Origin: a virus
Taxonomy: Duplodnaviria > Caudoviricetes
Reading direction: 5' to 3' (one strand)
Virus record (IMG/VR): IMGVR_UViG_3300021400_001341
Coordinates: 1-64,000 of that record
DNA length: 64,000 nt
Under the pieces are notes generated by a model that was not told the DNA's origin, searched no databases, and saw nothing but the letters and a program-made list of their open reading frames with translations. Positions 1 to 64,000 of the stretch are shown here, piece by piece (positions within the stretch are counted from its first letter, which is position 1; each line of letters opens with the position of its first letter). Both the position numbers and the translations under genes were made by a program.

Positions 1-210
1 AAGCAGCAGATCGCTGGTCAGCTTGTCATCGAGATGATTCTTGTAGATGACGTTGACATAGCCGGTTCCTCCACAGGTGTAGAGTTTCTGCCAACGCTTT
101 TCCCATTCCGCGTCCTGCTTACCGTCCCGAGATTCCTCGGACAGCAGTATGTACTCGGCAACGTCCCAAAGGTTTACACCTTCGTTAGTAAGAACCTGAA
201 TGTAATCCAT
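1..210 (-). CDS. hypothetical protein, partial (runs off window; MDYIQVLTNEGVNLWDVAEY...)
   Basis: Translated by hand: ATG at 210 with strong RBS GGAGGAG; frame open to position 1. Confidence 0.7.
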   Translation of the reverse strand, partial: MDYIQVLTNEGVNLWDVAEYILLSEESRDGKQDAEWEKRWQKLYTCGGTGYVNVIYKNHLDDKLTSDLLL

Positions 211-230
211 GATCTCTCCTCCTCTTTAGA

Positions 231-263
231 TACAAAAACAGGAGGGGTGTGCTACCCCTCCTG
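231..263 (-). terminator. rho-independent terminator
   Basis: Stem CAGGAGGGGT/ACCCCTCCTG followed by TTTTTG on the minus strand, just after the 283..624 stop. Confidence 0.8.
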
Positions 264-282
264 GTCGAAGTGAACGAGGTGC

Positions 283-624
283 TTAGCGGCAAAGCCACTG
301 AACCATCTCGTGATTGCTGAGACGACCAATAGTAACAACGTCAACGATCTCATCGTCTTCGTAAGAAAGTTCTTCGAAGTCGAAGACCGTAAGGATCACC
401 AGATCCCCGATGTGGGCTTTGTCGGCGTAATAAGCCCAAATGTTTCCTTCGGCGTCGACAACCTCAATTTCGAGGTTTCCAAAGGAAGAAGTCTTGTAAC
501 CGGTGACGACGGCGGCAACCGAGCGGACGGAGTCATCCGCGAGAGCGAGACCAACAGAAGAAACAATCAGGAAAAAGACAACCAGAGCAGAAACGATGAT
601 AGAAACGAACTTACGAGTAGACAT
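283..624 (-). CDS. hypothetical exported/membrane-anchored protein
   Basis: Start reassigned to MSTRKF behind RBS AAGGAGG; N-terminal hydrophobic helix ending in an ALA-D signal-peptide-like site. Confidence 0.75.
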   Translation of the reverse strand: MSTRKFVSIIVSALVVFFLIVSSVGLALADDSVRSVAAVVTGYKTSSFGNLEIEVVDAEGNIWAYYADKAHIGDLVILTVFDFEELSYEDDEIVDVVTIGRLSNHEMVQWLCR

Positions 625-716
625 AGCTACTACCTCCTTGCCTTTCGGCTTATTTTGTTGTGGTTTCCCACGACGGAGCTTACGCTCCGTTTCGACTGCT
701 AACCAAACAGTCATCA

Positions 717-1124
717 TCAGGCGGGATTGACATTCGTTGCGCAACCTGCGCAGTCTTCCATACACCGGAGAAGATCTGCATCAAAGCCGTGCAGTTCACC
801 CTGGTTCGCCATGTCCAGTGCAAACCAGAAGTGCACTTCTTTGTGCATGAACTTCCAGAAAGTTCTTGCATCATCAATGGACATTACGTAATCCAGGCGA
901 CGATTGGCGTCCTCCGGGAACACCATCGTGCCTTTCACAGGATTCAAGCGAACACGGATCTTGCCCGTGCGCTTGTGCTTCCACTGTCCAACCGCATCGG
1001 ACATGGGATCAAACTCCCAAGTCTTGCCGCGACGCCATTCCTCGTCGAACTGGACAGCGTAAGTAGCATCGTCAGCAGCAATTACAAGATTGGCTTTGAC
1101 GATTTCGTTGTAGTACGTGGTCAT
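717..1124 (-). CDS. hypothetical protein
   Basis: 135-aa ORF with RBS AAGGAGG. Confidence 0.75.
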   Translation of the reverse strand: MTTYYNEIVKANLVIAADDATYAVQFDEEWRRGKTWEFDPMSDAVGQWKHKRTGKIRVRLNPVKGTMVFPEDANRRLDYVMSIDDARTFWKFMHKEVHFWFALDMANQGELHGFDADLLRCMEDCAGCATNVNPA

Positions 1125-1600
1125 GTGTGTACCTCCTTCTTGTGCGTGTTTTACGCTGAAAAGATTTTGGAATTTCTCCGAAAATTAACTTTTGTTCTTT
1201 TCCAACTCCCAATTCCAAATCCAATACCCAACATCAGTCCCAACCAAAATCCGATTCCTACTCTCCAACTCCAACTTTCTTTCTTAAGAAACAAATTCAA
1301 TTTACCTTCATCCTTGTTCTAAATCTTTTTTTAACCCTCTTCCTTCTCTACAAATCTCATAACTGAATTGAACATCACTTTCCGAACCCTATCCCTTGAA
1401 AATCAACAAAAAAGAATTCGGTCTTTCCTCTCCGTTTAAACAGAAATAAAAACCAAATCCATAGAAATCAAAGAAAACGATAACCATTTGCACGTCATGA
1501 CGCTCTTTTTGTATCAAAACCATACAAAAGTGAATCGCGTACATTCGAAAACATATATAAGGGAGAGACTATTCTCACAAGGCCGTAGAAGGGAGAGATT

Positions 1601-1810
1601 ATGATGGCTGAACGAGTCGTACCTAAACAGGCATTTGATTGCGAATATATGACCCAATGGAGAAAAGAAGTAAACTTCCTTCAGGAAAAAGGTATTCGCT
1701 TTGTCTACGTCAAGAAGGTTGGCGAATATAAAATTCCTCAGTACAAATACAAAAAGACTCCTGAACTGTTTTTGGCTTTGGCTGAGTTCTACGGAAGTGT
1801 TGACAAATGA
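1601..1810 (+). CDS. small conserved phage protein
   Basis: RBS GGGAG; ATGA overlap with next gene; first gene of the structural operon. Confidence 0.7.
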   Translation: MMAERVVPKQAFDCEYMTQWRKEVNFLQEKGIRFVYVKKVGEYKIPQYKYKKTPELFLALAEFYGSVDK

Positions 1811-2703
1811 GAACCGCCAAACCACGCAAAACAGCAAAAGCTCCTCCTGCCACAAGGTTATGTCTGAAATGCAATCAGGTTAAACGCCTTACTGATTTTT
1901 ACACCAATCGTGACTGGATAGACCAGGCAGGAAGAGACATATGGTGCAAGTCGTGTGTCGGCAAATGCAGAACCAAAGACGAGATGAGAGGCTACTTCTG
2001 GGAGAACCACCGTGAGTTTACTGATGAAATCTGGAAAGCGGCCCAGAAGAAAGCTTCGCTTGAAGCGGCTAAGAACGAAAACTATCAAAAGCTTTCTGAA
2101 GACCGGAGAGCTATCATTCTTGATACACTAACCTGTCAGCATGTTCCGTCTGTTATGCAGGGACCGCACACTTACAAATATGTGGACAATTCACAGAATC
2201 CTCAGATTACAACCTATGAGGAAGCTAAAGAGGCTGGGCACATAGTCGAAACAAAAGACCCTAATGTCAAAACTTATTCACACGAATTCAACGGAGACTT
2301 CAAGCCTAGTGAATTGGAGTTTCTTGAAGAATATTATTCCGGTTTGGAGAACGATTTTGAACTGAATGACACATCTTTAAGGGACAACGCTAAGAAATTA
2401 GCCAAAGCGTCTCTTCTTGTGGACAAGGTTCAGAACGACTACATGGCAGGAAGATGTGACTTCTCTGTTGTTAAGGATGCCGTTGCTCAGTTTGACCTGC
2501 TGATGAAAACAGGCAACTTTGCAGCATGTAAACGCAAACCGGGAGAGAAAGGTGGTTTAGGCTCATGGGCTGAGTTAACCATGAAGCTTGAAACTACCGG
2601 TTATCCTTGTACAAGGAAAATTGAATGGCCCAAAGATGATGTCGACAGAACCATTGAAGAGTTCAGGTATATTGTCGAATCGCTTGGGCTGGACACCGTG
2701 TGA
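1807..2703 (+). CDS. Zn-finger protein, putative terminase small subunit (SPbeta YonG-like position)
   Basis: CLKC...WCKSC motif; immediately upstream of terminase large subunit. Confidence 0.55.
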   Translation: MRTAKPRKTAKAPPATRLCLKCNQVKRLTDFYTNRDWIDQAGRDIWCKSCVGKCRTKDEMRGYFWENHREFTDEIWKAAQKKASLEAAKNENYQKLSEDRRAIILDTLTCQHVPSVMQGPHTYKYVDNSQNPQITTYEEAKEAGHIVETKDPNVKTYSHEFNGDFKPSELEFLEEYYSGLENDFELNDTSLRDNAKKLAKASLLVDKVQNDYMAGRCDFSVVKDAVAQFDLLMKTGNFAACKRKPGEKGGLGSWAELTMKLETTGYPCTRKIEWPKDDVDRTIEEFRYIVESLGLDTV

Positions 2704-2713
2704 GGTGATTTGA

Positions 2714-4360
2714 ATGATCATTCGACCCGGTGTCATCACAAACTGGAAAGCCGCAGAGGAACAAATCATCTTCTACAGAACTCATCTTGATGTTTTCATT
2801 GAAGATGCCTTTTCCCCAATCAAGTTGACCAGAGCACAGCATGTAATCATGCGGGAGTTCGGCAACTGCATTGACTCAAAAGACACTTGTTCCCGTGGTT
2901 TTGGTAAAACATGGCTTGCGATTCTTGGAGCAAGCGCTATCTGCGTTCTTTACCCGGGAACCAATGTTCTTGTTGTTTCTGCTACGGCCAAACAAGCAAC
3001 TTTGGCCTTGCAGAAACTGAAGCAATTGGCCGACCAGAACCAGAATATTGCGAACGAGATTTCCGCTACCAATGCCCGTACTTTGGTGCAGGTGGCGAAA
3101 GACTCTTCAAAGTGTTCTTTCAAAAATGGAAGCGTAATTGAGTCTGTGGCTCTGGAAAGCGCCAGAGGACGTCGTGCCAAGATTGTCATTGTTGACGAGG
3201 CACTCGATGTCGATCAGGAGATGCTTGAATCCATTATCGCCCCTACCCGTAATGAGACCCGTTACAACTGCAGGGCGTATGGGTTTAAGGACTTCCCTTC
3301 CAAGACCATGACCATTACTTCCGCTTGCGAAAAAAGTAATCAGTACTACGCCAATTTTCTTGCAGACGTAAGAAGAATGGCCACAGGAGATAAAACCGTA
3401 TTTGCCTGCTCTCTGGATTACAGAGCGGCAGCGGCAAACGGAATTACCGATATGGACTTTTTCCTCAAAGAAAAAGAACGTATGCCTGATTTGGTGTTCC
3501 AGATGGAATATGGCTCCAAATTTGTTGGATCGAATTCCAACTCAGCTTTTCCGTATGAGCTTGTCCAAACGTGTAGAACGTTGGATAAGATCGAGATGGA
3601 ACAGCCGAAGAATTCCAAATCGAGATATGTCCTTGCTTTGGATATAGCTACTTCTGAAGCAAAGAATGCCGATAACAGTATCATTACTGTAATTAAGTTT
3701 ACAGAACGGTCTGACGGTACTTTTTCCAAGAAGCTGGTCCATATCAGAAGCTTTCATGGAAAGACTCTCGATATTCTCGCAGAAGAATTAAGAAAGCTTT
3801 GCCATATCAAATTTCCGAACGCGGAGAAAATCGTATACGACGCCAGAGGTCTTGGAGACAGCCTGGACCGATTCTTCGATAAAGAATGGGTTGATCCGAT
3901 TTCCGGCAGGGAATTCCCGCCTCTCGTTGTGGACGACGCTCCGATAACAAATCTTGAAGCTAAGGCTGTACTGCATCCTTTCAGGGCTGTCAATCAGCTG
4001 AACCAGAGAATCTATACCAATCTTCGCGTAGCTATAGAGAAGCGCACTATTGAGCTTCCTATGAACTACAGAACAATTCAGCAGAAACAGTCTGAGATTG
4101 ACGATATCTCCAAGCGAATGACGATGGAAGAGATCGCCAACTTTATCGAGACTGACGCTTTGCAGTTCGAGATGGGCAATATAGTTGCGAAACCCGGGGC
4201 AAACGGAAACATTCTTTACGATGTACCAAGAGCGAACATGCATAAGGACAGATATTCGTCCTTGGCTATGGGTAACGACTATATTTGCGAACTTGAAAAA
4301 GAAAACGTCAAACGATTTAAACGCGGGCCTGTTTGCATAGGTGTAGTCAGCGGATTCTAA
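2714..4360 (+). CDS. terL: terminase large subunit
   Basis: Walker A SRGFGKTW, Walker B IVIVDEA, RNase H-like nuclease LALDIA...D, YDARGLG and KDRYSS motifs. Confidence 0.93.
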   Translation: MIIRPGVITNWKAAEEQIIFYRTHLDVFIEDAFSPIKLTRAQHVIMREFGNCIDSKDTCSRGFGKTWLAILGASAICVLYPGTNVLVVSATAKQATLALQKLKQLADQNQNIANEISATNARTLVQVAKDSSKCSFKNGSVIESVALESARGRRAKIVIVDEALDVDQEMLESIIAPTRNETRYNCRAYGFKDFPSKTMTITSACEKSNQYYANFLADVRRMATGDKTVFACSLDYRAAAANGITDMDFFLKEKERMPDLVFQMEYGSKFVGSNSNSAFPYELVQTCRTLDKIEMEQPKNSKSRYVLALDIATSEAKNADNSIITVIKFTERSDGTFSKKLVHIRSFHGKTLDILAEELRKLCHIKFPNAEKIVYDARGLGDSLDRFFDKEWVDPISGREFPPLVVDDAPITNLEAKAVLHPFRAVNQLNQRIYTNLRVAIEKRTIELPMNYRTIQQKQSEIDDISKRMTMEEIANFIETDALQFEMGNIVAKPGANGNILYDVPRANMHKDRYSSLAMGNDYICELEKENVKRFKRGPVCIGVVSGF

Positions 4361-4381
4361 AAAGAAAGGTCGGGATGCCCA

Positions 4382-5947
4382 ATGGGTTTCTTCGATAGGT
4401 TCTTCAGAAGAACCACAACCGTGGTAGCGTCTCGTCCTGAGAAGAAAGACGTTTTTGTGGGGGCGTCAAACGACCGAGACGAACAAGCTATTCAAAGTTT
4501 CAGTAATGCTAATATTACTTTTTCCGGCGAACTGTCTGGTTATGACTATGGTTCCATTTTGAGAAATAAACAGGACAACATTCAAAGTCTGTACCAGCTC
4601 GCCGATTATTACTCTGATGCTGATCCAATTATTCGGGGCATAATAAAGCATGTATACGTTCCTTTCTCAACGTGCTCGCCGTGGTATTTAACCGGAGCCA
4701 AGAAAAAGACCTATGCTCTTTACGAGGAACAATACAAGCGTATGCGGCTCAGAGAAAAGATCGAAGGCATTATGCTTGAGATCTGGAAGTACAGTAATGT
4801 ATGTGTCTATCTTATGGACGGCAACATCATTACTCTTCCGGTCAACAAGTGGAGGATCGGTAATGTAACACTTAACGGTCAGCCAATTGTTGACTTTGAC
4901 TGTCAGTCCATTCTCAATGAGTGGCGCACTAAATCATACGACGTCAAAGAGAACTGGATTAAAGATAATCAGCTGGAAACTTATTTTAAAGGTTATCCAA
5001 AAGAAATTCAGGAAGCGCTCAACAAAGGTACCCAATATGCTCAACTTAATCCGGAAAATACGTTCGTTTTCCAGACGGCGAAAGAAAGCTGGCACAGGTA
5101 TGCCATTCCGTTTATTGCTTCCTGTCTTTCTGCTTTAGCAAAAAAAGAGCTGATCTCCAAATATGAAGACGCAACTCTTAACCTTGCTATCAGAAGTTTT
5201 GTTCATGTTCGTTATGGCGATGAAAAACAGAACGCCGATATTCTTCCCGATGAAACCGAATTAAGACAGGTTCGTAAGTTATTTCAGCAAGGCATGAGTG
5301 GGTTTCCGCTTGTTACCACAAACTATCTGGCCAAAGCAGAAGTTATTCAGCCTGATTTGAACGATTTGTTCCAATGGGACAAATACAAACAAGTGAATAA
5401 CGATATTCTGTCTGCCGGCGGCGTAAGCGGAGTTATTGTGTCTGGCGTGTCGGAAGACGGCTCCACTTTTGCTTCTGCCCAGGTTTCCATGGAAACTGTA
5501 GAAGCACGAATCAATGCCGTCAGAGACGAGTTCTGTGAAATGATGACACAGATCAACGCCAGACTCACAGAGTTTATGGACGGAACATACAACTTAAAAG
5601 ATGTTCCTGAATTCCATTTTGCTCCTCTTTCCATGGAAGGTAAAAAGGCTCTGAGAGAAAAATGCAGCGAGCTTTGGCAGAACGGCGTAGTGTCTACTCA
5701 GACAATGATGGAAGCCAACGGTTATTCCATTGACCGCGAGAAAGAACGCCGTGAGCAGGAACTGAAAGACGGAACCGACAAGACTTTTACCCCTCGTGCA
5801 ACAAAAGCTGCAACATCAGATTCAGAACAAAAACAAGGACGTCCAGAGTTGGACGACTCAGAGAGGACAAGTGACCCGGACGCTGCTCAGAGAGGCAAGC
5901 AGCCGAAGCCGTCCTCACCTGAAGGATCAATGGACGAATCCACATGA
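4382..5947 (+). CDS. portal protein
   Basis: 521 aa directly after TerL; MGFFDRFF N-terminus; C-terminal GRP motif in charged tail. Confidence 0.85.
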   Translation: MGFFDRFFRRTTTVVASRPEKKDVFVGASNDRDEQAIQSFSNANITFSGELSGYDYGSILRNKQDNIQSLYQLADYYSDADPIIRGIIKHVYVPFSTCSPWYLTGAKKKTYALYEEQYKRMRLREKIEGIMLEIWKYSNVCVYLMDGNIITLPVNKWRIGNVTLNGQPIVDFDCQSILNEWRTKSYDVKENWIKDNQLETYFKGYPKEIQEALNKGTQYAQLNPENTFVFQTAKESWHRYAIPFIASCLSALAKKELISKYEDATLNLAIRSFVHVRYGDEKQNADILPDETELRQVRKLFQQGMSGFPLVTTNYLAKAEVIQPDLNDLFQWDKYKQVNNDILSAGGVSGVIVSGVSEDGSTFASAQVSMETVEARINAVRDEFCEMMTQINARLTEFMDGTYNLKDVPEFHFAPLSMEGKKALREKCSELWQNGVVSTQTMMEANGYSIDREKERREQELKDGTDKTFTPRATKAATSDSEQKQGRPELDDSERTSDPDAAQRGKQPKPSSPEGSMDEST

Positions 5948-6183
5948 CGTCGTCGGGCGTCGATAAATAAGTCGGCTTTAATGTTTATGGTCATCAACAA
6001 ACCAAGGCTGCCGCTGCCTTTAAAGCGAGATTTTTGCCGGGCAGTTTTATACGTAAGTCCCGGCTTTATTTCAATAGAACAACAAAATATCTCCATCCTT
6101 TGGGATGTTGATATAGATTCGCTTCTTATTTGTCCTTTGTCTCCTACCACTGGATAAACAAGAGCAGAAGAGGGAGATCCAAG

Positions 6184-7494
6184 ATGAATAAGCATATTTG
6201 CTTTGCTTCTGTCATCTCCGAAATTCAACAGTCTGATATTTTCATGACTGTGAAGACTCGCATCTTCGAAACGCCGAAAGCGAATCTTAACGGCGTGCGG
6301 GTTACTCCCGCGTTTCTTGATGAGATCGTGGAGAACTCTGAGAAGTATGTGAGTTTGCCGCTCTATGCCGATATCCGTGCTTTAAAGAGCGGAAACTATA
6401 ATCGCCTTGGTCATCTGTATGACGCACGCACAGGCGAGTTTCATTCGACGCAAATCGGATCTTTCTATCAGTTTGAAAAAGAAGACTTTGAATGTGGCAG
6501 TTATCTGATTGGTTATGCAAGAATCCCGAAACGTGACAAAAAGCTAAGTAAGGCAATTGCAGAACTTTTTGCGGACGACAGCTTGAAAGTGTCTTTCGAA
6601 ATCGCCTGCGGCGATTGTGAAGAACTGGAAGACGGAACTACTCTGATCGACGCGTCGGAAAACAACTATTTGGAAGGTACAGCCATTGTAACCTTCCCTG
6701 CTTGCGAAGACGCTGTTGCGCTTGAGTTTGTCGCACAACGAAAAGCAGATGACACCAGAAAGGGTGATGAAGAAATGGCAGAAGTCGAAAAGCTCGTGGC
6801 CGAAGAGACTGAAGCCACGGAGCCCGCTGTTGCGGAAGAGGCGGCAAAAGCCGTCGAAACTGCGGAATCTGAAAAAGCTGAAGAAGCTGTTGAAGAAACT
6901 GCGGAAGAAGAATCTGCTGCCTGCAAGAAAGACAAGGAAAACGCTGAAGTCTATGTTCGTGAAGTTTCCGTTGAAGAACATCGTACATATGCTTACGACA
7001 GCGAGACCGGCAAAGACGTGTCTCAAACCGTAACTATCGAAACTTCAGTAGGTCAGCCTATTGAAGGCAATCTTGTCGAAGAAGCTGACGGCAGCATCCA
7101 GATTGCAGAAGGCGACGGCGATACATCAGGCGAAACGCCTACAGAAACGCCTACAGAAACGTCCCCTACATCTGGAACAGAAGAGTCCGGCGAGACCGGA
7201 ACCGAAGACCCTACCAACGAACAGGGTACGGACGATCCCGCTGCCGACGAAGATCTTCCTGTTGTTGAAGACACGAAGAAAAAGACTGCTGAAGAGTTAA
7301 TTGCCGAACTGGCTGAAACTGTCAGCATTCTGAAAGCAGAGATTGAAACTCTCAAAGAGCGGAAAACTCTGACCGCTTCTGCTGAAAAGCTGGAGCTTAA
7401 TCCTTTTATTGGCAGTATCAATACTGAGAAGAAATATGGCCTGCTTGAGAAAGCAGAGCCCAATACCACATATTCTCTGCTTGAGAAGGCCTAA
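6184..7494 (+). CDS. prohead protease / scaffold protein
   Basis: Start MNKHIC behind RBS GGGAG; N-terminal ANLNG..., GHL, VSFEI, PACEDA protease-like motifs; long acidic C-terminal scaffold; lies between portal and capsid. Confidence 0.75.
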   Translation: MNKHICFASVISEIQQSDIFMTVKTRIFETPKANLNGVRVTPAFLDEIVENSEKYVSLPLYADIRALKSGNYNRLGHLYDARTGEFHSTQIGSFYQFEKEDFECGSYLIGYARIPKRDKKLSKAIAELFADDSLKVSFEIACGDCEELEDGTTLIDASENNYLEGTAIVTFPACEDAVALEFVAQRKADDTRKGDEEMAEVEKLVAEETEATEPAVAEEAAKAVETAESEKAEEAVEETAEEESAACKKDKENAEVYVREVSVEEHRTYAYDSETGKDVSQTVTIETSVGQPIEGNLVEEADGSIQIAEGDGDTSGETPTETPTETSPTSGTEESGETGTEDPTNEQGTDDPAADEDLPVVEDTKKKTAEELIAELAETVSILKAEIETLKERKTLTASAEKLELNPFIGSINTEKKYGLLEKAEPNTTYSLLEKA

Positions 7495-7520
7495 AATCTT
7501 ACCGAAAGGAATGACTTACC

Positions 7521-7949
7521 ATGGCTGGATACATGAGCAAGCTTCAAGGCTACGTGTATGAAGGCGAGCTGGTAAATGGCGCTTCCGGTGCTGTTGAAAA
7601 TGGTCTCCTGATGGTTCAGGGAACCAGCACCGACGCTGGCAAGCTGGTTCTGCCCAGTGCCGATACCACTACCAAGCTCATTTGTAAGGAAGTCACCACC
7701 ATCTATGATGGCGTGACTGCTTATCGTTTTATTGTTGACAAGCTCAATGCCCGTTACTATTTCGTCGAGAACGGCTTTGACATCAACGATTCCGCCGCTT
7801 ATGACAAGCGGACTTACGCTACTGCTGTCGGCGATGAGCTCCGCGCCCATCCCCTGCTGGTTGGCGAAGAGTTCGTGACCGACAAAGTGACTGGCACGCC
7901 CGCTGTTGGCACCGCATATGGTGTCAAGGCTGACGGCACGGTCGGTTAA
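7521..7949 (+). CDS. head decoration protein
   Basis: 142-aa Gly/Thr/Val-rich protein (VENG, L.VGEEF) just before the capsid gene, with the same high-expression codon bias. Confidence 0.65.
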   Translation: MAGYMSKLQGYVYEGELVNGASGAVENGLLMVQGTSTDAGKLVLPSADTTTKLICKEVTTIYDGVTAYRFIVDKLNARYYFVENGFDINDSAAYDKRTYATAVGDELRAHPLLVGEEFVTDKVTGTPAVGTAYGVKADGTVG

Positions 7950-7964
7950 TGGAGGTGCACGAAC

Positions 7965-8960
7965 ATGGCTGATATTAAAGTTACCCGCGATAGCAAACTG
8001 ATTAAAGTGCTCGCGGCACAGGCCCGTAACGAACGGGTCGAATCTGACAAGGTCGAAGAGGCCGCTCAGATCATCAATGTTCTGGCTCAGGATCTGAATC
8101 CCCAGAACGCTCATGAAATCGCCCAGATCGTGGCTTACACGGTGGACGAGCTTCAGGCAAAGTCTCTGGATTTCCTCGGGCTGGTTGCTGATACCAAGAA
8201 TATTGGCTACGGCGACAAGGCTGCTTTCAAAGTTCGGACTGGCGGCATCAAGGCCTATATTCAGGCCAAGGGCGCTACCACCGCTCGCAGTTATGTTGCG
8301 GACAGCCAGATTCTGGTTGACACCAAGGAAATCTCTGCTCGTCCTGCGATCAACATTGTTGACCTGCGTGCCGGCCGTGTGAACATGGCCGACCTGATCC
8401 GTCAGGCCAACGCCGCTATGACCAACAAGAAGCTGGTTCTGATCGAGTCTGTCCTGCATGATGCGATTGACAACTTCGGCTCTCCTTTCTACGGCACCGG
8501 TACTGGTATCGTGAAGGCGACTCTGGATGCTCAGCTGAACTACTTCCGTCGGCTCGGTCCTGTCACCATTCTTGGCGACAATGCGGCTGTTGCCCAGCTG
8601 GCTCCTCTGACTGGCATGGCAATCAATGCTAATACCACTCAGTTCTCTGGCAACATGATCGATGAGAATAACAACAATGGCTTCATCGGCAAGTACAACG
8701 CCTGCGATGTTGTGGCCATGACCAACGCTTACGACGAAGGTGCTGTTACGCCTATCCTGGCTGAAGATTGGCTGTACATTCTGCCCGGCGGTGTGAGTGC
8801 TGACATGCGCAACCTGAAGGTTGTCAACGAAGGCCCCGTGAATGCGATGCCTTCTCAAAATATCGACGACATGGTTTACGAAGTGCGTCTGGATCAGTGG
8901 TTCGGCGCTGCGTTCGTCGTCGGCCAGAAGCCCAACATCGGAGCCTATTGCATTGGATAA
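7965..8960 (+). CDS. major capsid protein
   Basis: 331 aa; position; strong C-ending codon bias; RBS GGAGG; followed by a hairpin. Confidence 0.85.
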   Translation: MADIKVTRDSKLIKVLAAQARNERVESDKVEEAAQIINVLAQDLNPQNAHEIAQIVAYTVDELQAKSLDFLGLVADTKNIGYGDKAAFKVRTGGIKAYIQAKGATTARSYVADSQILVDTKEISARPAINIVDLRAGRVNMADLIRQANAAMTNKKLVLIESVLHDAIDNFGSPFYGTGTGIVKATLDAQLNYFRRLGPVTILGDNAAVAQLAPLTGMAINANTTQFSGNMIDENNNNGFIGKYNACDVVAMTNAYDEGAVTPILAEDWLYILPGGVSADMRNLKVVNEGPVNAMPSQNIDDMVYEVRLDQWFGAAFVVGQKPNIGAYCIG

Positions 8961-8994
8961 TGCATGCTCCATGGGACACAATGTTCCAAATATC

Positions 8995-9033
8995 GGGAGG
9001 GAGAGGCTTAATGCCTCTCTCTCCCTGACTTTC
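8995..9033 (+). terminator. hairpin/terminator after capsid gene
   Basis: Stem GGGAGGGAGAGGC/GCCTCTCTCTCCC with weak U-tail. Confidence 0.6.
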
Positions 9034-9052
9034 ATAGAAAGGGAAAAGGAAA

Positions 9053-9505
9053 ATGGACGGAGAGAAAAAGATTCGCGTATACAATCGGTGTAAATATGAC
9101 ATCGGTGTAACGCTTACGTCTGGACAGCAGCCTAACATTAAGGCAGGAAGCTTCCAGATGTTATCTGTTAATGACATCTTTTACATTGAAAGCATTTGCC
9201 AGAAGAGGAAGTATTTCTCTTCAAGAATGCTTGTTCCGGTATCCGACGACGGTAAAGATCTTTCTTTGGAGGATCTTGGCGGATATTCCGACGAGAATTC
9301 TGCTCCTCACATGAATGACGACGAAATCACTTCCGGGCTGAAAAAGCCTCTGAAAGCCTTTGAAGCTTGGCTTAATAAGATTGACGATCCCGAAGAACTT
9401 CACGCTGTTTATATGATCGCCAAGACAATGGATCTTCCTGCGAGTAAGTTGAAGATTCTGAAAACCAAGGCTCCGAATAAAGATTGGCTTGGAGAGGACG
9501 ACTAA
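9053..9505 (+). CDS. hypothetical virion-associated protein
   Basis: 150-aa ORF with RBS, position after capsid. Confidence 0.65.
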   Translation: MDGEKKIRVYNRCKYDIGVTLTSGQQPNIKAGSFQMLSVNDIFYIESICQKRKYFSSRMLVPVSDDGKDLSLEDLGGYSDENSAPHMNDDEITSGLKKPLKAFEAWLNKIDDPEELHAVYMIAKTMDLPASKLKILKTKAPNKDWLGEDD

Positions 9506-9523
9506 TTAAAGGAGTCGGTTGAT

Positions 9524-9958
9524 ATGCTAAATATCACAGAAATGGCGAACGAACTGCGGGAACTTACAGCCTGGCAGGACACGCCCCAACCGCTATTAGC
9601 GGAAGATTATATCAGAATCGTACAACGGGCCGTTCGCGATTTTTTCGTGGATATCAACCGTGCTTCCGAATTCAGCAAGGATAAATATATAACTGAGACG
9701 GTCGATGAAAATGAGATTATTTTCTATGATCGTGAGTTTCTCGCTGATGAAGAAGTTTACATTCTGATTCTTTGTAAAATTGAATTCTTTCAAAGAGTGC
9801 AAACAGATGTAAACAACGCGTTTGGTTATACAACAAATGCTTTAACGGTTACAAACGCAGATAAGCCTTATAAGAATTTGGCTGAAACGTTAAATGGTTT
9901 GTACAACGAAAGACGCATTAAGTTCAACAAAATGGTTCGCTATACACTTGGGGAATAA
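9524..9958 (+). CDS. putative head-tail connector (adaptor)
   Basis: Helical 144-aa protein at the connector position. Confidence 0.55.
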   Translation: MLNITEMANELRELTAWQDTPQPLLAEDYIRIVQRAVRDFFVDINRASEFSKDKYITETVDENEIIFYDREFLADEEVYILILCKIEFFQRVQTDVNNAFGYTTNALTVTNADKPYKNLAETLNGLYNERRIKFNKMVRYTLGE

Positions 9959-9980
9959 AGGCGAAAGGTGAACAAAGATT

Positions 9981-10322
9981 ATGAGTGATTTTACTGTAAA
10001 GATTGAATATAAAAATCAGAATCTAGAAACTGTAATTGAGAAAGAATATGAATTTTCTCAATATACAGATCTTCTGAATCTTGAGCTTATGCGAATAATC
10101 ACGGAAACGGAGGATGCGTTCTACTATCTTACAGGCAAACAAAAAGACGAATGGGATAGTGAAACTAAGTCCAGGTTTCAGCATATCCGGCATAAACTTC
10201 TGGATCAGGCAAATGCGATTAAGCGTCTTCCTCAGACGTTATCTTATCGTGGAATTTCCGCTGGATCTATAAGCTTTAGCGAAGTTATCGCAAAGGACAT
10301 TAACAGCGGTTTAATTAAATAA
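9981..10322 (+). CDS. hypothetical protein
   Basis: 113-aa ORF with RBS AAAGGTG. Confidence 0.65.
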   Translation: MSDFTVKIEYKNQNLETVIEKEYEFSQYTDLLNLELMRIITETEDAFYYLTGKQKDEWDSETKSRFQHIRHKLLDQANAIKRLPQTLSYRGISAGSISFSEVIAKDINSGLIK

Positions 10323-10337
10323 AAAGGAGGCGGTCGT

Positions 10338-11066
10338 ATGCCTATTCCTTACGTTCCAATGGAAACAAGCAAACGATTTAAGGTGCCGCGTACTCTGGCC
10401 GCCGACTTTCGAGCCTTTTTAAATCAAGATCTACCGAATCAGGTTATGACATTTGAATTGATTCCTGACTGGTATGCCCAATTTGAAGAAGGCTACAAAC
10501 AGAAGTTCATTCGTGGTGAAATATATCCAGACTCTACTAAGAGTCGTTATGAAAACACGGATAACAATATGAACTTCAGGGCTGACGTAGAGAGTGGTAT
10601 CAAAAAGGGAGATATGCTTATCGAACCAGATGGAACGATCTATCTTCTTGACTGGGCCGTGCATCTTGAGTCTAACAACGCCCCGACCCGTGCTGTGAGA
10701 TGTAACACAAGATTAAACATAGAACGATATGTTCCACCGGAATCAGATGATGAAGGATATCGCATTAGCGGAACGGGAGGAACACAAAAAATTGTAGATA
10801 ATCTTCCCGTGAACGCTTATAGATATGATGGCAGGCCAGAATATTCTGCCGTTTCTGGCCAGCCGGGCATTTCTCCGAATGCTCTTTCTTTGATGATTGT
10901 TCAATATAACGAAAGCACAAAGAAAATTACAATTGGAGATAGATACATCTGGGGAATCGATGAATATGAAATTGTCGATATTGATCCAGTTGGTGTTGAC
11001 ATTACAGGCACATATGGAACATTAAAAATTCAGGCCAAGAAGGCGTCTGGCGGGATTCAGATATGA
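10338..11066 (+). CDS. putative head-closure / neck protein
   Basis: Two beta-rich repeats (IKKGDML..., ITIGDRYIWG.DEYEIVDID) typical of stopper proteins; position. Confidence 0.55.
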   Translation: MPIPYVPMETSKRFKVPRTLAADFRAFLNQDLPNQVMTFELIPDWYAQFEEGYKQKFIRGEIYPDSTKSRYENTDNNMNFRADVESGIKKGDMLIEPDGTIYLLDWAVHLESNNAPTRAVRCNTRLNIERYVPPESDDEGYRISGTGGTQKIVDNLPVNAYRYDGRPEYSAVSGQPGISPNALSLMIVQYNESTKKITIGDRYIWGIDEYEIVDIDPVGVDITGTYGTLKIQAKKASGGIQI

Positions 11067-11617
11067 GCGCTCCTAAACAAAGCGATTATATCGCTATTAT
11101 AAAATCAAAGATTTCTGGATTTGAACAGCTTGCAGAAAACTTTGGAAAAGAACGATTTATGGTTTATGCGTCTGAAATTCAAGCTCCGGACGAAGACGCT
11201 AACGCGTTCGAAAAAGAAAGAGCGGAAATGGAAGCAATAGCCGACGCTTTTAAATGCGAAATCCAAGTAAATGAAAATACATTTACATTGTTTTTTCATT
11301 TTGACGAAAGAAACCCCGGTAATTTTCTTGAAATTGTTGATGCCGGTATGCCGGCCCCTTTGGCTGGTGGTGATCATGGTGTATCTCACAATCCTGACGG
11401 ATCTACATACGCTTCGCCAACACCAATTCAACAATGGGACGAGCCTGTTCCGGGATACGCAAAACCAGAAACCGGCGTAATCAACGAAATTCGAACTATG
11501 TTATCTGATTTATTCAGGGCAGAACTGGGTGAGGCGATTGCTACCGGAAAGCAAGAAATGCTTCAGCTTGTAAAAGATTACACAGCAGAAAGAATTCGTA
11601 ATGTAACAGGAGGATGA
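11063..11617 (+). CDS. putative neck / tail completion protein
   Basis: ATGA-coupled ORF in the neck region. Confidence 0.5.
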   Translation: MSAPKQSDYIAIIKSKISGFEQLAENFGKERFMVYASEIQAPDEDANAFEKERAEMEAIADAFKCEIQVNENTFTLFFHFDERNPGNFLEIVDAGMPAPLAGGDHGVSHNPDGSTYASPTPIQQWDEPVPGYAKPETGVINEIRTMLSDLFRAELGEAIATGKQEMLQLVKDYTAERIRNVTGG

Positions 11618-11620
11618 CAT

Positions 11621-12088
11621 ATGATTGGATGGGTAAACGCCTGGAATAAAATCATCCGCAAAGTAATCTTTCCTGATTGCGAACTGAAGAAGCTGATGAA
11701 AATTCCGGCAAAAACAAAGATAACTGATTTTATTCAGTATTATTTTATTAGGGCTGGATATACAAACGAACTTTTAACAAATCAGATTTGTCGAATTGTG
11801 TACGGAGATATAGCTGGCAAAGATACAGACGTTCCAAATGTCCGTAAAAACATGATGACGTTTGACATTTATGTTAAAACAAGAAATCTTTATGACACCG
11901 ACGAAGATGATATGCTTATTTCAAGAACCCAGCTGATTGCGTCTCGTCTTAAATATTTGTTAACTAAAGACAGATATCTTTATAAAACAGGTTATAGGTT
12001 CTGGATTGCAGGAGACTGGGATCTTGGAACAAGAACAACAGGGTATTCGAGATACACAATCTCGTTTTACTATATGAAGGTTTATTGA
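11621..12088 (+). CDS. putative tail terminator protein
   Basis: 155 aa directly before the tail tube; MTFDIYV motif. Confidence 0.55.
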   Translation: MIGWVNAWNKIIRKVIFPDCELKKLMKIPAKTKITDFIQYYFIRAGYTNELLTNQICRIVYGDIAGKDTDVPNVRKNMMTFDIYVKTRNLYDTDEDDMLISRTQLIASRLKYLLTKDRYLYKTGYRFWIAGDWDLGTRTTGYSRYTISFYYMKVY

Positions 12089-12175
12089 AGGCTTCTTTGT
12101 GTTATCAACACTTAGATGCTTGTAGGAGGGCTGACAAGTTTTGATATAAATCTATACGAAAGAGGTCGATCAACT

Positions 12176-12964
12176 ATGGCGACTTACGTTGAAAAATTCG
12201 CTGGCTATATTGCCGACGTGCCGCGGCTGTGGTTCAAACGTTGCGATGGTAGGATCTTCTACTTCGACGAGCTGACTGCCGCTACCGTTACCCCTCAGAT
12301 CAACTACACTGAAGTGAACGCTGGCTGGTCCCTGTTCCCCGTGGCTTATCTGCCCGGACAGTCCACCTTTGAAATGCAGATCACTTCCGGTAAGTTCGAG
12401 GCTGATCTGTTCGTTATGACCAATGCCACTAAGTTCAGCTCCAATAGTTCCTTCCGGATGATGCATACTGAAACTCTGGATGTCGACGGCCAGAACCAAG
12501 TGGAACTGAGCCATACCCCGATCACCGGGACCATCTCTATCCCCTATCCGAACGAACGGGGTATGATGGAAGAGACTGCCCAGACCGTGTCTGCCGGCAA
12601 GTTCTCTGTTGCTACGACTGGTGACATTACCAAGCTGACCTTTGCTACCGGCGATGTTGGCGCTAAGGTGACTGTCTCCTACTACTACATTGACGAAGTT
12701 GAAGAAGCTCGTATCGACAATCGTAGCTCCGCCATGGGCGAAGCCATCATGCAGTATCCTGTGTATGGCAACGGTGACGATTGCACCGATGCTTCCATCA
12801 TCGGCTATGTTACCGTTAAGGTGTTCAAGTGCCGTGTGACCGCGCAGCCCGGTTTCGATGCCAGCTATAAGACAGCGTCCACGTTCCAGTTCACCCTGGC
12901 GGCCATGGATGCTAAGGAGTCCGACGAGGCTGCTTACTCCATCAGCTACAAGAAGGTTGCTTAA
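12176..12964 (+). CDS. major tail tube protein
   Basis: Start MATYVE behind GAGG; high-expression codon bias; C-terminal STFQFTLAAMD; followed by a strong terminator. Confidence 0.8.
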   Translation: MATYVEKFAGYIADVPRLWFKRCDGRIFYFDELTAATVTPQINYTEVNAGWSLFPVAYLPGQSTFEMQITSGKFEADLFVMTNATKFSSNSSFRMMHTETLDVDGQNQVELSHTPITGTISIPYPNERGMMEETAQTVSAGKFSVATTGDITKLTFATGDVGAKVTVSYYYIDEVEEARIDNRSSAMGEAIMQYPVYGNGDDCTDASIIGYVTVKVFKCRVTAQPGFDASYKTASTFQFTLAAMDAKESDEAAYSISYKKVA

Positions 12965-13008
12965 TTGTCTTGCTTTGAAGGTTTGATAAAGGTGCAGTGA
13001 GATAATAC

Positions 13009-13041
13009 GGGGCACTGCATTTGCAGTGCCCCTTTTTTTTT
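13009..13041 (+). terminator. rho-independent terminator
   Basis: GGGGCACTGCA-TT-TGCAGTGCCCC followed by T9. Confidence 0.9.
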
Positions 13042-13056
13042 GAAGGGAGAAGGTCT

Positions 13057-13644
13057 ATGAAACCAATACCGTTTCCAACAAAACCAAGTGCTCAAAATCC
13101 GAAAATTCCAGATACAAGCCCTGGAATTCCACCGGAAGAATCCAAATTAACAAAAGAGGACCCGATTGACACGCAGCTTGTTCAAGCAAAGGTTGTAGAT
13201 ACTCAAATGACAAGAGAAGAGCCTGTAGATACGGAATTGAACAGAGAAGTTCCTGAAGAAAGCAAGTTCGATAAAGAAGCTCCTAAAACGATACCGCTTG
13301 AAAACTGTGTTAAGATCGGTGATGAGCTTATAGAAATAAAGCCGACCAAGCTTAAATATTTTAGAAACAAGATGGCTTCGGCTTATAATGTTTTAAAGAT
13401 TGTTCCGCTTAATGAGCTTCTTACTTACGGTAAAGGTGTAATCGATGAAAAGCGCGATGCGGATCAATTATTGTTCGATTTTCTTGTAGCAGTCTTTGAT
13501 GGCTCGGATATTGTTCGAGATCACTATGAAGATATGACGGCTGAGGATATTGAACAAATCTTCAAAATCTTTGGACGTCTTAATCATATAGACGAAAAAG
13601 AGGAACAACAAAGAAAAAACAGGGAAGCCCAGGTGAAACATTAA
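13057..13644 (+). CDS. tail assembly chaperone (gpG-like)
   Basis: Position after tail tube; slippery A-AAA-AAC near the 3' end. Confidence 0.7.
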   Translation: MKPIPFPTKPSAQNPKIPDTSPGIPPEESKLTKEDPIDTQLVQAKVVDTQMTREEPVDTELNREVPEESKFDKEAPKTIPLENCVKIGDELIEIKPTKLKYFRNKMASAYNVLKIVPLNELLTYGKGVIDEKRDADQLLFDFLVAVFDGSDIVRDHYEDMTAEDIEQIFKIFGRLNHIDEKEEQQRKNREAQVKH

Positions 13645-13994
13645 GCCTCGATGAGGCAGCCGCAGCAGTAGCAGCTCACCTGGGCGAAGTAGATGAACGT
13701 AAGATCGATGATATGACATACGTATGGTTTAATCTTGTTTTAGAGGCCCTTGGAAAGAGAATCAACTTTGAGTCTATTTCCAATCTTTATGGCAACGCAT
13801 TTGCAAAAGATGCAGCTAAAATCGTACCTGGAGCTAACCCGCTTCTTAAGCATGGCGGTGCAAGCAACGCAGGTGTTATGGGCCTTATGGGTAAGATTCA
13901 GATTATCGATGCAACCAAATCGTCCAAAGAAGCCCAGAAGAGAGCTGAAAAGAAGATTCTTGGCGATACCAGCTGGGCTGAAGGACTCATGTAA
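13614..13994 (+). CDS. tail assembly chaperone extension (gpT-like), reached by -1 frameshift
   Basis: The -1 frame is open from about 13584 through 13994 across the heptamer AAAAAAC (13614-13620). Confidence 0.7.
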   Translation, partial: KKQGSPGETLSLDEAAAAVAAHLGEVDERKIDDMTYVWFNLVLEALGKRINFESISNLYGNAFAKDAAKIVPGANPLLKHGGASNAGVMGLMGKIQIIDATKSSKEAQKRAEKKILGDTSWAEGLM

Positions 13995-14009
13995 AAAGGA
14001 GGCCACAAT

Positions 14010-14645
14010 ATGTCTGATAATAATACAATGTATCGGCTGTTCAGGCAGATGATACAAGGATATAAACTTGGAGATGAAGGAAATAATTTGTTTGTCCATG
14101 CTGTACATTGCTGGATGGGATTAAATCCTGACAATCCTTTTCCTGAAGACTCTGAAGCTTTTGATTATTTCTTCAGGGCTAAAAATTACTATAACGTCTG
14201 GAAATTGCATAGTGCAGATCAGAAGATTAGCGAACGCCGTATGATTAATGAGGCTAAGGCTTTATGCGCCACAAATCCGAAAAATCCCTACAAGTTTGAC
14301 AAGAAGGCTGCTGAAGAAGAGAAAGTGATTCTCAGAGAGACGGCCAAGAAAGAACAGGAAGAAGCCATCAACCTTCAGAACATAGCTGAAAAGGAAAAGG
14401 CTGAAAGAGAAGCAGAAATTCAGGCTATTCTTGATGAGATCCGGCAGGACAACCTTGAGAATCAAAATGAGATTTTAAACAATCGTGCAATTGTAGAAGA
14501 AGCAAAGACAGAAGTTATTAAACAGCAAGTTAAGAAAGAACCTGTTGTTGAAGCTCCTGAAAAGAAGTATGTTTTTAACGTACAAGAAAACTCACAGAAG
14601 AAACCAAAGAAGAAGAGCTGGTTAAGCAGGCTGCTCAAACGATAA
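14010..14645 (+). CDS. hypothetical protein (coiled coil, basic amphipathic C-terminus SWLSRLLKR)
   Basis: ORF with RBS AAGGAGG. Confidence 0.7.
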   Translation: MSDNNTMYRLFRQMIQGYKLGDEGNNLFVHAVHCWMGLNPDNPFPEDSEAFDYFFRAKNYYNVWKLHSADQKISERRMINEAKALCATNPKNPYKFDKKAAEEEKVILRETAKKEQEEAINLQNIAEKEKAEREAEIQAILDEIRQDNLENQNEILNNRAIVEEAKTEVIKQQVKKEPVVEAPEKKYVFNVQENSQKKPKKKSWLSRLLKR

Positions 14646-14655
14646 GGAGGATTAT

Positions 14656-15003
14656 ATGCTTTATATTGATTACATTACAAAGGCAAAAGAGCTGACTATC
14701 GGATATGATGAAGAATCCATGTTTTATTATCTGGAACCTGAATGGCAGACTATTTTACATGAGAACCAGCTGAATGACCTTGAGTCTATTCCAGATATGC
14801 ATTTGGAAGGATGGTATGACCTTGAAGATGTTTTAAAGCTGGAAGTGGAAAAAAGAAACGCGAAGGCTTCCAAGTTGAACATTGTTCTTAATTGGATTGA
14901 TGGAGTTATCAACTCCACGATAGATCCAGCAATGCTCGAACAGGAAAACGACTTGATGCAAAGCATGGTCGAACTTGCCAGAGCGAAAAACCAATCAGAG
15001 TAA
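14656..15003 (+). CDS. hypothetical protein
   Basis: ORF with RBS GGAGG. Confidence 0.7.
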   Translation: MLYIDYITKAKELTIGYDEESMFYYLEPEWQTILHENQLNDLESIPDMHLEGWYDLEDVLKLEVEKRNAKASKLNIVLNWIDGVINSTIDPAMLEQENDLMQSMVELARAKNQSE

Positions 15004-15010
15004 AAGAAAC

Positions 15011-15041
15011 GAAAAGGGCGGAGATTAATTCTCCGCCCTTT
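15011..15041. terminator. bidirectional terminator
   Basis: AAAGGGCGGAGA-TTAAT-TCTCCGCCCTTT between convergent genes. Confidence 0.8.
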
Positions 15042-15042
15042 A

Positions 15043-15573
15043 TCAATTGAATCTTTCAGGATAAACCAGACGCTCTTCAAAAACTTCTTTGTATAACAAA
15101 TCAACAATTGGAGCTGGAATGTTTCTGTAATACAGAACTCCTTCCCTATTCTCCATATCTCTTACTGTTTCAATTAACGACGTTTGATCAACATTTAATC
15201 CTGCAACCGGTGTTTCAAGATATATTGGTGTATCACAGTTTTTGTTATTTATTTCTTTGAATGCAAATCCTTTTTGTTTTAACGCCGCTCGATATAAATC
15301 AGCGTTTGCACATGGTGTTACGTGAAGAATAAACCATGAATCAGGATCAAAATGTTCTTTAAGCCATTCGTCGACTAACGGTCCCCATTGTTCTTGTGGA
15401 AGAATCTGTGCTCGATGTGTTTTGTATTTCTCTTTTAGTTCTTCGAAAGACGGTTCAAAGCAACTGTTTTCCTCAAATTCCCAAGGTATGTAATCGCTCA
15501 AAAAATCATCTCCAATCAAATTTGAGAATAAGACCTTTCTATCATAAGGCTTAATCATAAATTTTTCAAACAA
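15043..15573 (-). CDS. hypothetical protein (AT-rich, opposite strand, moron-like)
   Basis: 176-aa ORF ending at the bidirectional terminator; start uncertain (TTG 15573 or ATG 15558). Confidence 0.65.
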   Translation of the reverse strand: MFEKFMIKPYDRKVLFSNLIGDDFLSDYIPWEFEENSCFEPSFEELKEKYKTHRAQILPQEQWGPLVDEWLKEHFDPDSWFILHVTPCANADLYRAALKQKGFAFKEINNKNCDTPIYLETPVAGLNVDQTSLIETVRDMENREGVLYYRNIPAPIVDLLYKEVFEERLVYPERFN

Positions 15574-15595
15574 AACTCAGAAAGGAGTTTTCTTT

Positions 15596-18500
15596 ATGGA
15601 TTCTGAAATTTTAACTTTACAAGTGGATATTAACGACGACCCAATGAATCAGAAGGTCGATGCTATAGAAGAAAGATTATCCACACTTCAAAAGGACGCA
15701 AAGCAGGTCGCTAAAGACGTTACGCCCTCAACAGAGTCTCTGCCCGGCTACAATGATGCCTTCATAAGAAAACTTGCTGACTGGGAAAAAAGTTTGACAG
15801 ATATTGGTCGTACTCGCAGTTCAATGGAACACGCTATGAGTTCTTATGAGCAAAAGGATCTCAGTACGTCTTATAAGCGCAAAGTCGAAATAGCTAATAG
15901 ATCAATTAAAGATCTTGCAAACTCTCAGACGCTTGTTTCAGAACTTCTCAATTCGTTTGGCCCTGGTATGAGCCAAGTTTTCAGCAAGGGACTTGAAGGT
16001 ATTGTTTCCCAGTTATCCACAGGCATCAAGACAACTGCGATGAGCATCTCAAGCGAAGTGTCCCGGAAGCTTACAGACGATGAAATTGTTGATCGCTACA
16101 TGCGGTCTGGAGAATATGGACGAATTGTTCAGAAGCTCAATAAAACGCATCCGAATGCTTCGAAAGTGTATACTCCTCAAAATATGAGGCAATATCTCAT
16201 GGCTAATGTGCCGATGAGCGTGCCTCAGTATATGAGAGAAGCTATCACCGGAGGATCTCAGGTTCCAATCTTAAAGCAGCCTGAATCCTATCGTGAAATG
16301 CTCCCAAAATCTTTCCAGAAGATCGAACCGCACGCGGAGCGTGGACAAATTCGTCAGCTTGGACAGATTTCTCACGCAAATGAAACTTTATCTACTGATG
16401 AAATTTCCGCTCTTGGTCGTATTGTTCGCAACAATCGTTACGCGGCAGATGCTGCTGTAAAAGCTGGTATCATTTCCAAATCCGGACAGAAGATCTATTT
16501 CAACCATGCAGCCAATCACGATATGATGGATGCAATGGCCGGATTTATCATGGACGATATGACCCGTGCAGCGCAAGGTGAAAGAAAGTACGGTATCGAC
16601 AACGTTGAGAATCCAAACTTCTGGAAAAACATTTCAAACAAGCGCGGCAGCAATAAAGTTTTCGATGGAACACTTGCGGCTGCCTACGCAATGCATGATG
16701 CATTCGGGTCTTGGCTAAACCCCGGAAGGTTCGGAACTGGATTTATGCCATTCAGCGCAGCATCAGGAAACGCTGAATATCTTGGACGCATTAATCATTC
16801 TCCAAGAAAAACTTCGAGAGCGTTCGCAGAATATACTCTCGACATGATGCAAAATGGTGCTCAAATTTCTGGTATGCACCCTATCGTTCAGGACAAGAAC
16901 GGTAGATGGACAGAACTTTCTCGTATAAACGGTCCTGTTTCTGCTAAAAACAGTCCTACAGGAAAATCAATTACACCTGATGATTTTCATACCATCAGCA
17001 TGAACGACAGCCTTCTTTATAAGATGGTCATGTCATCTCCTAATGCAAAGCGTGTAGGACAAAACGGATTCAGTGACAATATGTTCTATCTGAAATTTTC
17101 AGATGAACTTGGCGATCCTGGACTTACTAAAGAACGTCGGGCTGAACTTCAACAGCAGTATGCAGATCTGTTCAGAAATGGATATAAGGTAAACGGTGAA
17201 GATTATATCCGTACAAGAATCAGTAAGACTCATGCTGAATTCATGAAGGCTGCTATTGTTGACGATATCGGCCGCAAAGCTCTTGGAATGGAATACGCCA
17301 GGCCGGGAGATCAGCCGCTTGATGAAGCTACGGCTGCTAAAGTTCGTAAAGCAGGTTTAGACGCTTTATCAAACGGAGGATATTCGAACGGACATAGTGG
17401 CCATTTTGACACATTCAAACCTTTTGCAAAAACCATGTATAATCAGAACAACATGGCGACAGAAGGTGAAAGTCTGGCCACATGGCTTGGAACTACATTT
17501 GGGTTTAGAGGAAATGACACAACGGCAAAGATGATTCGCCAAGGAATGGGCGAAAATGAACGTCAACGCATTATGGAGGACTTCGGAACTCCTAATATGA
17601 AAGTTGTTGTTGGTAGTTTCGGAAAAGCCGACATGGACGGTTCTAACTGGATTTCAGACCGTATCAGCAGTAAAGGATTCCAAGGAAGAACATTCAATGG
17701 CAAAGCAACCTATGTGCCCATCAACATGATGGACATGAGAGCGAGGAATTTTCAACAGATTGAAATGACCGAAGAGGCTCAGCGACGAGTTGCGGAAATT
17801 AATGCCCAGGCTCAGAAAGATATTGAAGAGGCCAACAGAACTTTAAGCGGGAAAAAGCTTGCGAAAAGGCTTAACAGCATTGAGTCTCATAGAGCTAAAA
17901 ACGAAGCATATGCCGTTGCTCAGCTTGGCGGAGATTGGATTATTCCTGGAGCCGGAATTAACGGCAATGATCTTCGTGTATCAAAAGACACAGATGTTAT
18001 TGAAGATGTAAATAACATAAAAAACTTTAAGACTCATTTGCAAGACGACGTAAAATCTGGCAAGATCACTCAGGAACAAATGAATGAAATGCGTTCAAGA
18101 GATTATAGCCGTGATGAAATTTTTGCAAAAACGACATATGATGACGCCAACACATCTTCTCGTTGGCTTTCAAAGCAAGTTATTAACTCTTCTATGAACG
18201 CAGGATTCAGAGATCCTCGCGTTCAACAGTATTTCAATAAAGTGTTCTTCGACGAGCTTGCTAGAATGGACGATGATCAATACGTCAGAGATCTTCTGTT
18301 TAAAGGAGATCAAAGTGTAGATCTTCAATCCGAAAAAGCTCAGAAAACTATAAGTGATCATATTGCCGGCATGTGGGCGCAATATAACGAAGGCGATAGG
18401 TTGCTGCCTACAGGCGCATTTAAGTTCGCAATGGCTGCGCCTAACCCGCAAAGCGTTATCAACAATCGTTTAAAAGCTGCTGGAATTGCGCTTACGCCTG

Positions 18501-21500
18501 AGCAAAACGCTCTCGAGCTTGGGAATAACCAGGTTATTTCCATGGAGTCATTAAACAAACAATTAGGTATTATTCGTTTCCCTGCTACAAAAACCGGTAA
18601 TGTAACAGTAAATAACGTGTCTGCTGAACAGCTTATTAAAAACGGAGGAGCAACAAAAAGCCAGATTGAAAGACTTGCGAAGTCTTCTGGCATTGTAGAC
18701 ACGAAAGGACTTTATTTTGCTCCGGATTCTCCAATCCTTAAGCTGCTGCAGGGTGAAGACTTCGATGGAGACTTGAACGGATATTTCGGACTTTCTGATA
18801 ATATGAATCCGAAAGAAGCCAAAGAGTTCTCCGAAGCCATGCGAATTATCGGAAATGCTTCTGATAAAGAAGTTGAACAAATCTGGGGAGCAAAACCTGG
18901 CACTCCTGAATTTGAAGCGGCGTGGAAGAAACAAGAAGCGAGAAAAGAAGCGCAAACACGTCAGTCTGTCGCAAAAGTTGGCGGATACGATCTGTCCAAT
19001 CCTGATGATGCAGCAGCTTATCTTGTGAACGTTCCTCGTGAACATGCTATGATGGGTGCAGCTGAACGTTCAGCTGATATGGCTGCTTTATACTACGCAG
19101 GATTAAACGATCCTAAAATACGAGGAAATCTTGCTCAAGCCATTAAAGACTATGAATCTCAATACGATGTCGTTTCGACAAATATGAAAACTGATGAGAG
19201 CTGGAAAAGAACCAATGAACAAGCCTATGCAGCTGATCGAGGTCTTTCTTTCTCCCGGATGTTTAAATATGCAAACGATGCTATTCAGACAACAGGCGAA
19301 AATGATGAGTCCGTAAGGATATGGAATGGCAAATCTCAAGAATATCTACGTGATAAAAACGTAGATCAGCTTGGCTTACCGTCTTTGTTCCAAGGTTCAA
19401 TTATGGGAACATTGATGGGCCGGATGAAATCTCGCCAACAAGGAATAGATCCTGAAGGTGGCATTTACAATTGGGACCAAGTGCTTGATGCTGTGAAACT
19501 TCCGGAAGGCGTTTCTGCTGATTCTGAACAAGGTAAGTTTGTTCAGATGATGAGAGGAGTTCGCAAAGGTTTTCTTGAATCGAAATATCTTGTTGCAAGC
19601 AATCAGACGGTTGATGCGCTTCAAGCGCAGTACGAAAAAGCCGTAGGTGAAATTGAGAGTTCTATTGATCCAACTTCTCCTGAAGGCAGAGCGTTGAAAA
19701 AAGAAAGGCTTAAAGCTATCGGAGCACAGGCCTTTGATAACTTTAAGCAGTATGGCGCAACGGAAAGAAATCTTGCGAATGCTACTTGGGCTCAAGCATC
19801 TCTTGATGATTTTGCCAAACAGAATGGTGTTTCTGTAGACCAGCTTGTTGGCAATGCAAGTTTCGTTGCCGGCGTTCAAGCTGCTGTACAGGCTTCTGAG
19901 CCGGAGAAAACATTCCAGCGTCCTGAGGCCGTTAAGAACGCAACTGTAACGACTTCGAAAACGCTTCCTGAGGAAGCAAGAGCTCCTTTTGAACAGAAAA
20001 CAGCTCAGGAAATGCTTGCGCAGGAAACGCCTCAACAGCAAGCTAAAAGGTTGCTCAAGGAAGCTGGTGTCCGCAATAGAGATACTATTCTCGATGCGAA
20101 TCAAAGAGACGCTCTTGTTTCAGCTATAGCCAATAATGATTTAGCCGCGTTAATAGAGCTAAATGGAGTTGGAAAGAAGAATGCACCTAAGATTATGGCT
20201 GCTCTACAAGGAAGCAGTCTCTTAGGGCTAAAAACGACATCTCCTGAAGAAATGCAGAAAGCGGTTGCAACTGCGACTGCTCCCTCTGTTGCTCCAAAGG
20301 CACAGCCAGAACCTGAACTTGTATGTGGAGTTTGTGGAACAACGTATCCTGCTTCTATGGGACATTGCCCAAACGAAGCAAATCATCCAAACAAGAAAAA
20401 GCAGACAAAAGGTGAAAAGCAACAAACGCCTACACAACCAACTACTCCACCTCCAACTACTCCATCTCCAACTACTCCAGCTCAACCTCAGGCTCAATCT
20501 CCATCTCCTTATGGTGGAACTACTCCTTCGTGGGGTGGAAATAATCCACCTCCTGGTGGGCCTCCTAATAATCCGCCTTCCGGCGGGCCTCTAAGCCCTT
20601 CGTCCGGCGGAAACTCATGGGACGCCCAGGCTGCTCAAGCTTATTATGGGCAACTCATGGGAAGAGCTCAGGAGTTCTCTGGAAAACTGTTCGGAGAAAT
20701 TTTAAACTATGAACAGCAGAACAAAGGAGAATTTGATTCAATCATTAAAGCTAATCGTAACGATGCAATTGCAGCTCGATACGAACAGCAAATCAGAGAC
20801 TTCCAAGCTTCTGCTGATTATCAATATCTTACAGATGACCAAAAGAGAAATATGGACAATCTTATTTCGCCAAGAAATGGTCTTGTCGCAAAGGCAGGAA
20901 GAGATTTCAGCGAAATGTCCATGTTCTCTACTTCACAACTTCTCGAAAACATCGGGAACGCAGAGCAGAAAGCATCTGGAACATATGACGCTCAAGTTGA
21001 AGCTTTAAATAAATGGGATGAAAAAATAAAAGAAGTTGAAGCTGATCAAAAGCGTCTACTGGAAATGTCCAGCGATCCTAAATACTCTAAAGACCTTCAG
21101 GATCAATTCAAGAAAAGCGCTGATAAAATCGGTGAAGATCTTACATCCATTAATCGTTCTCGTCAGAACATTGAAATTTCAATGCAAGATCAGAACCAGA
21201 AAACCTTTGATAAACAGATTGAAAATCTTGAAAACAAGCGGCATCCTGGTAATAAATATGAACAACAGTCTCGTCAATATCAGCAACAAATATCTGATAT
21301 TCGTGACAACTTAACAAGCAAACATAATGCCGGGCTTATCTCAGACGATGCTTTTAATAAAGATATGGGTCGTCTGAAAGATCTTGAAAAACAAACTTCT
21401 GTAAGCGCATTGTCTATGCAAGACGCGTTTAAATCAATTGGAACTTCGCTCACAAAGTCTTTAACAAATCTTGCTAGTCGGTTTGGTCGTCAGCTTTTCC

Positions 21501-24500
21501 AAAAAGCATTGACCGAAGCAAAGAAATTTGTACAAGAATTCGATAAGACAATGACGTCTATTCAGATGATTACTTTGAAATCCGATGAACAGATGTCTAC
21601 ACTTGGAGACAGTCTAATTGCTAAAGCTAAAGAACTGAAAATCTCTGTAGCTGAAATAACGCAGTCTGCTGAAACGCTTTATCGTCAGGGCTTATCCGAC
21701 GAAGAAGTTGACGAACGACTGGATGTTATTTCGAAATTCTCTAAAGTTTCCGGCACAAAGGTTGACGCTGCAACCAAGTTGATTACGGTTGCAATGAACA
21801 CAGGTCTTGTTACAGACCCACGGATTGCTGCAGATGTTGTTACTGCGCTTGGCGACAACGCCGCAACAAACGCCTCAGAAATCGAGAAAGGTATTGAAAA
21901 GGCTGGTGCCGCAGCTGCTGCAGATGGAACAACATTTGCTCAGCTTGCTTCAATGCTGACTGCGATTACATCTACAACACAGATTGGCGGAAATGTAGCA
22001 GGTCGTACACTTAACACTATATTCGGCAGAATGAACAAGATAGGCACAAACGAGCTTATCTATGATGAAAACGGAAATGCTATTTCCGGATCTGATGTAT
22101 CAAAACTTCTTGCTGCTCAAGGAATTCGCACTTATGATGAAAAAGGAAATAAACGTTCATCCTATGATGTTCTGTACGACTTGTCACAAGTTTGGGATTC
22201 TCTTGAAGACGCAACTCAGCAACAGCTTGCTTCTCAGATAGCAGGAACTCGCCAGTACTCTAACTTTGCCGCAATTATGCAGGGTATGTCAGAAGGCAAA
22301 GTCAGTGAGTATATGTCTTTATCAGAAAATGCAGAAGGTATTACAGATCAGAAATATGAGATTTATACTAAAAGTTTACAAGCTTCTCTGACTGATCTTA
22401 AAAATACTTTTGACGCTCTTGTTGAAGACCTTGTTGATAAAGGTTATGTTCAGGATTTTATTTCCGGCATAACAACAATGATTAATGGTGTAGATAATCT
22501 GGTAAACGCCTTAGGCGGATTACAAATGGCTCTGCCTCTCGTGATGACCCTTGTCGGGGCTTTAAACGGCCTTAAGTTTGGAGGAGTCGGAGCTCTTGTT
22601 GGTGCTGCCATCGGTCTTGGCTCCTATGCGGGACTTACGGCTCTTGGACAAGGCGACAACAATGTCGACTTTGAACAGATCGCCATTGACGGACATAAGA
22701 AACAGACAGAAACAGCAAGATCCAATCTTGAAAAGGCTCAGAATATGTATGAGTCTTACAAGAACGGAAGACTATCTGAAGAAGAGGTATCTACATTTGA
22801 TAAGCTTTTATCAGACATTGATGTTTCTATTTCAGGAGCTTTCTCTGAAGCTGAAAGAGCTGCTCTTGGGTTAAGCGGAACATTCGAAAATGTCAGCGAT
22901 AAGCTTGACGCTTATGCTGCAGCAATCGAAGCTAAAGCTAAGAAGGAAACAGAGCAAGAATTTAGAAAATACACCAGCGTAGACCTATCTGATTTGATTG
23001 CGTCACGATATGAAAACGGTGACGGAAGAACATACACCGAAGACGAAAAAGCGTTTTATGACTATATAACCGAACATTACGCAGACGACGGGACGATCGG
23101 ATGGGGCCACAACGGAGTTGAAGATTACGTTCGGGATATTGTTTCCCGTGGGTTATCAAGTGATGGCAGTGTTAGCCCAGGATATTTTCTCGATGTTTAT
23201 AGAGACAGAATAAATGAATGGGTCAAACAAGGCAAATTCATCCAAGCGTATAAGAAAGAAGGAGATGAATATACTCCAATTCCTTATACGGACATCCAAG
23301 ATTTGTATAGAGATCTTGCTACTTATGACTTTGTTGACGAAAATGGAGTTGAAACTCAAGCTGGTAGCAACGTAAAAAAGCTGTTTGAATTGATTATGAC
23401 GTCTGGCGGCGATGCTGGCTTCAATGAAAACATGGAAAGCCAGGAAGCTTTTGCCAGAGATATTGTTTCTACTACCTATGGTGAAAGGCTTAAAACTTCT
23501 TTATCTAAGCTTGGTTATGTAGATGACAATCTTGCATCTCTTGTAACTGATGCGTATATCGATTCCGTAATGCAGGGCGTCCGCGGTCAAATAATAGAAT
23601 CGAATGCAATTGGTAGAGAGCCTGACATACCCGGAGCGATTGCAGACGAGTCTAAACGCATTTTTGGCAATATGTACGACTTCCTTCAGGCCGACAACCC
23701 TTTAAACGCGTTCCAAAATTACGTTATTGAATCAAAGAAACAAGATACGGAGTTCTTAGAGGAACACGCGGAAGAACTTAAAGGGCTAAACGATGAGGGA
23801 ATGTCTGCTGCTATCAGAGGAATTCTTTTCCCGACGGTTCCTGCTCTTAAAGAGGAAGAAGTTCAAGAGATAGCTCAGGATGTTCTTCATGCTGGCGCTG
23901 CGACAGGATATTCTACTTGGAGTACGGATAAATCTAATGCATATGGATTAGCCGCTGACGCAATGCTTCGTAATTTTGAATCTGCCGGTGTTTCAGACGC
24001 AGTATCACTTCGTGCTTACTTGCAAACAACGGACGGAAGAGACTGGAAATATTTAACGCAAAACAACGGAGAACTTGCTCAGCTTGTAAACTCTATACAA
24101 TACGACGAAGACGGAAATATCATTAATCCTGATGTCTATAATCAGATTATTGATACTTTATATGCAAACAGCAAAGCTCGTGGTGCTCGCTTTGTTCCTG
24201 AACAGGAAAAAGCCGAAAAAGCTCAGTCCATGCTTACTTCTATCGCCGAAGGCGAAGTTGGATATCTTTCTTGGGATGATGCCTTAGCCGCGGCAGAAGC
24301 AGAAGAACAAGCAAACAGAGATACATATGAAGCATCAATTCAAGAAGCACTAACCAGAACCAGAGAGAAATACAAAGAAACTCAATCGCCTGAAGAACTT
24401 GAAAAAGGAATGGCTCGTTATGAAGAGTTGTATCGTGAGAACAATCCTTATACCGGTCAAACCGCAGAGCAGATTGCTGCTGGATACCGTATTTATACGG

Positions 24501-27500
24501 CAGACGAACAGAAGTATCTTAAAGAAACTGTTGGAGAAGAGTTATACGACAGATTAACCGGCAAAAATGGACAGACCGCATCGATTGAAGAACAGGCTTA
24601 TGCGCAAACTTTAGTTAACAACAAGAGATATGGTATTTCCGGATTAACATCACGTCAGCAACTTGAGGGAATGCATGATGTCCAGAGGATCATATCTGAA
24701 GGTAGTTTAGCAAACTATAGCGAACCGGTTGCAAATGCGTATATGGCTCAATTTGCCGGATGGGGCGAATATTCTTCTTTAATCAAACGTCAACAAGCAG
24801 GAGAAATACTTAGTCCGGAAGAACAAAAACAGCTTGAAACACTTCAACAGAACTTTGATAACATTGTACAAAGCGCTCAGATTAAAGTAGATATTGAAGG
24901 AGTTCAGCAGCTTGAATCAGCCGGAAAAGTAGCCGAAGGAACTGCTGCTAAGCTCGAGAAACTTCAAAAAGACGGCCATATCGCTATTGAAGTGGAAACA
25001 TCTCTTAAGACAGAAGCTTTCGATCAGGCACAGCAAAACGCTAAACTCGTTAACGGTACACAAACAGAACGCGACGAAGTTGCCATGGCTCTTCTTGGCA
25101 TGTCTCGCGAGCAATATTACGCAAATCGTAACGATAACTATCAACTTGCATTGAACACACAGTCCGCTCGAAATACTCTTAATGGTAATACATGGGCTGA
25201 ATTGTATAATGCTGACGGTTTAACTGATGAGCAGCGTGCTGCTATAGATGCAGCTGCTCGCGCTGCTGGATATCGTGCAATCGAATCTGATGTTTATTAC
25301 GATGATACCGGTCGCCATTCTACCCGTGGATACGAATATGCCAATGAAGGCAGCGTGGAACACGTTGGCAGATATGTTGGCACTGAACGTACTCGTACAG
25401 AGTCTGAACTAACAGCTGCAAGGCTTCGAATTGTTAATGGTACTCTTACTGCAGAAAGCGATAATGAACTTTACAACGCCGCGGTTGGTGGACTTGGTAC
25501 ATATGGTCAGAAAGTTCTGTGGGCTCGTGAGAACGGAACATACAACGAGTTAGACGAAGAAACAAAACGACTTGCTCGTCAGGAAGCGGAACAAGCTGCT
25601 AAAGACGCTCGTGAAGCGGAAATGCTTGAAAGAGCCAGGCTTAGTTCTCAAACTGCTGGCGGTGCGTTTGCCTATCAACAAGTTCAATACGAACAGAATA
25701 ATAAAGCGGCTCTAGCTGCCGAAGCTATCTTTGGTTCTCTTACGCCAAACAAAGTAAAGAACTGGGATGACTTGATGAACTCCGTTAATGGTTCTCAGGC
25801 ATCCAACTGGAAAGAACTAATTAACTCTTCGGCGGATTTGTCTAAGAAGCTATCTGACATGGGCGTAACCGTTGACGATGCAGGGCAGCTTGACTTTTCT
25901 GAAGTTGAAGCGTCTGGTTACGAATTAGCTGATGTTCTAAACATTCTTCGTCAGGCAGCATCCGATGCTTCTGACAGTCTTAACGGGTTTAAAGAAGTGT
26001 TGTCCACTGGTGAATCTGCTGCTCGCGCTCAAGCTTATTTCAACGGAGAATTTGACGCCGAGAACAAAAATCGTGAGGCATTTGCTTCTTACATCGACAA
26101 CCAGCAGATAGCGGATATCGTTCAGAATAACGAATTAGCTTATCGTGCTCAGCAAGAAGAATATGACGAATACATGTCTCTTAGCGCTCGAGACCGTATA
26201 ACGTGGCGTGAGAATCATGGATATCGTCCTACGAAGCCAAACGAGTATGATCCGTTTGCCGGACTTGAAGGAGAAAACCTTCTGTATGCTCAGAGTTTAT
26301 ATGCTAATGCTGCATACGGTAATCCGGCTCTTTCTGAAGTTGAAAGAATTAATGGATTTAACATGTTATTTGGTTCGGCTCGCAATGGCACAATAGGCGA
26401 ACTTCGTAATGCTGACAGGGTTGGATACTATCAGGACTATGTTGGCGCTGTATCTGGCGGAGATGAATATCTCCGTATGATAGAGCAAATACAAGAATAC
26501 GAATCCAGCTCTGGTGTTAAAGTAAACCTTAATGATTATGATCAGCTTTCTAAAGCCTTTGGAGGCTCTAGAGATGAAGCTTCTCGCTTCTTACAGGTTC
26601 AAAAAGACGTTAGAGCAGAACTTGCCGGGGCATCTGCGAGGGCAACAAAGAAAGCCGGAGAATATACAGACGCATATGCTGATTCTCTGTCCAGGCTTAA
26701 TAAAGGCGGCGTAACCGCACGTAAAGAAATGGCTCGTCTTACAGACGAGATGAAAGATTATCAGGACGGAATAACTGCAGCGCAACAATCAAAAGGCAAA
26801 ACTGGTAAACAGATTGTTAAAGATAAGACTGCTGTAAAGATGTTTAATCAATATCTTGGGTTTGATGAAGACGACATTAGAACCTGGGGTAAAGATGAAG
26901 CAGCAAGAATGTCTGATCTACTCAACGACACTGTTCAAGAACAGTTTTCTGAAGAGAATTTCAGATCTATGCTGCAAGGCGCTTTTGATGACATTAGTGC
27001 TTCTGTTGGCGGAGATCCGATTGAGATTGATAAAATTATTGATCTGATCGTAAATCCACAAACTGGAAACATCGATTATTCAGCGTTTGTTGCACTTCTC
27101 CAGTCTATCGATTCTGATTATGCGGCAATAGCAGAAGAGTATTCTGGACACCTGCTTGATTGGTTTATTACTATTTCTAAGATAATGAATGGTGACAGCG
27201 CCTCTGTATCTGTTGATAGATCCGTTGGCAAACTTAAATCTGGTAGCGGCAAGAGCCCGTATAACAAACGTTCATCTGGTGGAGGTGGCGGTGGAAAATC
27301 CAAAACCGACGCCATCATTGAAGGCCAGAGCCATTACATTAAGCGTCGTGAACACGATGTTACCATGGCTCAAGAGCGTGAAACTCGCTATGAGAAAGTT
27401 AACAACTATCAAGGATATTTAAACGCTCTTAACGATGAAATTGCTGCTCAGGAAAGATTGAAGAGTCAATATAGTGCAAATATTACCGCTCTGACAGAAC

Positions 27501-30500
27501 AGTTATCTACTTTGAAAGAAGGCACTGAAGAGTGGTATAAATGTCAAGAAGCTATTGATTCTGCTGAAGAATCAATGGCAAAAATTGATAACGAAATTGA
27601 CTCTATCAACTCTAAAAAGATTAACATCACAGAAACTAAACAAGCGAACCAAGATAAACCTATCTCTCATGCTTCGACGATGTTGCAGCTTAAAGCGGAA
27701 AACTACCTCGAACAAGGACAATTTGAAAAATATGAAGCTGTAACAAGAGCTCAAATTGCAAATTATGCAAATGATATTTCAGTCAACAATCAGCAGATTG
27801 CTGAATGGGAAGAACTTCTTGCCACATACGAAGAAGGAAGCTCTGATTGGATTACTGTGAGAGATAAGATTTGGGAAATTAAAGAACAAAATGCTGAACT
27901 TGAGAATGATATGCTCAAGGAAACGCATGCGCTTGAACAAGCTAAGATTTCTCAAATTGCAACAGATCTTCAGAATGCGCTTGCTCCTCTCGAGCATGAA
28001 CAAAACATGCTCGACACATGGGGCAACATTTATCAAAACGATCGACAGTATGGTGCATATCGCGGAGCTCTCTCTGCGCAAAGCGAGTTGAACCGCGGCA
28101 GAGCTGAGTTCTACCAAAGCTCTATTAATGAACTTCAAGCTCAGATGAAAACGCTCGAAGAAGGATCTCAGGCATGGCTTGATGCCAGGTCGGCGATCTA
28201 CGAGTATCAGGAAGCTCTGGCTCAGGTTACTGCTTCTATCCAAGAAAACGATACGGCCATTGAAGAGTCTTATGTGTCCGAGCTTACAAATCGTTATGAA
28301 GACGCTTCAAGAACTGCTGAGCATGAACTTAAGATGGTTCAAACTATGGCCGCTAGATACAAAGAAGAAGGCGACTATACAAATTACGAGCATATGCTTG
28401 AAGCTCAGCGCGATCTCATGGGTAATCAACTTGCGGTCCAAAGGAACAGCCTTGCCGAGATGGAGGCACTGTTTAACAGTGGAAAGTTGCGTGAAGGCTC
28501 TGAACAGTGGAGAGTTCTGAGGGAACAGATTATGTCTCTTCGGGAGACTGTTCTTGCAACCGAAAACGATTATGCTTCCTTGGTAAGAGAGGTTCGGTTG
28601 ACCAAGTTTGAAAACACTGTCGAACAATTTAACACTAAAGATAATGAAGTTCAGCATGAACTCAGAATGATTCAGTACGATGAAACAAGATATCAGAACG
28701 CTGGAGAACTTACCAATTACGGTAAAGCTCTCGAATGGGATAACGCCGCGCAACAGCGCAGGGCCGATCTTATTCAGGAACAGATCGATCTGCTTAAAGA
28801 GCAGAGAGATGCCGCAAGAGATGATCCGCAGCTGTATAACAAGATCGATGCTGAAATCATGAAGATGGAAGAACAGCTGGCTTCAACAAATAACACTATT
28901 GAGAAGAATAACAAACTAATTGAGAAGAACCAGGATGCCATTCGTAAACTGCAACAGAATATAGAGAACACTTTGGATAAAGAAATCAAAGCTCGTAAAA
29001 AGTTTGAAAGAGATATGCTTGCTGGCACGATTGCTACTCAGAGCAGCATGCTCGAAGTAATTAAGAAGCGTTATACGGACGAGTTCAATCTTGTTAAAAA
29101 GGATATCGAGAATAAAAAGAAAGCTCTGAACCAAGAGAAGTCTCTTATCAATGAGCGTCTTAATGCTCGTAAAAGGGCGATTGATGCAGAAGATAAGTAT
29201 GAGACTCTTGCGGAATATCAGAAACAGCTTGCTATTATTTCTGCTGATCCTACTCGATCCAAGGACGCTAAAGAGCTTCGTAGAAAGATCGCAGACCTTC
29301 AGAAAGAAATTTCTTGGAGTATTATCACAGAAGATCAGGCAAAAGCCGAAACAGAAGCGATTGACGATCAGATTAAAGCGCTCGACGATGAGGTGCAGGT
29401 ACGAACTGAAGATTTAAATGAGATGCTTGAAGATTCAAGAAACTTTGCTGACGAGTTGAACAAGATCATGGGTGGTTCCTATGAAGATTACGTATCTTGG
29501 ATGAAAGAAAATTCTGAATCATATAAGAACGCTACAGATGAAACTCGTAAACAAATGGAACTTGGATGGCATGATACATGGCTCAAGATGAAAGGCGAAA
29601 CCGAAACTTACTGGGAAGAAGTAGCGGCTTTCATGCAGAATAAGGATGACTTCCTTAACTTTATGAAGCAGTCGCAAGAGTATATCAACGCTTCTGACGT
29701 TGGTAAGATCAGTCTCGAACGTCAATGGTCTGAAATGTATGATGACTATCAGGCATCGCTTGTTGATAACGCAGAATTCTATGACAATCACGAAGTTCTT
29801 GAGAAAATGTCCGAAATGAAAGACTGGACCTACAAGGTTGAACCTATTGTAGACCCGACCTATAATTACGGACAATACTCAACAGGTCTTGAATATTTGT
29901 GGTATAGAGATAAAGACAACACAGCTGGTGTCGCACAGGCTGCTATTGATCAGGCTTATGATCAGTACAGTTCTATTGTCGGCAGCGAAGCAAGTCTCTA
30001 TGAGTCTCAAAGAAAGAAAGAAGAAGAATCCAGCGTTCCTCAGATTACAATTAATGTATCTGGCGGAAGCAGTAGTGGAGGAACAACGACTACTACTACT
30101 CCAACAACTACGGATACTGATAAATATTTTGAAGTGTATGACGAACGTGGAATCAGAACAAACTATGTTATCAACGCAAAAGATAAGAGTGCTGCGAAAA
30201 CAAAGTTGAAGAGCACGCTTGGAGATAAATATTACTCAGTAAGCGGATCTGGAATGGACACTAAGCCGACATGGGCTACAAAGGTATATAAACATGGCGG
30301 GCTTATTGACTTTACTGGCCCTGCGTGGGTCGATGGGACAAAGCTTGAACCTGAAGGAATTCTGTCTGCTTACGACACGAAGGCAATTCAGGCTCTTACT
30401 GATGTGCTCGACCGTGTTTATGTTGCTCCAGGCTATGCTCCTTCTTCCGAATACTTCACGAGAGGCAACACAAATATTGGAGACATTAATGTCACTATCA

Positions 30501-30616
30501 ATCAAGCCGAACTTAAAGACGATGCCGACTTTAATGATGTTGCCCGTCGCGTTGGAAAAGTCATCACAAAGCAACTCAATAAAGAAGGTTTCAATTTAGG
30601 ACGGTACGCATTTTAA
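15596..30616 (+). CDS. giant tape measure protein carrying an N-terminal DPBB RNA polymerase-like domain
   Basis: TP901-type TMP core (EFDKTMTSIQ...LYRQGL, about 21530-22300), hydrophobic segments about 22510-22650, long coiled coils and a HGGLIDFTGPAWVDG C-terminal motif; RNAP motifs including DFDGD at 18758-18772; lies between chaperone and Dit. Confidence 0.9.
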   Translation: MDSEILTLQVDINDDPMNQKVDAIEERLSTLQKDAKQVAKDVTPSTESLPGYNDAFIRKLADWEKSLTDIGRTRSSMEHAMSSYEQKDLSTSYKRKVEIANRSIKDLANSQTLVSELLNSFGPGMSQVFSKGLEGIVSQLSTGIKTTAMSISSEVSRKLTDDEIVDRYMRSGEYGRIVQKLNKTHPNASKVYTPQNMRQYLMANVPMSVPQYMREAITGGSQVPILKQPESYREMLPKSFQKIEPHAERGQIRQLGQISHANETLSTDEISALGRIVRNNRYAADAAVKAGIISKSGQKIYFNHAANHDMMDAMAGFIMDDMTRAAQGERKYGIDNVENPNFWKNISNKRGSNKVFDGTLAAAYAMHDAFGSWLNPGRFGTGFMPFSAASGNAEYLGRINHSPRKTSRAFAEYTLDMMQNGAQISGMHPIVQDKNGRWTELSRINGPVSAKNSPTGKSITPDDFHTISMNDSLLYKMVMSSPNAKRVGQNGFSDNMFYLKFSDELGDPGLTKERRAELQQQYADLFRNGYKVNGEDYIRTRISKTHAEFMKAAIVDDIGRKALGMEYARPGDQPLDEATAAKVRKAGLDALSNGGYSNGHSGHFDTFKPFAKTMYNQNNMATEGESLATWLGTTFGFRGNDTTAKMIRQGMGENERQRIMEDFGTPNMKVVVGSFGKADMDGSNWISDRISSKGFQGRTFNGKATYVPINMMDMRARNFQQIEMTEEAQRRVAEINAQAQKDIEEANRTLSGKKLAKRLNSIESHRAKNEAYAVAQLGGDWIIPGAGINGNDLRVSKDTDVIEDVNNIKNFKTHLQDDVKSGKITQEQMNEMRSRDYSRDEIFAKTTYDDANTSSRWLSKQVINSSMNAGFRDPRVQQYFNKVFFDELARMDDDQYVRDLLFKGDQSVDLQSEKAQKTISDHIAGMWAQYNEGDRLLPTGAFKFAMAAPNPQSVINNRLKAAGIALTPEQNALELGNNQVISMESLNKQLGIIRFPATKTGNVTVNNVSAEQLIKNGGATKSQIERLAKSSGIVDTKGLYFAPDSPILKLLQGEDFDGDLNGYFGLSDNMNPKEAKEFSEAMRIIGNASDKEVEQIWGAKPGTPEFEAAWKKQEARKEAQTRQSVAKVGGYDLSNPDDAAAYLVNVPREHAMMGAAERSADMAALYYAGLNDPKIRGNLAQAIKDYESQYDVVSTNMKTDESWKRTNEQAYAADRGLSFSRMFKYANDAIQTTGENDESVRIWNGKSQEYLRDKNVDQLGLPSLFQGSIMGTLMGRMKSRQQGIDPEGGIYNWDQVLDAVKLPEGVSADSEQGKFVQMMRGVRKGFLESKYLVASNQTVDALQAQYEKAVGEIESSIDPTSPEGRALKKERLKAIGAQAFDNFKQYGATERNLANATWAQASLDDFAKQNGVSVDQLVGNASFVAGVQAAVQASEPEKTFQRPEAVKNATVTTSKTLPEEARAPFEQKTAQEMLAQETPQQQAKRLLKEAGVRNRDTILDANQRDALVSAIANNDLAALIELNGVGKKNAPKIMAALQGSSLLGLKTTSPEEMQKAVATATAPSVAPKAQPEPELVCGVCGTTYPASMGHCPNEANHPNKKKQTKGEKQQTPTQPTTPPPTTPSPTTPAQPQAQSPSPYGGTTPSWGGNNPPPGGPPNNPPSGGPLSPSSGGNSWDAQAAQAYYGQLMGRAQEFSGKLFGEILNYEQQNKGEFDSIIKANRNDAIAARYEQQIRDFQASADYQYLTDDQKRNMDNLISPRNGLVAKAGRDFSEMSMFSTSQLLENIGNAEQKASGTYDAQVEALNKWDEKIKEVEADQKRLLEMSSDPKYSKDLQDQFKKSADKIGEDLTSINRSRQNIEISMQDQNQKTFDKQIENLENKRHPGNKYEQQSRQYQQQISDIRDNLTSKHNAGLISDDAFNKDMGRLKDLEKQTSVSALSMQDAFKSIGTSLTKSLTNLASRFGRQLFQKALTEAKKFVQEFDKTMTSIQMITLKSDEQMSTLGDSLIAKAKELKISVAEITQSAETLYRQGLSDEEVDERLDVISKFSKVSGTKVDAATKLITVAMNTGLVTDPRIAADVVTALGDNAATNASEIEKGIEKAGAAAAADGTTFAQLASMLTAITSTTQIGGNVAGRTLNTIFGRMNKIGTNELIYDENGNAISGSDVSKLLAAQGIRTYDEKGNKRSSYDVLYDLSQVWDSLEDATQQQLASQIAGTRQYSNFAAIMQGMSEGKVSEYMSLSENAEGITDQKYEIYTKSLQASLTDLKNTFDALVEDLVDKGYVQDFISGITTMINGVDNLVNALGGLQMALPLVMTLVGALNGLKFGGVGALVGAAIGLGSYAGLTALGQGDNNVDFEQIAIDGHKKQTETARSNLEKAQNMYESYKNGRLSEEEVSTFDKLLSDIDVSISGAFSEAERAALGLSGTFENVSDKLDAYAAAIEAKAKKETEQEFRKYTSVDLSDLIASRYENGDGRTYTEDEKAFYDYITEHYADDGTIGWGHNGVEDYVRDIVSRGLSSDGSVSPGYFLDVYRDRINEWVKQGKFIQAYKKEGDEYTPIPYTDIQDLYRDLATYDFVDENGVETQAGSNVKKLFELIMTSGGDAGFNENMESQEAFARDIVSTTYGERLKTSLSKLGYVDDNLASLVTDAYIDSVMQGVRGQIIESNAIGREPDIPGAIADESKRIFGNMYDFLQADNPLNAFQNYVIESKKQDTEFLEEHAEELKGLNDEGMSAAIRGILFPTVPALKEEEVQEIAQDVLHAGAATGYSTWSTDKSNAYGLAADAMLRNFESAGVSDAVSLRAYLQTTDGRDWKYLTQNNGELAQLVNSIQYDEDGNIINPDVYNQIIDTLYANSKARGARFVPEQEKAEKAQSMLTSIAEGEVGYLSWDDALAAAEAEEQANRDTYEASIQEALTRTREKYKETQSPEELEKGMARYEELYRENNPYTGQTAEQIAAGYRIYTADEQKYLKETVGEELYDRLTGKNGQTASIEEQAYAQTLVNNKRYGISGLTSRQQLEGMHDVQRIISEGSLANYSEPVANAYMAQFAGWGEYSSLIKRQQAGEILSPEEQKQLETLQQNFDNIVQSAQIKVDIEGVQQLESAGKVAEGTAAKLEKLQKDGHIAIEVETSLKTEAFDQAQQNAKLVNGTQTERDEVAMALLGMSREQYYANRNDNYQLALNTQSARNTLNGNTWAELYNADGLTDEQRAAIDAAARAAGYRAIESDVYYDDTGRHSTRGYEYANEGSVEHVGRYVGTERTRTESELTAARLRIVNGTLTAESDNELYNAAVGGLGTYGQKVLWARENGTYNELDEETKRLARQEAEQAAKDAREAEMLERARLSSQTAGGAFAYQQVQYEQNNKAALAAEAIFGSLTPNKVKNWDDLMNSVNGSQASNWKELINSSADLSKKLSDMGVTVDDAGQLDFSEVEASGYELADVLNILRQAASDASDSLNGFKEVLSTGESAARAQAYFNGEFDAENKNREAFASYIDNQQIADIVQNNELAYRAQQEEYDEYMSLSARDRITWRENHGYRPTKPNEYDPFAGLEGENLLYAQSLYANAAYGNPALSEVERINGFNMLFGSARNGTIGELRNADRVGYYQDYVGAVSGGDEYLRMIEQIQEYESSSGVKVNLNDYDQLSKAFGGSRDEASRFLQVQKDVRAELAGASARATKKAGEYTDAYADSLSRLNKGGVTARKEMARLTDEMKDYQDGITAAQQSKGKTGKQIVKDKTAVKMFNQYLGFDEDDIRTWGKDEAARMSDLLNDTVQEQFSEENFRSMLQGAFDDISASVGGDPIEIDKIIDLIVNPQTGNIDYSAFVALLQSIDSDYAAIAEEYSGHLLDWFITISKIMNGDSASVSVDRSVGKLKSGSGKSPYNKRSSGGGGGGKSKTDAIIEGQSHYIKRREHDVTMAQERETRYEKVNNYQGYLNALNDEIAAQERLKSQYSANITALTEQLSTLKEGTEEWYKCQEAIDSAEESMAKIDNEIDSINSKKINITETKQANQDKPISHASTMLQLKAENYLEQGQFEKYEAVTRAQIANYANDISVNNQQIAEWEELLATYEEGSSDWITVRDKIWEIKEQNAELENDMLKETHALEQAKISQIATDLQNALAPLEHEQNMLDTWGNIYQNDRQYGAYRGALSAQSELNRGRAEFYQSSINELQAQMKTLEEGSQAWLDARSAIYEYQEALAQVTASIQENDTAIEESYVSELTNRYEDASRTAEHELKMVQTMAARYKEEGDYTNYEHMLEAQRDLMGNQLAVQRNSLAEMEALFNSGKLREGSEQWRVLREQIMSLRETVLATENDYASLVREVRLTKFENTVEQFNTKDNEVQHELRMIQYDETRYQNAGELTNYGKALEWDNAAQQRRADLIQEQIDLLKEQRDAARDDPQLYNKIDAEIMKMEEQLASTNNTIEKNNKLIEKNQDAIRKLQQNIENTLDKEIKARKKFERDMLAGTIATQSSMLEVIKKRYTDEFNLVKKDIENKKKALNQEKSLINERLNARKRAIDAEDKYETLAEYQKQLAIISADPTRSKDAKELRRKIADLQKEISWSIITEDQAKAETEAIDDQIKALDDEVQVRTEDLNEMLEDSRNFADELNKIMGGSYEDYVSWMKENSESYKNATDETRKQMELGWHDTWLKMKGETETYWEEVAAFMQNKDDFLNFMKQSQEYINASDVGKISLERQWSEMYDDYQASLVDNAEFYDNHEVLEKMSEMKDWTYKVEPIVDPTYNYGQYSTGLEYLWYRDKDNTAGVAQAAIDQAYDQYSSIVGSEASLYESQRKKEEESSVPQITINVSGGSSSGGTTTTTTPTTTDTDKYFEVYDERGIRTNYVINAKDKSAAKTKLKSTLGDKYYSVSGSGMDTKPTWATKVYKHGGLIDFTGPAWVDGTKLEPEGILSAYDTKAIQALTDVLDRVYVAPGYAPSSEYFTRGNTNIGDINVTINQAELKDDADFNDVARRVGKVITKQLNKEGFNLGRYAF

Positions 30617-30622
30617 CTAACT

Positions 30623-30650
30623 GGGGAGAGGAGTTTCTTCTCCTCTCCCC
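30623..30650 (+). terminator. hairpin after tape measure gene
   Basis: GGGGAGAGGAG/CTCCTCTCCCC 11-bp stem with weak U-tail. Confidence 0.6.
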
Positions 30651-30673
30651 TACCATTTTGCATTGAAAGGCAG

Positions 30674-31762
30674 GTGAATACCTTGACCGGTGGGTTTTCT
30701 TTCTGTGACACAGATATAGGTTCCCTTGGGCTATATTATGTACCTGAACTCGAAGATACGTTTGTTTATAAGCCTGCAGACGCAGAGAGCCATATTGAAA
30801 CGTTTGAAGGACATGACGGCGGTTACTTTTACGGTTCTTGGTATTCTCCCAAAGAATTTACTCTGAGATGTTATTTCGAAGACTCTAAAATTGATAGAGG
30901 TATTATGGCTCATGTGTACGCCTTGTTTAAAGTCGGCAGGTCTGGAAAACTTATTTTCGACAGGCGTCCATGGTGTTATTACGATGCCACGGTTACAGAC
31001 CCAGTTGAATCTGATTTCAAAAATTATGAAAACGGTCTTGTTACAATACACATGAAAGCCATGTATCCGTTTGCAAGATCTGAGATCATAACAAACACAA
31101 GATCAGAACAATATCACGACGTTCTTATGTCCAACTCTGCTGTGTTCGATAAAGAAGGAATGGATCTTCAGCAGGAATTTACAAACCTTCAATCTGATCA
31201 TGCAAATCCTATTCCGATTGTATTATGCAATCCAGGGCAAGAAACGGCCCATTTAGGCGTTTCTATTGCCGGGGATGTAGGAGAAGGCATTGTGATTACA
31301 AATGCCACTACAGGACAATCTATGCGTCTTGTAGCCATATCTAAAGCCGTGACAACAGACGTTGGAAAAAAAGTTTATATAGACGCAATTAGCGGCAAGA
31401 CGATTCTTACAGGCGGTGGCCAAACACAGATTAAATTTTTGTATCACGATTACGGATTTTTAAGTCTTGCTTCCTCATATCCAGCGCTAAGAGATATTTA
31501 TATTAATTACATCGGAGGAAATACAATTACTGTTTTAAATATTTTGAATCAAAATGTTATTGGAAAATACATTTTCATCAAAGATAAGTGGATGAAAATA
31601 ACGTCTCAACCGGACAAACATACCGTAACAGTCAACGGAACAGTCATGTCTCCAGGAAGCGAAAGAACGATGATTATTCCAATGAATGAAATATATATTA
31701 CTCCTGATTCTACTATGGATATTACCAGTCTTAAATTTCTTTTTAAGCCGACATACGCGTGA
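30674..31762 (+). CDS. distal tail protein (Dit)
   Basis: Follows TMP; GFSF...LGL, G.DGGYFYG...PKEFTL, GKLIFD..PW.YY, MKAMYPFA motifs. Confidence 0.8.
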   Translation: MNTLTGGFSFCDTDIGSLGLYYVPELEDTFVYKPADAESHIETFEGHDGGYFYGSWYSPKEFTLRCYFEDSKIDRGIMAHVYALFKVGRSGKLIFDRRPWCYYDATVTDPVESDFKNYENGLVTIHMKAMYPFARSEIITNTRSEQYHDVLMSNSAVFDKEGMDLQQEFTNLQSDHANPIPIVLCNPGQETAHLGVSIAGDVGEGIVITNATTGQSMRLVAISKAVTTDVGKKVYIDAISGKTILTGGGQTQIKFLYHDYGFLSLASSYPALRDIYINYIGGNTITVLNILNQNVIGKYIFIKDKWMKITSQPDKHTVTVNGTVMSPGSERTMIIPMNEIYITPDSTMDITSLKFLFKPTYA

Positions 31763-31780
31763 TAAGGTGGTGAAATAAGG

Positions 31781-34700
31781 ATGTTAAAGGCTTCACGCAG
31801 TTTATGCTTGGATATTTGCGACTATGAGAATAACATTATCTGTAATTTATTTGATAATACAACAGATATATCAGGACAAGCTCATGATGTATTCGTAAGA
31901 ACAGAACGGAACGGCTGGAAAGAGCTGACGTTCAAAATACCTTCAACATGCTTTACTGTCGACGGAGAAGAAGAAAACTTTCGTCTTCAATTTCTGATTG
32001 CGGATTATCGGATTCGGCTGAAAACGGAAACAGAAACAGACTGGTATCTTATTTCTGAAGCGAAAATAACTCACGATAAGAAGTCAAAAAATGTTGAAGT
32101 TACTGCTGGACATATTGCACAGCTTTTAAAAACAAAGAGTCTTGATCTTGAATTCTCAGATGAAGAAGGCAATAACACCGGAACTGCGGAACAAATTCTT
32201 ACAACGATTCTTGAAGGGACCGGATGGACTATTGGACACGTTGCAGAGTTTTATGAAAACGACGGAACAACCATCAAAAAGCGTTCATTAAATGCTTCTA
32301 CGAACACTGGTGCGTTTAGGCTCATTGAGGACCTTTGCGATCTTTTTGATGCAAAGCCGATCTATCACGGCGACGAAAGGGTTGTTGATATCGTTCCCAT
32401 GAATCCGTTTTCGAAAGAGCTTGAGCCCGGCGAGATCCCGGAAGAAGTGTTTAATGATTTGGATGTTCTTGAGATTCACTACGATAAGAATCTGAAGAAC
32501 ATTGTTCGCACGGTAAACACAGAAACGATGGTCACCAGGCTTTATGCTTATGGATCATACGGTGATGAAAACGGAATGTGTTCTATTCAGACGTGTTCTC
32601 ATGAAGAATATCTTCTTTCTTCTGGCGATTATCCGGCCAGGACAGAGTTCAAGTTTGTTGATGATGATGGAGCTGCATATTATTTTATGGCAACAGATGC
32701 GTTGACTTCTTCTTCCGAACTTGTTTTCAGCAAACTTGATTTCATGTCGAGAAGTTATGTGTGGAACAAAACCACAGGTAAAGCTTATCATGTTTATAAG
32801 ACCAGGAAAGGGTCTCCTACTCCTCTTCCGGCAAGCAAGGAAATAAAGAAAAACTACTTCCCTTTCCTTCTTAATTTTGATTATTACAATAAGACAGGAC
32901 TTCTGACTGAAAATATGTTTCAGCGTCTTGCTGCTTATCAGCAAAACATGCCGGAATATTATATTCAAAGCGAGACTTCTGCCAAGGAAATGATCGCAAA
33001 CGAACAGCTGTTAAGCGAAACGCTTGAATCAAACACTGGTATGGCAAAGCTTGCTGTAAGATCTTATGGTTCTCAGGACGGTAAACTTGTGTTAAATCTT
33101 GATACGACCAAAGGAGATCACGGCGTACTGTACAGAACTGATTATGATGAAGCAAAAAGAAACTATTTCGAATGGCATATCGCCAAACAACTTAAAGATA
33201 ACGGAGATCCTTTAACAGGAATCGGCAGTGTTGTTTATATTGTCCATAATACAGATCCTGTAACATGGGAAATTGCTTATGTTAAAAACATTATGGATGA
33301 TAATGGTAATATTTATGTTAACGGCCAAGGCGAGCCAAAGGATTTTGATTACGGTCTTGAAGATACAGAACCTGGAAGCATCGCAATATGGCTTGACAAA
33401 GGCGACTTAAACCTTTCTTCTGACGATAGGTTTTATTTGTTTTGTTCTATGTCAATGTCAGGACGGCTTTCTGCAAAACAAGTAGCAGACGAAGCTGTAT
33501 TGATGTCTCTTCAGAATGAAACAACTATTCAGACAGAAAAACATCCAACATTCTTTGCGGAAAGGAACGAGCCCGCTCCAAGCACAACGCCTGTTCAAGG
33601 TTCTTACGGTTGGTATTATAAATATTCCAACAACACTATGGATATAGGTGAACTATATTTCTGTTATGGTTCTCGTGGAGAAAACAGCTGGCATAGAGTG
33701 TATCTTCAGGAAACAGAACCAAACATTGAGAATGATGCATACTTCTTCAACTTGAAAACTAAAGCGCTGTATCATGGCGTTAATGGCGGCTGGATTAAAA
33801 TGGAGACAGCTGAAGATCAGCGGACGGCAATTCAGTTCTCTAAGGTTGCTTATTATTGCAGACGAAGAGATATGATTTACCATGGGCTTTATGAGAAATA
33901 CAGCTATACGCCTAATTTCTCAATGACAATTGGCAATTATGCTTTTAAAAGCCCTTATGAATTTTTCTGGGTTGCAACAACAGATAAAAACATTCCGCAG
34001 AACAGCTCAGTTACAGTTGATACTGTGCAAGGTTTGTTATGGCAGGATGATGATATTCAGAATGTGGTTTCGACAAAAGTCGTTTCATATGAAGCTGCTG
34101 ACTTTCCTGTATCGAACGAGCTTGATGGATTAACATATTTCCCTGGAAAGATTAATTCATCCACAGGCGTTGAAGAAGACTCTACAGGCTGGTATCGTAC
34201 AATAAACATTAAAGGATATGAAACGACTGTTTACCAGTATAATCTTCCAGATAATTCATATATTGTGTGCTACAACATCAATAAGGTTTTTAAAGGTGTA
34301 AGGTCTGCGTCTGGCACAGGAACGTTTACTACGTATGGAGATACTTACTATCTTCGCGTTGTAACACCATCTCAGCCTGGATCTTCTCATTATCTTCGCA
34401 TTAAAGATTATTCAGATTATTTATATTTAAGTAATAAGCCATATCGCATCTTAGATTTTACTGGTTACAACGGCGAGCTTGTCGGCATTAATCCTCTAAT
34501 GAAGAAATTTGCCAATCTTGCAGATACCGTGTTTGAAGTTAACTACGCAAGCCTTATCGAGGCTCAGAACGCGATTAAAGCCGCAGATAATGAACTTACA
34601 GACAGACTTGGTGACCTGTTAAGAGAAGGATACTGGCAGGAAGATAACTTTGTTGAAGGCGATGAAGACAGGCTGTATAACGATGCCATTGATAATCTTA

Positions 34701-37700
34701 AAGAAATTTCCAAGCCGGAAACAACATATGATATTTCTTATATCGATTTATATAGCGCAAATAGAAATCAAAATTATGCTGTTGAAGAATTGTACGATGT
34801 GGATTGGCCTGACATACAGATAACAGATGCAATCCATCTTGTTGATCCTGAAATTGAGATTAATCAATGGGCTTATATAGATGTTATCAACAAGTGTTAT
34901 GACCATCCATGGGATACAACCCTTGAGATTAACACAAAGTTGTCCCTTATTAATCAGCATGATTTTACCGATGTTCTTGCAAGGATAGCAGAAGTTGCCA
35001 ATGAAACAAAAGCCAAACAATCGGTGTATAAACGAGCCGCTGCTTTAAGTTCTGTCGGAACGCTTTCTTCTGAGCTGTTAAAAGGAAACATTAAAGCTAA
35101 TAAAGCACTTATTCTTGGCGGATCTTCAAACTGGTACACAGATCAAAAAGGTAACATTGTTTTTGAAGCAACCGATGGATCTGGAGCTCTTATGCTTACT
35201 GGTCACGGGATTCTTGTTGCAAGCGACAGAGACTCTTGGGGAGACTGGAACTGGCGTACAGGAATCACAGGCAAAGGAATTTCTTCTGATGAAGTTGTAA
35301 CGGCATTTCTTTCTGCAAAAGAAGCTCTTATTGGCACCATTACAACTGATATGATTCACGCTTCTGTTGGACAAGAGTTGGATATTGGCTCAAACAGGGC
35401 TTTAATGCTTTATGCCACAGTAAGCGGAGAAAGACCTGCCGGTGGAGTTAAAACCGGTCTCCATAATGCTGACGGTTCTTACTCTGAAGTTGGGCCTGAC
35501 GATTCATATATTCAAATTGGAGCCAAAGAAACAACTGGTTCTGGTGTTAATCCAGCTTATATTAACATTATGACCGGCGGCCAAATGAATGTTTATGCTG
35601 GATCTGACATGAACATAAAGTCCGGAGCTGATTTATTTGTTGAAAGCAAAGGACATTTTGAAGTTCAGTCAGGCGGCGATATGAAAATTGCAAGCGGTGG
35701 TTCTATCGATATCGTTGCAAGCGAGGCCGGTCACTTTACTGTAACATCTCCGAACTTCAACATTGCCGCAAACGGCGATACGGATATTACAGGAAAAGTA
35801 ACGGCTCTTACAGGCGAAGTCGCTGGACTGACAATAAGTTATCAGGAGAACGCTCAGCATAAAGTTATAAGGCGGTTTATGTACGCTGGAACTGATTCCA
35901 TGACTTCCGCATCACCAGGCGTTTACATCGGCACAGACGGTGTAAACCTTGGAGGTTATTTAACTGTTTCTAAGGATGGTGCTACGGCTAAGTTTGGTAC
36001 CAACACTATGAAGATTGATGCAGTTGCCGGCACAATGGATATTAACGGTGGCTCAATCAATGTTTCGGCTGACAGCACGATTAATATTACATCTGGGAAA
36101 AAGATGAAAATATCTTCAACCGGAGCTGTTGAAATCGGAACTTCCGGAAAGTTGTTTACAGTAGGATCAAACAAAACAAACGCCTATATCTATAATGGTC
36201 GTTCCACTGTTAACACTACTAATGTTGACGGTTGCTATTTCGGCACTGACGGTCTGAATATCGGTAAAGCGAGTGGAAGCTATGTTATAGCAAAACCAGA
36301 TGGAACAATTGACATCTCCGGCAAAATAACAGCATCAAGTGGATCTATTGGTGGAATTAATGTAAATAGCTCTTACGGCATTTACACCGGAGCTAAGACA
36401 TCTGCCACGTCTACAGAGTCTGGATTTTTAATCTCGAAAGACGGGGCAATTTACCTCGGTGCTTATAGTTCAACAGCTGCATCTTGTCCATTCCAAGTCT
36501 CTTCTGCTGGAGCTATGACGGCAAAAAGCGGTTCGATTGCAGGATGGACTTTTGATGCAACATCGTTAAAGGGCAATAAAACTGGTATAGCAAAAACATC
36601 CGCAGATAAAGATATTGCTTTCTGGGCTGGAAACACAACCGCATCTTCTGCAAACTTTTATGTCAGACAAGATGGATATTTGGTTGCAAAAGATATTCAC
36701 GCAAGCGGAGGAAATATCGGAACGTGGTCAATCGGTCCGAAATTGCTTTCGGCAAGCTCAGGCACGAGTTATGTAGCACTGGATGGCTCAGCAGATTTGT
36801 ATCCATTAAGTGGTCTTTCAACCCCATCCGATCATATGTATGCCATATGGGCCGGAGCGTCGTCTCCTCAAGATGCTCCATTTTCTGTTACTAAGGATGG
36901 TATTGTCACAATATCTAAACTTCGTATTAAGAAAGCAGATGACAGCTATGATGAAGTTAGTTTGAATGACTTTACTTATACGTCTGTAACAGGCGACTTA
37001 TACGACTGGAAAAAACTATTTGCCAAACTTCGTTTTCAGACAGTTCGAAGTATTTCTCAAGATTCCAACGGACGTGTCACTATCAGAGTTTCTAACAACA
37101 ATGGAGGCATAGCAAGTTGGTCTTTTAATACAGCTGCTTCAGTAACAACAAGCGGTAGCTGGAACAGCGGATCAAAAAAATTTACCGCTATGTCTTTCTA
37201 CAAATATGGTGGAAAAGATATTCAGGTTGGTGACCTAACACAAACAGATATAACGTGTTCCTGGCTTGGAGGGTCGTTGTTTGTCTTTGGCAACATTCGT
37301 ACACCAAAGTTAATAGAAACGCAATTATATCAATTTGTATTATCTGCAAATAATCCAGGTTGGGGAACAGATCACAAAAAGACATATACCGTTTCATACA
37401 CTGTTGATGGTACAACAGCGAGCACTGGTTTAAAAATAGAAGCTGATGCTTCATCTGTTTATAAGGGTGGTCATGATAATGGAGCTAAATCGGTCACGCT
37501 AAAAGGAGCTGCGGCCAGTTCCAGTGATACTGTTAATAAATCGCTTGGCTATGGTGATAAATGGATTATTCAGTCAAAGTACTTTCCAAGCGATACAAGT
37601 ATTGAATCTAACACTGGCGCAAAATATGTTGTTCAAGCTCCAAGCGATAACAAAAAAACAGGATGGGATCTTGCAAGAAAGCAATGTGTAACTCCCGAAC

Positions 37701-37852
37701 AAAACACTACATCTGCATCGTTTAAAGTCTTATGGCCAGGCGAATCATACGATTCTCAGGGGAGATTAAATTTTACGTTATCGAAAGGTTCAGGTAATAC
37801 AGTTGACTGCAAATGGGGCTCAACAACCGTAGCAAGGGTAACATGGACTTAA
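31781..37852 (+). CDS. tail-associated protein Tal / tail spike (Prophage_tail-like N-terminus, beta-repeat C-terminus)
   Basis: Follows Dit; ILEGTGWTIG, KNLKNIVR, VTRLYAYG, DWNWRTGITGKG motifs; Gly/Ser beta repeats ITASSGSIGG. Confidence 0.8.
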   Translation: MLKASRSLCLDICDYENNIICNLFDNTTDISGQAHDVFVRTERNGWKELTFKIPSTCFTVDGEEENFRLQFLIADYRIRLKTETETDWYLISEAKITHDKKSKNVEVTAGHIAQLLKTKSLDLEFSDEEGNNTGTAEQILTTILEGTGWTIGHVAEFYENDGTTIKKRSLNASTNTGAFRLIEDLCDLFDAKPIYHGDERVVDIVPMNPFSKELEPGEIPEEVFNDLDVLEIHYDKNLKNIVRTVNTETMVTRLYAYGSYGDENGMCSIQTCSHEEYLLSSGDYPARTEFKFVDDDGAAYYFMATDALTSSSELVFSKLDFMSRSYVWNKTTGKAYHVYKTRKGSPTPLPASKEIKKNYFPFLLNFDYYNKTGLLTENMFQRLAAYQQNMPEYYIQSETSAKEMIANEQLLSETLESNTGMAKLAVRSYGSQDGKLVLNLDTTKGDHGVLYRTDYDEAKRNYFEWHIAKQLKDNGDPLTGIGSVVYIVHNTDPVTWEIAYVKNIMDDNGNIYVNGQGEPKDFDYGLEDTEPGSIAIWLDKGDLNLSSDDRFYLFCSMSMSGRLSAKQVADEAVLMSLQNETTIQTEKHPTFFAERNEPAPSTTPVQGSYGWYYKYSNNTMDIGELYFCYGSRGENSWHRVYLQETEPNIENDAYFFNLKTKALYHGVNGGWIKMETAEDQRTAIQFSKVAYYCRRRDMIYHGLYEKYSYTPNFSMTIGNYAFKSPYEFFWVATTDKNIPQNSSVTVDTVQGLLWQDDDIQNVVSTKVVSYEAADFPVSNELDGLTYFPGKINSSTGVEEDSTGWYRTINIKGYETTVYQYNLPDNSYIVCYNINKVFKGVRSASGTGTFTTYGDTYYLRVVTPSQPGSSHYLRIKDYSDYLYLSNKPYRILDFTGYNGELVGINPLMKKFANLADTVFEVNYASLIEAQNAIKAADNELTDRLGDLLREGYWQEDNFVEGDEDRLYNDAIDNLKEISKPETTYDISYIDLYSANRNQNYAVEELYDVDWPDIQITDAIHLVDPEIEINQWAYIDVINKCYDHPWDTTLEINTKLSLINQHDFTDVLARIAEVANETKAKQSVYKRAAALSSVGTLSSELLKGNIKANKALILGGSSNWYTDQKGNIVFEATDGSGALMLTGHGILVASDRDSWGDWNWRTGITGKGISSDEVVTAFLSAKEALIGTITTDMIHASVGQELDIGSNRALMLYATVSGERPAGGVKTGLHNADGSYSEVGPDDSYIQIGAKETTGSGVNPAYINIMTGGQMNVYAGSDMNIKSGADLFVESKGHFEVQSGGDMKIASGGSIDIVASEAGHFTVTSPNFNIAANGDTDITGKVTALTGEVAGLTISYQENAQHKVIRRFMYAGTDSMTSASPGVYIGTDGVNLGGYLTVSKDGATAKFGTNTMKIDAVAGTMDINGGSINVSADSTINITSGKKMKISSTGAVEIGTSGKLFTVGSNKTNAYIYNGRSTVNTTNVDGCYFGTDGLNIGKASGSYVIAKPDGTIDISGKITASSGSIGGINVNSSYGIYTGAKTSATSTESGFLISKDGAIYLGAYSSTAASCPFQVSSAGAMTAKSGSIAGWTFDATSLKGNKTGIAKTSADKDIAFWAGNTTASSANFYVRQDGYLVAKDIHASGGNIGTWSIGPKLLSASSGTSYVALDGSADLYPLSGLSTPSDHMYAIWAGASSPQDAPFSVTKDGIVTISKLRIKKADDSYDEVSLNDFTYTSVTGDLYDWKKLFAKLRFQTVRSISQDSNGRVTIRVSNNNGGIASWSFNTAASVTTSGSWNSGSKKFTAMSFYKYGGKDIQVGDLTQTDITCSWLGGSLFVFGNIRTPKLIETQLYQFVLSANNPGWGTDHKKTYTVSYTVDGTTASTGLKIEADASSVYKGGHDNGAKSVTLKGAAASSSDTVNKSLGYGDKWIIQSKYFPSDTSIESNTGAKYVVQAPSDNKKTGWDLARKQCVTPEQNTTSASFKVLWPGESYDSQGRLNFTLSKGSGNTVDCKWGSTTVARVTWT

Positions 37853-37866
37853 AGGAGTAAAGGAAA

Positions 37867-38223
37867 ATGAAACAGCAAAACATCGTAAACGCATACAAGG
37901 TTATTAAAAAGTATGAGAATGAGAAACTTCCTCTGGATATTTCATATGGATTTTTTAAGCTGAAAAAGCTTCTTCAGACTCAATGGGATTTTGAAGTAGA
38001 GAGAGAGAAAGCGCTTTTCGAAAAATATAACCCTGTACAGGATGATAATGGCAATCTTGTTTTTAAGACGCCTGAAGATCAGCAAGGTTTTGCAGAAGAT
38101 ATCGAAGAGCTTCTGTCTATGGATTGTGACTGGGACGAAGACAAGATTAAGATTGACTTTAATAATCGTCTTGATATGCCGATTGTTGATATTGAAGCGT
38201 TAGACGATTTTGTAACATTCTAA
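37867..38223 (+). CDS. small tail-region protein (DUF1617-like)
   Basis: KLPLDISY..., EREKALFEKY pattern typical of genes following Tal. Confidence 0.55.
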   Translation: MKQQNIVNAYKVIKKYENEKLPLDISYGFFKLKKLLQTQWDFEVEREKALFEKYNPVQDDNGNLVFKTPEDQQGFAEDIEELLSMDCDWDEDKIKIDFNNRLDMPIVDIEALDDFVTF

Positions 38224-38249
38224 ATATCAAAAAGAAAGGGGATGGCTAC

Positions 38250-38858
38250 ATGTTCTTCCCTGGTGAAACAATAACTCATCGTTTTGTCATCCCGTTCGCA
38301 GCGAATGAAATTGATAAAGTAATTTTTTCTTATAAGCAGAAAGAAGCTATTATGTTTGAAAAAACTATTAAAAATGGTTTTATTGTCGAAGGAGAAAATA
38401 TTACATCAGTTGAATTTGCGCTTACGCAAGGCGAAGGCCTGCTATTTGCGGATGACGCACCTTTTACTGTTCAAGTTAACGTTTATACAAAACAAGGTAC
38501 TCGTCACACATCATACGAGCTTAATTCTTCTAGTGGTATTCAATATCTGCGTGAAGTTATAAGTCCTGAAACGTTTGCCATAGTTACACAGCCAACAAAT
38601 CAGACAGCAAATAATCTTGGGGACACGGTCACATTTAAAGTCGTTGCGAACGGTGCTGTATATTATCAATGGCAATATAGTGTTAACTCAGGAGAATGGA
38701 AAAACTGCACAGACGGTAGGAAGGAAACGCTTAATGTTGTTGCAACGCAGGAGCGCATAAACACACATACGTATCATTGTGTGCTTAAAAGCCTTTCCGG
38801 AACTACCGCTACAACTAATACGGTAAGAATATTATACACAGACAGGAGTGATGAATAA
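38250..38858 (+). CDS. tail protein with C-terminal Ig-like domain
   Basis: [10 protein letters not shown]...VTFKVVA...YQWQYS...YHCVL Ig signature. Confidence 0.7.
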
Positions 38859-40222
38859 TGGCTGAATATACGTTTTACCCAAAGTTTCAGGAATTTGTCA
38901 CTCTTTATCGTGGCGTTGTGAGAGTTTGGATCGGAAACGGAATTGATACAGGAATAGGTGGCATGCTGTATGCCGAATATATTGATGGCCTTGTTCAACA
39001 ACTTGGTTTTGTTTCAGACTATGAAGAGGCAAAGAAATACTTTGCCGATCTTGGAATCGATCTGACATATGAAGAATGGGTTGAGCGGCTTATTCAAATG
39101 CCAGAAAATGCTCACGATGCTCATGTGTCTGCCGATAATTCTGAAACTTCAAGTCAGCAATCAGAAGCATGGGCTGTTGGTCAACGCCTTGGAGTCGATG
39201 TACCGTCTACTGATCCTACACATCATAATAATGCAAAGTACTATTCTGGAACCGCAGGCACACAGGCAACAAAAAGTGCAAAATCTGCTGCCGCTGCGCT
39301 CGTCTCTGAACGGGCGGCGCAGGCGGCTCAAGGCCTCGCCGAAACGGCTCAGAATCTTGCGGAAAACGCCCAAGGCCTGGCTGAAAACGCACAATCCGCA
39401 GCTGAAACAGCTCAATCTGCAGCAGAGACAGCGCAAGGCTTAGCTGAAGATGCTCAAGCCGCTGCTGAGACTGCTCAATCATTATCCGAAACTGCTCAAG
39501 GATTAGCCGAAACGGCTCAAGAAGCTGCTGAAACTGCTCAAGGCTTAGCGGAAAAAGCTCAGTCTGCGGCTGAAACTGCTCAAAAAGCTGCGAAGACAGC
39601 ACAAACAGCAGCAGAAACCGCTCAGGGTCGAGCTGAAACTGCTCAAACAGCAGCGGAGACAGCCAGAGCTGGAGCTGAAACCGCAGAGTCAGGAGCCGAA
39701 GATTTTAAAAATTCTGCGGAAGCCTGGGCTACCGGCAAACGCGGCGGCGTGCCGGTTCAGGAAGGTGACGAGACCTACCACAACAACGCGAAATACTACG
39801 CAGACGAGATCCTGGATCTGACGGCCACGGCGGAAGGACTGCCGGCCGGATACACACCTACCACAACAGTGAGTACGACCGGGGGTCATAAAAACATCCA
39901 TTTCGGTATCCCGCAAGGAGAACGCGGCGCACAGGGCATTCAGGGACCGCAGGGCATTCAAGGACCACAGGGCGAAACTGGCCGGGCGGGACCTCAGGGA
40001 CCTCAGGGTGAACAGGGAGTTCAGGGGCCGCAGGGGGTTCAAGGTCCTGCCGGAGAAAGCGGTGTTGTTGTCAGCGGAGCAGGACTGTTCTCTCTCGTGA
40101 TGGAATCAAACGGAGATCTGTATGTCGTGTATGAAGATGCAAACACTGCTCCAAATATTGTGTATGACAGCGAAACTGGAAATATTTATTGGGAATACGA
40201 AGAAAGCGAGGCGACCGCATAA
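38858..40222 (+). CDS. tail fibre-like protein with heptad coiled coil and collagen-like repeats
   Basis: AETAQxx heptads; (GPQ/GIQ)n; duplicated [15 protein letters not shown]...HNNAKYY motif. Confidence 0.75.
39310..39700 (+). repeat. 21-bp coding tandem repeat (AETAQ[G/S/T][L/A])
   Basis: Recurrent GCTGAAACTGCTCAA-type units. Confidence 0.8.
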
Positions 40223-43200
40223 TGGCTACAGTAAGAAAACTTATCGGCAACGTTCGTGGTCCGCAGGGAGTTCAGGGGCCTCAGGGGATTCAAGGAATTC
40301 AGGGGCCGACTGGACCTACCGGACCCACCGGGCCTGTAGGTCCTACTCCAAATATTACGATCGGCACCGTAGAGGATGTGCCGCATGATTCCCAGGCATC
40401 CGCCACAATAACAGGAACGCCAGAAAACCCGGTACTGAATTTGCGGCTTCGGAGCGGCGCCGGTGGAAACGAAACTATCGACGATACTGCCGGGATCGGA
40501 GACACAGATCTTGTATGGTCTGCTGACAAAACCGCAAAAGAAACCGACAAAAAGATCAACAGGGAATATGAGATTGGCTTTGTCGAAAAAACGTGGAACG
40601 GATTGACAGATTTCGATAGTCATGGTATTTGGCGTGATGGAAACAATGTTTATTACAGTTACGGATCAGACCAATACGTATTGGATAAGTCCACCTCCAC
40701 ATGGAGTCCAAAGACATGGAATGGATTGAGTAATTTTGATGCCTCTAATGTTTGGTATGATGGGGATAATACCTATTATAGCGACAGAACGAACCAGTAC
40801 ATATTGGATAAGTCCACCTCAACATGGAGTCCGAAGACGTGGAACGGGCTTAACTCGTTTTACGGTTATGACGTGTGGACCGACGGAGAAAATGTTTACT
40901 ACAGTAATAGAACAGATCAGTATGTGTTGAACAGATCTACCTCCACCTGGAGTACAAAGACGTGGAACGGATTAACTGATTTCAGTGGGGAATGGAGCTG
41001 GACCGACGGCGAGAACATTTATTACGATAACGGCTCAACGTATTATGTTCTCGATAAGGCCACTTCTACATGGAACGTTAAAGTATGGAACGGACTCGAT
41101 GAAGTTGCCAGAGCTGATGTGTGGACTGACGGAGAGAATATTTACTACAGTCATCGTGATTATACTCAGCAGATTCATCATTATGTTTTGGACAAAGCTA
41201 CATCGACGTGGTATACCAAAGCGTGGCCTGAACCTACAGATTTTATTGGTATGAATATTTGGACAGATGGGAAGAATGTTTACTACAGCAGAACTCCTAT
41301 TCATTATGTCCTAAAAGATGACCAATTTCTTTTAATCGGCAAGCACGGATCTTTTAAGTCCAAAACCGCAGAATCTTTCATTAAGGATACTGTGATCAAC
41401 GACACCGCCGGAGCCGGGGATACGCACAAGGCGTGGAGTGCGGATAAGACTCTATCAGAGTTGAATAAGAAGGCAGACCCGATATACAAGACCATCAATA
41501 CTCCGTCCGCCATCGTCAGTTTTAACGACGGAGCAGACGATCTGTCGATAAAAGAGATGCGAATTGCTATCGAGCCTGTGCAGGCTGGGAGCGGGACAGT
41601 TTCCACAGCGAATGTGCGGAATATTACTGGATGGACTGGATGCAATATCACCGTATCCGGCGATGAGGATTCTGTCGCATATCCAATTACCTTCCCCACT
41701 GAGGCTGGAACCGTATACGGAGGAGAGCTGACAATCTTTAAGGATGGATCAGCGCAGCTGGTTGTGGATCGGATGATCCTAAACTACGACGGGCAAATGA
41801 AACAGGTAGATGGAAGCCTGGTTCCTGAAGGCTGGGCGCTGAATGTTAGCATGAACTCCGGCGAGTACAATTATTTCAGCAACACATATAAAGGGGCCGA
41901 ACGGTTTATCAACAGCAGCGAAAAAAGACCTATTTGCAATGAGATGCAGGCTACTATTATAGAATTCGACAGATTAGTACTCGGCATATCCATTGTAAAC
42001 AACCAGGACATTCTCATCCGCTATTCGTCAGACAATACTCTGAACGTTTCCGACCTTGAGACATGGCTCGGACAGCATCCTTTACAGATTGTCGCATGGC
42101 TGACGGATGCGAGTAAAAAGACATATACCTTTACAGCAAGTCAGGTTCTGACGATTCTAGGAAATAACAGCATCCAAGCGGACACCGGGAGCATCAACCT
42201 GCTGACCTATCCAGTTGACAGTACAATTGCGCATGCTGAAACGCAGCAGGAGTTTTCTTCTTTGATCTCCTTAAAAGGACAACCGAACGGAATAGCGGAG
42301 CTGGACGCTGAAGGCATTGTTCCGGTGGATCAGCTGCCTCCGATCGCATCGCCGGTAGACATGGAAACAACGGTCGAAAACTCGGCTACGCTGACGCTTA
42401 CGGACGCGATTGATTTTGCCGCGCTGCATGGGGTCCGTGCGAAAGTTTTGCCGAGGCAGCCTCTAGGCGGCTACGACAAGCCGTGGGGGCCAGGGAAGGG
42501 ACGGAATAAGCTCGACCCAAGCCAATACAGTGGGGCAACCAGTTATGGTGTAAATTTTTCAAAAGATTCGGACGGAAATCTGTCCATTTACGGCACTTCA
42601 CGCGTAATCGGAGAGACCAAGCTTGGCGAAGTCACACTTCCTGCAGGAAATTATATCTTGTGTACGAACTGCGCACTCGACGCTGGTGTTATGCTTCGCA
42701 ACTCTAGCGGTGGTACCATGATTGCCGAGTCTTATGGAGCGATGGGCCATTATTTCTCAATCGGAGCTCAAACAAAGTTCTATCTTTACGGTATATTCAA
42801 GTCTATAAGATTTTACAATGCGAAAATAAACCCGATGATCTTGTTGGATCAATCGGATCGTGATTATGAGAAGTGGGAGCCGTATTCCAACATCTGCCCG
42901 ATCACAGAGATGAGCGCGGGCGCTCCGACATTGACCGCATCCGGGAACGCCCCATGGGGCTTTGTCGGAAGCAACGTAGGGATCTACGGCTGCGAGGTGG
43001 AAGGCGTACCGGGCGGCAGTGGCGTACTGCGGGTGACCCACAAGTCGATTGCCTCATATGCTGGAGAGATGCTGAACGGACGCTGGTGGAGCTCCTATGA
43101 GTTTTATGCGGATGGCACTACACCCACAACCGGTGCACAGGTAGTTTACGAGCTTGCAGAACCGGAGGAAATCACGATCACAGTGTCGGAGATGCGTGTG

Positions 43201-45243
43201 AGTTCGCCACACAAGCTTAAGGTTAGTTGGCCATGTACAGAGCTTTGGGCGAAATACGAAGGAAAAACGCAGAAATACATCGACAAAGCTATCGACAAGA
43301 AAGCTGATGCCGCCTACAAGACCATCGATACCCCTGCTAGTATCATCACGATTGATGACGGAGCGGACGATTTGCCTATCAAAGAGTTGAAGTTTACCAT
43401 TGAGCCTGTGCAGGACTTACATGGGTATGACGCTCCGGGGCCTGTGGGAGACATAATTAATAAACTGCCAGCTCCTAAAGATGAGACAAAAACACTCAAC
43501 GGCATAACTATTACAGTAAAAGATGGCGTTTATACGGTAAATGGAACGGCGACAAAAACAGCGGCTTTTGATTTTCAACTGAATGGGTCTGTTGATTTGT
43601 CTCCATCAACTAACAAAATTGCATTTCTGAATAGTGTGGCATCTGATAGTGTCTCAGTTCGTTTTAGAAGGTCTGGGGTAAACGTACATTCTTGGATGAT
43701 GAGCACTCAGAACATAGTAAAATCTGGGTGGCCTGATAGCGGAAACGAAGTAATTGATACCGTAACTATTTCTGTTAGTTCAGGGGCCACTGTTAACATG
43801 ACAATTTCACCGATGCTGATTGCGTTGACAGACAGTGATCCAACTACATTCTCCCCATATTGCAACATCTGCCCCATTACCGGACGGACGGGAGCGAAGG
43901 TGACAAGAACGTGGAAGAATCTGATTCCATCAAGTGCAATTACACGCCCTTCAACATCTCGGATAAGAGCATGGTATGATGGTATAGGAACAACGCTCAA
44001 AAAAGGAACATATACGTTTAGTTGCACATATAGAAATATAAGCGGTTTGTATATTAATCGATATGTAAACGGTTCAAATAGTACGATATTTACTAAGGAT
44101 TATTCTAATTCCATCACATTTACGCTTGATGAAGATACAGACGGAATTAATCTTTCTGCTTTGCTTAACGATGGGGATTTGAGCGATTATGCTATTCAAC
44201 TTGAATTCGGCTCCACTGCAACTGCCTACGAACCCTCTCAATGCGAAATCTACGACATCTCTTTCCCCTCCGACGCCGGAACAGTTTACGGTGGAGAACT
44301 GACAATCCACGCTGACGGGACAGGAGAGTTGGTGGTGGACAGAGGTCTGTGGAATCTTGATGGGACGGAAGACTGGGTAATAACAACAGCATCAAGTGGC
44401 AGAAGGTTCCAACTGTCAGTGTCGAACCTTGCTGGTATGGCAGGCGCAGGAAATGCATCAAATGTGCTTTCAGACAAATTTGTTTGGAGCGAAACAGCTA
44501 ACAACTCATTCGGTCATATACGATTGATATCTAATTATCTTAACCTATGTGACAACGGATCTATATTTGCCAATGCTGCCGAACTTAAGGCATGGCTTGC
44601 TAAGAACAGAGCGCAAGTGCTCGCACCTCTTGCAACTATAAGTACTTATCAGCTTTCAACACCACAAGTCCGTACCTTGCTTGGGCTCAACCATATTTTT
44701 GCGGACGTTGGAGATATCGAGTCGATCACGTATCCGGTGGACACAACAACTGCTCTCGACAATCAGACTACGACCATACATGGCATGATCGCAGAATCAG
44801 ATTCTCCTGTTGCAGCAGAAAGTCACGCTGTTGGGGATGTGTTTATCTGCGATAATAAACTGTATAAGGCAACGGATGCCATTGCTATTGGCGAATCAGT
44901 TATCGAAGGGTCAAACGTTGCGCAGACAAGCGTGGCTGAGTTGCTGCTGAACAAGCCAAACTTTGTATTCAATGCGGCTGTTGTGAAGGATCATCCGGTT
45001 TCTGTCACGTTGAGCAATCAATCCAGAGCAATCGTGTTCGCAACAGGAGCAGACGCAGAACGGGTAGCACTTATATCATTGTATAGTAGTTCTATTCGGG
45101 CATTTGCATGGGACATTTACGCATCCGAACAGCTTACTGCTACCATTAACGGGACAACTGTCACATTGGCTTATTCCGGAGCTGGGAGTTGCTTTATTGA
45201 TATTCTCAAGCTCAATGGTGATGTAACAGCCACAATGACTTAA
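40222..45243 (+). CDS. modular tail fibre / receptor-binding protein (collagen, 6-repeat propeller, three scaffold modules)
   Basis: Start MATVRK by TAATG coupling; GPQ repeats; six ~41-aa repeats; repeated modules. Confidence 0.8.
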   Translation: MATVRKLIGNVRGPQGVQGPQGIQGIQGPTGPTGPTGPVGPTPNITIGTVEDVPHDSQASATITGTPENPVLNLRLRSGAGGNETIDDTAGIGDTDLVWSADKTAKETDKKINREYEIGFVEKTWNGLTDFDSHGIWRDGNNVYYSYGSDQYVLDKSTSTWSPKTWNGLSNFDASNVWYDGDNTYYSDRTNQYILDKSTSTWSPKTWNGLNSFYGYDVWTDGENVYYSNRTDQYVLNRSTSTWSTKTWNGLTDFSGEWSWTDGENIYYDNGSTYYVLDKATSTWNVKVWNGLDEVARADVWTDGENIYYSHRDYTQQIHHYVLDKATSTWYTKAWPEPTDFIGMNIWTDGKNVYYSRTPIHYVLKDDQFLLIGKHGSFKSKTAESFIKDTVINDTAGAGDTHKAWSADKTLSELNKKADPIYKTINTPSAIVSFNDGADDLSIKEMRIAIEPVQAGSGTVSTANVRNITGWTGCNITVSGDEDSVAYPITFPTEAGTVYGGELTIFKDGSAQLVVDRMILNYDGQMKQVDGSLVPEGWALNVSMNSGEYNYFSNTYKGAERFINSSEKRPICNEMQATIIEFDRLVLGISIVNNQDILIRYSSDNTLNVSDLETWLGQHPLQIVAWLTDASKKTYTFTASQVLTILGNNSIQADTGSINLLTYPVDSTIAHAETQQEFSSLISLKGQPNGIAELDAEGIVPVDQLPPIASPVDMETTVENSATLTLTDAIDFAALHGVRAKVLPRQPLGGYDKPWGPGKGRNKLDPSQYSGATSYGVNFSKDSDGNLSIYGTSRVIGETKLGEVTLPAGNYILCTNCALDAGVMLRNSSGGTMIAESYGAMGHYFSIGAQTKFYLYGIFKSIRFYNAKINPMILLDQSDRDYEKWEPYSNICPITEMSAGAPTLTASGNAPWGFVGSNVGIYGCEVEGVPGGSGVLRVTHKSIASYAGEMLNGRWWSSYEFYADGTTPTTGAQVVYELAEPEEITITVSEMRVSSPHKLKVSWPCTELWAKYEGKTQKYIDKAIDKKADAAYKTIDTPASIITIDDGADDLPIKELKFTIEPVQDLHGYDAPGPVGDIINKLPAPKDETKTLNGITITVKDGVYTVNGTATKTAAFDFQLNGSVDLSPSTNKIAFLNSVASDSVSVRFRRSGVNVHSWMMSTQNIVKSGWPDSGNEVIDTVTISVSSGATVNMTISPMLIALTDSDPTTFSPYCNICPITGRTGAKVTRTWKNLIPSSAITRPSTSRIRAWYDGIGTTLKKGTYTFSCTYRNISGLYINRYVNGSNSTIFTKDYSNSITFTLDEDTDGINLSALLNDGDLSDYAIQLEFGSTATAYEPSQCEIYDISFPSDAGTVYGGELTIHADGTGELVVDRGLWNLDGTEDWVITTASSGRRFQLSVSNLAGMAGAGNASNVLSDKFVWSETANNSFGHIRLISNYLNLCDNGSIFANAAELKAWLAKNRAQVLAPLATISTYQLSTPQVRTLLGLNHIFADVGDIESITYPVDTTTALDNQTTTIHGMIAESDSPVAAESHAVGDVFICDNKLYKATDAIAIGESVIEGSNVAQTSVAELLLNKPNFVFNAAVVKDHPVSVTLSNQSRAIVFATGADAERVALISLYSSSIRAFAWDIYASEQLTATINGTTVTLAYSGAGSCFIDILKLNGDVTATMT
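40588..41320 (+). repeat. six ~123-bp coding repeats (KTWNGL...WTDGEN.YYS....YVLDKSTSTW)
   Basis: Visible in both protein and DNA. Confidence 0.85.
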
Positions 45244-45267
45244 ATAATGAAAGAAAGGTAATCCAAC

Positions 45268-45505
45268 ATAAAACACGCAATCATCAAAGTTGTCAACGGA
45301 AACTATATCGCCCATGTTGAGGGTATCACTGACATGTTTGCTACCAAAATATAGTTCCACGGTCTGTGCTAGACCGTGTGGGATATCCTGGACATTCTGA
45401 CAGCAGAGGTTACAATCATCAACGAGCAGTTGAGCATCGTAAACGGCCATATGGAATATATCCACCACGATCTTGTACATGTCGATCCTGAACCTATGAA
45501 AGGTG
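45268..45505 (+). pseudogene. degraded small phage gene (IKHAIIKVVNGNY...)
   Basis: RBS GAAAGGT precedes an ATA codon; two in-frame TAG (45352, 45370) in an otherwise continuous frame. Confidence 0.6.
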
Positions 45506-45512
45506 ATGACGA

Positions 45513-45600
45513 ACGACATCTTAGTGGTGGATTATTCCGGCGGCCACGATTGGTGCCGCGGTAGGAATCCTGCTTGTTGTTATACGAAACATTGAGGTGA
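45513..45600 (+). pseudogene. degraded paralogue of the 55443..55535 membrane peptide
   Basis: TTS*WWIIPAATIGAAVGILLV aligns with MISAWWLIPAVMIGASVGILLV; ATG replaced by ACG and TAG at 45522. Confidence 0.7.
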
Positions 45601-45605
45601 CTCAT

Positions 45606-45941
45606 ATGATTAAGATTGATGGAACAAACATCACAATCACAAGAGGAGACTGTGAACCTTTTACCATAACTTTAACGGGAGAAGACGTTCCGGCTGATGG
45701 CGAAAAAGTCTTGTTTTCTGTAAAGAAAACTCAATTTGAAACAAATACTGTGATCAAAAAAATACTTGAAATTTCTCATTCTCAAATTGTTATTCAACTT
45801 AATAATGCAGATACAAAAAAACTACCATTTGGCGATTATTTTTGGGATATACGTTTTCCAAATTATTATGGTGAAAACGAACCATATACTCCTATGTCCC
45901 CTGCTGTTTTTACAGTTGCAGAGGTGATCGGAAATGTCTAA
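45606..45941 (+). CDS. small baseplate-upper (BppU-like) Ig-fold protein
   Basis: ITITRGD...FSVKK...DTKKLPFGDYFWDI pattern. Confidence 0.6.
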   Translation: MIKIDGTNITITRGDCEPFTITLTGEDVPADGEKVLFSVKKTQFETNTVIKKILEISHSQIVIQLNNADTKKLPFGDYFWDIRFPNYYGENEPYTPMSPAVFTVAEVIGNV

Positions 45942-46200
45942 AGAATTGGACATTGCTATTGCTGTTGAAAGAGAAAATCAGAATATTCAAATTGACCTTG
46001 GAACAAGTAGTAACAATATACAAATTGAGTTGGAAAAAAGAGCTATGATATACGAAAATGATTATAATAACCTAATACATCATCCACAAATTAACAGCAC
46101 ATCATTGATTGGAAATAAAACATCATCAGAGTTAGGCTTACAGGATGAGCTTCCTCTTATTACAAGGTCAGAGATCAGAGATATTATTAACAATCTTTAA
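45934..46200 (+). CDS. hypothetical tail protein
   Basis: DYNNL.HHPQIN...LIGNKTSSELGL motif common in tail-fibre regions. Confidence 0.6.
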   Translation: MSKELDIAIAVERENQNIQIDLGTSSNNIQIELEKRAMIYENDYNNLIHHPQINSTSLIGNKTSSELGLQDELPLITRSEIRDIINNL

Positions 46201-46217
46201 TTGACGAGGTGAAAATA

Positions 46218-47360
46218 ATGGCTGTACAAGGTTTCACTATGTCCAAGAATGAATTGTCCTACCTCCTTGGAATTATTTGGGACACATTCCAGAAGGCACA
46301 AACAGGAAAAGGACTTAGTACGGAAGACTTTACAACTGCTTTAAAATCGAAGCTTGAAGGTATTGCTGCTGGTGCTCAGGTGAACGTTATTGAAAACGTT
46401 AAACTAAACAACACAGCTCTTGAGACAACCGGAAAAGCTGTTAATATCCCCGTTTTTAGTGGAGCTAATGCAAGCAGCAACGGAACTGTCGGTGCTGTTC
46501 CCGCCCCTACAAAAGGAAATCAGGATAAATACCTGAAGGCAGACGGTAGTTGGAGTTCTCCTCCCGATAATAACACAACTTATACCATCACGCAGGATGG
46601 AACGAACCCTAATAAAATTACGCTGAGTGGTAGTGATGGAACAAACGTTGAAATCACTCTCCCCTCTCTTCAAACTGCAACAGCATCAACGCTTGGTGGA
46701 ATCAAAATCGGGTTTAGCCAAACTGGAAAGAAATACCCTGTTGCATTGTCTGATGGAAAAGCCTACGTAGAAGTCCCGTGGTCAAATACGACATATGACC
46801 CAGCTACAACTACTGTAGATGGCTTGATGAGCGCAGCCGACAAGACAAAACTGAATGGCATCGCAGAAGGAGCTACGGCAAACGAAGGAACCATTACAGG
46901 CATCACAATGAACGGTGCGAGCAAAGGTACAAGCGGTGTTGTTGACCTTGGCACTGTAATTACAGCTCATCAAGATATTTCAGGAAAAGCAAACATCGCA
47001 AGTCCAACATTTACAGGAACGCCTAAAGCTCCTACCGCAAATGCTGGTACGAACACAACGCAGATTGCAACAACTGAATTTGTAGGTACTGCGATTACGA
47101 ATGCATTAAGCGGAATTACTGGAATTACATTTGAGTTTGTTCAGACTCTTCCTGCAACAGGAAAAACTGGCACGTTCTACTTCGTACCTGACGCAAGCGG
47201 TAGCGGAACGAACAACTTCATCGAGTATGTCTGGAATTCAAATGCGAACAAATTCGAAGAAATTGGAAGACCGCAAGTTGATCTTTCCGGCTATATGAAG
47301 AGTGCGGATTATCCACTTATTACGGAGGCAGAAATCGATGAGATTATCGCTTCTATATAA
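46218..47360 (+). CDS. tail fibre protein
   Basis: GKGLSTEDFT..KSKLEGIAAGAQVN, GLMSAADKTKLNGIA, SPTFTGTPKAPT...TQIATTEFV fibre repeats. Confidence 0.75.
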   Translation: MAVQGFTMSKNELSYLLGIIWDTFQKAQTGKGLSTEDFTTALKSKLEGIAAGAQVNVIENVKLNNTALETTGKAVNIPVFSGANASSNGTVGAVPAPTKGNQDKYLKADGSWSSPPDNNTTYTITQDGTNPNKITLSGSDGTNVEITLPSLQTATASTLGGIKIGFSQTGKKYPVALSDGKAYVEVPWSNTTYDPATTTVDGLMSAADKTKLNGIAEGATANEGTITGITMNGASKGTSGVVDLGTVITAHQDISGKANIASPTFTGTPKAPTANAGTNTTQIATTEFVGTAITNALSGITGITFEFVQTLPATGKTGTFYFVPDASGSGTNNFIEYVWNSNANKFEEIGRPQVDLSGYMKSADYPLITEAEIDEIIASI

Positions 47361-47375
47361 GGGCGGTGACGAATA

Positions 47376-50300
47376 ATGAGTGATACTCTTAAGAGTTGGT
47401 CAATAGAAAAAGTTACACGGCTAATCAGTGGTTTGCTTAAGAAAAAGGAAATTACTGACACGAAGAATGCTGTCGATTCTATCTGTGATGTTGAAATTGC
47501 ACAGCTTAATGGTGACCATTACATTACAACAAGCGGAAGCACCGCAAACATTAATGATCCGGAAAGCGCAAGCGACTGGGCATGTGCTGTTATGCCGTGC
47601 CAGCCCGGGGACGTATTCACGGTTACTGGAGCCGGTGGAACAAAGCCGAGGCTGTGGGCGTTTGTTGACGCAAATACTCCTGCGAACGTGCTGTCAAAAG
47701 CGAACGCAGGTGTTGTCTCTGACAATCTGGAAATTGAAGCGCCTGCAAACGCTGCCTATGTGGTGTTCAACACACGCACGAATACCGAAACAAAACCCGC
47801 ATTTTACAATGGAACACCGATATCAACGTCCATTGATAAAAAAGCGAATATTGCTTCCCCCACATTTACCGGAACGCCCAAGGCTCCTACTGCACCTGCC
47901 GGAACAAATAACACGCAGATCGCAACGACAGCCTTTGTAAACCAGGCGTTTCAGATTAACGACGCAATGGTGTTCAAGGGAACCATCGGAACTGGCGGTA
48001 CTGTGACGGAACTCCCAGCAACGCACTATCAAGGCTGGACGTACAAGGTAGTTACTGCCGGGATATATGCCGGAGAGATGTGTGAAATCGGTGACATGAT
48101 CATCTGCGTCACGGATGGAACTGTCGCAAGCGATGGAGACTGGACAGTTGTGCAGTCCAATGTAGACGGTGCGGTGACTGGGCCTCGCTATTCTGAAGAC
48201 TATTCGCTTGCTGCATTTAACGGAACAAGTGGCAAAGTAATTCGCAACACGGATATAAAAACAGACATAAATGGTTCTCTGATTAGAGGAGCTAAAGCAG
48301 GAACTACTGTAGGAACAGGCGGTTTTGCGTTTGGTCGGGATGTCGAGGCACGCGGAGATTATTCTCATGCAGAAGGAGAGTATACATCTGCAATAGCTAC
48401 TGGGTCTCATGTAGAAGGCAGATATTCACAGGCAAGGGGAATTGCTTCACATGCCGAAGGCCTTTATTCGACAGCAATAGCCGGAACATCTCATGCTGAA
48501 GGCGATCATTCTACAGCAATGGGCGAAGCATCTCACGCTGAAGGGAAATCATCGTCTGCATTTGGAAATTATGCACATTCTGAAGGTGCATATACAGGAG
48601 CAAACGGCAGATCTCAACATGTATTTGGTGAGTATAACGTTATCGATAATGTTCCAGGTCCAACACAGCGTGGCACATATGTAGAGATTGTTGGTAACGG
48701 AACTGATACTGATAACAAGTCCAATGCCCGTACACTTGATTGGGACGGCAACGAGGAACTTGCCGGGGATCTGACGATTAACAAGGGTAGCGCCTACGAG
48801 GTGAAGGTAGGCGAAGTAATCGCCTCCAAGGAAGATGCGCTGTACAAGGTTGCCGACACTCCTGCAAGCATTGTAACCATCGATGACGGCGCTGATGACA
48901 TGCCAGTCAAAGAGATGGAGATCGCTATTGAACCGGTGCAAGACTTGAACGGGTATGACCGTCCGTGGCCTGCTGGTGGTGGGAAGAATCTGCTTGATGA
49001 TTCTACAAATGTCCATAAAATGGCAATAAACGCAAGTGGAGAGATGGTTAGTAATGCCAATGGAAATTATTCTCAGTTGATCCCCGTAACAGCGGGGGAA
49101 ACATACACGTTTAGTGCTATCAGCAAACAAAATACATGGACACGCAGAGTGCATGGATATACGGGCGAAACGTGGGTAGAACAGCTTGGTGCTACTGCAA
49201 ACTCTGTACCAAGCGGTCAGAAATACGCAATAACAGCAACCATTCCGAATGGCATTGATGCCATAAGAATTTCGTACTGCGAACTGGATGAAGAAGCACA
49301 GTTTGAATTAGGAAGCGAAGCCACGGACTATGCTCCATTCACCAACATCTGCCCCATTACTGGGCGGACGGGGTGCGAAATTTCAAAAAGCGGTAAAAAT
49401 TTGTATAATCCTATCAGAATTTCCGGATCGGGTAACTCTGGGACTGCAGTGGCTTATGTTAAGTGCAAACCCGGCGATAAGTTTGTAATCAAACGTTTCG
49501 GAGAGGCAATATCTTCTTCACTTCTAAACGGCGATTGCTCTTATGGATGGTGTGATGCAAAGAAAACAAGAAACCGTATTGGGGCAGCGAAATACTGGCA
49601 GAATAACGATTACATGAACGAAGTAACTGTTATCATGCCGGAGGGTGCCGAATATCTTTACGTAGGGGCATACGCAAGCAAGGGTTTACAAGACTATGTA
49701 CTGAATAATGCCGTTCAGTTAGTTATACAAAAAGACACCGTTCCTACAGAATTTATTCCGTTCATTGGCGCAACGTATCCGATCGCTTTCCCGTCCTCTG
49801 CCGGGACAGTCTACGGCGGAAACCTAACAATTCACTCTGATGGCACAGGGGAGTTGGTGGTGGATAGGGCATTTTTTGAGATAGATGGTAGCGGCACTGG
49901 GTATGGTGTTGGTGGGAACACGTACAAATATGTAAGATATACACCGGAATCTTCGATCTATTACTACGGGACACCGACAGATGGCATATCAAATATGTTT
50001 ACAGAGCAAGCCATTGGCAATACTAATGCTGATATAGGCTTTGGATTTGCTAACGGAAGAGATATTAGAATCCGTTATGGATTATTCACAGAACTTACAA
50101 TAGCAGAAGCAAAGGAATGGCTTGCGGAGCATCCTGTTCAAGTCTGTTATAAGATTGCAAGTCCTATGCTCTATCAGCTTACCGCTCCTCAGGTCCGTAC
50201 ACTCCTTGGCTTTAACCATATCTGGGCAGACACGGGCAATATCAATGAGCTTACGTACACTGCTGACGGGGCCCTCGCAAATGAATTCAAGCGTGTTGAT

Positions 50301-52778
50301 GCAAAAATAGCTGATAAGGCCGATTCAATCTATAAAACGATTGACACGCATGCTGATGTAGTCACCATTGAAAACTGTGCAGATGATCTACCTGTGCGGG
50401 AGATGCGGATTGCCATTGAGCCTGTACAGGACTTGAACGGGCAGGATAGTCCGTACCCGGCAGGTGGTGGGAAGAATCTTTTGTCAGGGCTGGAAGTTGG
50501 CGGCATTGATGTTGAGACTGGCGAAAACATTGTGAATGATACGGTAAGAAGAACCATCGATTATATTCCTGTAGATGTATCAAGAAATTATACAATAAGC
50601 GGATTTACAGATACAGGAAATAATAAAGTCAGAGTATTTTATTATAGCAGTAATAAAACTTATCTGAATAGTGAAATGCTAAATTTAAGCAACAAGACAG
50701 CAACGTTTAGTCTGTATTCGGATGCAAGTTATATTCGACTGCAATGGAATTATTTGAACGCGGAAGTAACTGACAAAGTACAAATTGAAGTCGGTTCTGA
50801 AGCAACATCCTATGCGCCATATTCCAACATCTGCCCAATCAGTGGACGGACGTGGTGCAATGTGCAGAGGACAGGGAAAAATCTGTTTGTTTTCAGCGAA
50901 TGGCAGACAGTATTTGACTATAAGTTACAACGTAAAGATTTTGCACAAAACGGATATACGATTACTTATCCTGCAAACAAGAGCATCGGAAACGATTATC
51001 CTGCGTTGAGAGTCATTCTTCCATGTAAACATCTGATTGGAGAAAAAGTTATATTCCATGTAAAAATAAACGATCCAAATAAATTTGGGAGTGCTAATTT
51101 TAGGGTTGGCGAAAAAAACGAAGATAGTTCATCTACGGCCACAGCAAATTGGTTTGGACAACAAGCAACAACAGCTCACGATCCAAATAAAGAAAACGAA
51201 GAAGCTGTATTCTCTGCTATTATTACGATGCCATATTTGCTTGTTGCAATGTCACCGAAAGGTGATAATACAACAAAAACAACTGCATATCCAATAACAT
51301 GGGATATACAGATGGAAATCGGTGACACAGCTACAGAAATGGTTTCACCGCAAACAGTAAACTACCCCATCACATTCCCTTCCGAAGCCGGAACTGTTTA
51401 TGGTGGCAACCTGACCATCCACGCTGACGGAACAGGGGAGCTGGTGGTGAATAGGGCAACACATGAATTTACAGGAACAGAAAACATTCTGCTGAACGCA
51501 TCAGCAGGAAAATTCAAACTTGTGAACAACTTCGGATGGATGAGAGACTCAAATGATGGTCAAGGGTTATCCAATATGCTGAAATGGGCAATCAGTGGTG
51601 ACTACTTCTTTGCGTTAAGCGATCAAATTTATTTTGGATGGGCAGAATGTGAAACAGTTGCGAGTTTTAAAAGCAAACTGGCAGAACTGTACAACGCAGG
51701 AACTCCGCTTGTTATATCATACAGACTCGCAACCGCCATATCCTATCAGCTTACGGCGCCACAGGTCCGTACTCTGCTCGGCACCAATAACATCTGGTCG
51801 AACACGGGCGTTATTAAGCAGCTGACCTATCCTGTGGATGGTAATATCGCTCCGGAAATCAAGTTGGCCTTAAACAGCGTTGACAAAACCAACCGGATGA
51901 TATCATCAATCGAGAGCGCCGTTGCCACTGAAAACCACAAGATTGGCGATACGTTCATCTGCAACGGCAAGCTGTATAAAGCCACGACTGCAATTGAAAT
52001 CGGAGATGCGCTTGTTGAAGACGTGAATATCACCGAGGTAACGATCACGGACGAACTGAGCGACATCAGGAACGACAACGGAAATGCACGGATCTTCTCC
52101 TGTGTGTGCGATACAGCGGGAGGGTACGCGATCAAGCGTGTTGACTGCGAAGAGTGCGATGAACTGAGAGAAGGCGATATCTTCATTATCGAGTTCCTCG
52201 CTGCTCAAACATACAACGGTGCAGCGACTCTGCAAATCAACGACTTCGGTGCGAAAAACATCCGCAGAATTCATGGTACAAATATCTCCCGCTATGAATG
52301 GAGCGCGGGTGAAACCTTAACCTTCCGGTACAACGGCACTCACTTTATCATCTCAAACGCAGGACTTGCTACGACCACGTATTACGGCAGGACGAAACTT
52401 TATACAGGTGCTGCGTCTACATCCACCGCACTTGCCTTGACTCCCGCGTCGCTGAACTCTTTTGCTAATGGTACGGCATGTCCGTATTATAGCGCAAGCA
52501 AGACTTACGAAGTAGGCGATAAAGTTCGGTACGGCAACTATATTTACCAATGCGTTAACGCCATACCTACAGCTCAATCATGGACAGCGGCAAACTGGGA
52601 AGTTGGTCCCACTCTGCAAGAACAAGTTAGTGGAAAACTTGATAAGAATCAAGGTTCTGCCAATGCTGATAAATTTATGAAGGTTGGTTCTGACGGAAAC
52701 ATTGTACTTATTTCATTGAATGATCTTGCACAGATGCTTATGGAAGAAATTTCAGTGTGGGAAGGAGGTAGCTACTAA
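47376..52778 (+). CDS. modular tail fibre / adhesin (YadA-head-like SHAEG repeats, two scaffold modules, C-terminal CBM-like domain)
   Basis: SPTFTGTPKAPT repeat; 14-aa SHAEG repeats; modules shared with 40222..45243; YSASKTYEVGDKVRY...YQC. Confidence 0.8.
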   Translation: MSDTLKSWSIEKVTRLISGLLKKKEITDTKNAVDSICDVEIAQLNGDHYITTSGSTANINDPESASDWACAVMPCQPGDVFTVTGAGGTKPRLWAFVDANTPANVLSKANAGVVSDNLEIEAPANAAYVVFNTRTNTETKPAFYNGTPISTSIDKKANIASPTFTGTPKAPTAPAGTNNTQIATTAFVNQAFQINDAMVFKGTIGTGGTVTELPATHYQGWTYKVVTAGIYAGEMCEIGDMIICVTDGTVASDGDWTVVQSNVDGAVTGPRYSEDYSLAAFNGTSGKVIRNTDIKTDINGSLIRGAKAGTTVGTGGFAFGRDVEARGDYSHAEGEYTSAIATGSHVEGRYSQARGIASHAEGLYSTAIAGTSHAEGDHSTAMGEASHAEGKSSSAFGNYAHSEGAYTGANGRSQHVFGEYNVIDNVPGPTQRGTYVEIVGNGTDTDNKSNARTLDWDGNEELAGDLTINKGSAYEVKVGEVIASKEDALYKVADTPASIVTIDDGADDMPVKEMEIAIEPVQDLNGYDRPWPAGGGKNLLDDSTNVHKMAINASGEMVSNANGNYSQLIPVTAGETYTFSAISKQNTWTRRVHGYTGETWVEQLGATANSVPSGQKYAITATIPNGIDAIRISYCELDEEAQFELGSEATDYAPFTNICPITGRTGCEISKSGKNLYNPIRISGSGNSGTAVAYVKCKPGDKFVIKRFGEAISSSLLNGDCSYGWCDAKKTRNRIGAAKYWQNNDYMNEVTVIMPEGAEYLYVGAYASKGLQDYVLNNAVQLVIQKDTVPTEFIPFIGATYPIAFPSSAGTVYGGNLTIHSDGTGELVVDRAFFEIDGSGTGYGVGGNTYKYVRYTPESSIYYYGTPTDGISNMFTEQAIGNTNADIGFGFANGRDIRIRYGLFTELTIAEAKEWLAEHPVQVCYKIASPMLYQLTAPQVRTLLGFNHIWADTGNINELTYTADGALANEFKRVDAKIADKADSIYKTIDTHADVVTIENCADDLPVREMRIAIEPVQDLNGQDSPYPAGGGKNLLSGLEVGGIDVETGENIVNDTVRRTIDYIPVDVSRNYTISGFTDTGNNKVRVFYYSSNKTYLNSEMLNLSNKTATFSLYSDASYIRLQWNYLNAEVTDKVQIEVGSEATSYAPYSNICPISGRTWCNVQRTGKNLFVFSEWQTVFDYKLQRKDFAQNGYTITYPANKSIGNDYPALRVILPCKHLIGEKVIFHVKINDPNKFGSANFRVGEKNEDSSSTATANWFGQQATTAHDPNKENEEAVFSAIITMPYLLVAMSPKGDNTTKTTAYPITWDIQMEIGDTATEMVSPQTVNYPITFPSEAGTVYGGNLTIHADGTGELVVNRATHEFTGTENILLNASAGKFKLVNNFGWMRDSNDGQGLSNMLKWAISGDYFFALSDQIYFGWAECETVASFKSKLAELYNAGTPLVISYRLATAISYQLTAPQVRTLLGTNNIWSNTGVIKQLTYPVDGNIAPEIKLALNSVDKTNRMISSIESAVATENHKIGDTFICNGKLYKATTAIEIGDALVEDVNITEVTITDELSDIRNDNGNARIFSCVCDTAGGYAIKRVDCEECDELREGDIFIIEFLAAQTYNGAATLQINDFGAKNIRRIHGTNISRYEWSAGETLTFRYNGTHFIISNAGLATTTYYGRTKLYTGAASTSTALALTPASLNSFANGTACPYYSASKTYEVGDKVRYGNYIYQCVNAIPTAQSWTAANWEVGPTLQEQVSGKLDKNQGSANADKFMKVGSDGNIVLISLNDLAQMLMEEISVWEGGSY

Positions 52779-54220
52779 TGGCATTAGACAAACTTATTGA
52801 TAGTAATCGACTTGATGCTGCATTAACGGCTACTGCAAATGCCATACGGGATAAAGACCCAAACGCTGCGGCATCCATCCCATGGGATCTTGACACAGGG
52901 TTTGCAAGTGCCATTGGTAATATCTCTACAGGCAGTGGCGCAGAAGATGAATTAATAGCAAGAACTGTCAGTACTTATGAGAATTCGACTGCAACAAATA
53001 TTGGGGAATATGCGTTTTATTCTTACAGCAGTCTTTCGACTGTAAGCTTTCCGGTTTGTACGAATATTGAGAGTAGCGCATTTTATAGCTGCACTAACCT
53101 TTTAACTGTAAATTTCCCTGCTTGTATGAGCATTGGATATAACGCATTTCAAGGATGCTTCAATCTTTTATCTGCAAGTTTTCCTGTTTGCACAAACATT
53201 GAAAGTAGCGCATTTTATAGTTGCTCCAATCTTACAGCTGCGAGTTTTCCAGCTTGTACAAATGTTGGGAGTAATGCATTTTATGGATGCTTCAATCTTA
53301 CAACTATAAATTTTCCTACTTGCACAAGTATTGGGAGTTATGCATTTTATAGTTGCTCTAATCTTTTGACTGCAAGTTTTCCAGCTTGTACAAATGTTGG
53401 AAGTTATGCGTTTGATAGGTGTGTCAATCTTACAACCATAAATTTTCCTATTTGCACGAGTGTTGGGAGTGCTGCGTTTTATGGATGCTCCAGTCTTTCA
53501 ACTGCAAGTTTTCCTGTTTGCACGAGTATTGAAAATAGTGCATTTTATAATTGCTTCAATCTTACAACTATAAGTTTTCCTGTTTGTACAAACATTAAGA
53601 GTTATGCATTTCATAGTTGCTACAGTCTTACAACTGCAAGTTTCCCTGATTGCACAAGTATTGGAGATTATGGCTTTGATAATTGTTCCAATCTTACAAC
53701 TGCGAGTTTTCCTGCTTGTACAAATATTGGGAATGCGGCATTTCGAAGTTGCAGTAATCTTACAATTGCAAGTTTCCCTGCTTGCACGAGCATTAAGAGT
53801 TATGCGTTTGACAGTTGCTACAGTCTTACAACCGCGAGTTTTCCTGCTTGCACGACCATTGGAAGTTGTGTGTTTTATGATTGCTTTAGTCTTACAGCCG
53901 TAAGTTTTCCTGTTTGCACGATCATTGGGAGTCTTGCATTTCACGAATGCTCTAATCTTTCAACTGCAAGTTTTCCAGCTTGTACAACGATTCAGAGTAG
54001 TGCATTTTTTAAGTGTTACAGACTTCTTTCGTTATATTTGATGGGATCTTCTGTTGTAAGGTTAATGAGCAGCTCTGTTTTTGTTAGCACTCCAATTTCA
54101 ACTTATACAACTTATACAAGTGGCGAATATGGAAGTATTTATGTTCCAGCATCTTTGCTTGCGGATTATAAAATAGCAACTAACTGGAGTAGATATAGCA
54201 GTCGTTTTGTAGGAATTTAA
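52778..54220 (+). CDS. BspA-type (LRR_5) leucine-rich repeat protein
   Basis: About 16 22-aa repeats FPxCTxIGxxAFxxCxxLTxxS; cap IYVPASLLADYKIATNWS. Confidence 0.9.
   Translation: MALDKLIDSNRLDAALTATANAIRDKDPNAAASIPWDLDTGFASAIGNISTGSGAEDELIARTVSTYENSTATNIGEYAFYSYSSLSTVSFPVCTNIESSAFYSCTNLLTVNFPACMSIGYNAFQGCFNLLSASFPVCTNIESSAFYSCSNLTAASFPACTNVGSNAFYGCFNLTTINFPTCTSIGSYAFYSCSNLLTASFPACTNVGSYAFDRCVNLTTINFPICTSVGSAAFYGCSSLSTASFPVCTSIENSAFYNCFNLTTISFPVCTNIKSYAFHSCYSLTTASFPDCTSIGDYGFDNCSNLTTASFPACTNIGNAAFRSCSNLTIASFPACTSIKSYAFDSCYSLTTASFPACTTIGSCVFYDCFSLTAVSFPVCTIIGSLAFHECSNLSTASFPACTTIQSSAFFKCYRLLSLYLMGSSVVRLMSSSVFVSTPISTYTTYTSGEYGSIYVPASLLADYKIATNWSRYSSRFVGI
52990..54030 (+). repeat. 66-bp coding tandem repeat array
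   Basis: 15 FPxC-anchored units. Confidence 0.85.
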
Positions 54221-54230
54221 GGAGGATTAA

Positions 54231-55205
54231 ATGAAATTACAGATTCTTATACCGCAATATAAAGAAACTGATGAAATAATTAAACAATTACTGGATAGTA
54301 TAGCCATTCAGCAAAATGTTCCATTTGATCAGATCGGAGTAATTATTTGTAACGATGGAAGCGATATATTTCTGTCAGATGAATTATTGCATAGTTATCC
54401 GTTTGTGATTGAATATCATAAAGAACCTCACCGGGGAGTATCCGCAACAAGGAACGCTTGTCTTGATTATGCCACAGCTGAATACGTTATGTTCTGTGAT
54501 GCAGATGATATGTTTTATAACGCATGTGGATTGTGGATTGTGTTTCGTGAAATGGAAACAGGATTCGATAGCCTTGTGTCTGTATTTACTGAAGAAACAC
54601 GGCATCCGGAAACAAAAGAAGTCATTTATACCAATCATGAAATGGATAGCACTTTTGTTCATGGAAAAATTCACCGGCGGCAGTATCTGATCGATAAAGG
54701 TATACGTTGGAATGATAAACTTACGATCCATGAGGACAGTTATTTTAACATTCTCTGTCAGAATCTTTCTACAAATGTAAAATACTGTCAAACTCCATAT
54801 TATCTTTGGAAATGGCGTGATGATTCTGTATGCCGACATGATCCAAAATATATCCTAAAAACTTATCGTAATTTGCTTGATTCCAACGATGCGTTAATCG
54901 ATGAATTTTTAAGCAGAGGAATTCAGGATAAAGTTATGTTTTTTACTGCATTTATGATTTTTGACGCATATTATACCATGAACAAGCCGGAATGGATCGA
55001 TCAGGAAAATCAGGAATATCGAAACAGTACAGAAAAGCATTTCGCCGTGTGGTATAAAAAGCATGAAGATATTTGGGAAAGCGTTCCGATCAACGACAAG
55101 ATGATGATCAGTAATCAAGTCCGAAGCAGATCCGTAATGGAAGGAATGCGAATGGAAGCTGTAACTATTAATGCGTGGCTTAAACATATTAAGGAAATGA
55201 ATTAA
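54231..55205 (+). CDS. glycosyltransferase family 2
   Basis: ILIPQYK, IICNDGS, GVSATRNACL, YVMFCDADD (DxD), HEDSYF motifs. Confidence 0.92.
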   Translation: MKLQILIPQYKETDEIIKQLLDSIAIQQNVPFDQIGVIICNDGSDIFLSDELLHSYPFVIEYHKEPHRGVSATRNACLDYATAEYVMFCDADDMFYNACGLWIVFREMETGFDSLVSVFTEETRHPETKEVIYTNHEMDSTFVHGKIHRRQYLIDKGIRWNDKLTIHEDSYFNILCQNLSTNVKYCQTPYYLWKWRDDSVCRHDPKYILKTYRNLLDSNDALIDEFLSRGIQDKVMFFTAFMIFDAYYTMNKPEWIDQENQEYRNSTEKHFAVWYKKHEDIWESVPINDKMMISNQVRSRSVMEGMRMEAVTINAWLKHIKEMN

Positions 55206-55234
55206 AGAACACTTTCTAAAGGTGGTGATGTGAA

Positions 55235-55384
55235 ATGATTGGAGAAGGAGTGTCTCCGCTTACGATAGATAGTCCCGACGCGGACTGCCCTGCACAAGCG
55301 TTTGCGTGTAATTGGTGTCCGTTTAGGGACTACTGCGAAAAGAAACTTAAAGAACACTTTAAGTGTATATCAGTGTGTATCTGA
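55235..55384 (+). CDS. small Cys-rich peptide (49 aa)
   Basis: RBS AAGGTGGTG; MIGEG...CPAQAFACNWCPFRDYC. Confidence 0.5.
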   Translation: MIGEGVSPLTIDSPDADCPAQAFACNWCPFRDYCEKKLKEHFKCISVCI

Positions 55385-55442
55385 ACACACGCCGGGAGAG
55401 ATGCCAGTATCGTTCCCGGTTTCCTTTTGAGGTGGTGAAACG

Positions 55443-55535
55443 ATGATATCCGCATGGTGGCTAATCCCGGCGGTGATGATCGGTGCTTCTGTTGGAATCC
55501 TGCTTGTTGCACTGATCACAGCTAACAAGGAATGA
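55443..55535 (+). CDS. small single-pass membrane peptide (30 aa)
   Basis: RBS GAGGTGG; MISAWWLIPAVMIGASVGILLVALITANKE; degenerate paralogue at 45513. Confidence 0.65.
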   Translation: MISAWWLIPAVMIGASVGILLVALITANKE

Positions 55536-55627
55536 CAACGAGCAATGTCGGTTTGCCAGATTAAAAAAGCGATGGCTGGCTGTAATTGGGGCGTACTCCA
55601 TCCGATTTAAGAACACTAAGGAATGAT

Positions 55628-55855
55628 ATGTTTATAGTTATAAACGCCAAAACAAATCATATAACAAATCTCTTTTCAGAAGAGAGTACTAACTCAGAAC
55701 TTGTTATATAAATTAATCCAGACGCAACAGACAATCTTAATTTTGAGAACAACAGCGAGTCTATTATAGATAAAGATAGTGATTTGACGATTAGTATCCC
55801 TCGGGATTGTGCTTGCGCTTTATGCAACGCGCTGAAGTTCTCACTCAATATTTAA
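55628..55855 (+). pseudogene. small gene interrupted by in-frame TAA
   Basis: RBS AAGGA plus ATG; 76-codon frame with one stop at 55709. Confidence 0.45.
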
Positions 55856-55871
55856 AAAGGAGTGATTCCCC

Positions 55872-56453
55872 GTGGGAGAAGTTACCAAAGTTGTCGGTCA
55901 ATGGATCGCCGACAACGTACCTTGGGCTGTACTTATCTGCGTATTTATCTTTTGTCTTTTCTTTGAGATTTCCAAAATCAAAGTCTATCCGTTAAGGTGG
56001 CTCTGGAAAGCAATTTCCTGGCCATTCCGAAAAATTGACGAACAGAGAACAGGGTCGTTTAAGAACCTTGTAGCTGAACTGAAAACTGACATCGATAAAA
56101 AAATGAGAGAAATGCGCGAAGACAGTGTGTCAAACTGTGCGTCTGTCAAAGCGTGTTTCGTTGAGTTAGAAAAGCGTTTCGACAAACTTGACGATAAGCA
56201 AGTGGAAACAGAAGAGCGGCTTGATATGCTTGCAGCCGCACGTATCAAGAATCATGTTTTGAATTTTGCCAGGCAATGCCGAAAAAATGAACATCATTCT
56301 CATGAGGATTTTGCCAATCTTTTCAAAGAGAATAAAGATTATGAAAAGCTAGTCCGTAAATATGGCTGGGATAACGACGTTTATAAACATGATTTTGCTT
56401 ACATTAAACGCGTTTACGATGAGTGTAACGACAGAGGCGAATTCTTGGAATGA
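55872..56453 (+). CDS. membrane protein of the lysis module (holin/anti-holin-like)
   Basis: N-terminal transmembrane helix, EISKIKVYPLRW, coiled coil, C-terminal YDECNDRGEFL. Confidence 0.6.
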   Translation: MGEVTKVVGQWIADNVPWAVLICVFIFCLFFEISKIKVYPLRWLWKAISWPFRKIDEQRTGSFKNLVAELKTDIDKKMREMREDSVSNCASVKACFVELEKRFDKLDDKQVETEERLDMLAAARIKNHVLNFARQCRKNEHHSHEDFANLFKENKDYEKLVRKYGWDNDVYKHDFAYIKRVYDECNDRGEFLE

Positions 56454-56462
56454 GGTGATCGC

Positions 56463-56804
56463 ATGACTAATTGTCGGATTGATCCGAGAAAACAGTTTAG
56501 CAAGCGATTAGCCAGATGGACCGCTATATTTTGGTTTTTCTATATGACGTGGCTTTCGGTGATCATGATTATCTCGCCAACAGCCGCGCTTTATTCTGTT
56601 TACATGGGGATTATTGTAACGGCCGTAATGATTCTAAATGTATGGGCTTATACAAGAAACAGCATCTACGAGAAGAGCGTGTTCGCTATGCTGGATAAAA
56701 CAAAGCTAGAACTCAGTTTAAAGGATTCTGCAGAGACCAATGTTGGCACACGCACAAACAACGAAGAAGAAGAACAATCAGACGAAGAAGGTGGTAACGG
56801 ATGA
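56463..56804 (+). CDS. two-TM holin-like protein
   Basis: KQFSKR followed by two hydrophobic helices and an acidic tail; coupled to the lysin gene. Confidence 0.6.
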   Translation: MTNCRIDPRKQFSKRLARWTAIFWFFYMTWLSVIMIISPTAALYSVYMGIIVTAVMILNVWAYTRNSIYEKSVFAMLDKTKLELSLKDSAETNVGTRTNNEEEEQSDEEGGNG

Positions 56805-57526
56805 CTTATCCTGAAGTTGTTAGAAGATTTCTGGAAAAAGTGCTTGCTATCTTTAATTCCAACCCGAAGCGTCGTGAACCTGGCGATGGATCAGACGGGT
56901 ATTGTGACTGTATTGGATTAATTATTGGGGCCATTCGTAGAATGGGCCTTAAATGGACAGGCATTCATGGCTCAAACTGGGCCGCCAGAAAAGAGATTGT
57001 TGGTCTTGAAAAGTGTACAAGCGTTAATCAGCTTGAACTTGGAGACATTATTCTCAAAGGGTGCAGCCAGGGAACAAAAGGCTGGGCTTTGCCTTCGAGA
57101 TATAAAAAAGGCGGCAAATATTACAATGGCGATCTTACTGATTATTATCATGCCGGCGTTGTATATAGCCTTAATCCATTTCAAATCAGACACATGTCCA
57201 GCAGAATGACCGTTGATACGAAGCTTGGTAATTGGAATTATCACGGCAAATCTAGGCAGCTTGTAAACGCAGCAACAGAAGTTATGCCTACTCCTATTCC
57301 TACTTCTGGCACACAGGCTGTTCTCGTGGCTCCTTCCGGCAGAACAGTTAATCTTCGTAGAACTCCCAGTCTTAAAGGAGCTCTAATTAAACAAATTCCT
57401 CTTGGTACTATAATTAACATCATTTCTCCCGGTGAGGAATGGTGCAAGGTTTCCTATTCTAAATGGACTGGTTATATGATGGCTAAATTCCTCGATATTG
57501 TTGGAGACGGAAAAGGTAATTATTGA
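56801..57526 (+). CDS. endolysin, NlpC/P60-like peptidase with SH3b
   Basis: CDCIGLI and YYHAGVV catalytic motifs; VNLRRTPS...WCKVSY...GYM SH3. Confidence 0.8.
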   Translation: MTYPEVVRRFLEKVLAIFNSNPKRREPGDGSDGYCDCIGLIIGAIRRMGLKWTGIHGSNWAARKEIVGLEKCTSVNQLELGDIILKGCSQGTKGWALPSRYKKGGKYYNGDLTDYYHAGVVYSLNPFQIRHMSSRMTVDTKLGNWNYHGKSRQLVNAATEVMPTPIPTSGTQAVLVAPSGRTVNLRRTPSLKGALIKQIPLGTIINIISPGEEWCKVSYSKWTGYMMAKFLDIVGDGKGNY

Positions 57527-57540
57527 AAGGAGATTTTTTT

Positions 57541-57870
57541 ATGACTATCGATTTAACTCAAATTATTTTAGCTGTTATCACTCTTTTATTTGGTTTGCTC
57601 ATGAGGTATGTTATCCCGAATGTTAAAGCTAAGACCACTACTGATCAGATGGAGTTGATTCGAGCCGCTGTGAAAACTGCTGTATATGCAGTTGAACAGC
57701 TTTATAAGTCTAAGCCCGGACAGGAAAAGAAGCAGCTTGTAATCGACTTCTTAAAAGAACAGGGCTATATTGTCGACGATGAAAAAATTGAAACAAGCAT
57801 TTCGTTCATGATTGAAGAGATTGTTAAAGAGCTTAACATCGAACAAAAAGAACATACGGAGCAGAAATAA
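57541..57870 (+). CDS. holin (LL-H family-like)
   Basis: MTIDLTQIILAVITLL...YVIP...AVYAVEQ...GQEKK. Confidence 0.8.
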   Translation: MTIDLTQIILAVITLLFGLLMRYVIPNVKAKTTTDQMELIRAAVKTAVYAVEQLYKSKPGQEKKQLVIDFLKEQGYIVDDEKIETSISFMIEEIVKELNIEQKEHTEQK

Positions 57871-58556
57871 TGAGTGAGAAGATTATTTGGGATTATCTGA
57901 TGAGTAAGATCGGCAACCCTTATGGGGTTGCCGGTCTGATGGGAAATCTTTATGTCGAAAGCAGGTTAAGCTCAACCTGTTTACAGAGCTCATATGCTAA
58001 GAAACTTGGTATGACAGGCGACGAATACACGAGAAAAGTTGACGACAAGTCTTACGCAAATTTCGTGAATGACGCTGCTGGATATGGGCTAGCTCAATGG
58101 ACTCATTCCAGTCGTAAACAGTTGCTGTTAAACTTCGCTCAGCAAAGAGGATCTTCTATCGGAGATCTGAACATGCAGCTGGACTATCTTTGGCAGGAGA
58201 TTCAGACGTATACGACAGTTATCAACACTCTGAAGTCTGCTAAAAGCGTAAGAGAGGCTTCTGACATTGTCGTTAAAAGGTATGAAAAGCCTAAACATCA
58301 GGAAGAATCATATCTGAAAAACAGGGCAGATTTTGGTCAGAAGTATTACGCGAAGTTCACGGCAAAAGGAAAGTTGGTTCATCCAACTACAGACAGAGTG
58401 AATGTTCGAGTTGGCAACGGCCTGAAATATCGTAGGATTTTACAAGCTAATAAAATTGATTCCTTTGAATATGTCGGCACTATCGGCAACTGGCACGCAA
58501 TCGTCGTTAATGATCAAGTCGGATGGATCAGCGCTGACTTTACTAAGGTGGAATAA
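57870..58556 (+). CDS. lysin, phage tail lysozyme (Phage_lysozyme2) with SH3b
   Basis: GVAGLMGNLYVES, GYGLAQWT, QLDYLWQE, YEKP; C-terminal SH3. Confidence 0.85.
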   Translation: MSEKIIWDYLMSKIGNPYGVAGLMGNLYVESRLSSTCLQSSYAKKLGMTGDEYTRKVDDKSYANFVNDAAGYGLAQWTHSSRKQLLLNFAQQRGSSIGDLNMQLDYLWQEIQTYTTVINTLKSAKSVREASDIVVKRYEKPKHQEESYLKNRADFGQKYYAKFTAKGKLVHPTTDRVNVRVGNGLKYRRILQANKIDSFEYVGTIGNWHAIVVNDQVGWISADFTKVE

Positions 58557-58597
58557 AAAAGGGGTGACCTCTCTTCTGAGGTCACCCCAATTTTTTT
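58555..58597. terminator. bidirectional terminator ending the late operon
   Basis: A6-GGGGTGACCTC/GAGGTCACCCC-AA-T7; second hairpin at 58605-58638. Confidence 0.9.
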
Positions 58598-58660
58598 CGC
58601 AATCGGAACTGCTCCGCCTTTTAATGGCGGAGCGTTCCTCTTATCAACCGGCACAAAATC

Positions 58661-58927
58661 TTACTTAACAGCTTTCTTAAACGCTTTGCCCGGCTTAAAC
58701 GCGGGCACATTATGAGCGGCAATCTTCAGTGTCGCTCCGGTCTGCGGATTTCTGGCGTCACGAGCAGCCCTCTCACGGGCTTCAAACGTGCCAAACCCAA
58801 CCAGCTGTACGTTGTCTCCATTCGCTACAGCTTCCTTGACGGTTTCAATAAATGCGTTCAGAACTTTCTCGGCTTTCTTTTCGCCAGACTTTTCGATAAG
58901 CTTTTCAACCAATTCCTTCTTGTTCAT
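58661..58927 (-). CDS. hup: HU family DNA-binding protein
   Basis: MNKKELV...[22 protein letters not shown]...[11 protein letters not shown]. Confidence 0.95.
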
Positions 58928-59120
58928 TTCCTTCTATCCTTTCGTTGTCGTTGCCGGTTGATCTATTCAAAGGACACGATTCCGTGTCTCTGAATAACGC
59001 CATTGAAAACAGGCCTTCATGCGACAGCCTGTTAATAATGTTACGTTCGCAGGACATGTTGCTGCATTCGTTTCCGCACCAGGTTATATCATCATGAATC
59101 CAGCCACTCAAACTTGTCAT
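58905..59120 (-). CDS. small Cys-containing hypothetical protein
   Basis: DDITWC...C....CERN...CP; overlaps both neighbours. Confidence 0.5.
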
Positions 59121-59490
59121 AATCGCACATCTCCAGTTTGCCATTCTTTAACACATACCACACGCAATACGAATCAACATCTTCAATAATGTCGCGTTCT
59201 GTAAATTTGAGCCGATGTTTCATGAAAGATTGTGTAACAGCGGATGCTACCAGCTGTTTGAATCTTTTTGATTCATCTAAGTCTGCCATATAACTCATGG
59301 CTATCTTTCGTATTGTCGTTTTGTCTTTTTTCACAGTTGGAATTATGTGGACGTTGCCACATCCTTTGCATTGATTCATATCGTAAGGATCGAAATAACC
59401 GCATTCATAAACTTCATCGCAGAACGGGCATTTAAAGACGGGCTTGTGTGCTTTGCTCCATTTGGCCGGCACTCTGATCCAGTCAGACAT
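59092..59490 (-). CDS. Zn-ribbon hypothetical protein
   Basis: CPFC...CKGC. Confidence 0.65.
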   Translation of the reverse strand: MSDWIRVPAKWSKAHKPVFKCPFCDEVYECGYFDPYDMNQCKGCGNVHIIPTVKKDKTTIRKIAMSYMADLDESKRFKQLVASAVTQSFMKHRLKFTERDIIEDVDSYCVWYVLKNGKLEMCDYDKFEWLDS

Positions 59491-59746
59491 ATGGATCTTC
59501 CTTCCATGGTGTATTGTTCATTTCTTTTTCAGTTGGCATTTCGTTCCACACCCTATAGTTCCAGTTATAGTCCGGACATTCGTCTTCGTCACACTCTTCC
59601 ATAAGAAGATAATGTTTTCCGTTAGTAAAATCTAGTCCATTGAATTGTAATGTATAGATTTTATGTTTAAGATGCCGCACTTCTTCAAATACAAACTGTT
59701 TAGGCTGAACCGTTTTCAGCTCTTTGTATGTCATAACATGCGCCAT
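59483..59746 (-). CDS. hypothetical protein
   Basis: RBS GGAG; YNWNYRVWNEMPT...PW. Confidence 0.65.
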   Translation of the reverse strand: MAHVMTYKELKTVQPKQFVFEEVRHLKHKIYTLQFNGLDFTNGKHYLLMEECDEDECPDYNWNYRVWNEMPTEKEMNNTPWKEDPYV

Positions 59747-59765
59747 AGCGTGTCATCTCCCTTGT

Positions 59766-60053
59766 TTATGCGCCATCAGCACAGTAATGGTTTTCCGGTC
59801 TTGCAAACCTATGTAGGTTGCACCAAACCATTCTTTTATCTAAAATCTCTTTATTACAATATTTACAATCTTTGCATTTTATAATCTCTTTTAACGGACA
59901 CCAGTTCGGTCGCTGCTCAGTCATCCAGATTTTATCTTGGTAATACATATACCGGCCATCCGGCAGACATCTAAAACAGTCTTTACCGTTATATACTTTC
60001 AGAAAGTTGCATTCCGCACAGCACTTTGGCATTTCCATGTTTATTTGAATCAC
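59766..60053 (-). CDS. small Cys-rich phage protein
   Basis: GTG start; MPKCCAEC...RPNWCPLKE + CKDCKY...YCADG. Confidence 0.6.
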   Translation of the reverse strand: MIQINMEMPKCCAECNFLKVYNGKDCFRCLPDGRYMYYQDKIWMTEQRPNWCPLKEIIKCKDCKYCNKEILDKRMVWCNLHRFARPENHYCADGA

Positions 60054-60060
60054 TTTTGTT

Positions 60061-60300
60061 TCACCGTCTTTCTCCGTCGGCACAATACCAGTCAGCGATT
60101 GTGAATATATGATTTATTGCGCAGTGTCCATTGTGCTCTTTGTTCCAGTATTTGCATTTCAGGCACCTGACAATCGCTTCTTGCTTTTTCAGCAGGGCGT
60201 TAATCGCCATGTTCAATGCTTTTCGATATTGTCCGCTCAGGTAGTCGTGGTGAATTTTCATGTCGTTGCGGATCATTTCAGCTGCTTCATTGTTTGTTAT
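60061..60300 (-). CDS. small Cys-rich phage protein (start uncertain)
   Basis: ALNMAINALLKKQEAIVRCLKCKYW...WYCADGERR. Confidence 0.55.
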   Translation of the reverse strand: MTNNEAAEMIRNDMKIHHDYLSGQYRKALNMAINALLKKQEAIVRCLKCKYWNKEHNGHCAINHIFTIADWYCADGERR

Positions 60301-60307
60301 TCCAATT

Positions 60308-60523
60308 TCACCAGTCTTCCTGCTTTCTGTTGTCGTAATGAAGAGCAATAGGCATTTCAATACCGTCAAATATTTCTCCGCAGTTAGGACAGCTAAATGG
60401 TACAATTGTTTCCTTACTGATAAATTTCGAACCATGCTTTTCTATGTCTTTTGAGTAGTTAATGACACTAAATATTTGATTGCCACATTTACTGCATATT
60501 GGCTTGAAATGTATTTTTGGCAT
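60308..60523 (-). CDS. Zn-ribbon hypothetical protein
   Basis: CSKC...CPNC. Confidence 0.55.
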   Translation of the reverse strand: MPKIHFKPICSKCGNQIFSVINYSKDIEKHGSKFISKETIVPFSCPNCGEIFDGIEMPIALHYDNRKQEDW

Positions 60524-60626
60524 TTTCAATCTTCTCATCGTTGCTTGATTCTTTTCTGTGTTGGCAAAACAGAGAACATCCACAGCATGGCAATCCGGTT
60601 ACTCCGCACACATATTCATTGAACAT
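60489..60626 (-). CDS. small Cys-rich peptide (45 aa)
   Basis: RBS AAAGGTG; MFNEYVCGVTGLPCCGCSLFC. Confidence 0.45.
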   Translation of the reverse strand: MFNEYVCGVTGLPCCGCSLFCQHRKESSNDEKIENAKNTFQANMQ

Positions 60627-60638
60627 TTTACTCACCTT

Positions 60639-60839
60639 TTACTTCGTAATACAGTAATTTTCTTCTTCAATCATTTCTATATAACGATTCCCATCCTCAA
60701 TAAGTTCCTGCTCAAGTTTATTTGATTCAGCTATATCCTGTTGCAAGCCTTTTCCGTAGCAATCATTCAAATCTCCAAACAAATTAGTTCCACCGACCTT
60801 TCTATACATCCTTAAACATTCTGCTGAGCAATGTATCAT
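60639..60839 (-). CDS. hypothetical protein
   Basis: 66-aa ORF; RBS and start lie inside a palindrome. Confidence 0.45.
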   Translation of the reverse strand: MIHCSAECLRMYRKVGGTNLFGDLNDCYGKGLQQDIAESNKLEQELIEDGNRYIEMIEEENYCITK

Positions 60840-61033
60840 TTTCGTGACCTCACGAAAATGTTCAGCAATGGTACGAGGTTGGGCATAGGCCCATTCCCAT
60901 GCCCGTATCCTCTATCACACAGGTGGTTTTCAGTAGCCGGATATACTTTCACCCTTTATCACCGGACTGACCATCCGTTACTTCATAATACAGCAATTTT
61001 AAACAACACGGTTACCGATATATGTTAATACTA

Positions 61034-61085
61034 TGGACAGCACCGGAGTCGAACCGGTCCACCGTAAGTCACCTCTACGCCGCCC
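61034..61085 (-). ncRNA. minimal tRNA-like element (acceptor stem and T arm)
   Basis: GGGCGGC/GCTGTCC-A acceptor, ACCGG-TTCGACT-CCGGT T arm, only 20 nt between. Confidence 0.5.
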
Positions 61086-61128
61086 GATAATATCCGGCAT
61101 ATATCAGCTAAATTATGTGTTCTTTAAG

Positions 61129-61269
61129 TTACTTCCATGCTCTGTTTCCGATTACAGCCTGTGCTTCTTCATAGCATAAGTGATTGAACCATTTCCATTG
61201 ACTAAATGTTTGATTAATACGCTTATGTCGAATGATAAAACGCAAGATGTTTCTAATAAATCGATGCAT
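61129..61269 (-). CDS. small hypothetical protein (46 aa)
   Basis: Start MHRFIR behind RBS GAGGGG; bounded by TTAAAGAACAC repeats. Confidence 0.6.
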   Translation of the reverse strand: MHRFIRNILRFIIRHKRINQTFSQWKWFNHLCYEEAQAVIGNRAWK

Positions 61270-61291
61270 CGTTTCCCCTCGTTTGTGTTCT

Positions 61292-61417
61292 TTAATCCGT
61301 TTCATCTGCGGCCTTATTTTGCTTTTCCCTTGTGGCTTCGCAAATATAAGGCGGCTCACAGATTTCCCAGTACGGGCAATCATGGCAAATTGGCCACATA
61401 TCATCAATGTTATTCAT
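61292..61417 (-). CDS. small Cys-rich peptide (41 aa)
   Basis: RBS GGAG; MNNIDDMWPICHDCPYWEICEPPYIC; bounded by TTAAAGAACAC repeats. Confidence 0.6.
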   Translation of the reverse strand: MNNIDDMWPICHDCPYWEICEPPYICEATREKQNKAADETD

Positions 61418-61445
61418 TATTACTCCATGTGTTCTTTAACTAATA

Positions 61446-61540
61446 TGGCTACGGGGTAGGATTTTCCTACATACTGACATGGTTTTTTGTTAGCGTCCTT
61501 GTCTCCCGGTCTTTGGTTGGGAGCAGTTAAACGACCCGTA
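61446..61540 (-). ncRNA. degenerate tRNA-like RNA ending in CCA
   Basis: TACGGG/CCCGTA-G-CCA; GTAGG-AAAAT-CCTAC terminal arm; two internal hairpins. Confidence 0.35.
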
Positions 61541-61596
61541 TATGTTACTTAAGCTATTTGGTGGCGAGTGCCTGTACCGTCACCGCTCAGTATTGT

Positions 61597-61845
61597 TCAC
61601 AACTTCTTCTCTTTAACTGCTGAGTTTTCTACAAGTTCAAATTTGCTTGTATACTGCACTCCGCAAAAATCACATTTGCCCTCGCCGTACTTCAGTGTAA
61701 CTGTTCCACCGCATTTTGGACATACGATTGGCTTGACCGCAATAATATTGGCCTGCAATGCATATGTTTTACCGTTAACCGATATGGAGTGAATAAACCC
61801 GTCAACTTTTCGCTCGTTACCTTTTTCATCAACGATAGTTGGCAT
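61597..61845 (-). CDS. Zn-ribbon hypothetical protein
   Basis: CPKCGG...CDFCG; RBS AAGGGTG. Confidence 0.7.
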   Translation of the reverse strand: MPTIVDEKGNERKVDGFIHSISVNGKTYALQANIIAVKPIVCPKCGGTVTLKYGEGKCDFCGVQYTSKFELVENSAVKEKKL

Positions 61846-61883
61846 AATATCACCCTTTCAAACAAATTGTCACATCAAAGTCT

Positions 61884-62067
61884 ATAAGCGGGTGAGGATT
61901 TGCACCTCACATACGGGCTTTATTCTCCACAGTTCCGAGTTTTTACGTCCTCTACGACTGGAGCCGCTTTTTCGGCGCGTAGTCTCAACTCTCGCATGCC
62001 CGCCAACCGTCTACTGCTGCATCCCTGTGGATTTGTATTTTTGCCTACCTATTCCACCACCGCTTAT
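61884..62067 (-). ncRNA. tRNA-like RNA with expanded central region
   Basis: TAAGCGG/CCGCTTA acceptor; TGGTGGAATAGGTAG D arm; GTGAGG-TGCAAAT-CCTCAC T arm. Confidence 0.6.
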
Positions 62068-62083
62068 CATTATTTACTGAACG

Positions 62084-62650
62084 TCAGTCATTGTTTTCTT
62101 CTGGCGGTTTGATCGTGGCGTAAATATCACAATAGGTGGAATCAAAGGCATCATCAATCCTGCAGATGAACCATGGCTGATCTTTCACCTCGTTACAGTA
62201 ATACGGCCAGTTTCCGCCGCCGATTCTTGCATGGATATAAAGAACGTCAGGCCTGCCGCAATAACGATTGAATAATTCAAGCTGTTCACGATTACGCCGA
62301 TAAGCAGTTTTAATAACATACTTGAACTTCTTGCGCTTTTTACCATGAATACGATCCCATCTGACTCCGATAGGTGTGAAATGATCTGTGTCATACTTCA
62401 GGTACTTTCGCTTGATTCGACGGGTTCTGTCTGAACATTCGAAACAGTAGGCGTTGATCCGAAAGTCTGATTCACAGAGAGCTTCACATTCTTGCAGGCC
62501 CAATTGATTGGCAGATTCTGAAATATCGTCTGCAGAAATTGCTTTTTCCTGACTCATCAGCCTAAGTCCGCGCAGTCTTGGAACTGTGATTCCGTTGTCT
62601 ACCAGGATTTTGTCAAGATTTTCAATTTGTGCGTAGGCTCCCAAATCCAT
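62084..62650 (-). CDS. conserved hypothetical phage protein
   Basis: 188 aa; RBS AAGGAG; IHARIGGGNW, DDAFDSTYCDIY. Confidence 0.75.
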   Translation of the reverse strand: MDLGAYAQIENLDKILVDNGITVPRLRGLRLMSQEKAISADDISESANQLGLQECEALCESDFRINAYCFECSDRTRRIKRKYLKYDTDHFTPIGVRWDRIHGKKRKKFKYVIKTAYRRNREQLELFNRYCGRPDVLYIHARIGGGNWPYYCNEVKDQPWFICRIDDAFDSTYCDIYATIKPPEENND

Positions 62651-62684
62651 AATATTTTCTCCTTTTTAAGATGTGTTTGATTGA

Positions 62685-62834
62685 TTGAGCGGGTGAGGAT
62701 TTGCACCTCACATGACAGCCTTTACCAAGATCGCGGGTCGCATGAGCCATAGCTCCTTCTTCTCTCGGAGTAACGTTACCTCTCCGATGGTAGCTGTCTC
62801 CCGGTAGCACGTCTACCTTTTCCGTCACCTCTCG
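62685..62834 (-). ncRNA. tRNA-like RNA with expanded central region
   Basis: TGACGGAAAAGGTAGAC D arm; T arm and acceptor 3' strand nearly identical to the 61884 copy. Confidence 0.55.
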
Positions 62835-62855
62835 TTATACAGTAATTTAATAGCA

Positions 62856-62978
62856 TCACTTTTTCTGCGTTTCTCGTGCTTCAAAACACGAGTTACAAGC
62901 TCTTGCATCCATTTCACAATCCCACTTGTCACAGTAATTGTAATACCAATGGTAATGTATGCAATCGTCACAACTCAT
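62856..62978 (-). CDS. small Cys-rich peptide (40 aa)
   Basis: RBS GGAGGTG; MSCDDCIHY...YCDKWDC...CNSCF. Confidence 0.6.
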   Translation of the reverse strand: MSCDDCIHYHWYYNYCDKWDCEMDARACNSCFEARETQKK

Positions 62979-63017
62979 TTTGTATTCACCTCCGAAACAG
63001 CTAGTAAAACAGCAATC

Positions 63018-63320
63018 TTAATTGTCTGTTTTTCGCCTATCTACATAGTCTCCGATATTCACGGAATTATAATAATCTTCCGTAACATTCCACCATTCTT
63101 TTCCATCTTCGTTCTCGACAAGAATGCTCCATGAATCAGAATGTGATATCCATCGTGGAATAATCTGTGTATGTTTATTCTGTATCATTATAATAGGTTG
63201 ATATGTTCGATGTGCTGGAACAAACGATTTGTTTTTAACTGTTCCGTTATTTATATGGGTGCAACCTGTCAGACAAACCATCATGGCAAATAGGAGTGCC
63301 ACAATTATGATGCGTTTCAT
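63018..63320 (-). CDS. putative lipoprotein
   Basis: MKRIIIVALLFAMMVCLTG-C lipobox. Confidence 0.7.
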   Translation of the reverse strand: MKRIIIVALLFAMMVCLTGCTHINNGTVKNKSFVPAHRTYQPIIMIQNKHTQIIPRWISHSDSWSILVENEDGKEWWNVTEDYYNSVNIGDYVDRRKTDN

Positions 63321-63538
63321 ACTATGTTGTCGCCTTCTTCCTTGGCTAGTATCTGCATTTTCCATTTTCCATCTTTGATTCCCATTTCAATTAACGGGCA
63401 CCATTCTGGTCTCTTTGTAAAAGGATCATCTATTTCATCATCGTAAAAACTTTTATGATTGATTCCACAGTTTACATAATCATTGTTACATGGGCAATCT
63501 GAACGATTCTTAGGCATAGGAATATCAATTATTATCAT
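63317..63538 (-). CDS. small Cys-rich phage protein
   Basis: IDIPMP...KRPEWCPLIE. Confidence 0.6.
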   Translation of the reverse strand: MIIIDIPMPKNRSDCPCNNDYVNCGINHKSFYDDEIDDPFTKRPEWCPLIEMGIKDGKWKMQILAKEEGDNIV

Positions 63539-63815
63539 CCCATTTCACAGGCTTCCCACACTCATGGCAAAACTTGTCATTCGGATTGATCGCTGTTTTG
63601 CAGTTCCCACAGACATTCCACCATGTGGTACCGCCGCCGGAATGTTCACGCTCCGGTTTTACTGCTTCCTGCTCTTTTAGCGGACACCATTCCGGTCTTT
63701 TCTTGTCATCCGTATTTCCGCAGAAATTGTCTGGCATTGCTTTACAAAAATCGTATTCCGTATTAAATCGGCACTCATCGCAATTGTCCGGCATGTCTAT
63801 ATCAATCATAATCAT
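63525..63815 (-). CDS. small Cys-rich protein with C-terminal Zn ribbon
   Basis: IDIDMPDNCDEC...KRPEWCPLKEQEAV...CGNC...FCHECG. Confidence 0.65.
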   Translation of the reverse strand: MIMIDIDMPDNCDECRFNTEYDFCKAMPDNFCGNTDDKKRPEWCPLKEQEAVKPEREHSGGGTTWWNVCGNCKTAINPNDKFCHECGKPVKWDDNN

Positions 63816-63821
63816 TTCACT

Positions 63822-64000
63822 TCACCGACCTTCCACTTCATCATCCATTTTTGCACCGCAATGTCCGCAAAACTGTGACAGTTTCTTTTTCATCGGATAT
63901 CTGTCGAACATCTTAGTATGGCATTCAGAACAGTAAACCCCTTCGTTTGCACAAAATTGCAAGTAAATCCAATGCCCGGTCTTTGGTTCAACCGCTTTCT
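63822..64000 (-). CDS. Zn-ribbon protein, partial
   Basis: ...GHWI...CSECH...FCGHCGAKMD. Confidence 0.6.
   Translation of the reverse strand, partial: KAVEPKTGHWIYLQFCANEGVYCSECHTKMFDRYPMKKKLSQFCGHCGAKMDDEVEGR

Follow-up and report, generated by a model that had tools for sequence, protein, structure and literature searches.

The tape measure protein (TMP) of the phage considered here probably begins with a two-barrel RNA polymerase (RNAP) module (aa 1 to ~1,600), which would be delivered through the tail, would transcribe the first genes to enter the cell, and would have been fused to the tape measure independently of gp96 of Thermus phage P23-45. The source phage is uncultured. Its 108-kb genome (42% GC) contains genes for an integrase, a PolIII-alpha replicase and a reverse transcriptase; no template/variable repeat pair was found near the reverse-transcriptase gene. 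The window, a stretch of 64,000 nucleotides, contains the fusion as a single open frame of 5,022 codons with zero stops, flanked by genes for TerL, the portal, the major head protein, Dit and Tal:

12116-12964: virion structural protein in the tail-tube position, in the same tail/head gene neighbourhood
15596..30616, plus strand: RNAP-TMP fusion ORF in the tape-measure slot, 5,006 aa
30674-31762, plus strand: distal tail protein (Dit), directly 3' of the fusion ORF (PHROG 33 Dit, E 5.7e-18)
31781-37852, plus strand: tail-associated protein (Tal), 2,023 aa (PHROG 6211 minor tail, E 5.4e-22)

The tape-measure part has all the expected marks, namely PF10145, matches to nine TMP PHROGs (best E 3.8e-33) and a slot between the tail genes and Dit/Tal. 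The protein is laid out as follows:

15596..16852, plus strand: N-terminal region, aa 1-419, with a helical bundle at aa ~20-155 and an alpha/beta part, conserved in the family
16853..19465, plus strand: predicted core of a two-barrel single-chain RNA polymerase, aa ~420-1290
20024..20218, plus strand: RuvA domain II-like helix-hairpin-helix (HhH) module, aa ~1477-1541
20324-20368, plus strand: CxxC...HC knuckle ahead of the low-complexity linker
20354..20665, plus strand: P/T/S/G/Q-rich low-complexity linker from the polymerase module to the TMP, aa 1587-1690 (composition scan)
20939..25174, plus strand: tape-measure core (Pfam and PHROG)
21626-22246, plus strand: PF10145 PhageMin_Tail, aa 2011-2217 (Pfam E 2.6e-23)
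22520-22645, plus strand: hydrophobic segment of the tape-measure core, aa 2309-2350

The putative polymerase module would consist of the N-terminal head (aa 1-419), the core (aa 420-1290), a helical region that sits between the catalytic core and the HhH module, and the HhH module itself, which is likely to bind DNA non-specifically. A fold search with aa 1-435 gave generic helical-bundle matches only. The low-complexity linker would couple this module to a tape measure of the TP901/PF10145 type, and could be a processing site that frees the polymerase, whether ahead of assembly or later. The first-pass annotation had described a polymerase domain embedded in the TMP at residues ~490-1290. 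The domain does lie within the TMP, but it is N-terminal rather than embedded mid-protein, and its core spans aa ~420-1290.

All six motifs from which the polymerase had been recognised are present, in the same places and order, in the 5,006-aa translation. Together with the barrel assignments, they are:

17180-17206, plus strand: GYKVNGEDY, aa 529-537
17633..17707, plus strand: motifs of the first (beta-like) barrel, D681-G682 and Q696-G697-R698...K703
17636 (D681), plus strand: MDGSNWIS, aa 680-687
17678-17707, plus strand: FQGRTFNGKA, aa 695-704
18167-18184, plus strand: LSKQVI, aa 858-863, with invariant Q861
18569..18583, plus strand: IIRFP, aa 992-996, with the invariant R994-x-P996 motif (R994 at 18575)
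18758-18772, plus strand: DFDGD metal-binding loop of the second (beta'-like) barrel, aa 1055-1059, with D1055, D1057 and D1059

The conserved basic residues of the beta-like barrel, as required of a two-barrel RNAP, are R698 and K703. The R994-x-P996 motif precedes DxDGD by 58 residues, so that the protein passes the filter [RK]xPx{20,100}DxDxD of Chaban et al. (Supplementary Data 4; PMC10770324). The DFDGD loop is the only D.DGD in 5,006 residues. As estimated from residue frequencies, about one in 12 proteins of such size would contain a lone DxDGD by chance. However, a chance origin is excluded here by conservation: in 35 homologous sequences with 23-77% identity, residues G682, Q696, G697, R698, K703, Q861, R994, P996, D1055, D1057 and D1059 are invariant, and D681 is nearly so (>90% of the sequences). 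A single DxDGD, at aa ~890-1180, is present in every full-length homologue. Conservation of the DxDGD loop in homologues, on which the initial proposal had been made to depend, is thus confirmed.

Structure prediction agrees with the two-DPBB fold proposed from the motifs. In the AF2 model of the polymerase domain (pLDDT 82, pTM 0.76), aa ~420-1290 has a two-barrel RNA polymerase fold, with two DPBB domains in one chain and the beta-like barrel ahead of the beta'-like one. All of the best 28 Foldseek matches in PDB (28/28) are two-barrel single-chain RNAPs, among them QDE-1 (E 2e-7), RDR2 (1e-5), gp64 (2e-3), gp96 (0.026) and phi14:2 gp66 (0.098). The best matches in BFVD are phage 'RdRP' proteins (top E 2e-12), and the nearest cluster in ESM Atlas is PF05183 RdRP (score 0.94). 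The best structural matches, Neurospora QDE-1 and plant RDR2, have ~10% identity to the domain, and are non-virion, RNA-dependent RNAPs of eukaryotic RNA silencing.

In sequence, the domain was compared with YonO of Bacillus phage SPbeta (PF05183 / phrog_8308), a single-subunit two-barrel DNA-dependent RNAP, which differs in being a free-standing, non-virion enzyme of 839 aa rather than a part of a TMP. Residues 1-1700 have no match in Pfam (E <= 0.1), PHROG (E <= 0.01) or NCBIfam, nor in PDB by phmmer or profile hmmsearch; in particular, the TMP polymerase domain matches neither PF05183 nor phrog_8308. The similarity by profile is marginal: hhalign against the YonO family gave E 1.6e-5 (probability 79%, 289 columns), 0.0013 (366 columns) and 0.011 (497 columns), with probabilities in the range of 4-79%, and an HMM-to-sequence search was non-significant. 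All three hhalign alignments are collinear through the catalytic motifs, and in the profile alignment each of the five catalytic motifs falls on residues that are invariant in the YonO family. Thus D681-G682 and R698...K703 align with YonO D249-G250 and R266...K271, the spacings from D to R (17) and from R to K (5) being identical in the two proteins. Q861 aligns with the family-invariant Q355 of YonO, and R994-x-P996 with R492-x-P494. The motif-by-motif match to YonO asserted earlier is thereby upheld.

Two more polymerases of this type are encoded elsewhere in the genome:

genome 87030-89849, minus strand: standalone YonO homologue, 939 aa, 32% identical to YonO over the full length (E 4e-136)
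genome 104770-107190, minus strand: standalone YonO homologue, 806 aa, 28% identical to YonO (E 3e-51)

Both standalone ORFs match PF05183 (7e-9 and 4e-5) and phrog_8308 (8e-182 and 6e-79). With the TMP fusion, the genome encodes three two-barrel RNAPs, and the same trio was found in a related complete phage of 150,780 bp. In a distant family member, neighbouring genes have weak Pfam matches to YomX_C/YOMG_N, hinting at an SPbeta-like ancestry.

The proposed mechanism is as follows. Being a part of the TMP, the polymerase would be packaged in the intact fusion as a component of the tail, and would leave the particle at infection. In siphoviruses the N-terminus of the TMP points to the head; therefore the polymerase should exit last, beside the DNA end that enters first. 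The genes on this first DNA to enter, presumably early ones, would then be transcribed by it without the host RNAP. Possibly it also helps to draw the DNA in, as proposed for P23-45 gp96. Such delivery in the virion followed by early transcription is probable by analogy with known particle-borne polymerases. In crAss-like phage phi14:2 (gp66; PDB 6VR4) and in phage N4 (vRNAP), the polymerase is likewise carried in the particle within a giant protein and injected. The phi14:2 enzyme is a two-barrel one like the domain described here, but its Foldseek match is weak and it lacks a fused tape measure; the fold of N4 vRNAP is T7-like and unrelated to that of the two-barrel enzymes. A temperate phage with a virion RNAP would be unusual, and the integrase counts against the delivery reading. 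The right arm of the genome contains hairpin and TATATAGGAAAG motifs, which are candidate promoters or terminators. These motifs are not conserved in a relative with 55% identity, and for this reason they were not assigned to the virion polymerase.

The two standalone YonO-type polymerases would probably serve later stages, resulting in a division of labour between virion and non-virion RNAPs. A bolder version, which we regard as a tentative suggestion with the balance somewhat against it, is that a convergent fusion of a YonO-related polymerase with a TP901-type tape measure forms step one in a cascade of three polymerases. After the tail-delivered enzyme would come the 806-aa YonO-like enzyme, whose gene lies next to the genome end, and then the 939-aa YonO orthologue. 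If this is true, an integrase-bearing SPbeta-like lineage would be largely independent of the host RNAP from DNA entry on.

The first-pass annotation had stated that no TMP-RNAP fusion was characterised. This is contradicted by gp96 of P23-45 (5,002 aa, DFDGD at 779-783), a TMP-fused virion RNAP and DNA-dependent transcriptase with crystal structures 8H2M and 8H2N; the fusion is also present in P74-26, G20c and TSP4 (Oshimavirus) (Chaban et al., Nat Commun 2024, PMC10770324). The two proteins could be very diverged orthologues descending from one ancient fusion, and much of their design is indeed common: in both, one polypeptide of ~5,000 aa combines an N-terminal two-barrel RNAP with a tape measure, its gene occupies the tape-measure slot of a long-tailed phage, and RxP precedes the DFDGD loop; both phages encode further non-virion two-barrel RNAPs. 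However, BLASTP against gp96 detected no match in either the RNAP or the TMP half. With the gp96 family, hhalign did not align the catalytic region: what it paired was the DFDGD segment alone or a stretch of no relevance (probability <= 4.6%), and tblastn of gp96 among GenBank phages found Thermus phages only. DFDGD is at aa 1055 rather than 779, and the tape measure contains PF10145, whereas that of gp96 contains Peptidase_M23 without PF10145. QDE-1 and RDR2 score five orders of magnitude above gp96 in Foldseek. The motifs are collinear with YonO and not with gp96, and the partner RNAPs are YonO-type, as against gp64-type in P23-45. The source phage is further distinguished from P23-45 by its 42% GC and integrase, and its fusion by the additional RuvA-like HhH module. 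A shared ancient fusion thus seems unlikely, and these sequence comparisons make an independent origin the most likely one.

It is less probable still that the domain is a polymerase with another role, such as priming of replication, RNA synthesis from single-stranded or RNA templates as by QDE-1, or service as a DNA-entry motor or anchor. RNA-dependent QDE-1 and RDR2 are the top structural matches, so that the TMP polymerase may prefer either DNA or RNA as its template. The adjoining HhH module points to DNA binding of a non-specific kind, and no conserved promoter could be assigned, the right-arm hairpin motif not being conserved in a relative. On the other hand, the tested members of this clade from phages, gp96, YonO and phi14:2 gp66, are DNA-dependent transcriptases, and a PolIII-alpha replicase is already encoded in the genome. 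We infer DNA-templated RNA synthesis.

The fusion is a feature of a family. The same polymerase was sought in other TMPs, as the first reading had advised, and was found in homologues (18 + 33) of 3,700-6,000 aa, all of which have PF10145 as well as the polymerase domain, the latter in the same place at the N-terminus. The fused architecture occurs on >30 independently assembled contigs (ENA, JGI, NCBI, Logan); because of this recurrence, the 15-kb ORF is not an assembly chimera, as had been feared. When close TMP relatives without the polymerase were sought, the matches were all either probable fragments or ordinary TMPs of distant relationship, and tblastn against 50,697 GenBank phage records produced zero matches. 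In search of a host, two scans of genome contigs for the LQGxDFDGD pattern yielded 97 loci, none of them a relative by tblastn; most are FG-GAP-like DFDGDG repeats. As to hosts, the only hints come from homologues in MAGs labelled Paludibacteraceae and Riflebacteria. That the N-terminal domain is an inactive relic, a structural extension of the ruler, or an assembly or frameshift artefact is very improbable: it would fit the lack of a direct match to curated RNAP families, but is largely refuted by catalytic residues kept down to 23% identity, by the uninterrupted frame and by the dozens of independent contigs.

A TMP-fused virion RNAP is thus already known from P23-45 gp96, with an experimental record confined to one small group of Thermus phages. 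In the family described here, with >30 metagenomic members, both the polymerase and the ruler are unrelated in sequence to gp96. This points either to repeated invention of the design or to a much greater age and spread than has been assumed, and also to its occurrence in mesophilic phages. As a second system, the family would serve to study how a ~100-kDa enzyme passes through a tail tube, and whether transcription is coupled to DNA entry. Finally, three two-barrel RNAPs in an integrase-bearing genome raise the question of how a phage equipped with transcription machinery of its own chooses between lysis and lysogeny.

The structural module of the window is of the classical long-tailed-phage type:

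2714-4360, large terminase
4382-5947, portal
7965-8960, major head protein
12116-12964, virion structural protein in the tail-tube position
15596-30616 (+), 5,006-aa ORF
30674-31762, distal tail protein
after the distal tail protein, a tail-associated protein of 2,023 aa, then fibre proteins

The 5,006-aa ORF is the tape measure protein (TMP), since it contains PF10145 (PhageMin_Tail) at aa 2011-2217 (E 2.6e-23) and matches nine tape-measure PHROGs at aa ~1780-3190. Very large tail-fibre-like proteins (454, 1,684, 383 and 1,800 aa) are encoded at 38858-45243 and 46209-52778. The first three have short matches to tail-fibre PHROGs, some of which are collagen-like minor tail families.

The first-pass annotation proposed an RNA polymerase-like domain in the TMP, and each of its six motifs was found at the coordinates assigned to it; D.DGD occurs once, as DFDGD. 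The AlphaFold2 model of aa 420-1600, built from a 22-sequence alignment, has pLDDT 82 and pTM 0.76. The expected two-barrel fold is borne out: every Foldseek match in PDB with E up to 0.1 is a single-chain RNA polymerase of the two-barrel type, namely QDE-1 (2e-7), RDR2 (1e-5), P23-45-type gp64 (2e-3), gp96 (0.026) and phi14:2 gp66 (0.098). The match spans model residues 1-870, which correspond to TMP aa 420-1290. A search of viral predicted structures ranks RdRP-annotated phage proteins (E 2e-12 and 1.6e-7) and P23-45 gp64 highest, and in the ESM Atlas the domain lies nearest to a cluster of viral PF05183 proteins (score 0.94). The TMP carries the fold and the active site of a two-barrel polymerase, fused to a ruler. 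The core is flanked by the following regions:

aa 1-419 (window 15596-16852), conserved, preceding the core; predicted with confidence (pLDDT 84) as a helical bundle and an alpha/beta part, with no informative match in the structure search
aa ~1477-1541, RuvA-domain-II-like helix-hairpin-helix (HhH), C-terminal to the core
between the HhH and the low-complexity linker, a CxxC...HC knuckle (together with the HhH, window 20024-20368, aa 1477-1591); a simple pattern scan gave no such knuckle in homologues
aa 1587-1690, P/T/S/G/Q-rich linker

Comparison by hhalign of the TMP family, that is, TMPs with a homologous N-terminal polymerase, with YonO of SPbeta yields 289 collinear columns (E 1.6e-5, probability 79%). 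Residues invariant in one family pair with residues invariant in the other:

TMP D681-G682, YonO D249-G250
TMP R698, YonO R266
TMP K703, YonO K271
TMP Q861, YonO Q355
TMP R994-x-P996, YonO R492-x-P494
TMP D1055-x-D-G-D, YonO D535-x-D-G-D

TMP and YonO also agree in D-to-R spacing (17) and R-to-K spacing (5). A 12-member YonO-family alignment gives 366-497 columns (E 0.0013 to 0.011). The statistics of all these alignments are weak, and the HMM-to-sequence search for this relation was not significant. Therefore we assign the domain to the QDE-1/YonO-like clade and do not call it a member of the YonO family. The best match of the polymerase HMM outside the TMP family (E 0.005 in a small database) is a 759-aa ORF with RWP...LQGADFDGD in a metagenomic locus (MAG Anaerolineae, DATKWG010000012.1, 472-2748, minus strand), which may be another unannotated two-barrel polymerase.

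The first-pass annotation knew of no characterised TMP-RNAP fusion. This is out of date, as TMP-fused RNAPs are known since 2024. The 5,002-aa TMP of Thermus phage P23-45, gp96, has a two-barrel RNAP in its N-terminal part (active fragment 327-1124, DFDGD at 779-783; crystal structures 8H2M/8H2N), is found in virions in its full-length fused form, and transcribes pre-early genes at the first-entering genome end, including the gene of a second RNAP, the non-virion gp64 (PMC10770324). A very old fusion common to gp96 and the TMP family is unlikely. BLASTP of the 5,006-aa TMP against gp96 gave no match, and hhalign of the family against gp96 or the gp96/stolb3/TSP4 alignment recovered no more than the DFDGD segment or a stretch without relevance (probability <=4.6%). 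The ruler part of gp96 contains Peptidase_M23 and lacks PF10145, whereas the TMP contains PF10145 and lacks M23. Among GenBank phages gp96-like proteins occur in Thermus phages only; the polymerase domain of the TMP had no tblastn match among 50,697 phage records.

By analogy with gp96, we infer the packaging, activity, template and targets of the TMP polymerase; that it is instead a non-transcriptional polymerase or motor is quite improbable. The search of other TMPs for the same insert was positive: two large searches recovered 18 and 33 proteins with this region, almost all of them 3,700-6,000 aa long, with PF10145 and the polymerase region at aa ~420-1550. A few short matches stop where the match stops and look like truncated ORFs. 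In the alignment of 35 sequences (23-77% identity) the invariant residues are N490, F610, G632, G682, Q696, G697, R698, K703, K809, Q861, F880, F902, G933, P938, R994, P996, N1007, D1035, P1043 and, in the retained DFDGD, D1055, D1057 and D1059. Among full-length homologues DxDGD always occurs just once, at aa 890-1180. This recurrence, the invariant residues and the single DxDGD rule out an assembly chimera in the 15-kb ORF and a decayed relic, and make any reading as relic or artefact hardly credible.

The whole record (108,026 bp, 42% GC) has a 107-bp terminal repeat, which may merely reflect circular assembly. Outside the window it encodes:

65124-66407 (+), tyrosine integrase
77767-80955 (-), PolIII-alpha-type replicase
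87030-89849 (-) (L007:3033-5849), YonO homologue of 939 aa, DNDGD at 562
90319-91458 (-), reverse transcriptase (PF00078), adjoining the YonO-like gene
104770-107190 (-) (L008:4773-7190), YonO homologue of 806 aa, DYDGD at 459

The 939-aa protein is 32% identical to YonO over the full length (E 4e-136), the 806-aa protein 28% (E 3e-51), and both match PF05183 and phrog_8308. Thus the genome has three two-barrel RNAPs, and a related complete phage (150,780 bp) has the same three. No template/variable repeat pair was found near the reverse transcriptase gene. The integrase points to a temperate phage, notwithstanding the putative virion polymerase, and weak YomX_C and YOMG_N Pfam matches in neighbours of a distant family member hint at a distantly SPbeta-like lineage.

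Several candidate regulatory elements were found in the right arm. The hairpin motif CCGGGCTAAAGCCC(T/G)G followed by (G/A)(G/T)TAC has five sense-oriented minus-strand copies (96363, 102552, 103499, 104057, 104739), clustered downstream of the 806-aa gene, which may serve a phage polymerase as promoters or terminators; the motif sequence is not conserved in one 55%-identity relative. A candidate phage promoter, ATTCGAGAAT...TATATAGGAAAG, has three minus-strand copies (89914, 101539, 102001), one of them 65-98 nt upstream of the 939-aa gene. An origin or a promoter array may lie in the AT-rich region 100724-101175 (L008:724-1175), which is devoid of ORFs and has tandem repeats of 30 bp (AAGATATATTTTTAGTTATTATACAGGAGG-like).

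In the assembled tail, the polymerase module would form the end of the TMP nearest the head. The ruler part would leave first and the polymerase module would be expelled after it, then meeting the leading DNA end, where the HhH module may hold DNA. A long series of minus-strand genes begins at the right end, which on a circular map lies immediately upstream of the terminase region, and the 806-aa gene is the second ORF in this series. Should packaging begin close to the terminase genes and the DNA packaged last go in first, the 806-aa gene would belong to the earliest to enter the cell, an inferred likeness to the gp64 gene of P23-45. The TMP polymerase would transcribe the first genes, possibly including that of a YonO-like enzyme that carries the programme on. 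The 5,006-aa protein does fuse a two-barrel RNA polymerase to a TMP, in well-conserved form, and its family is a variant distinct from gp96, and probably independent of it, with YonO-type partner polymerases.
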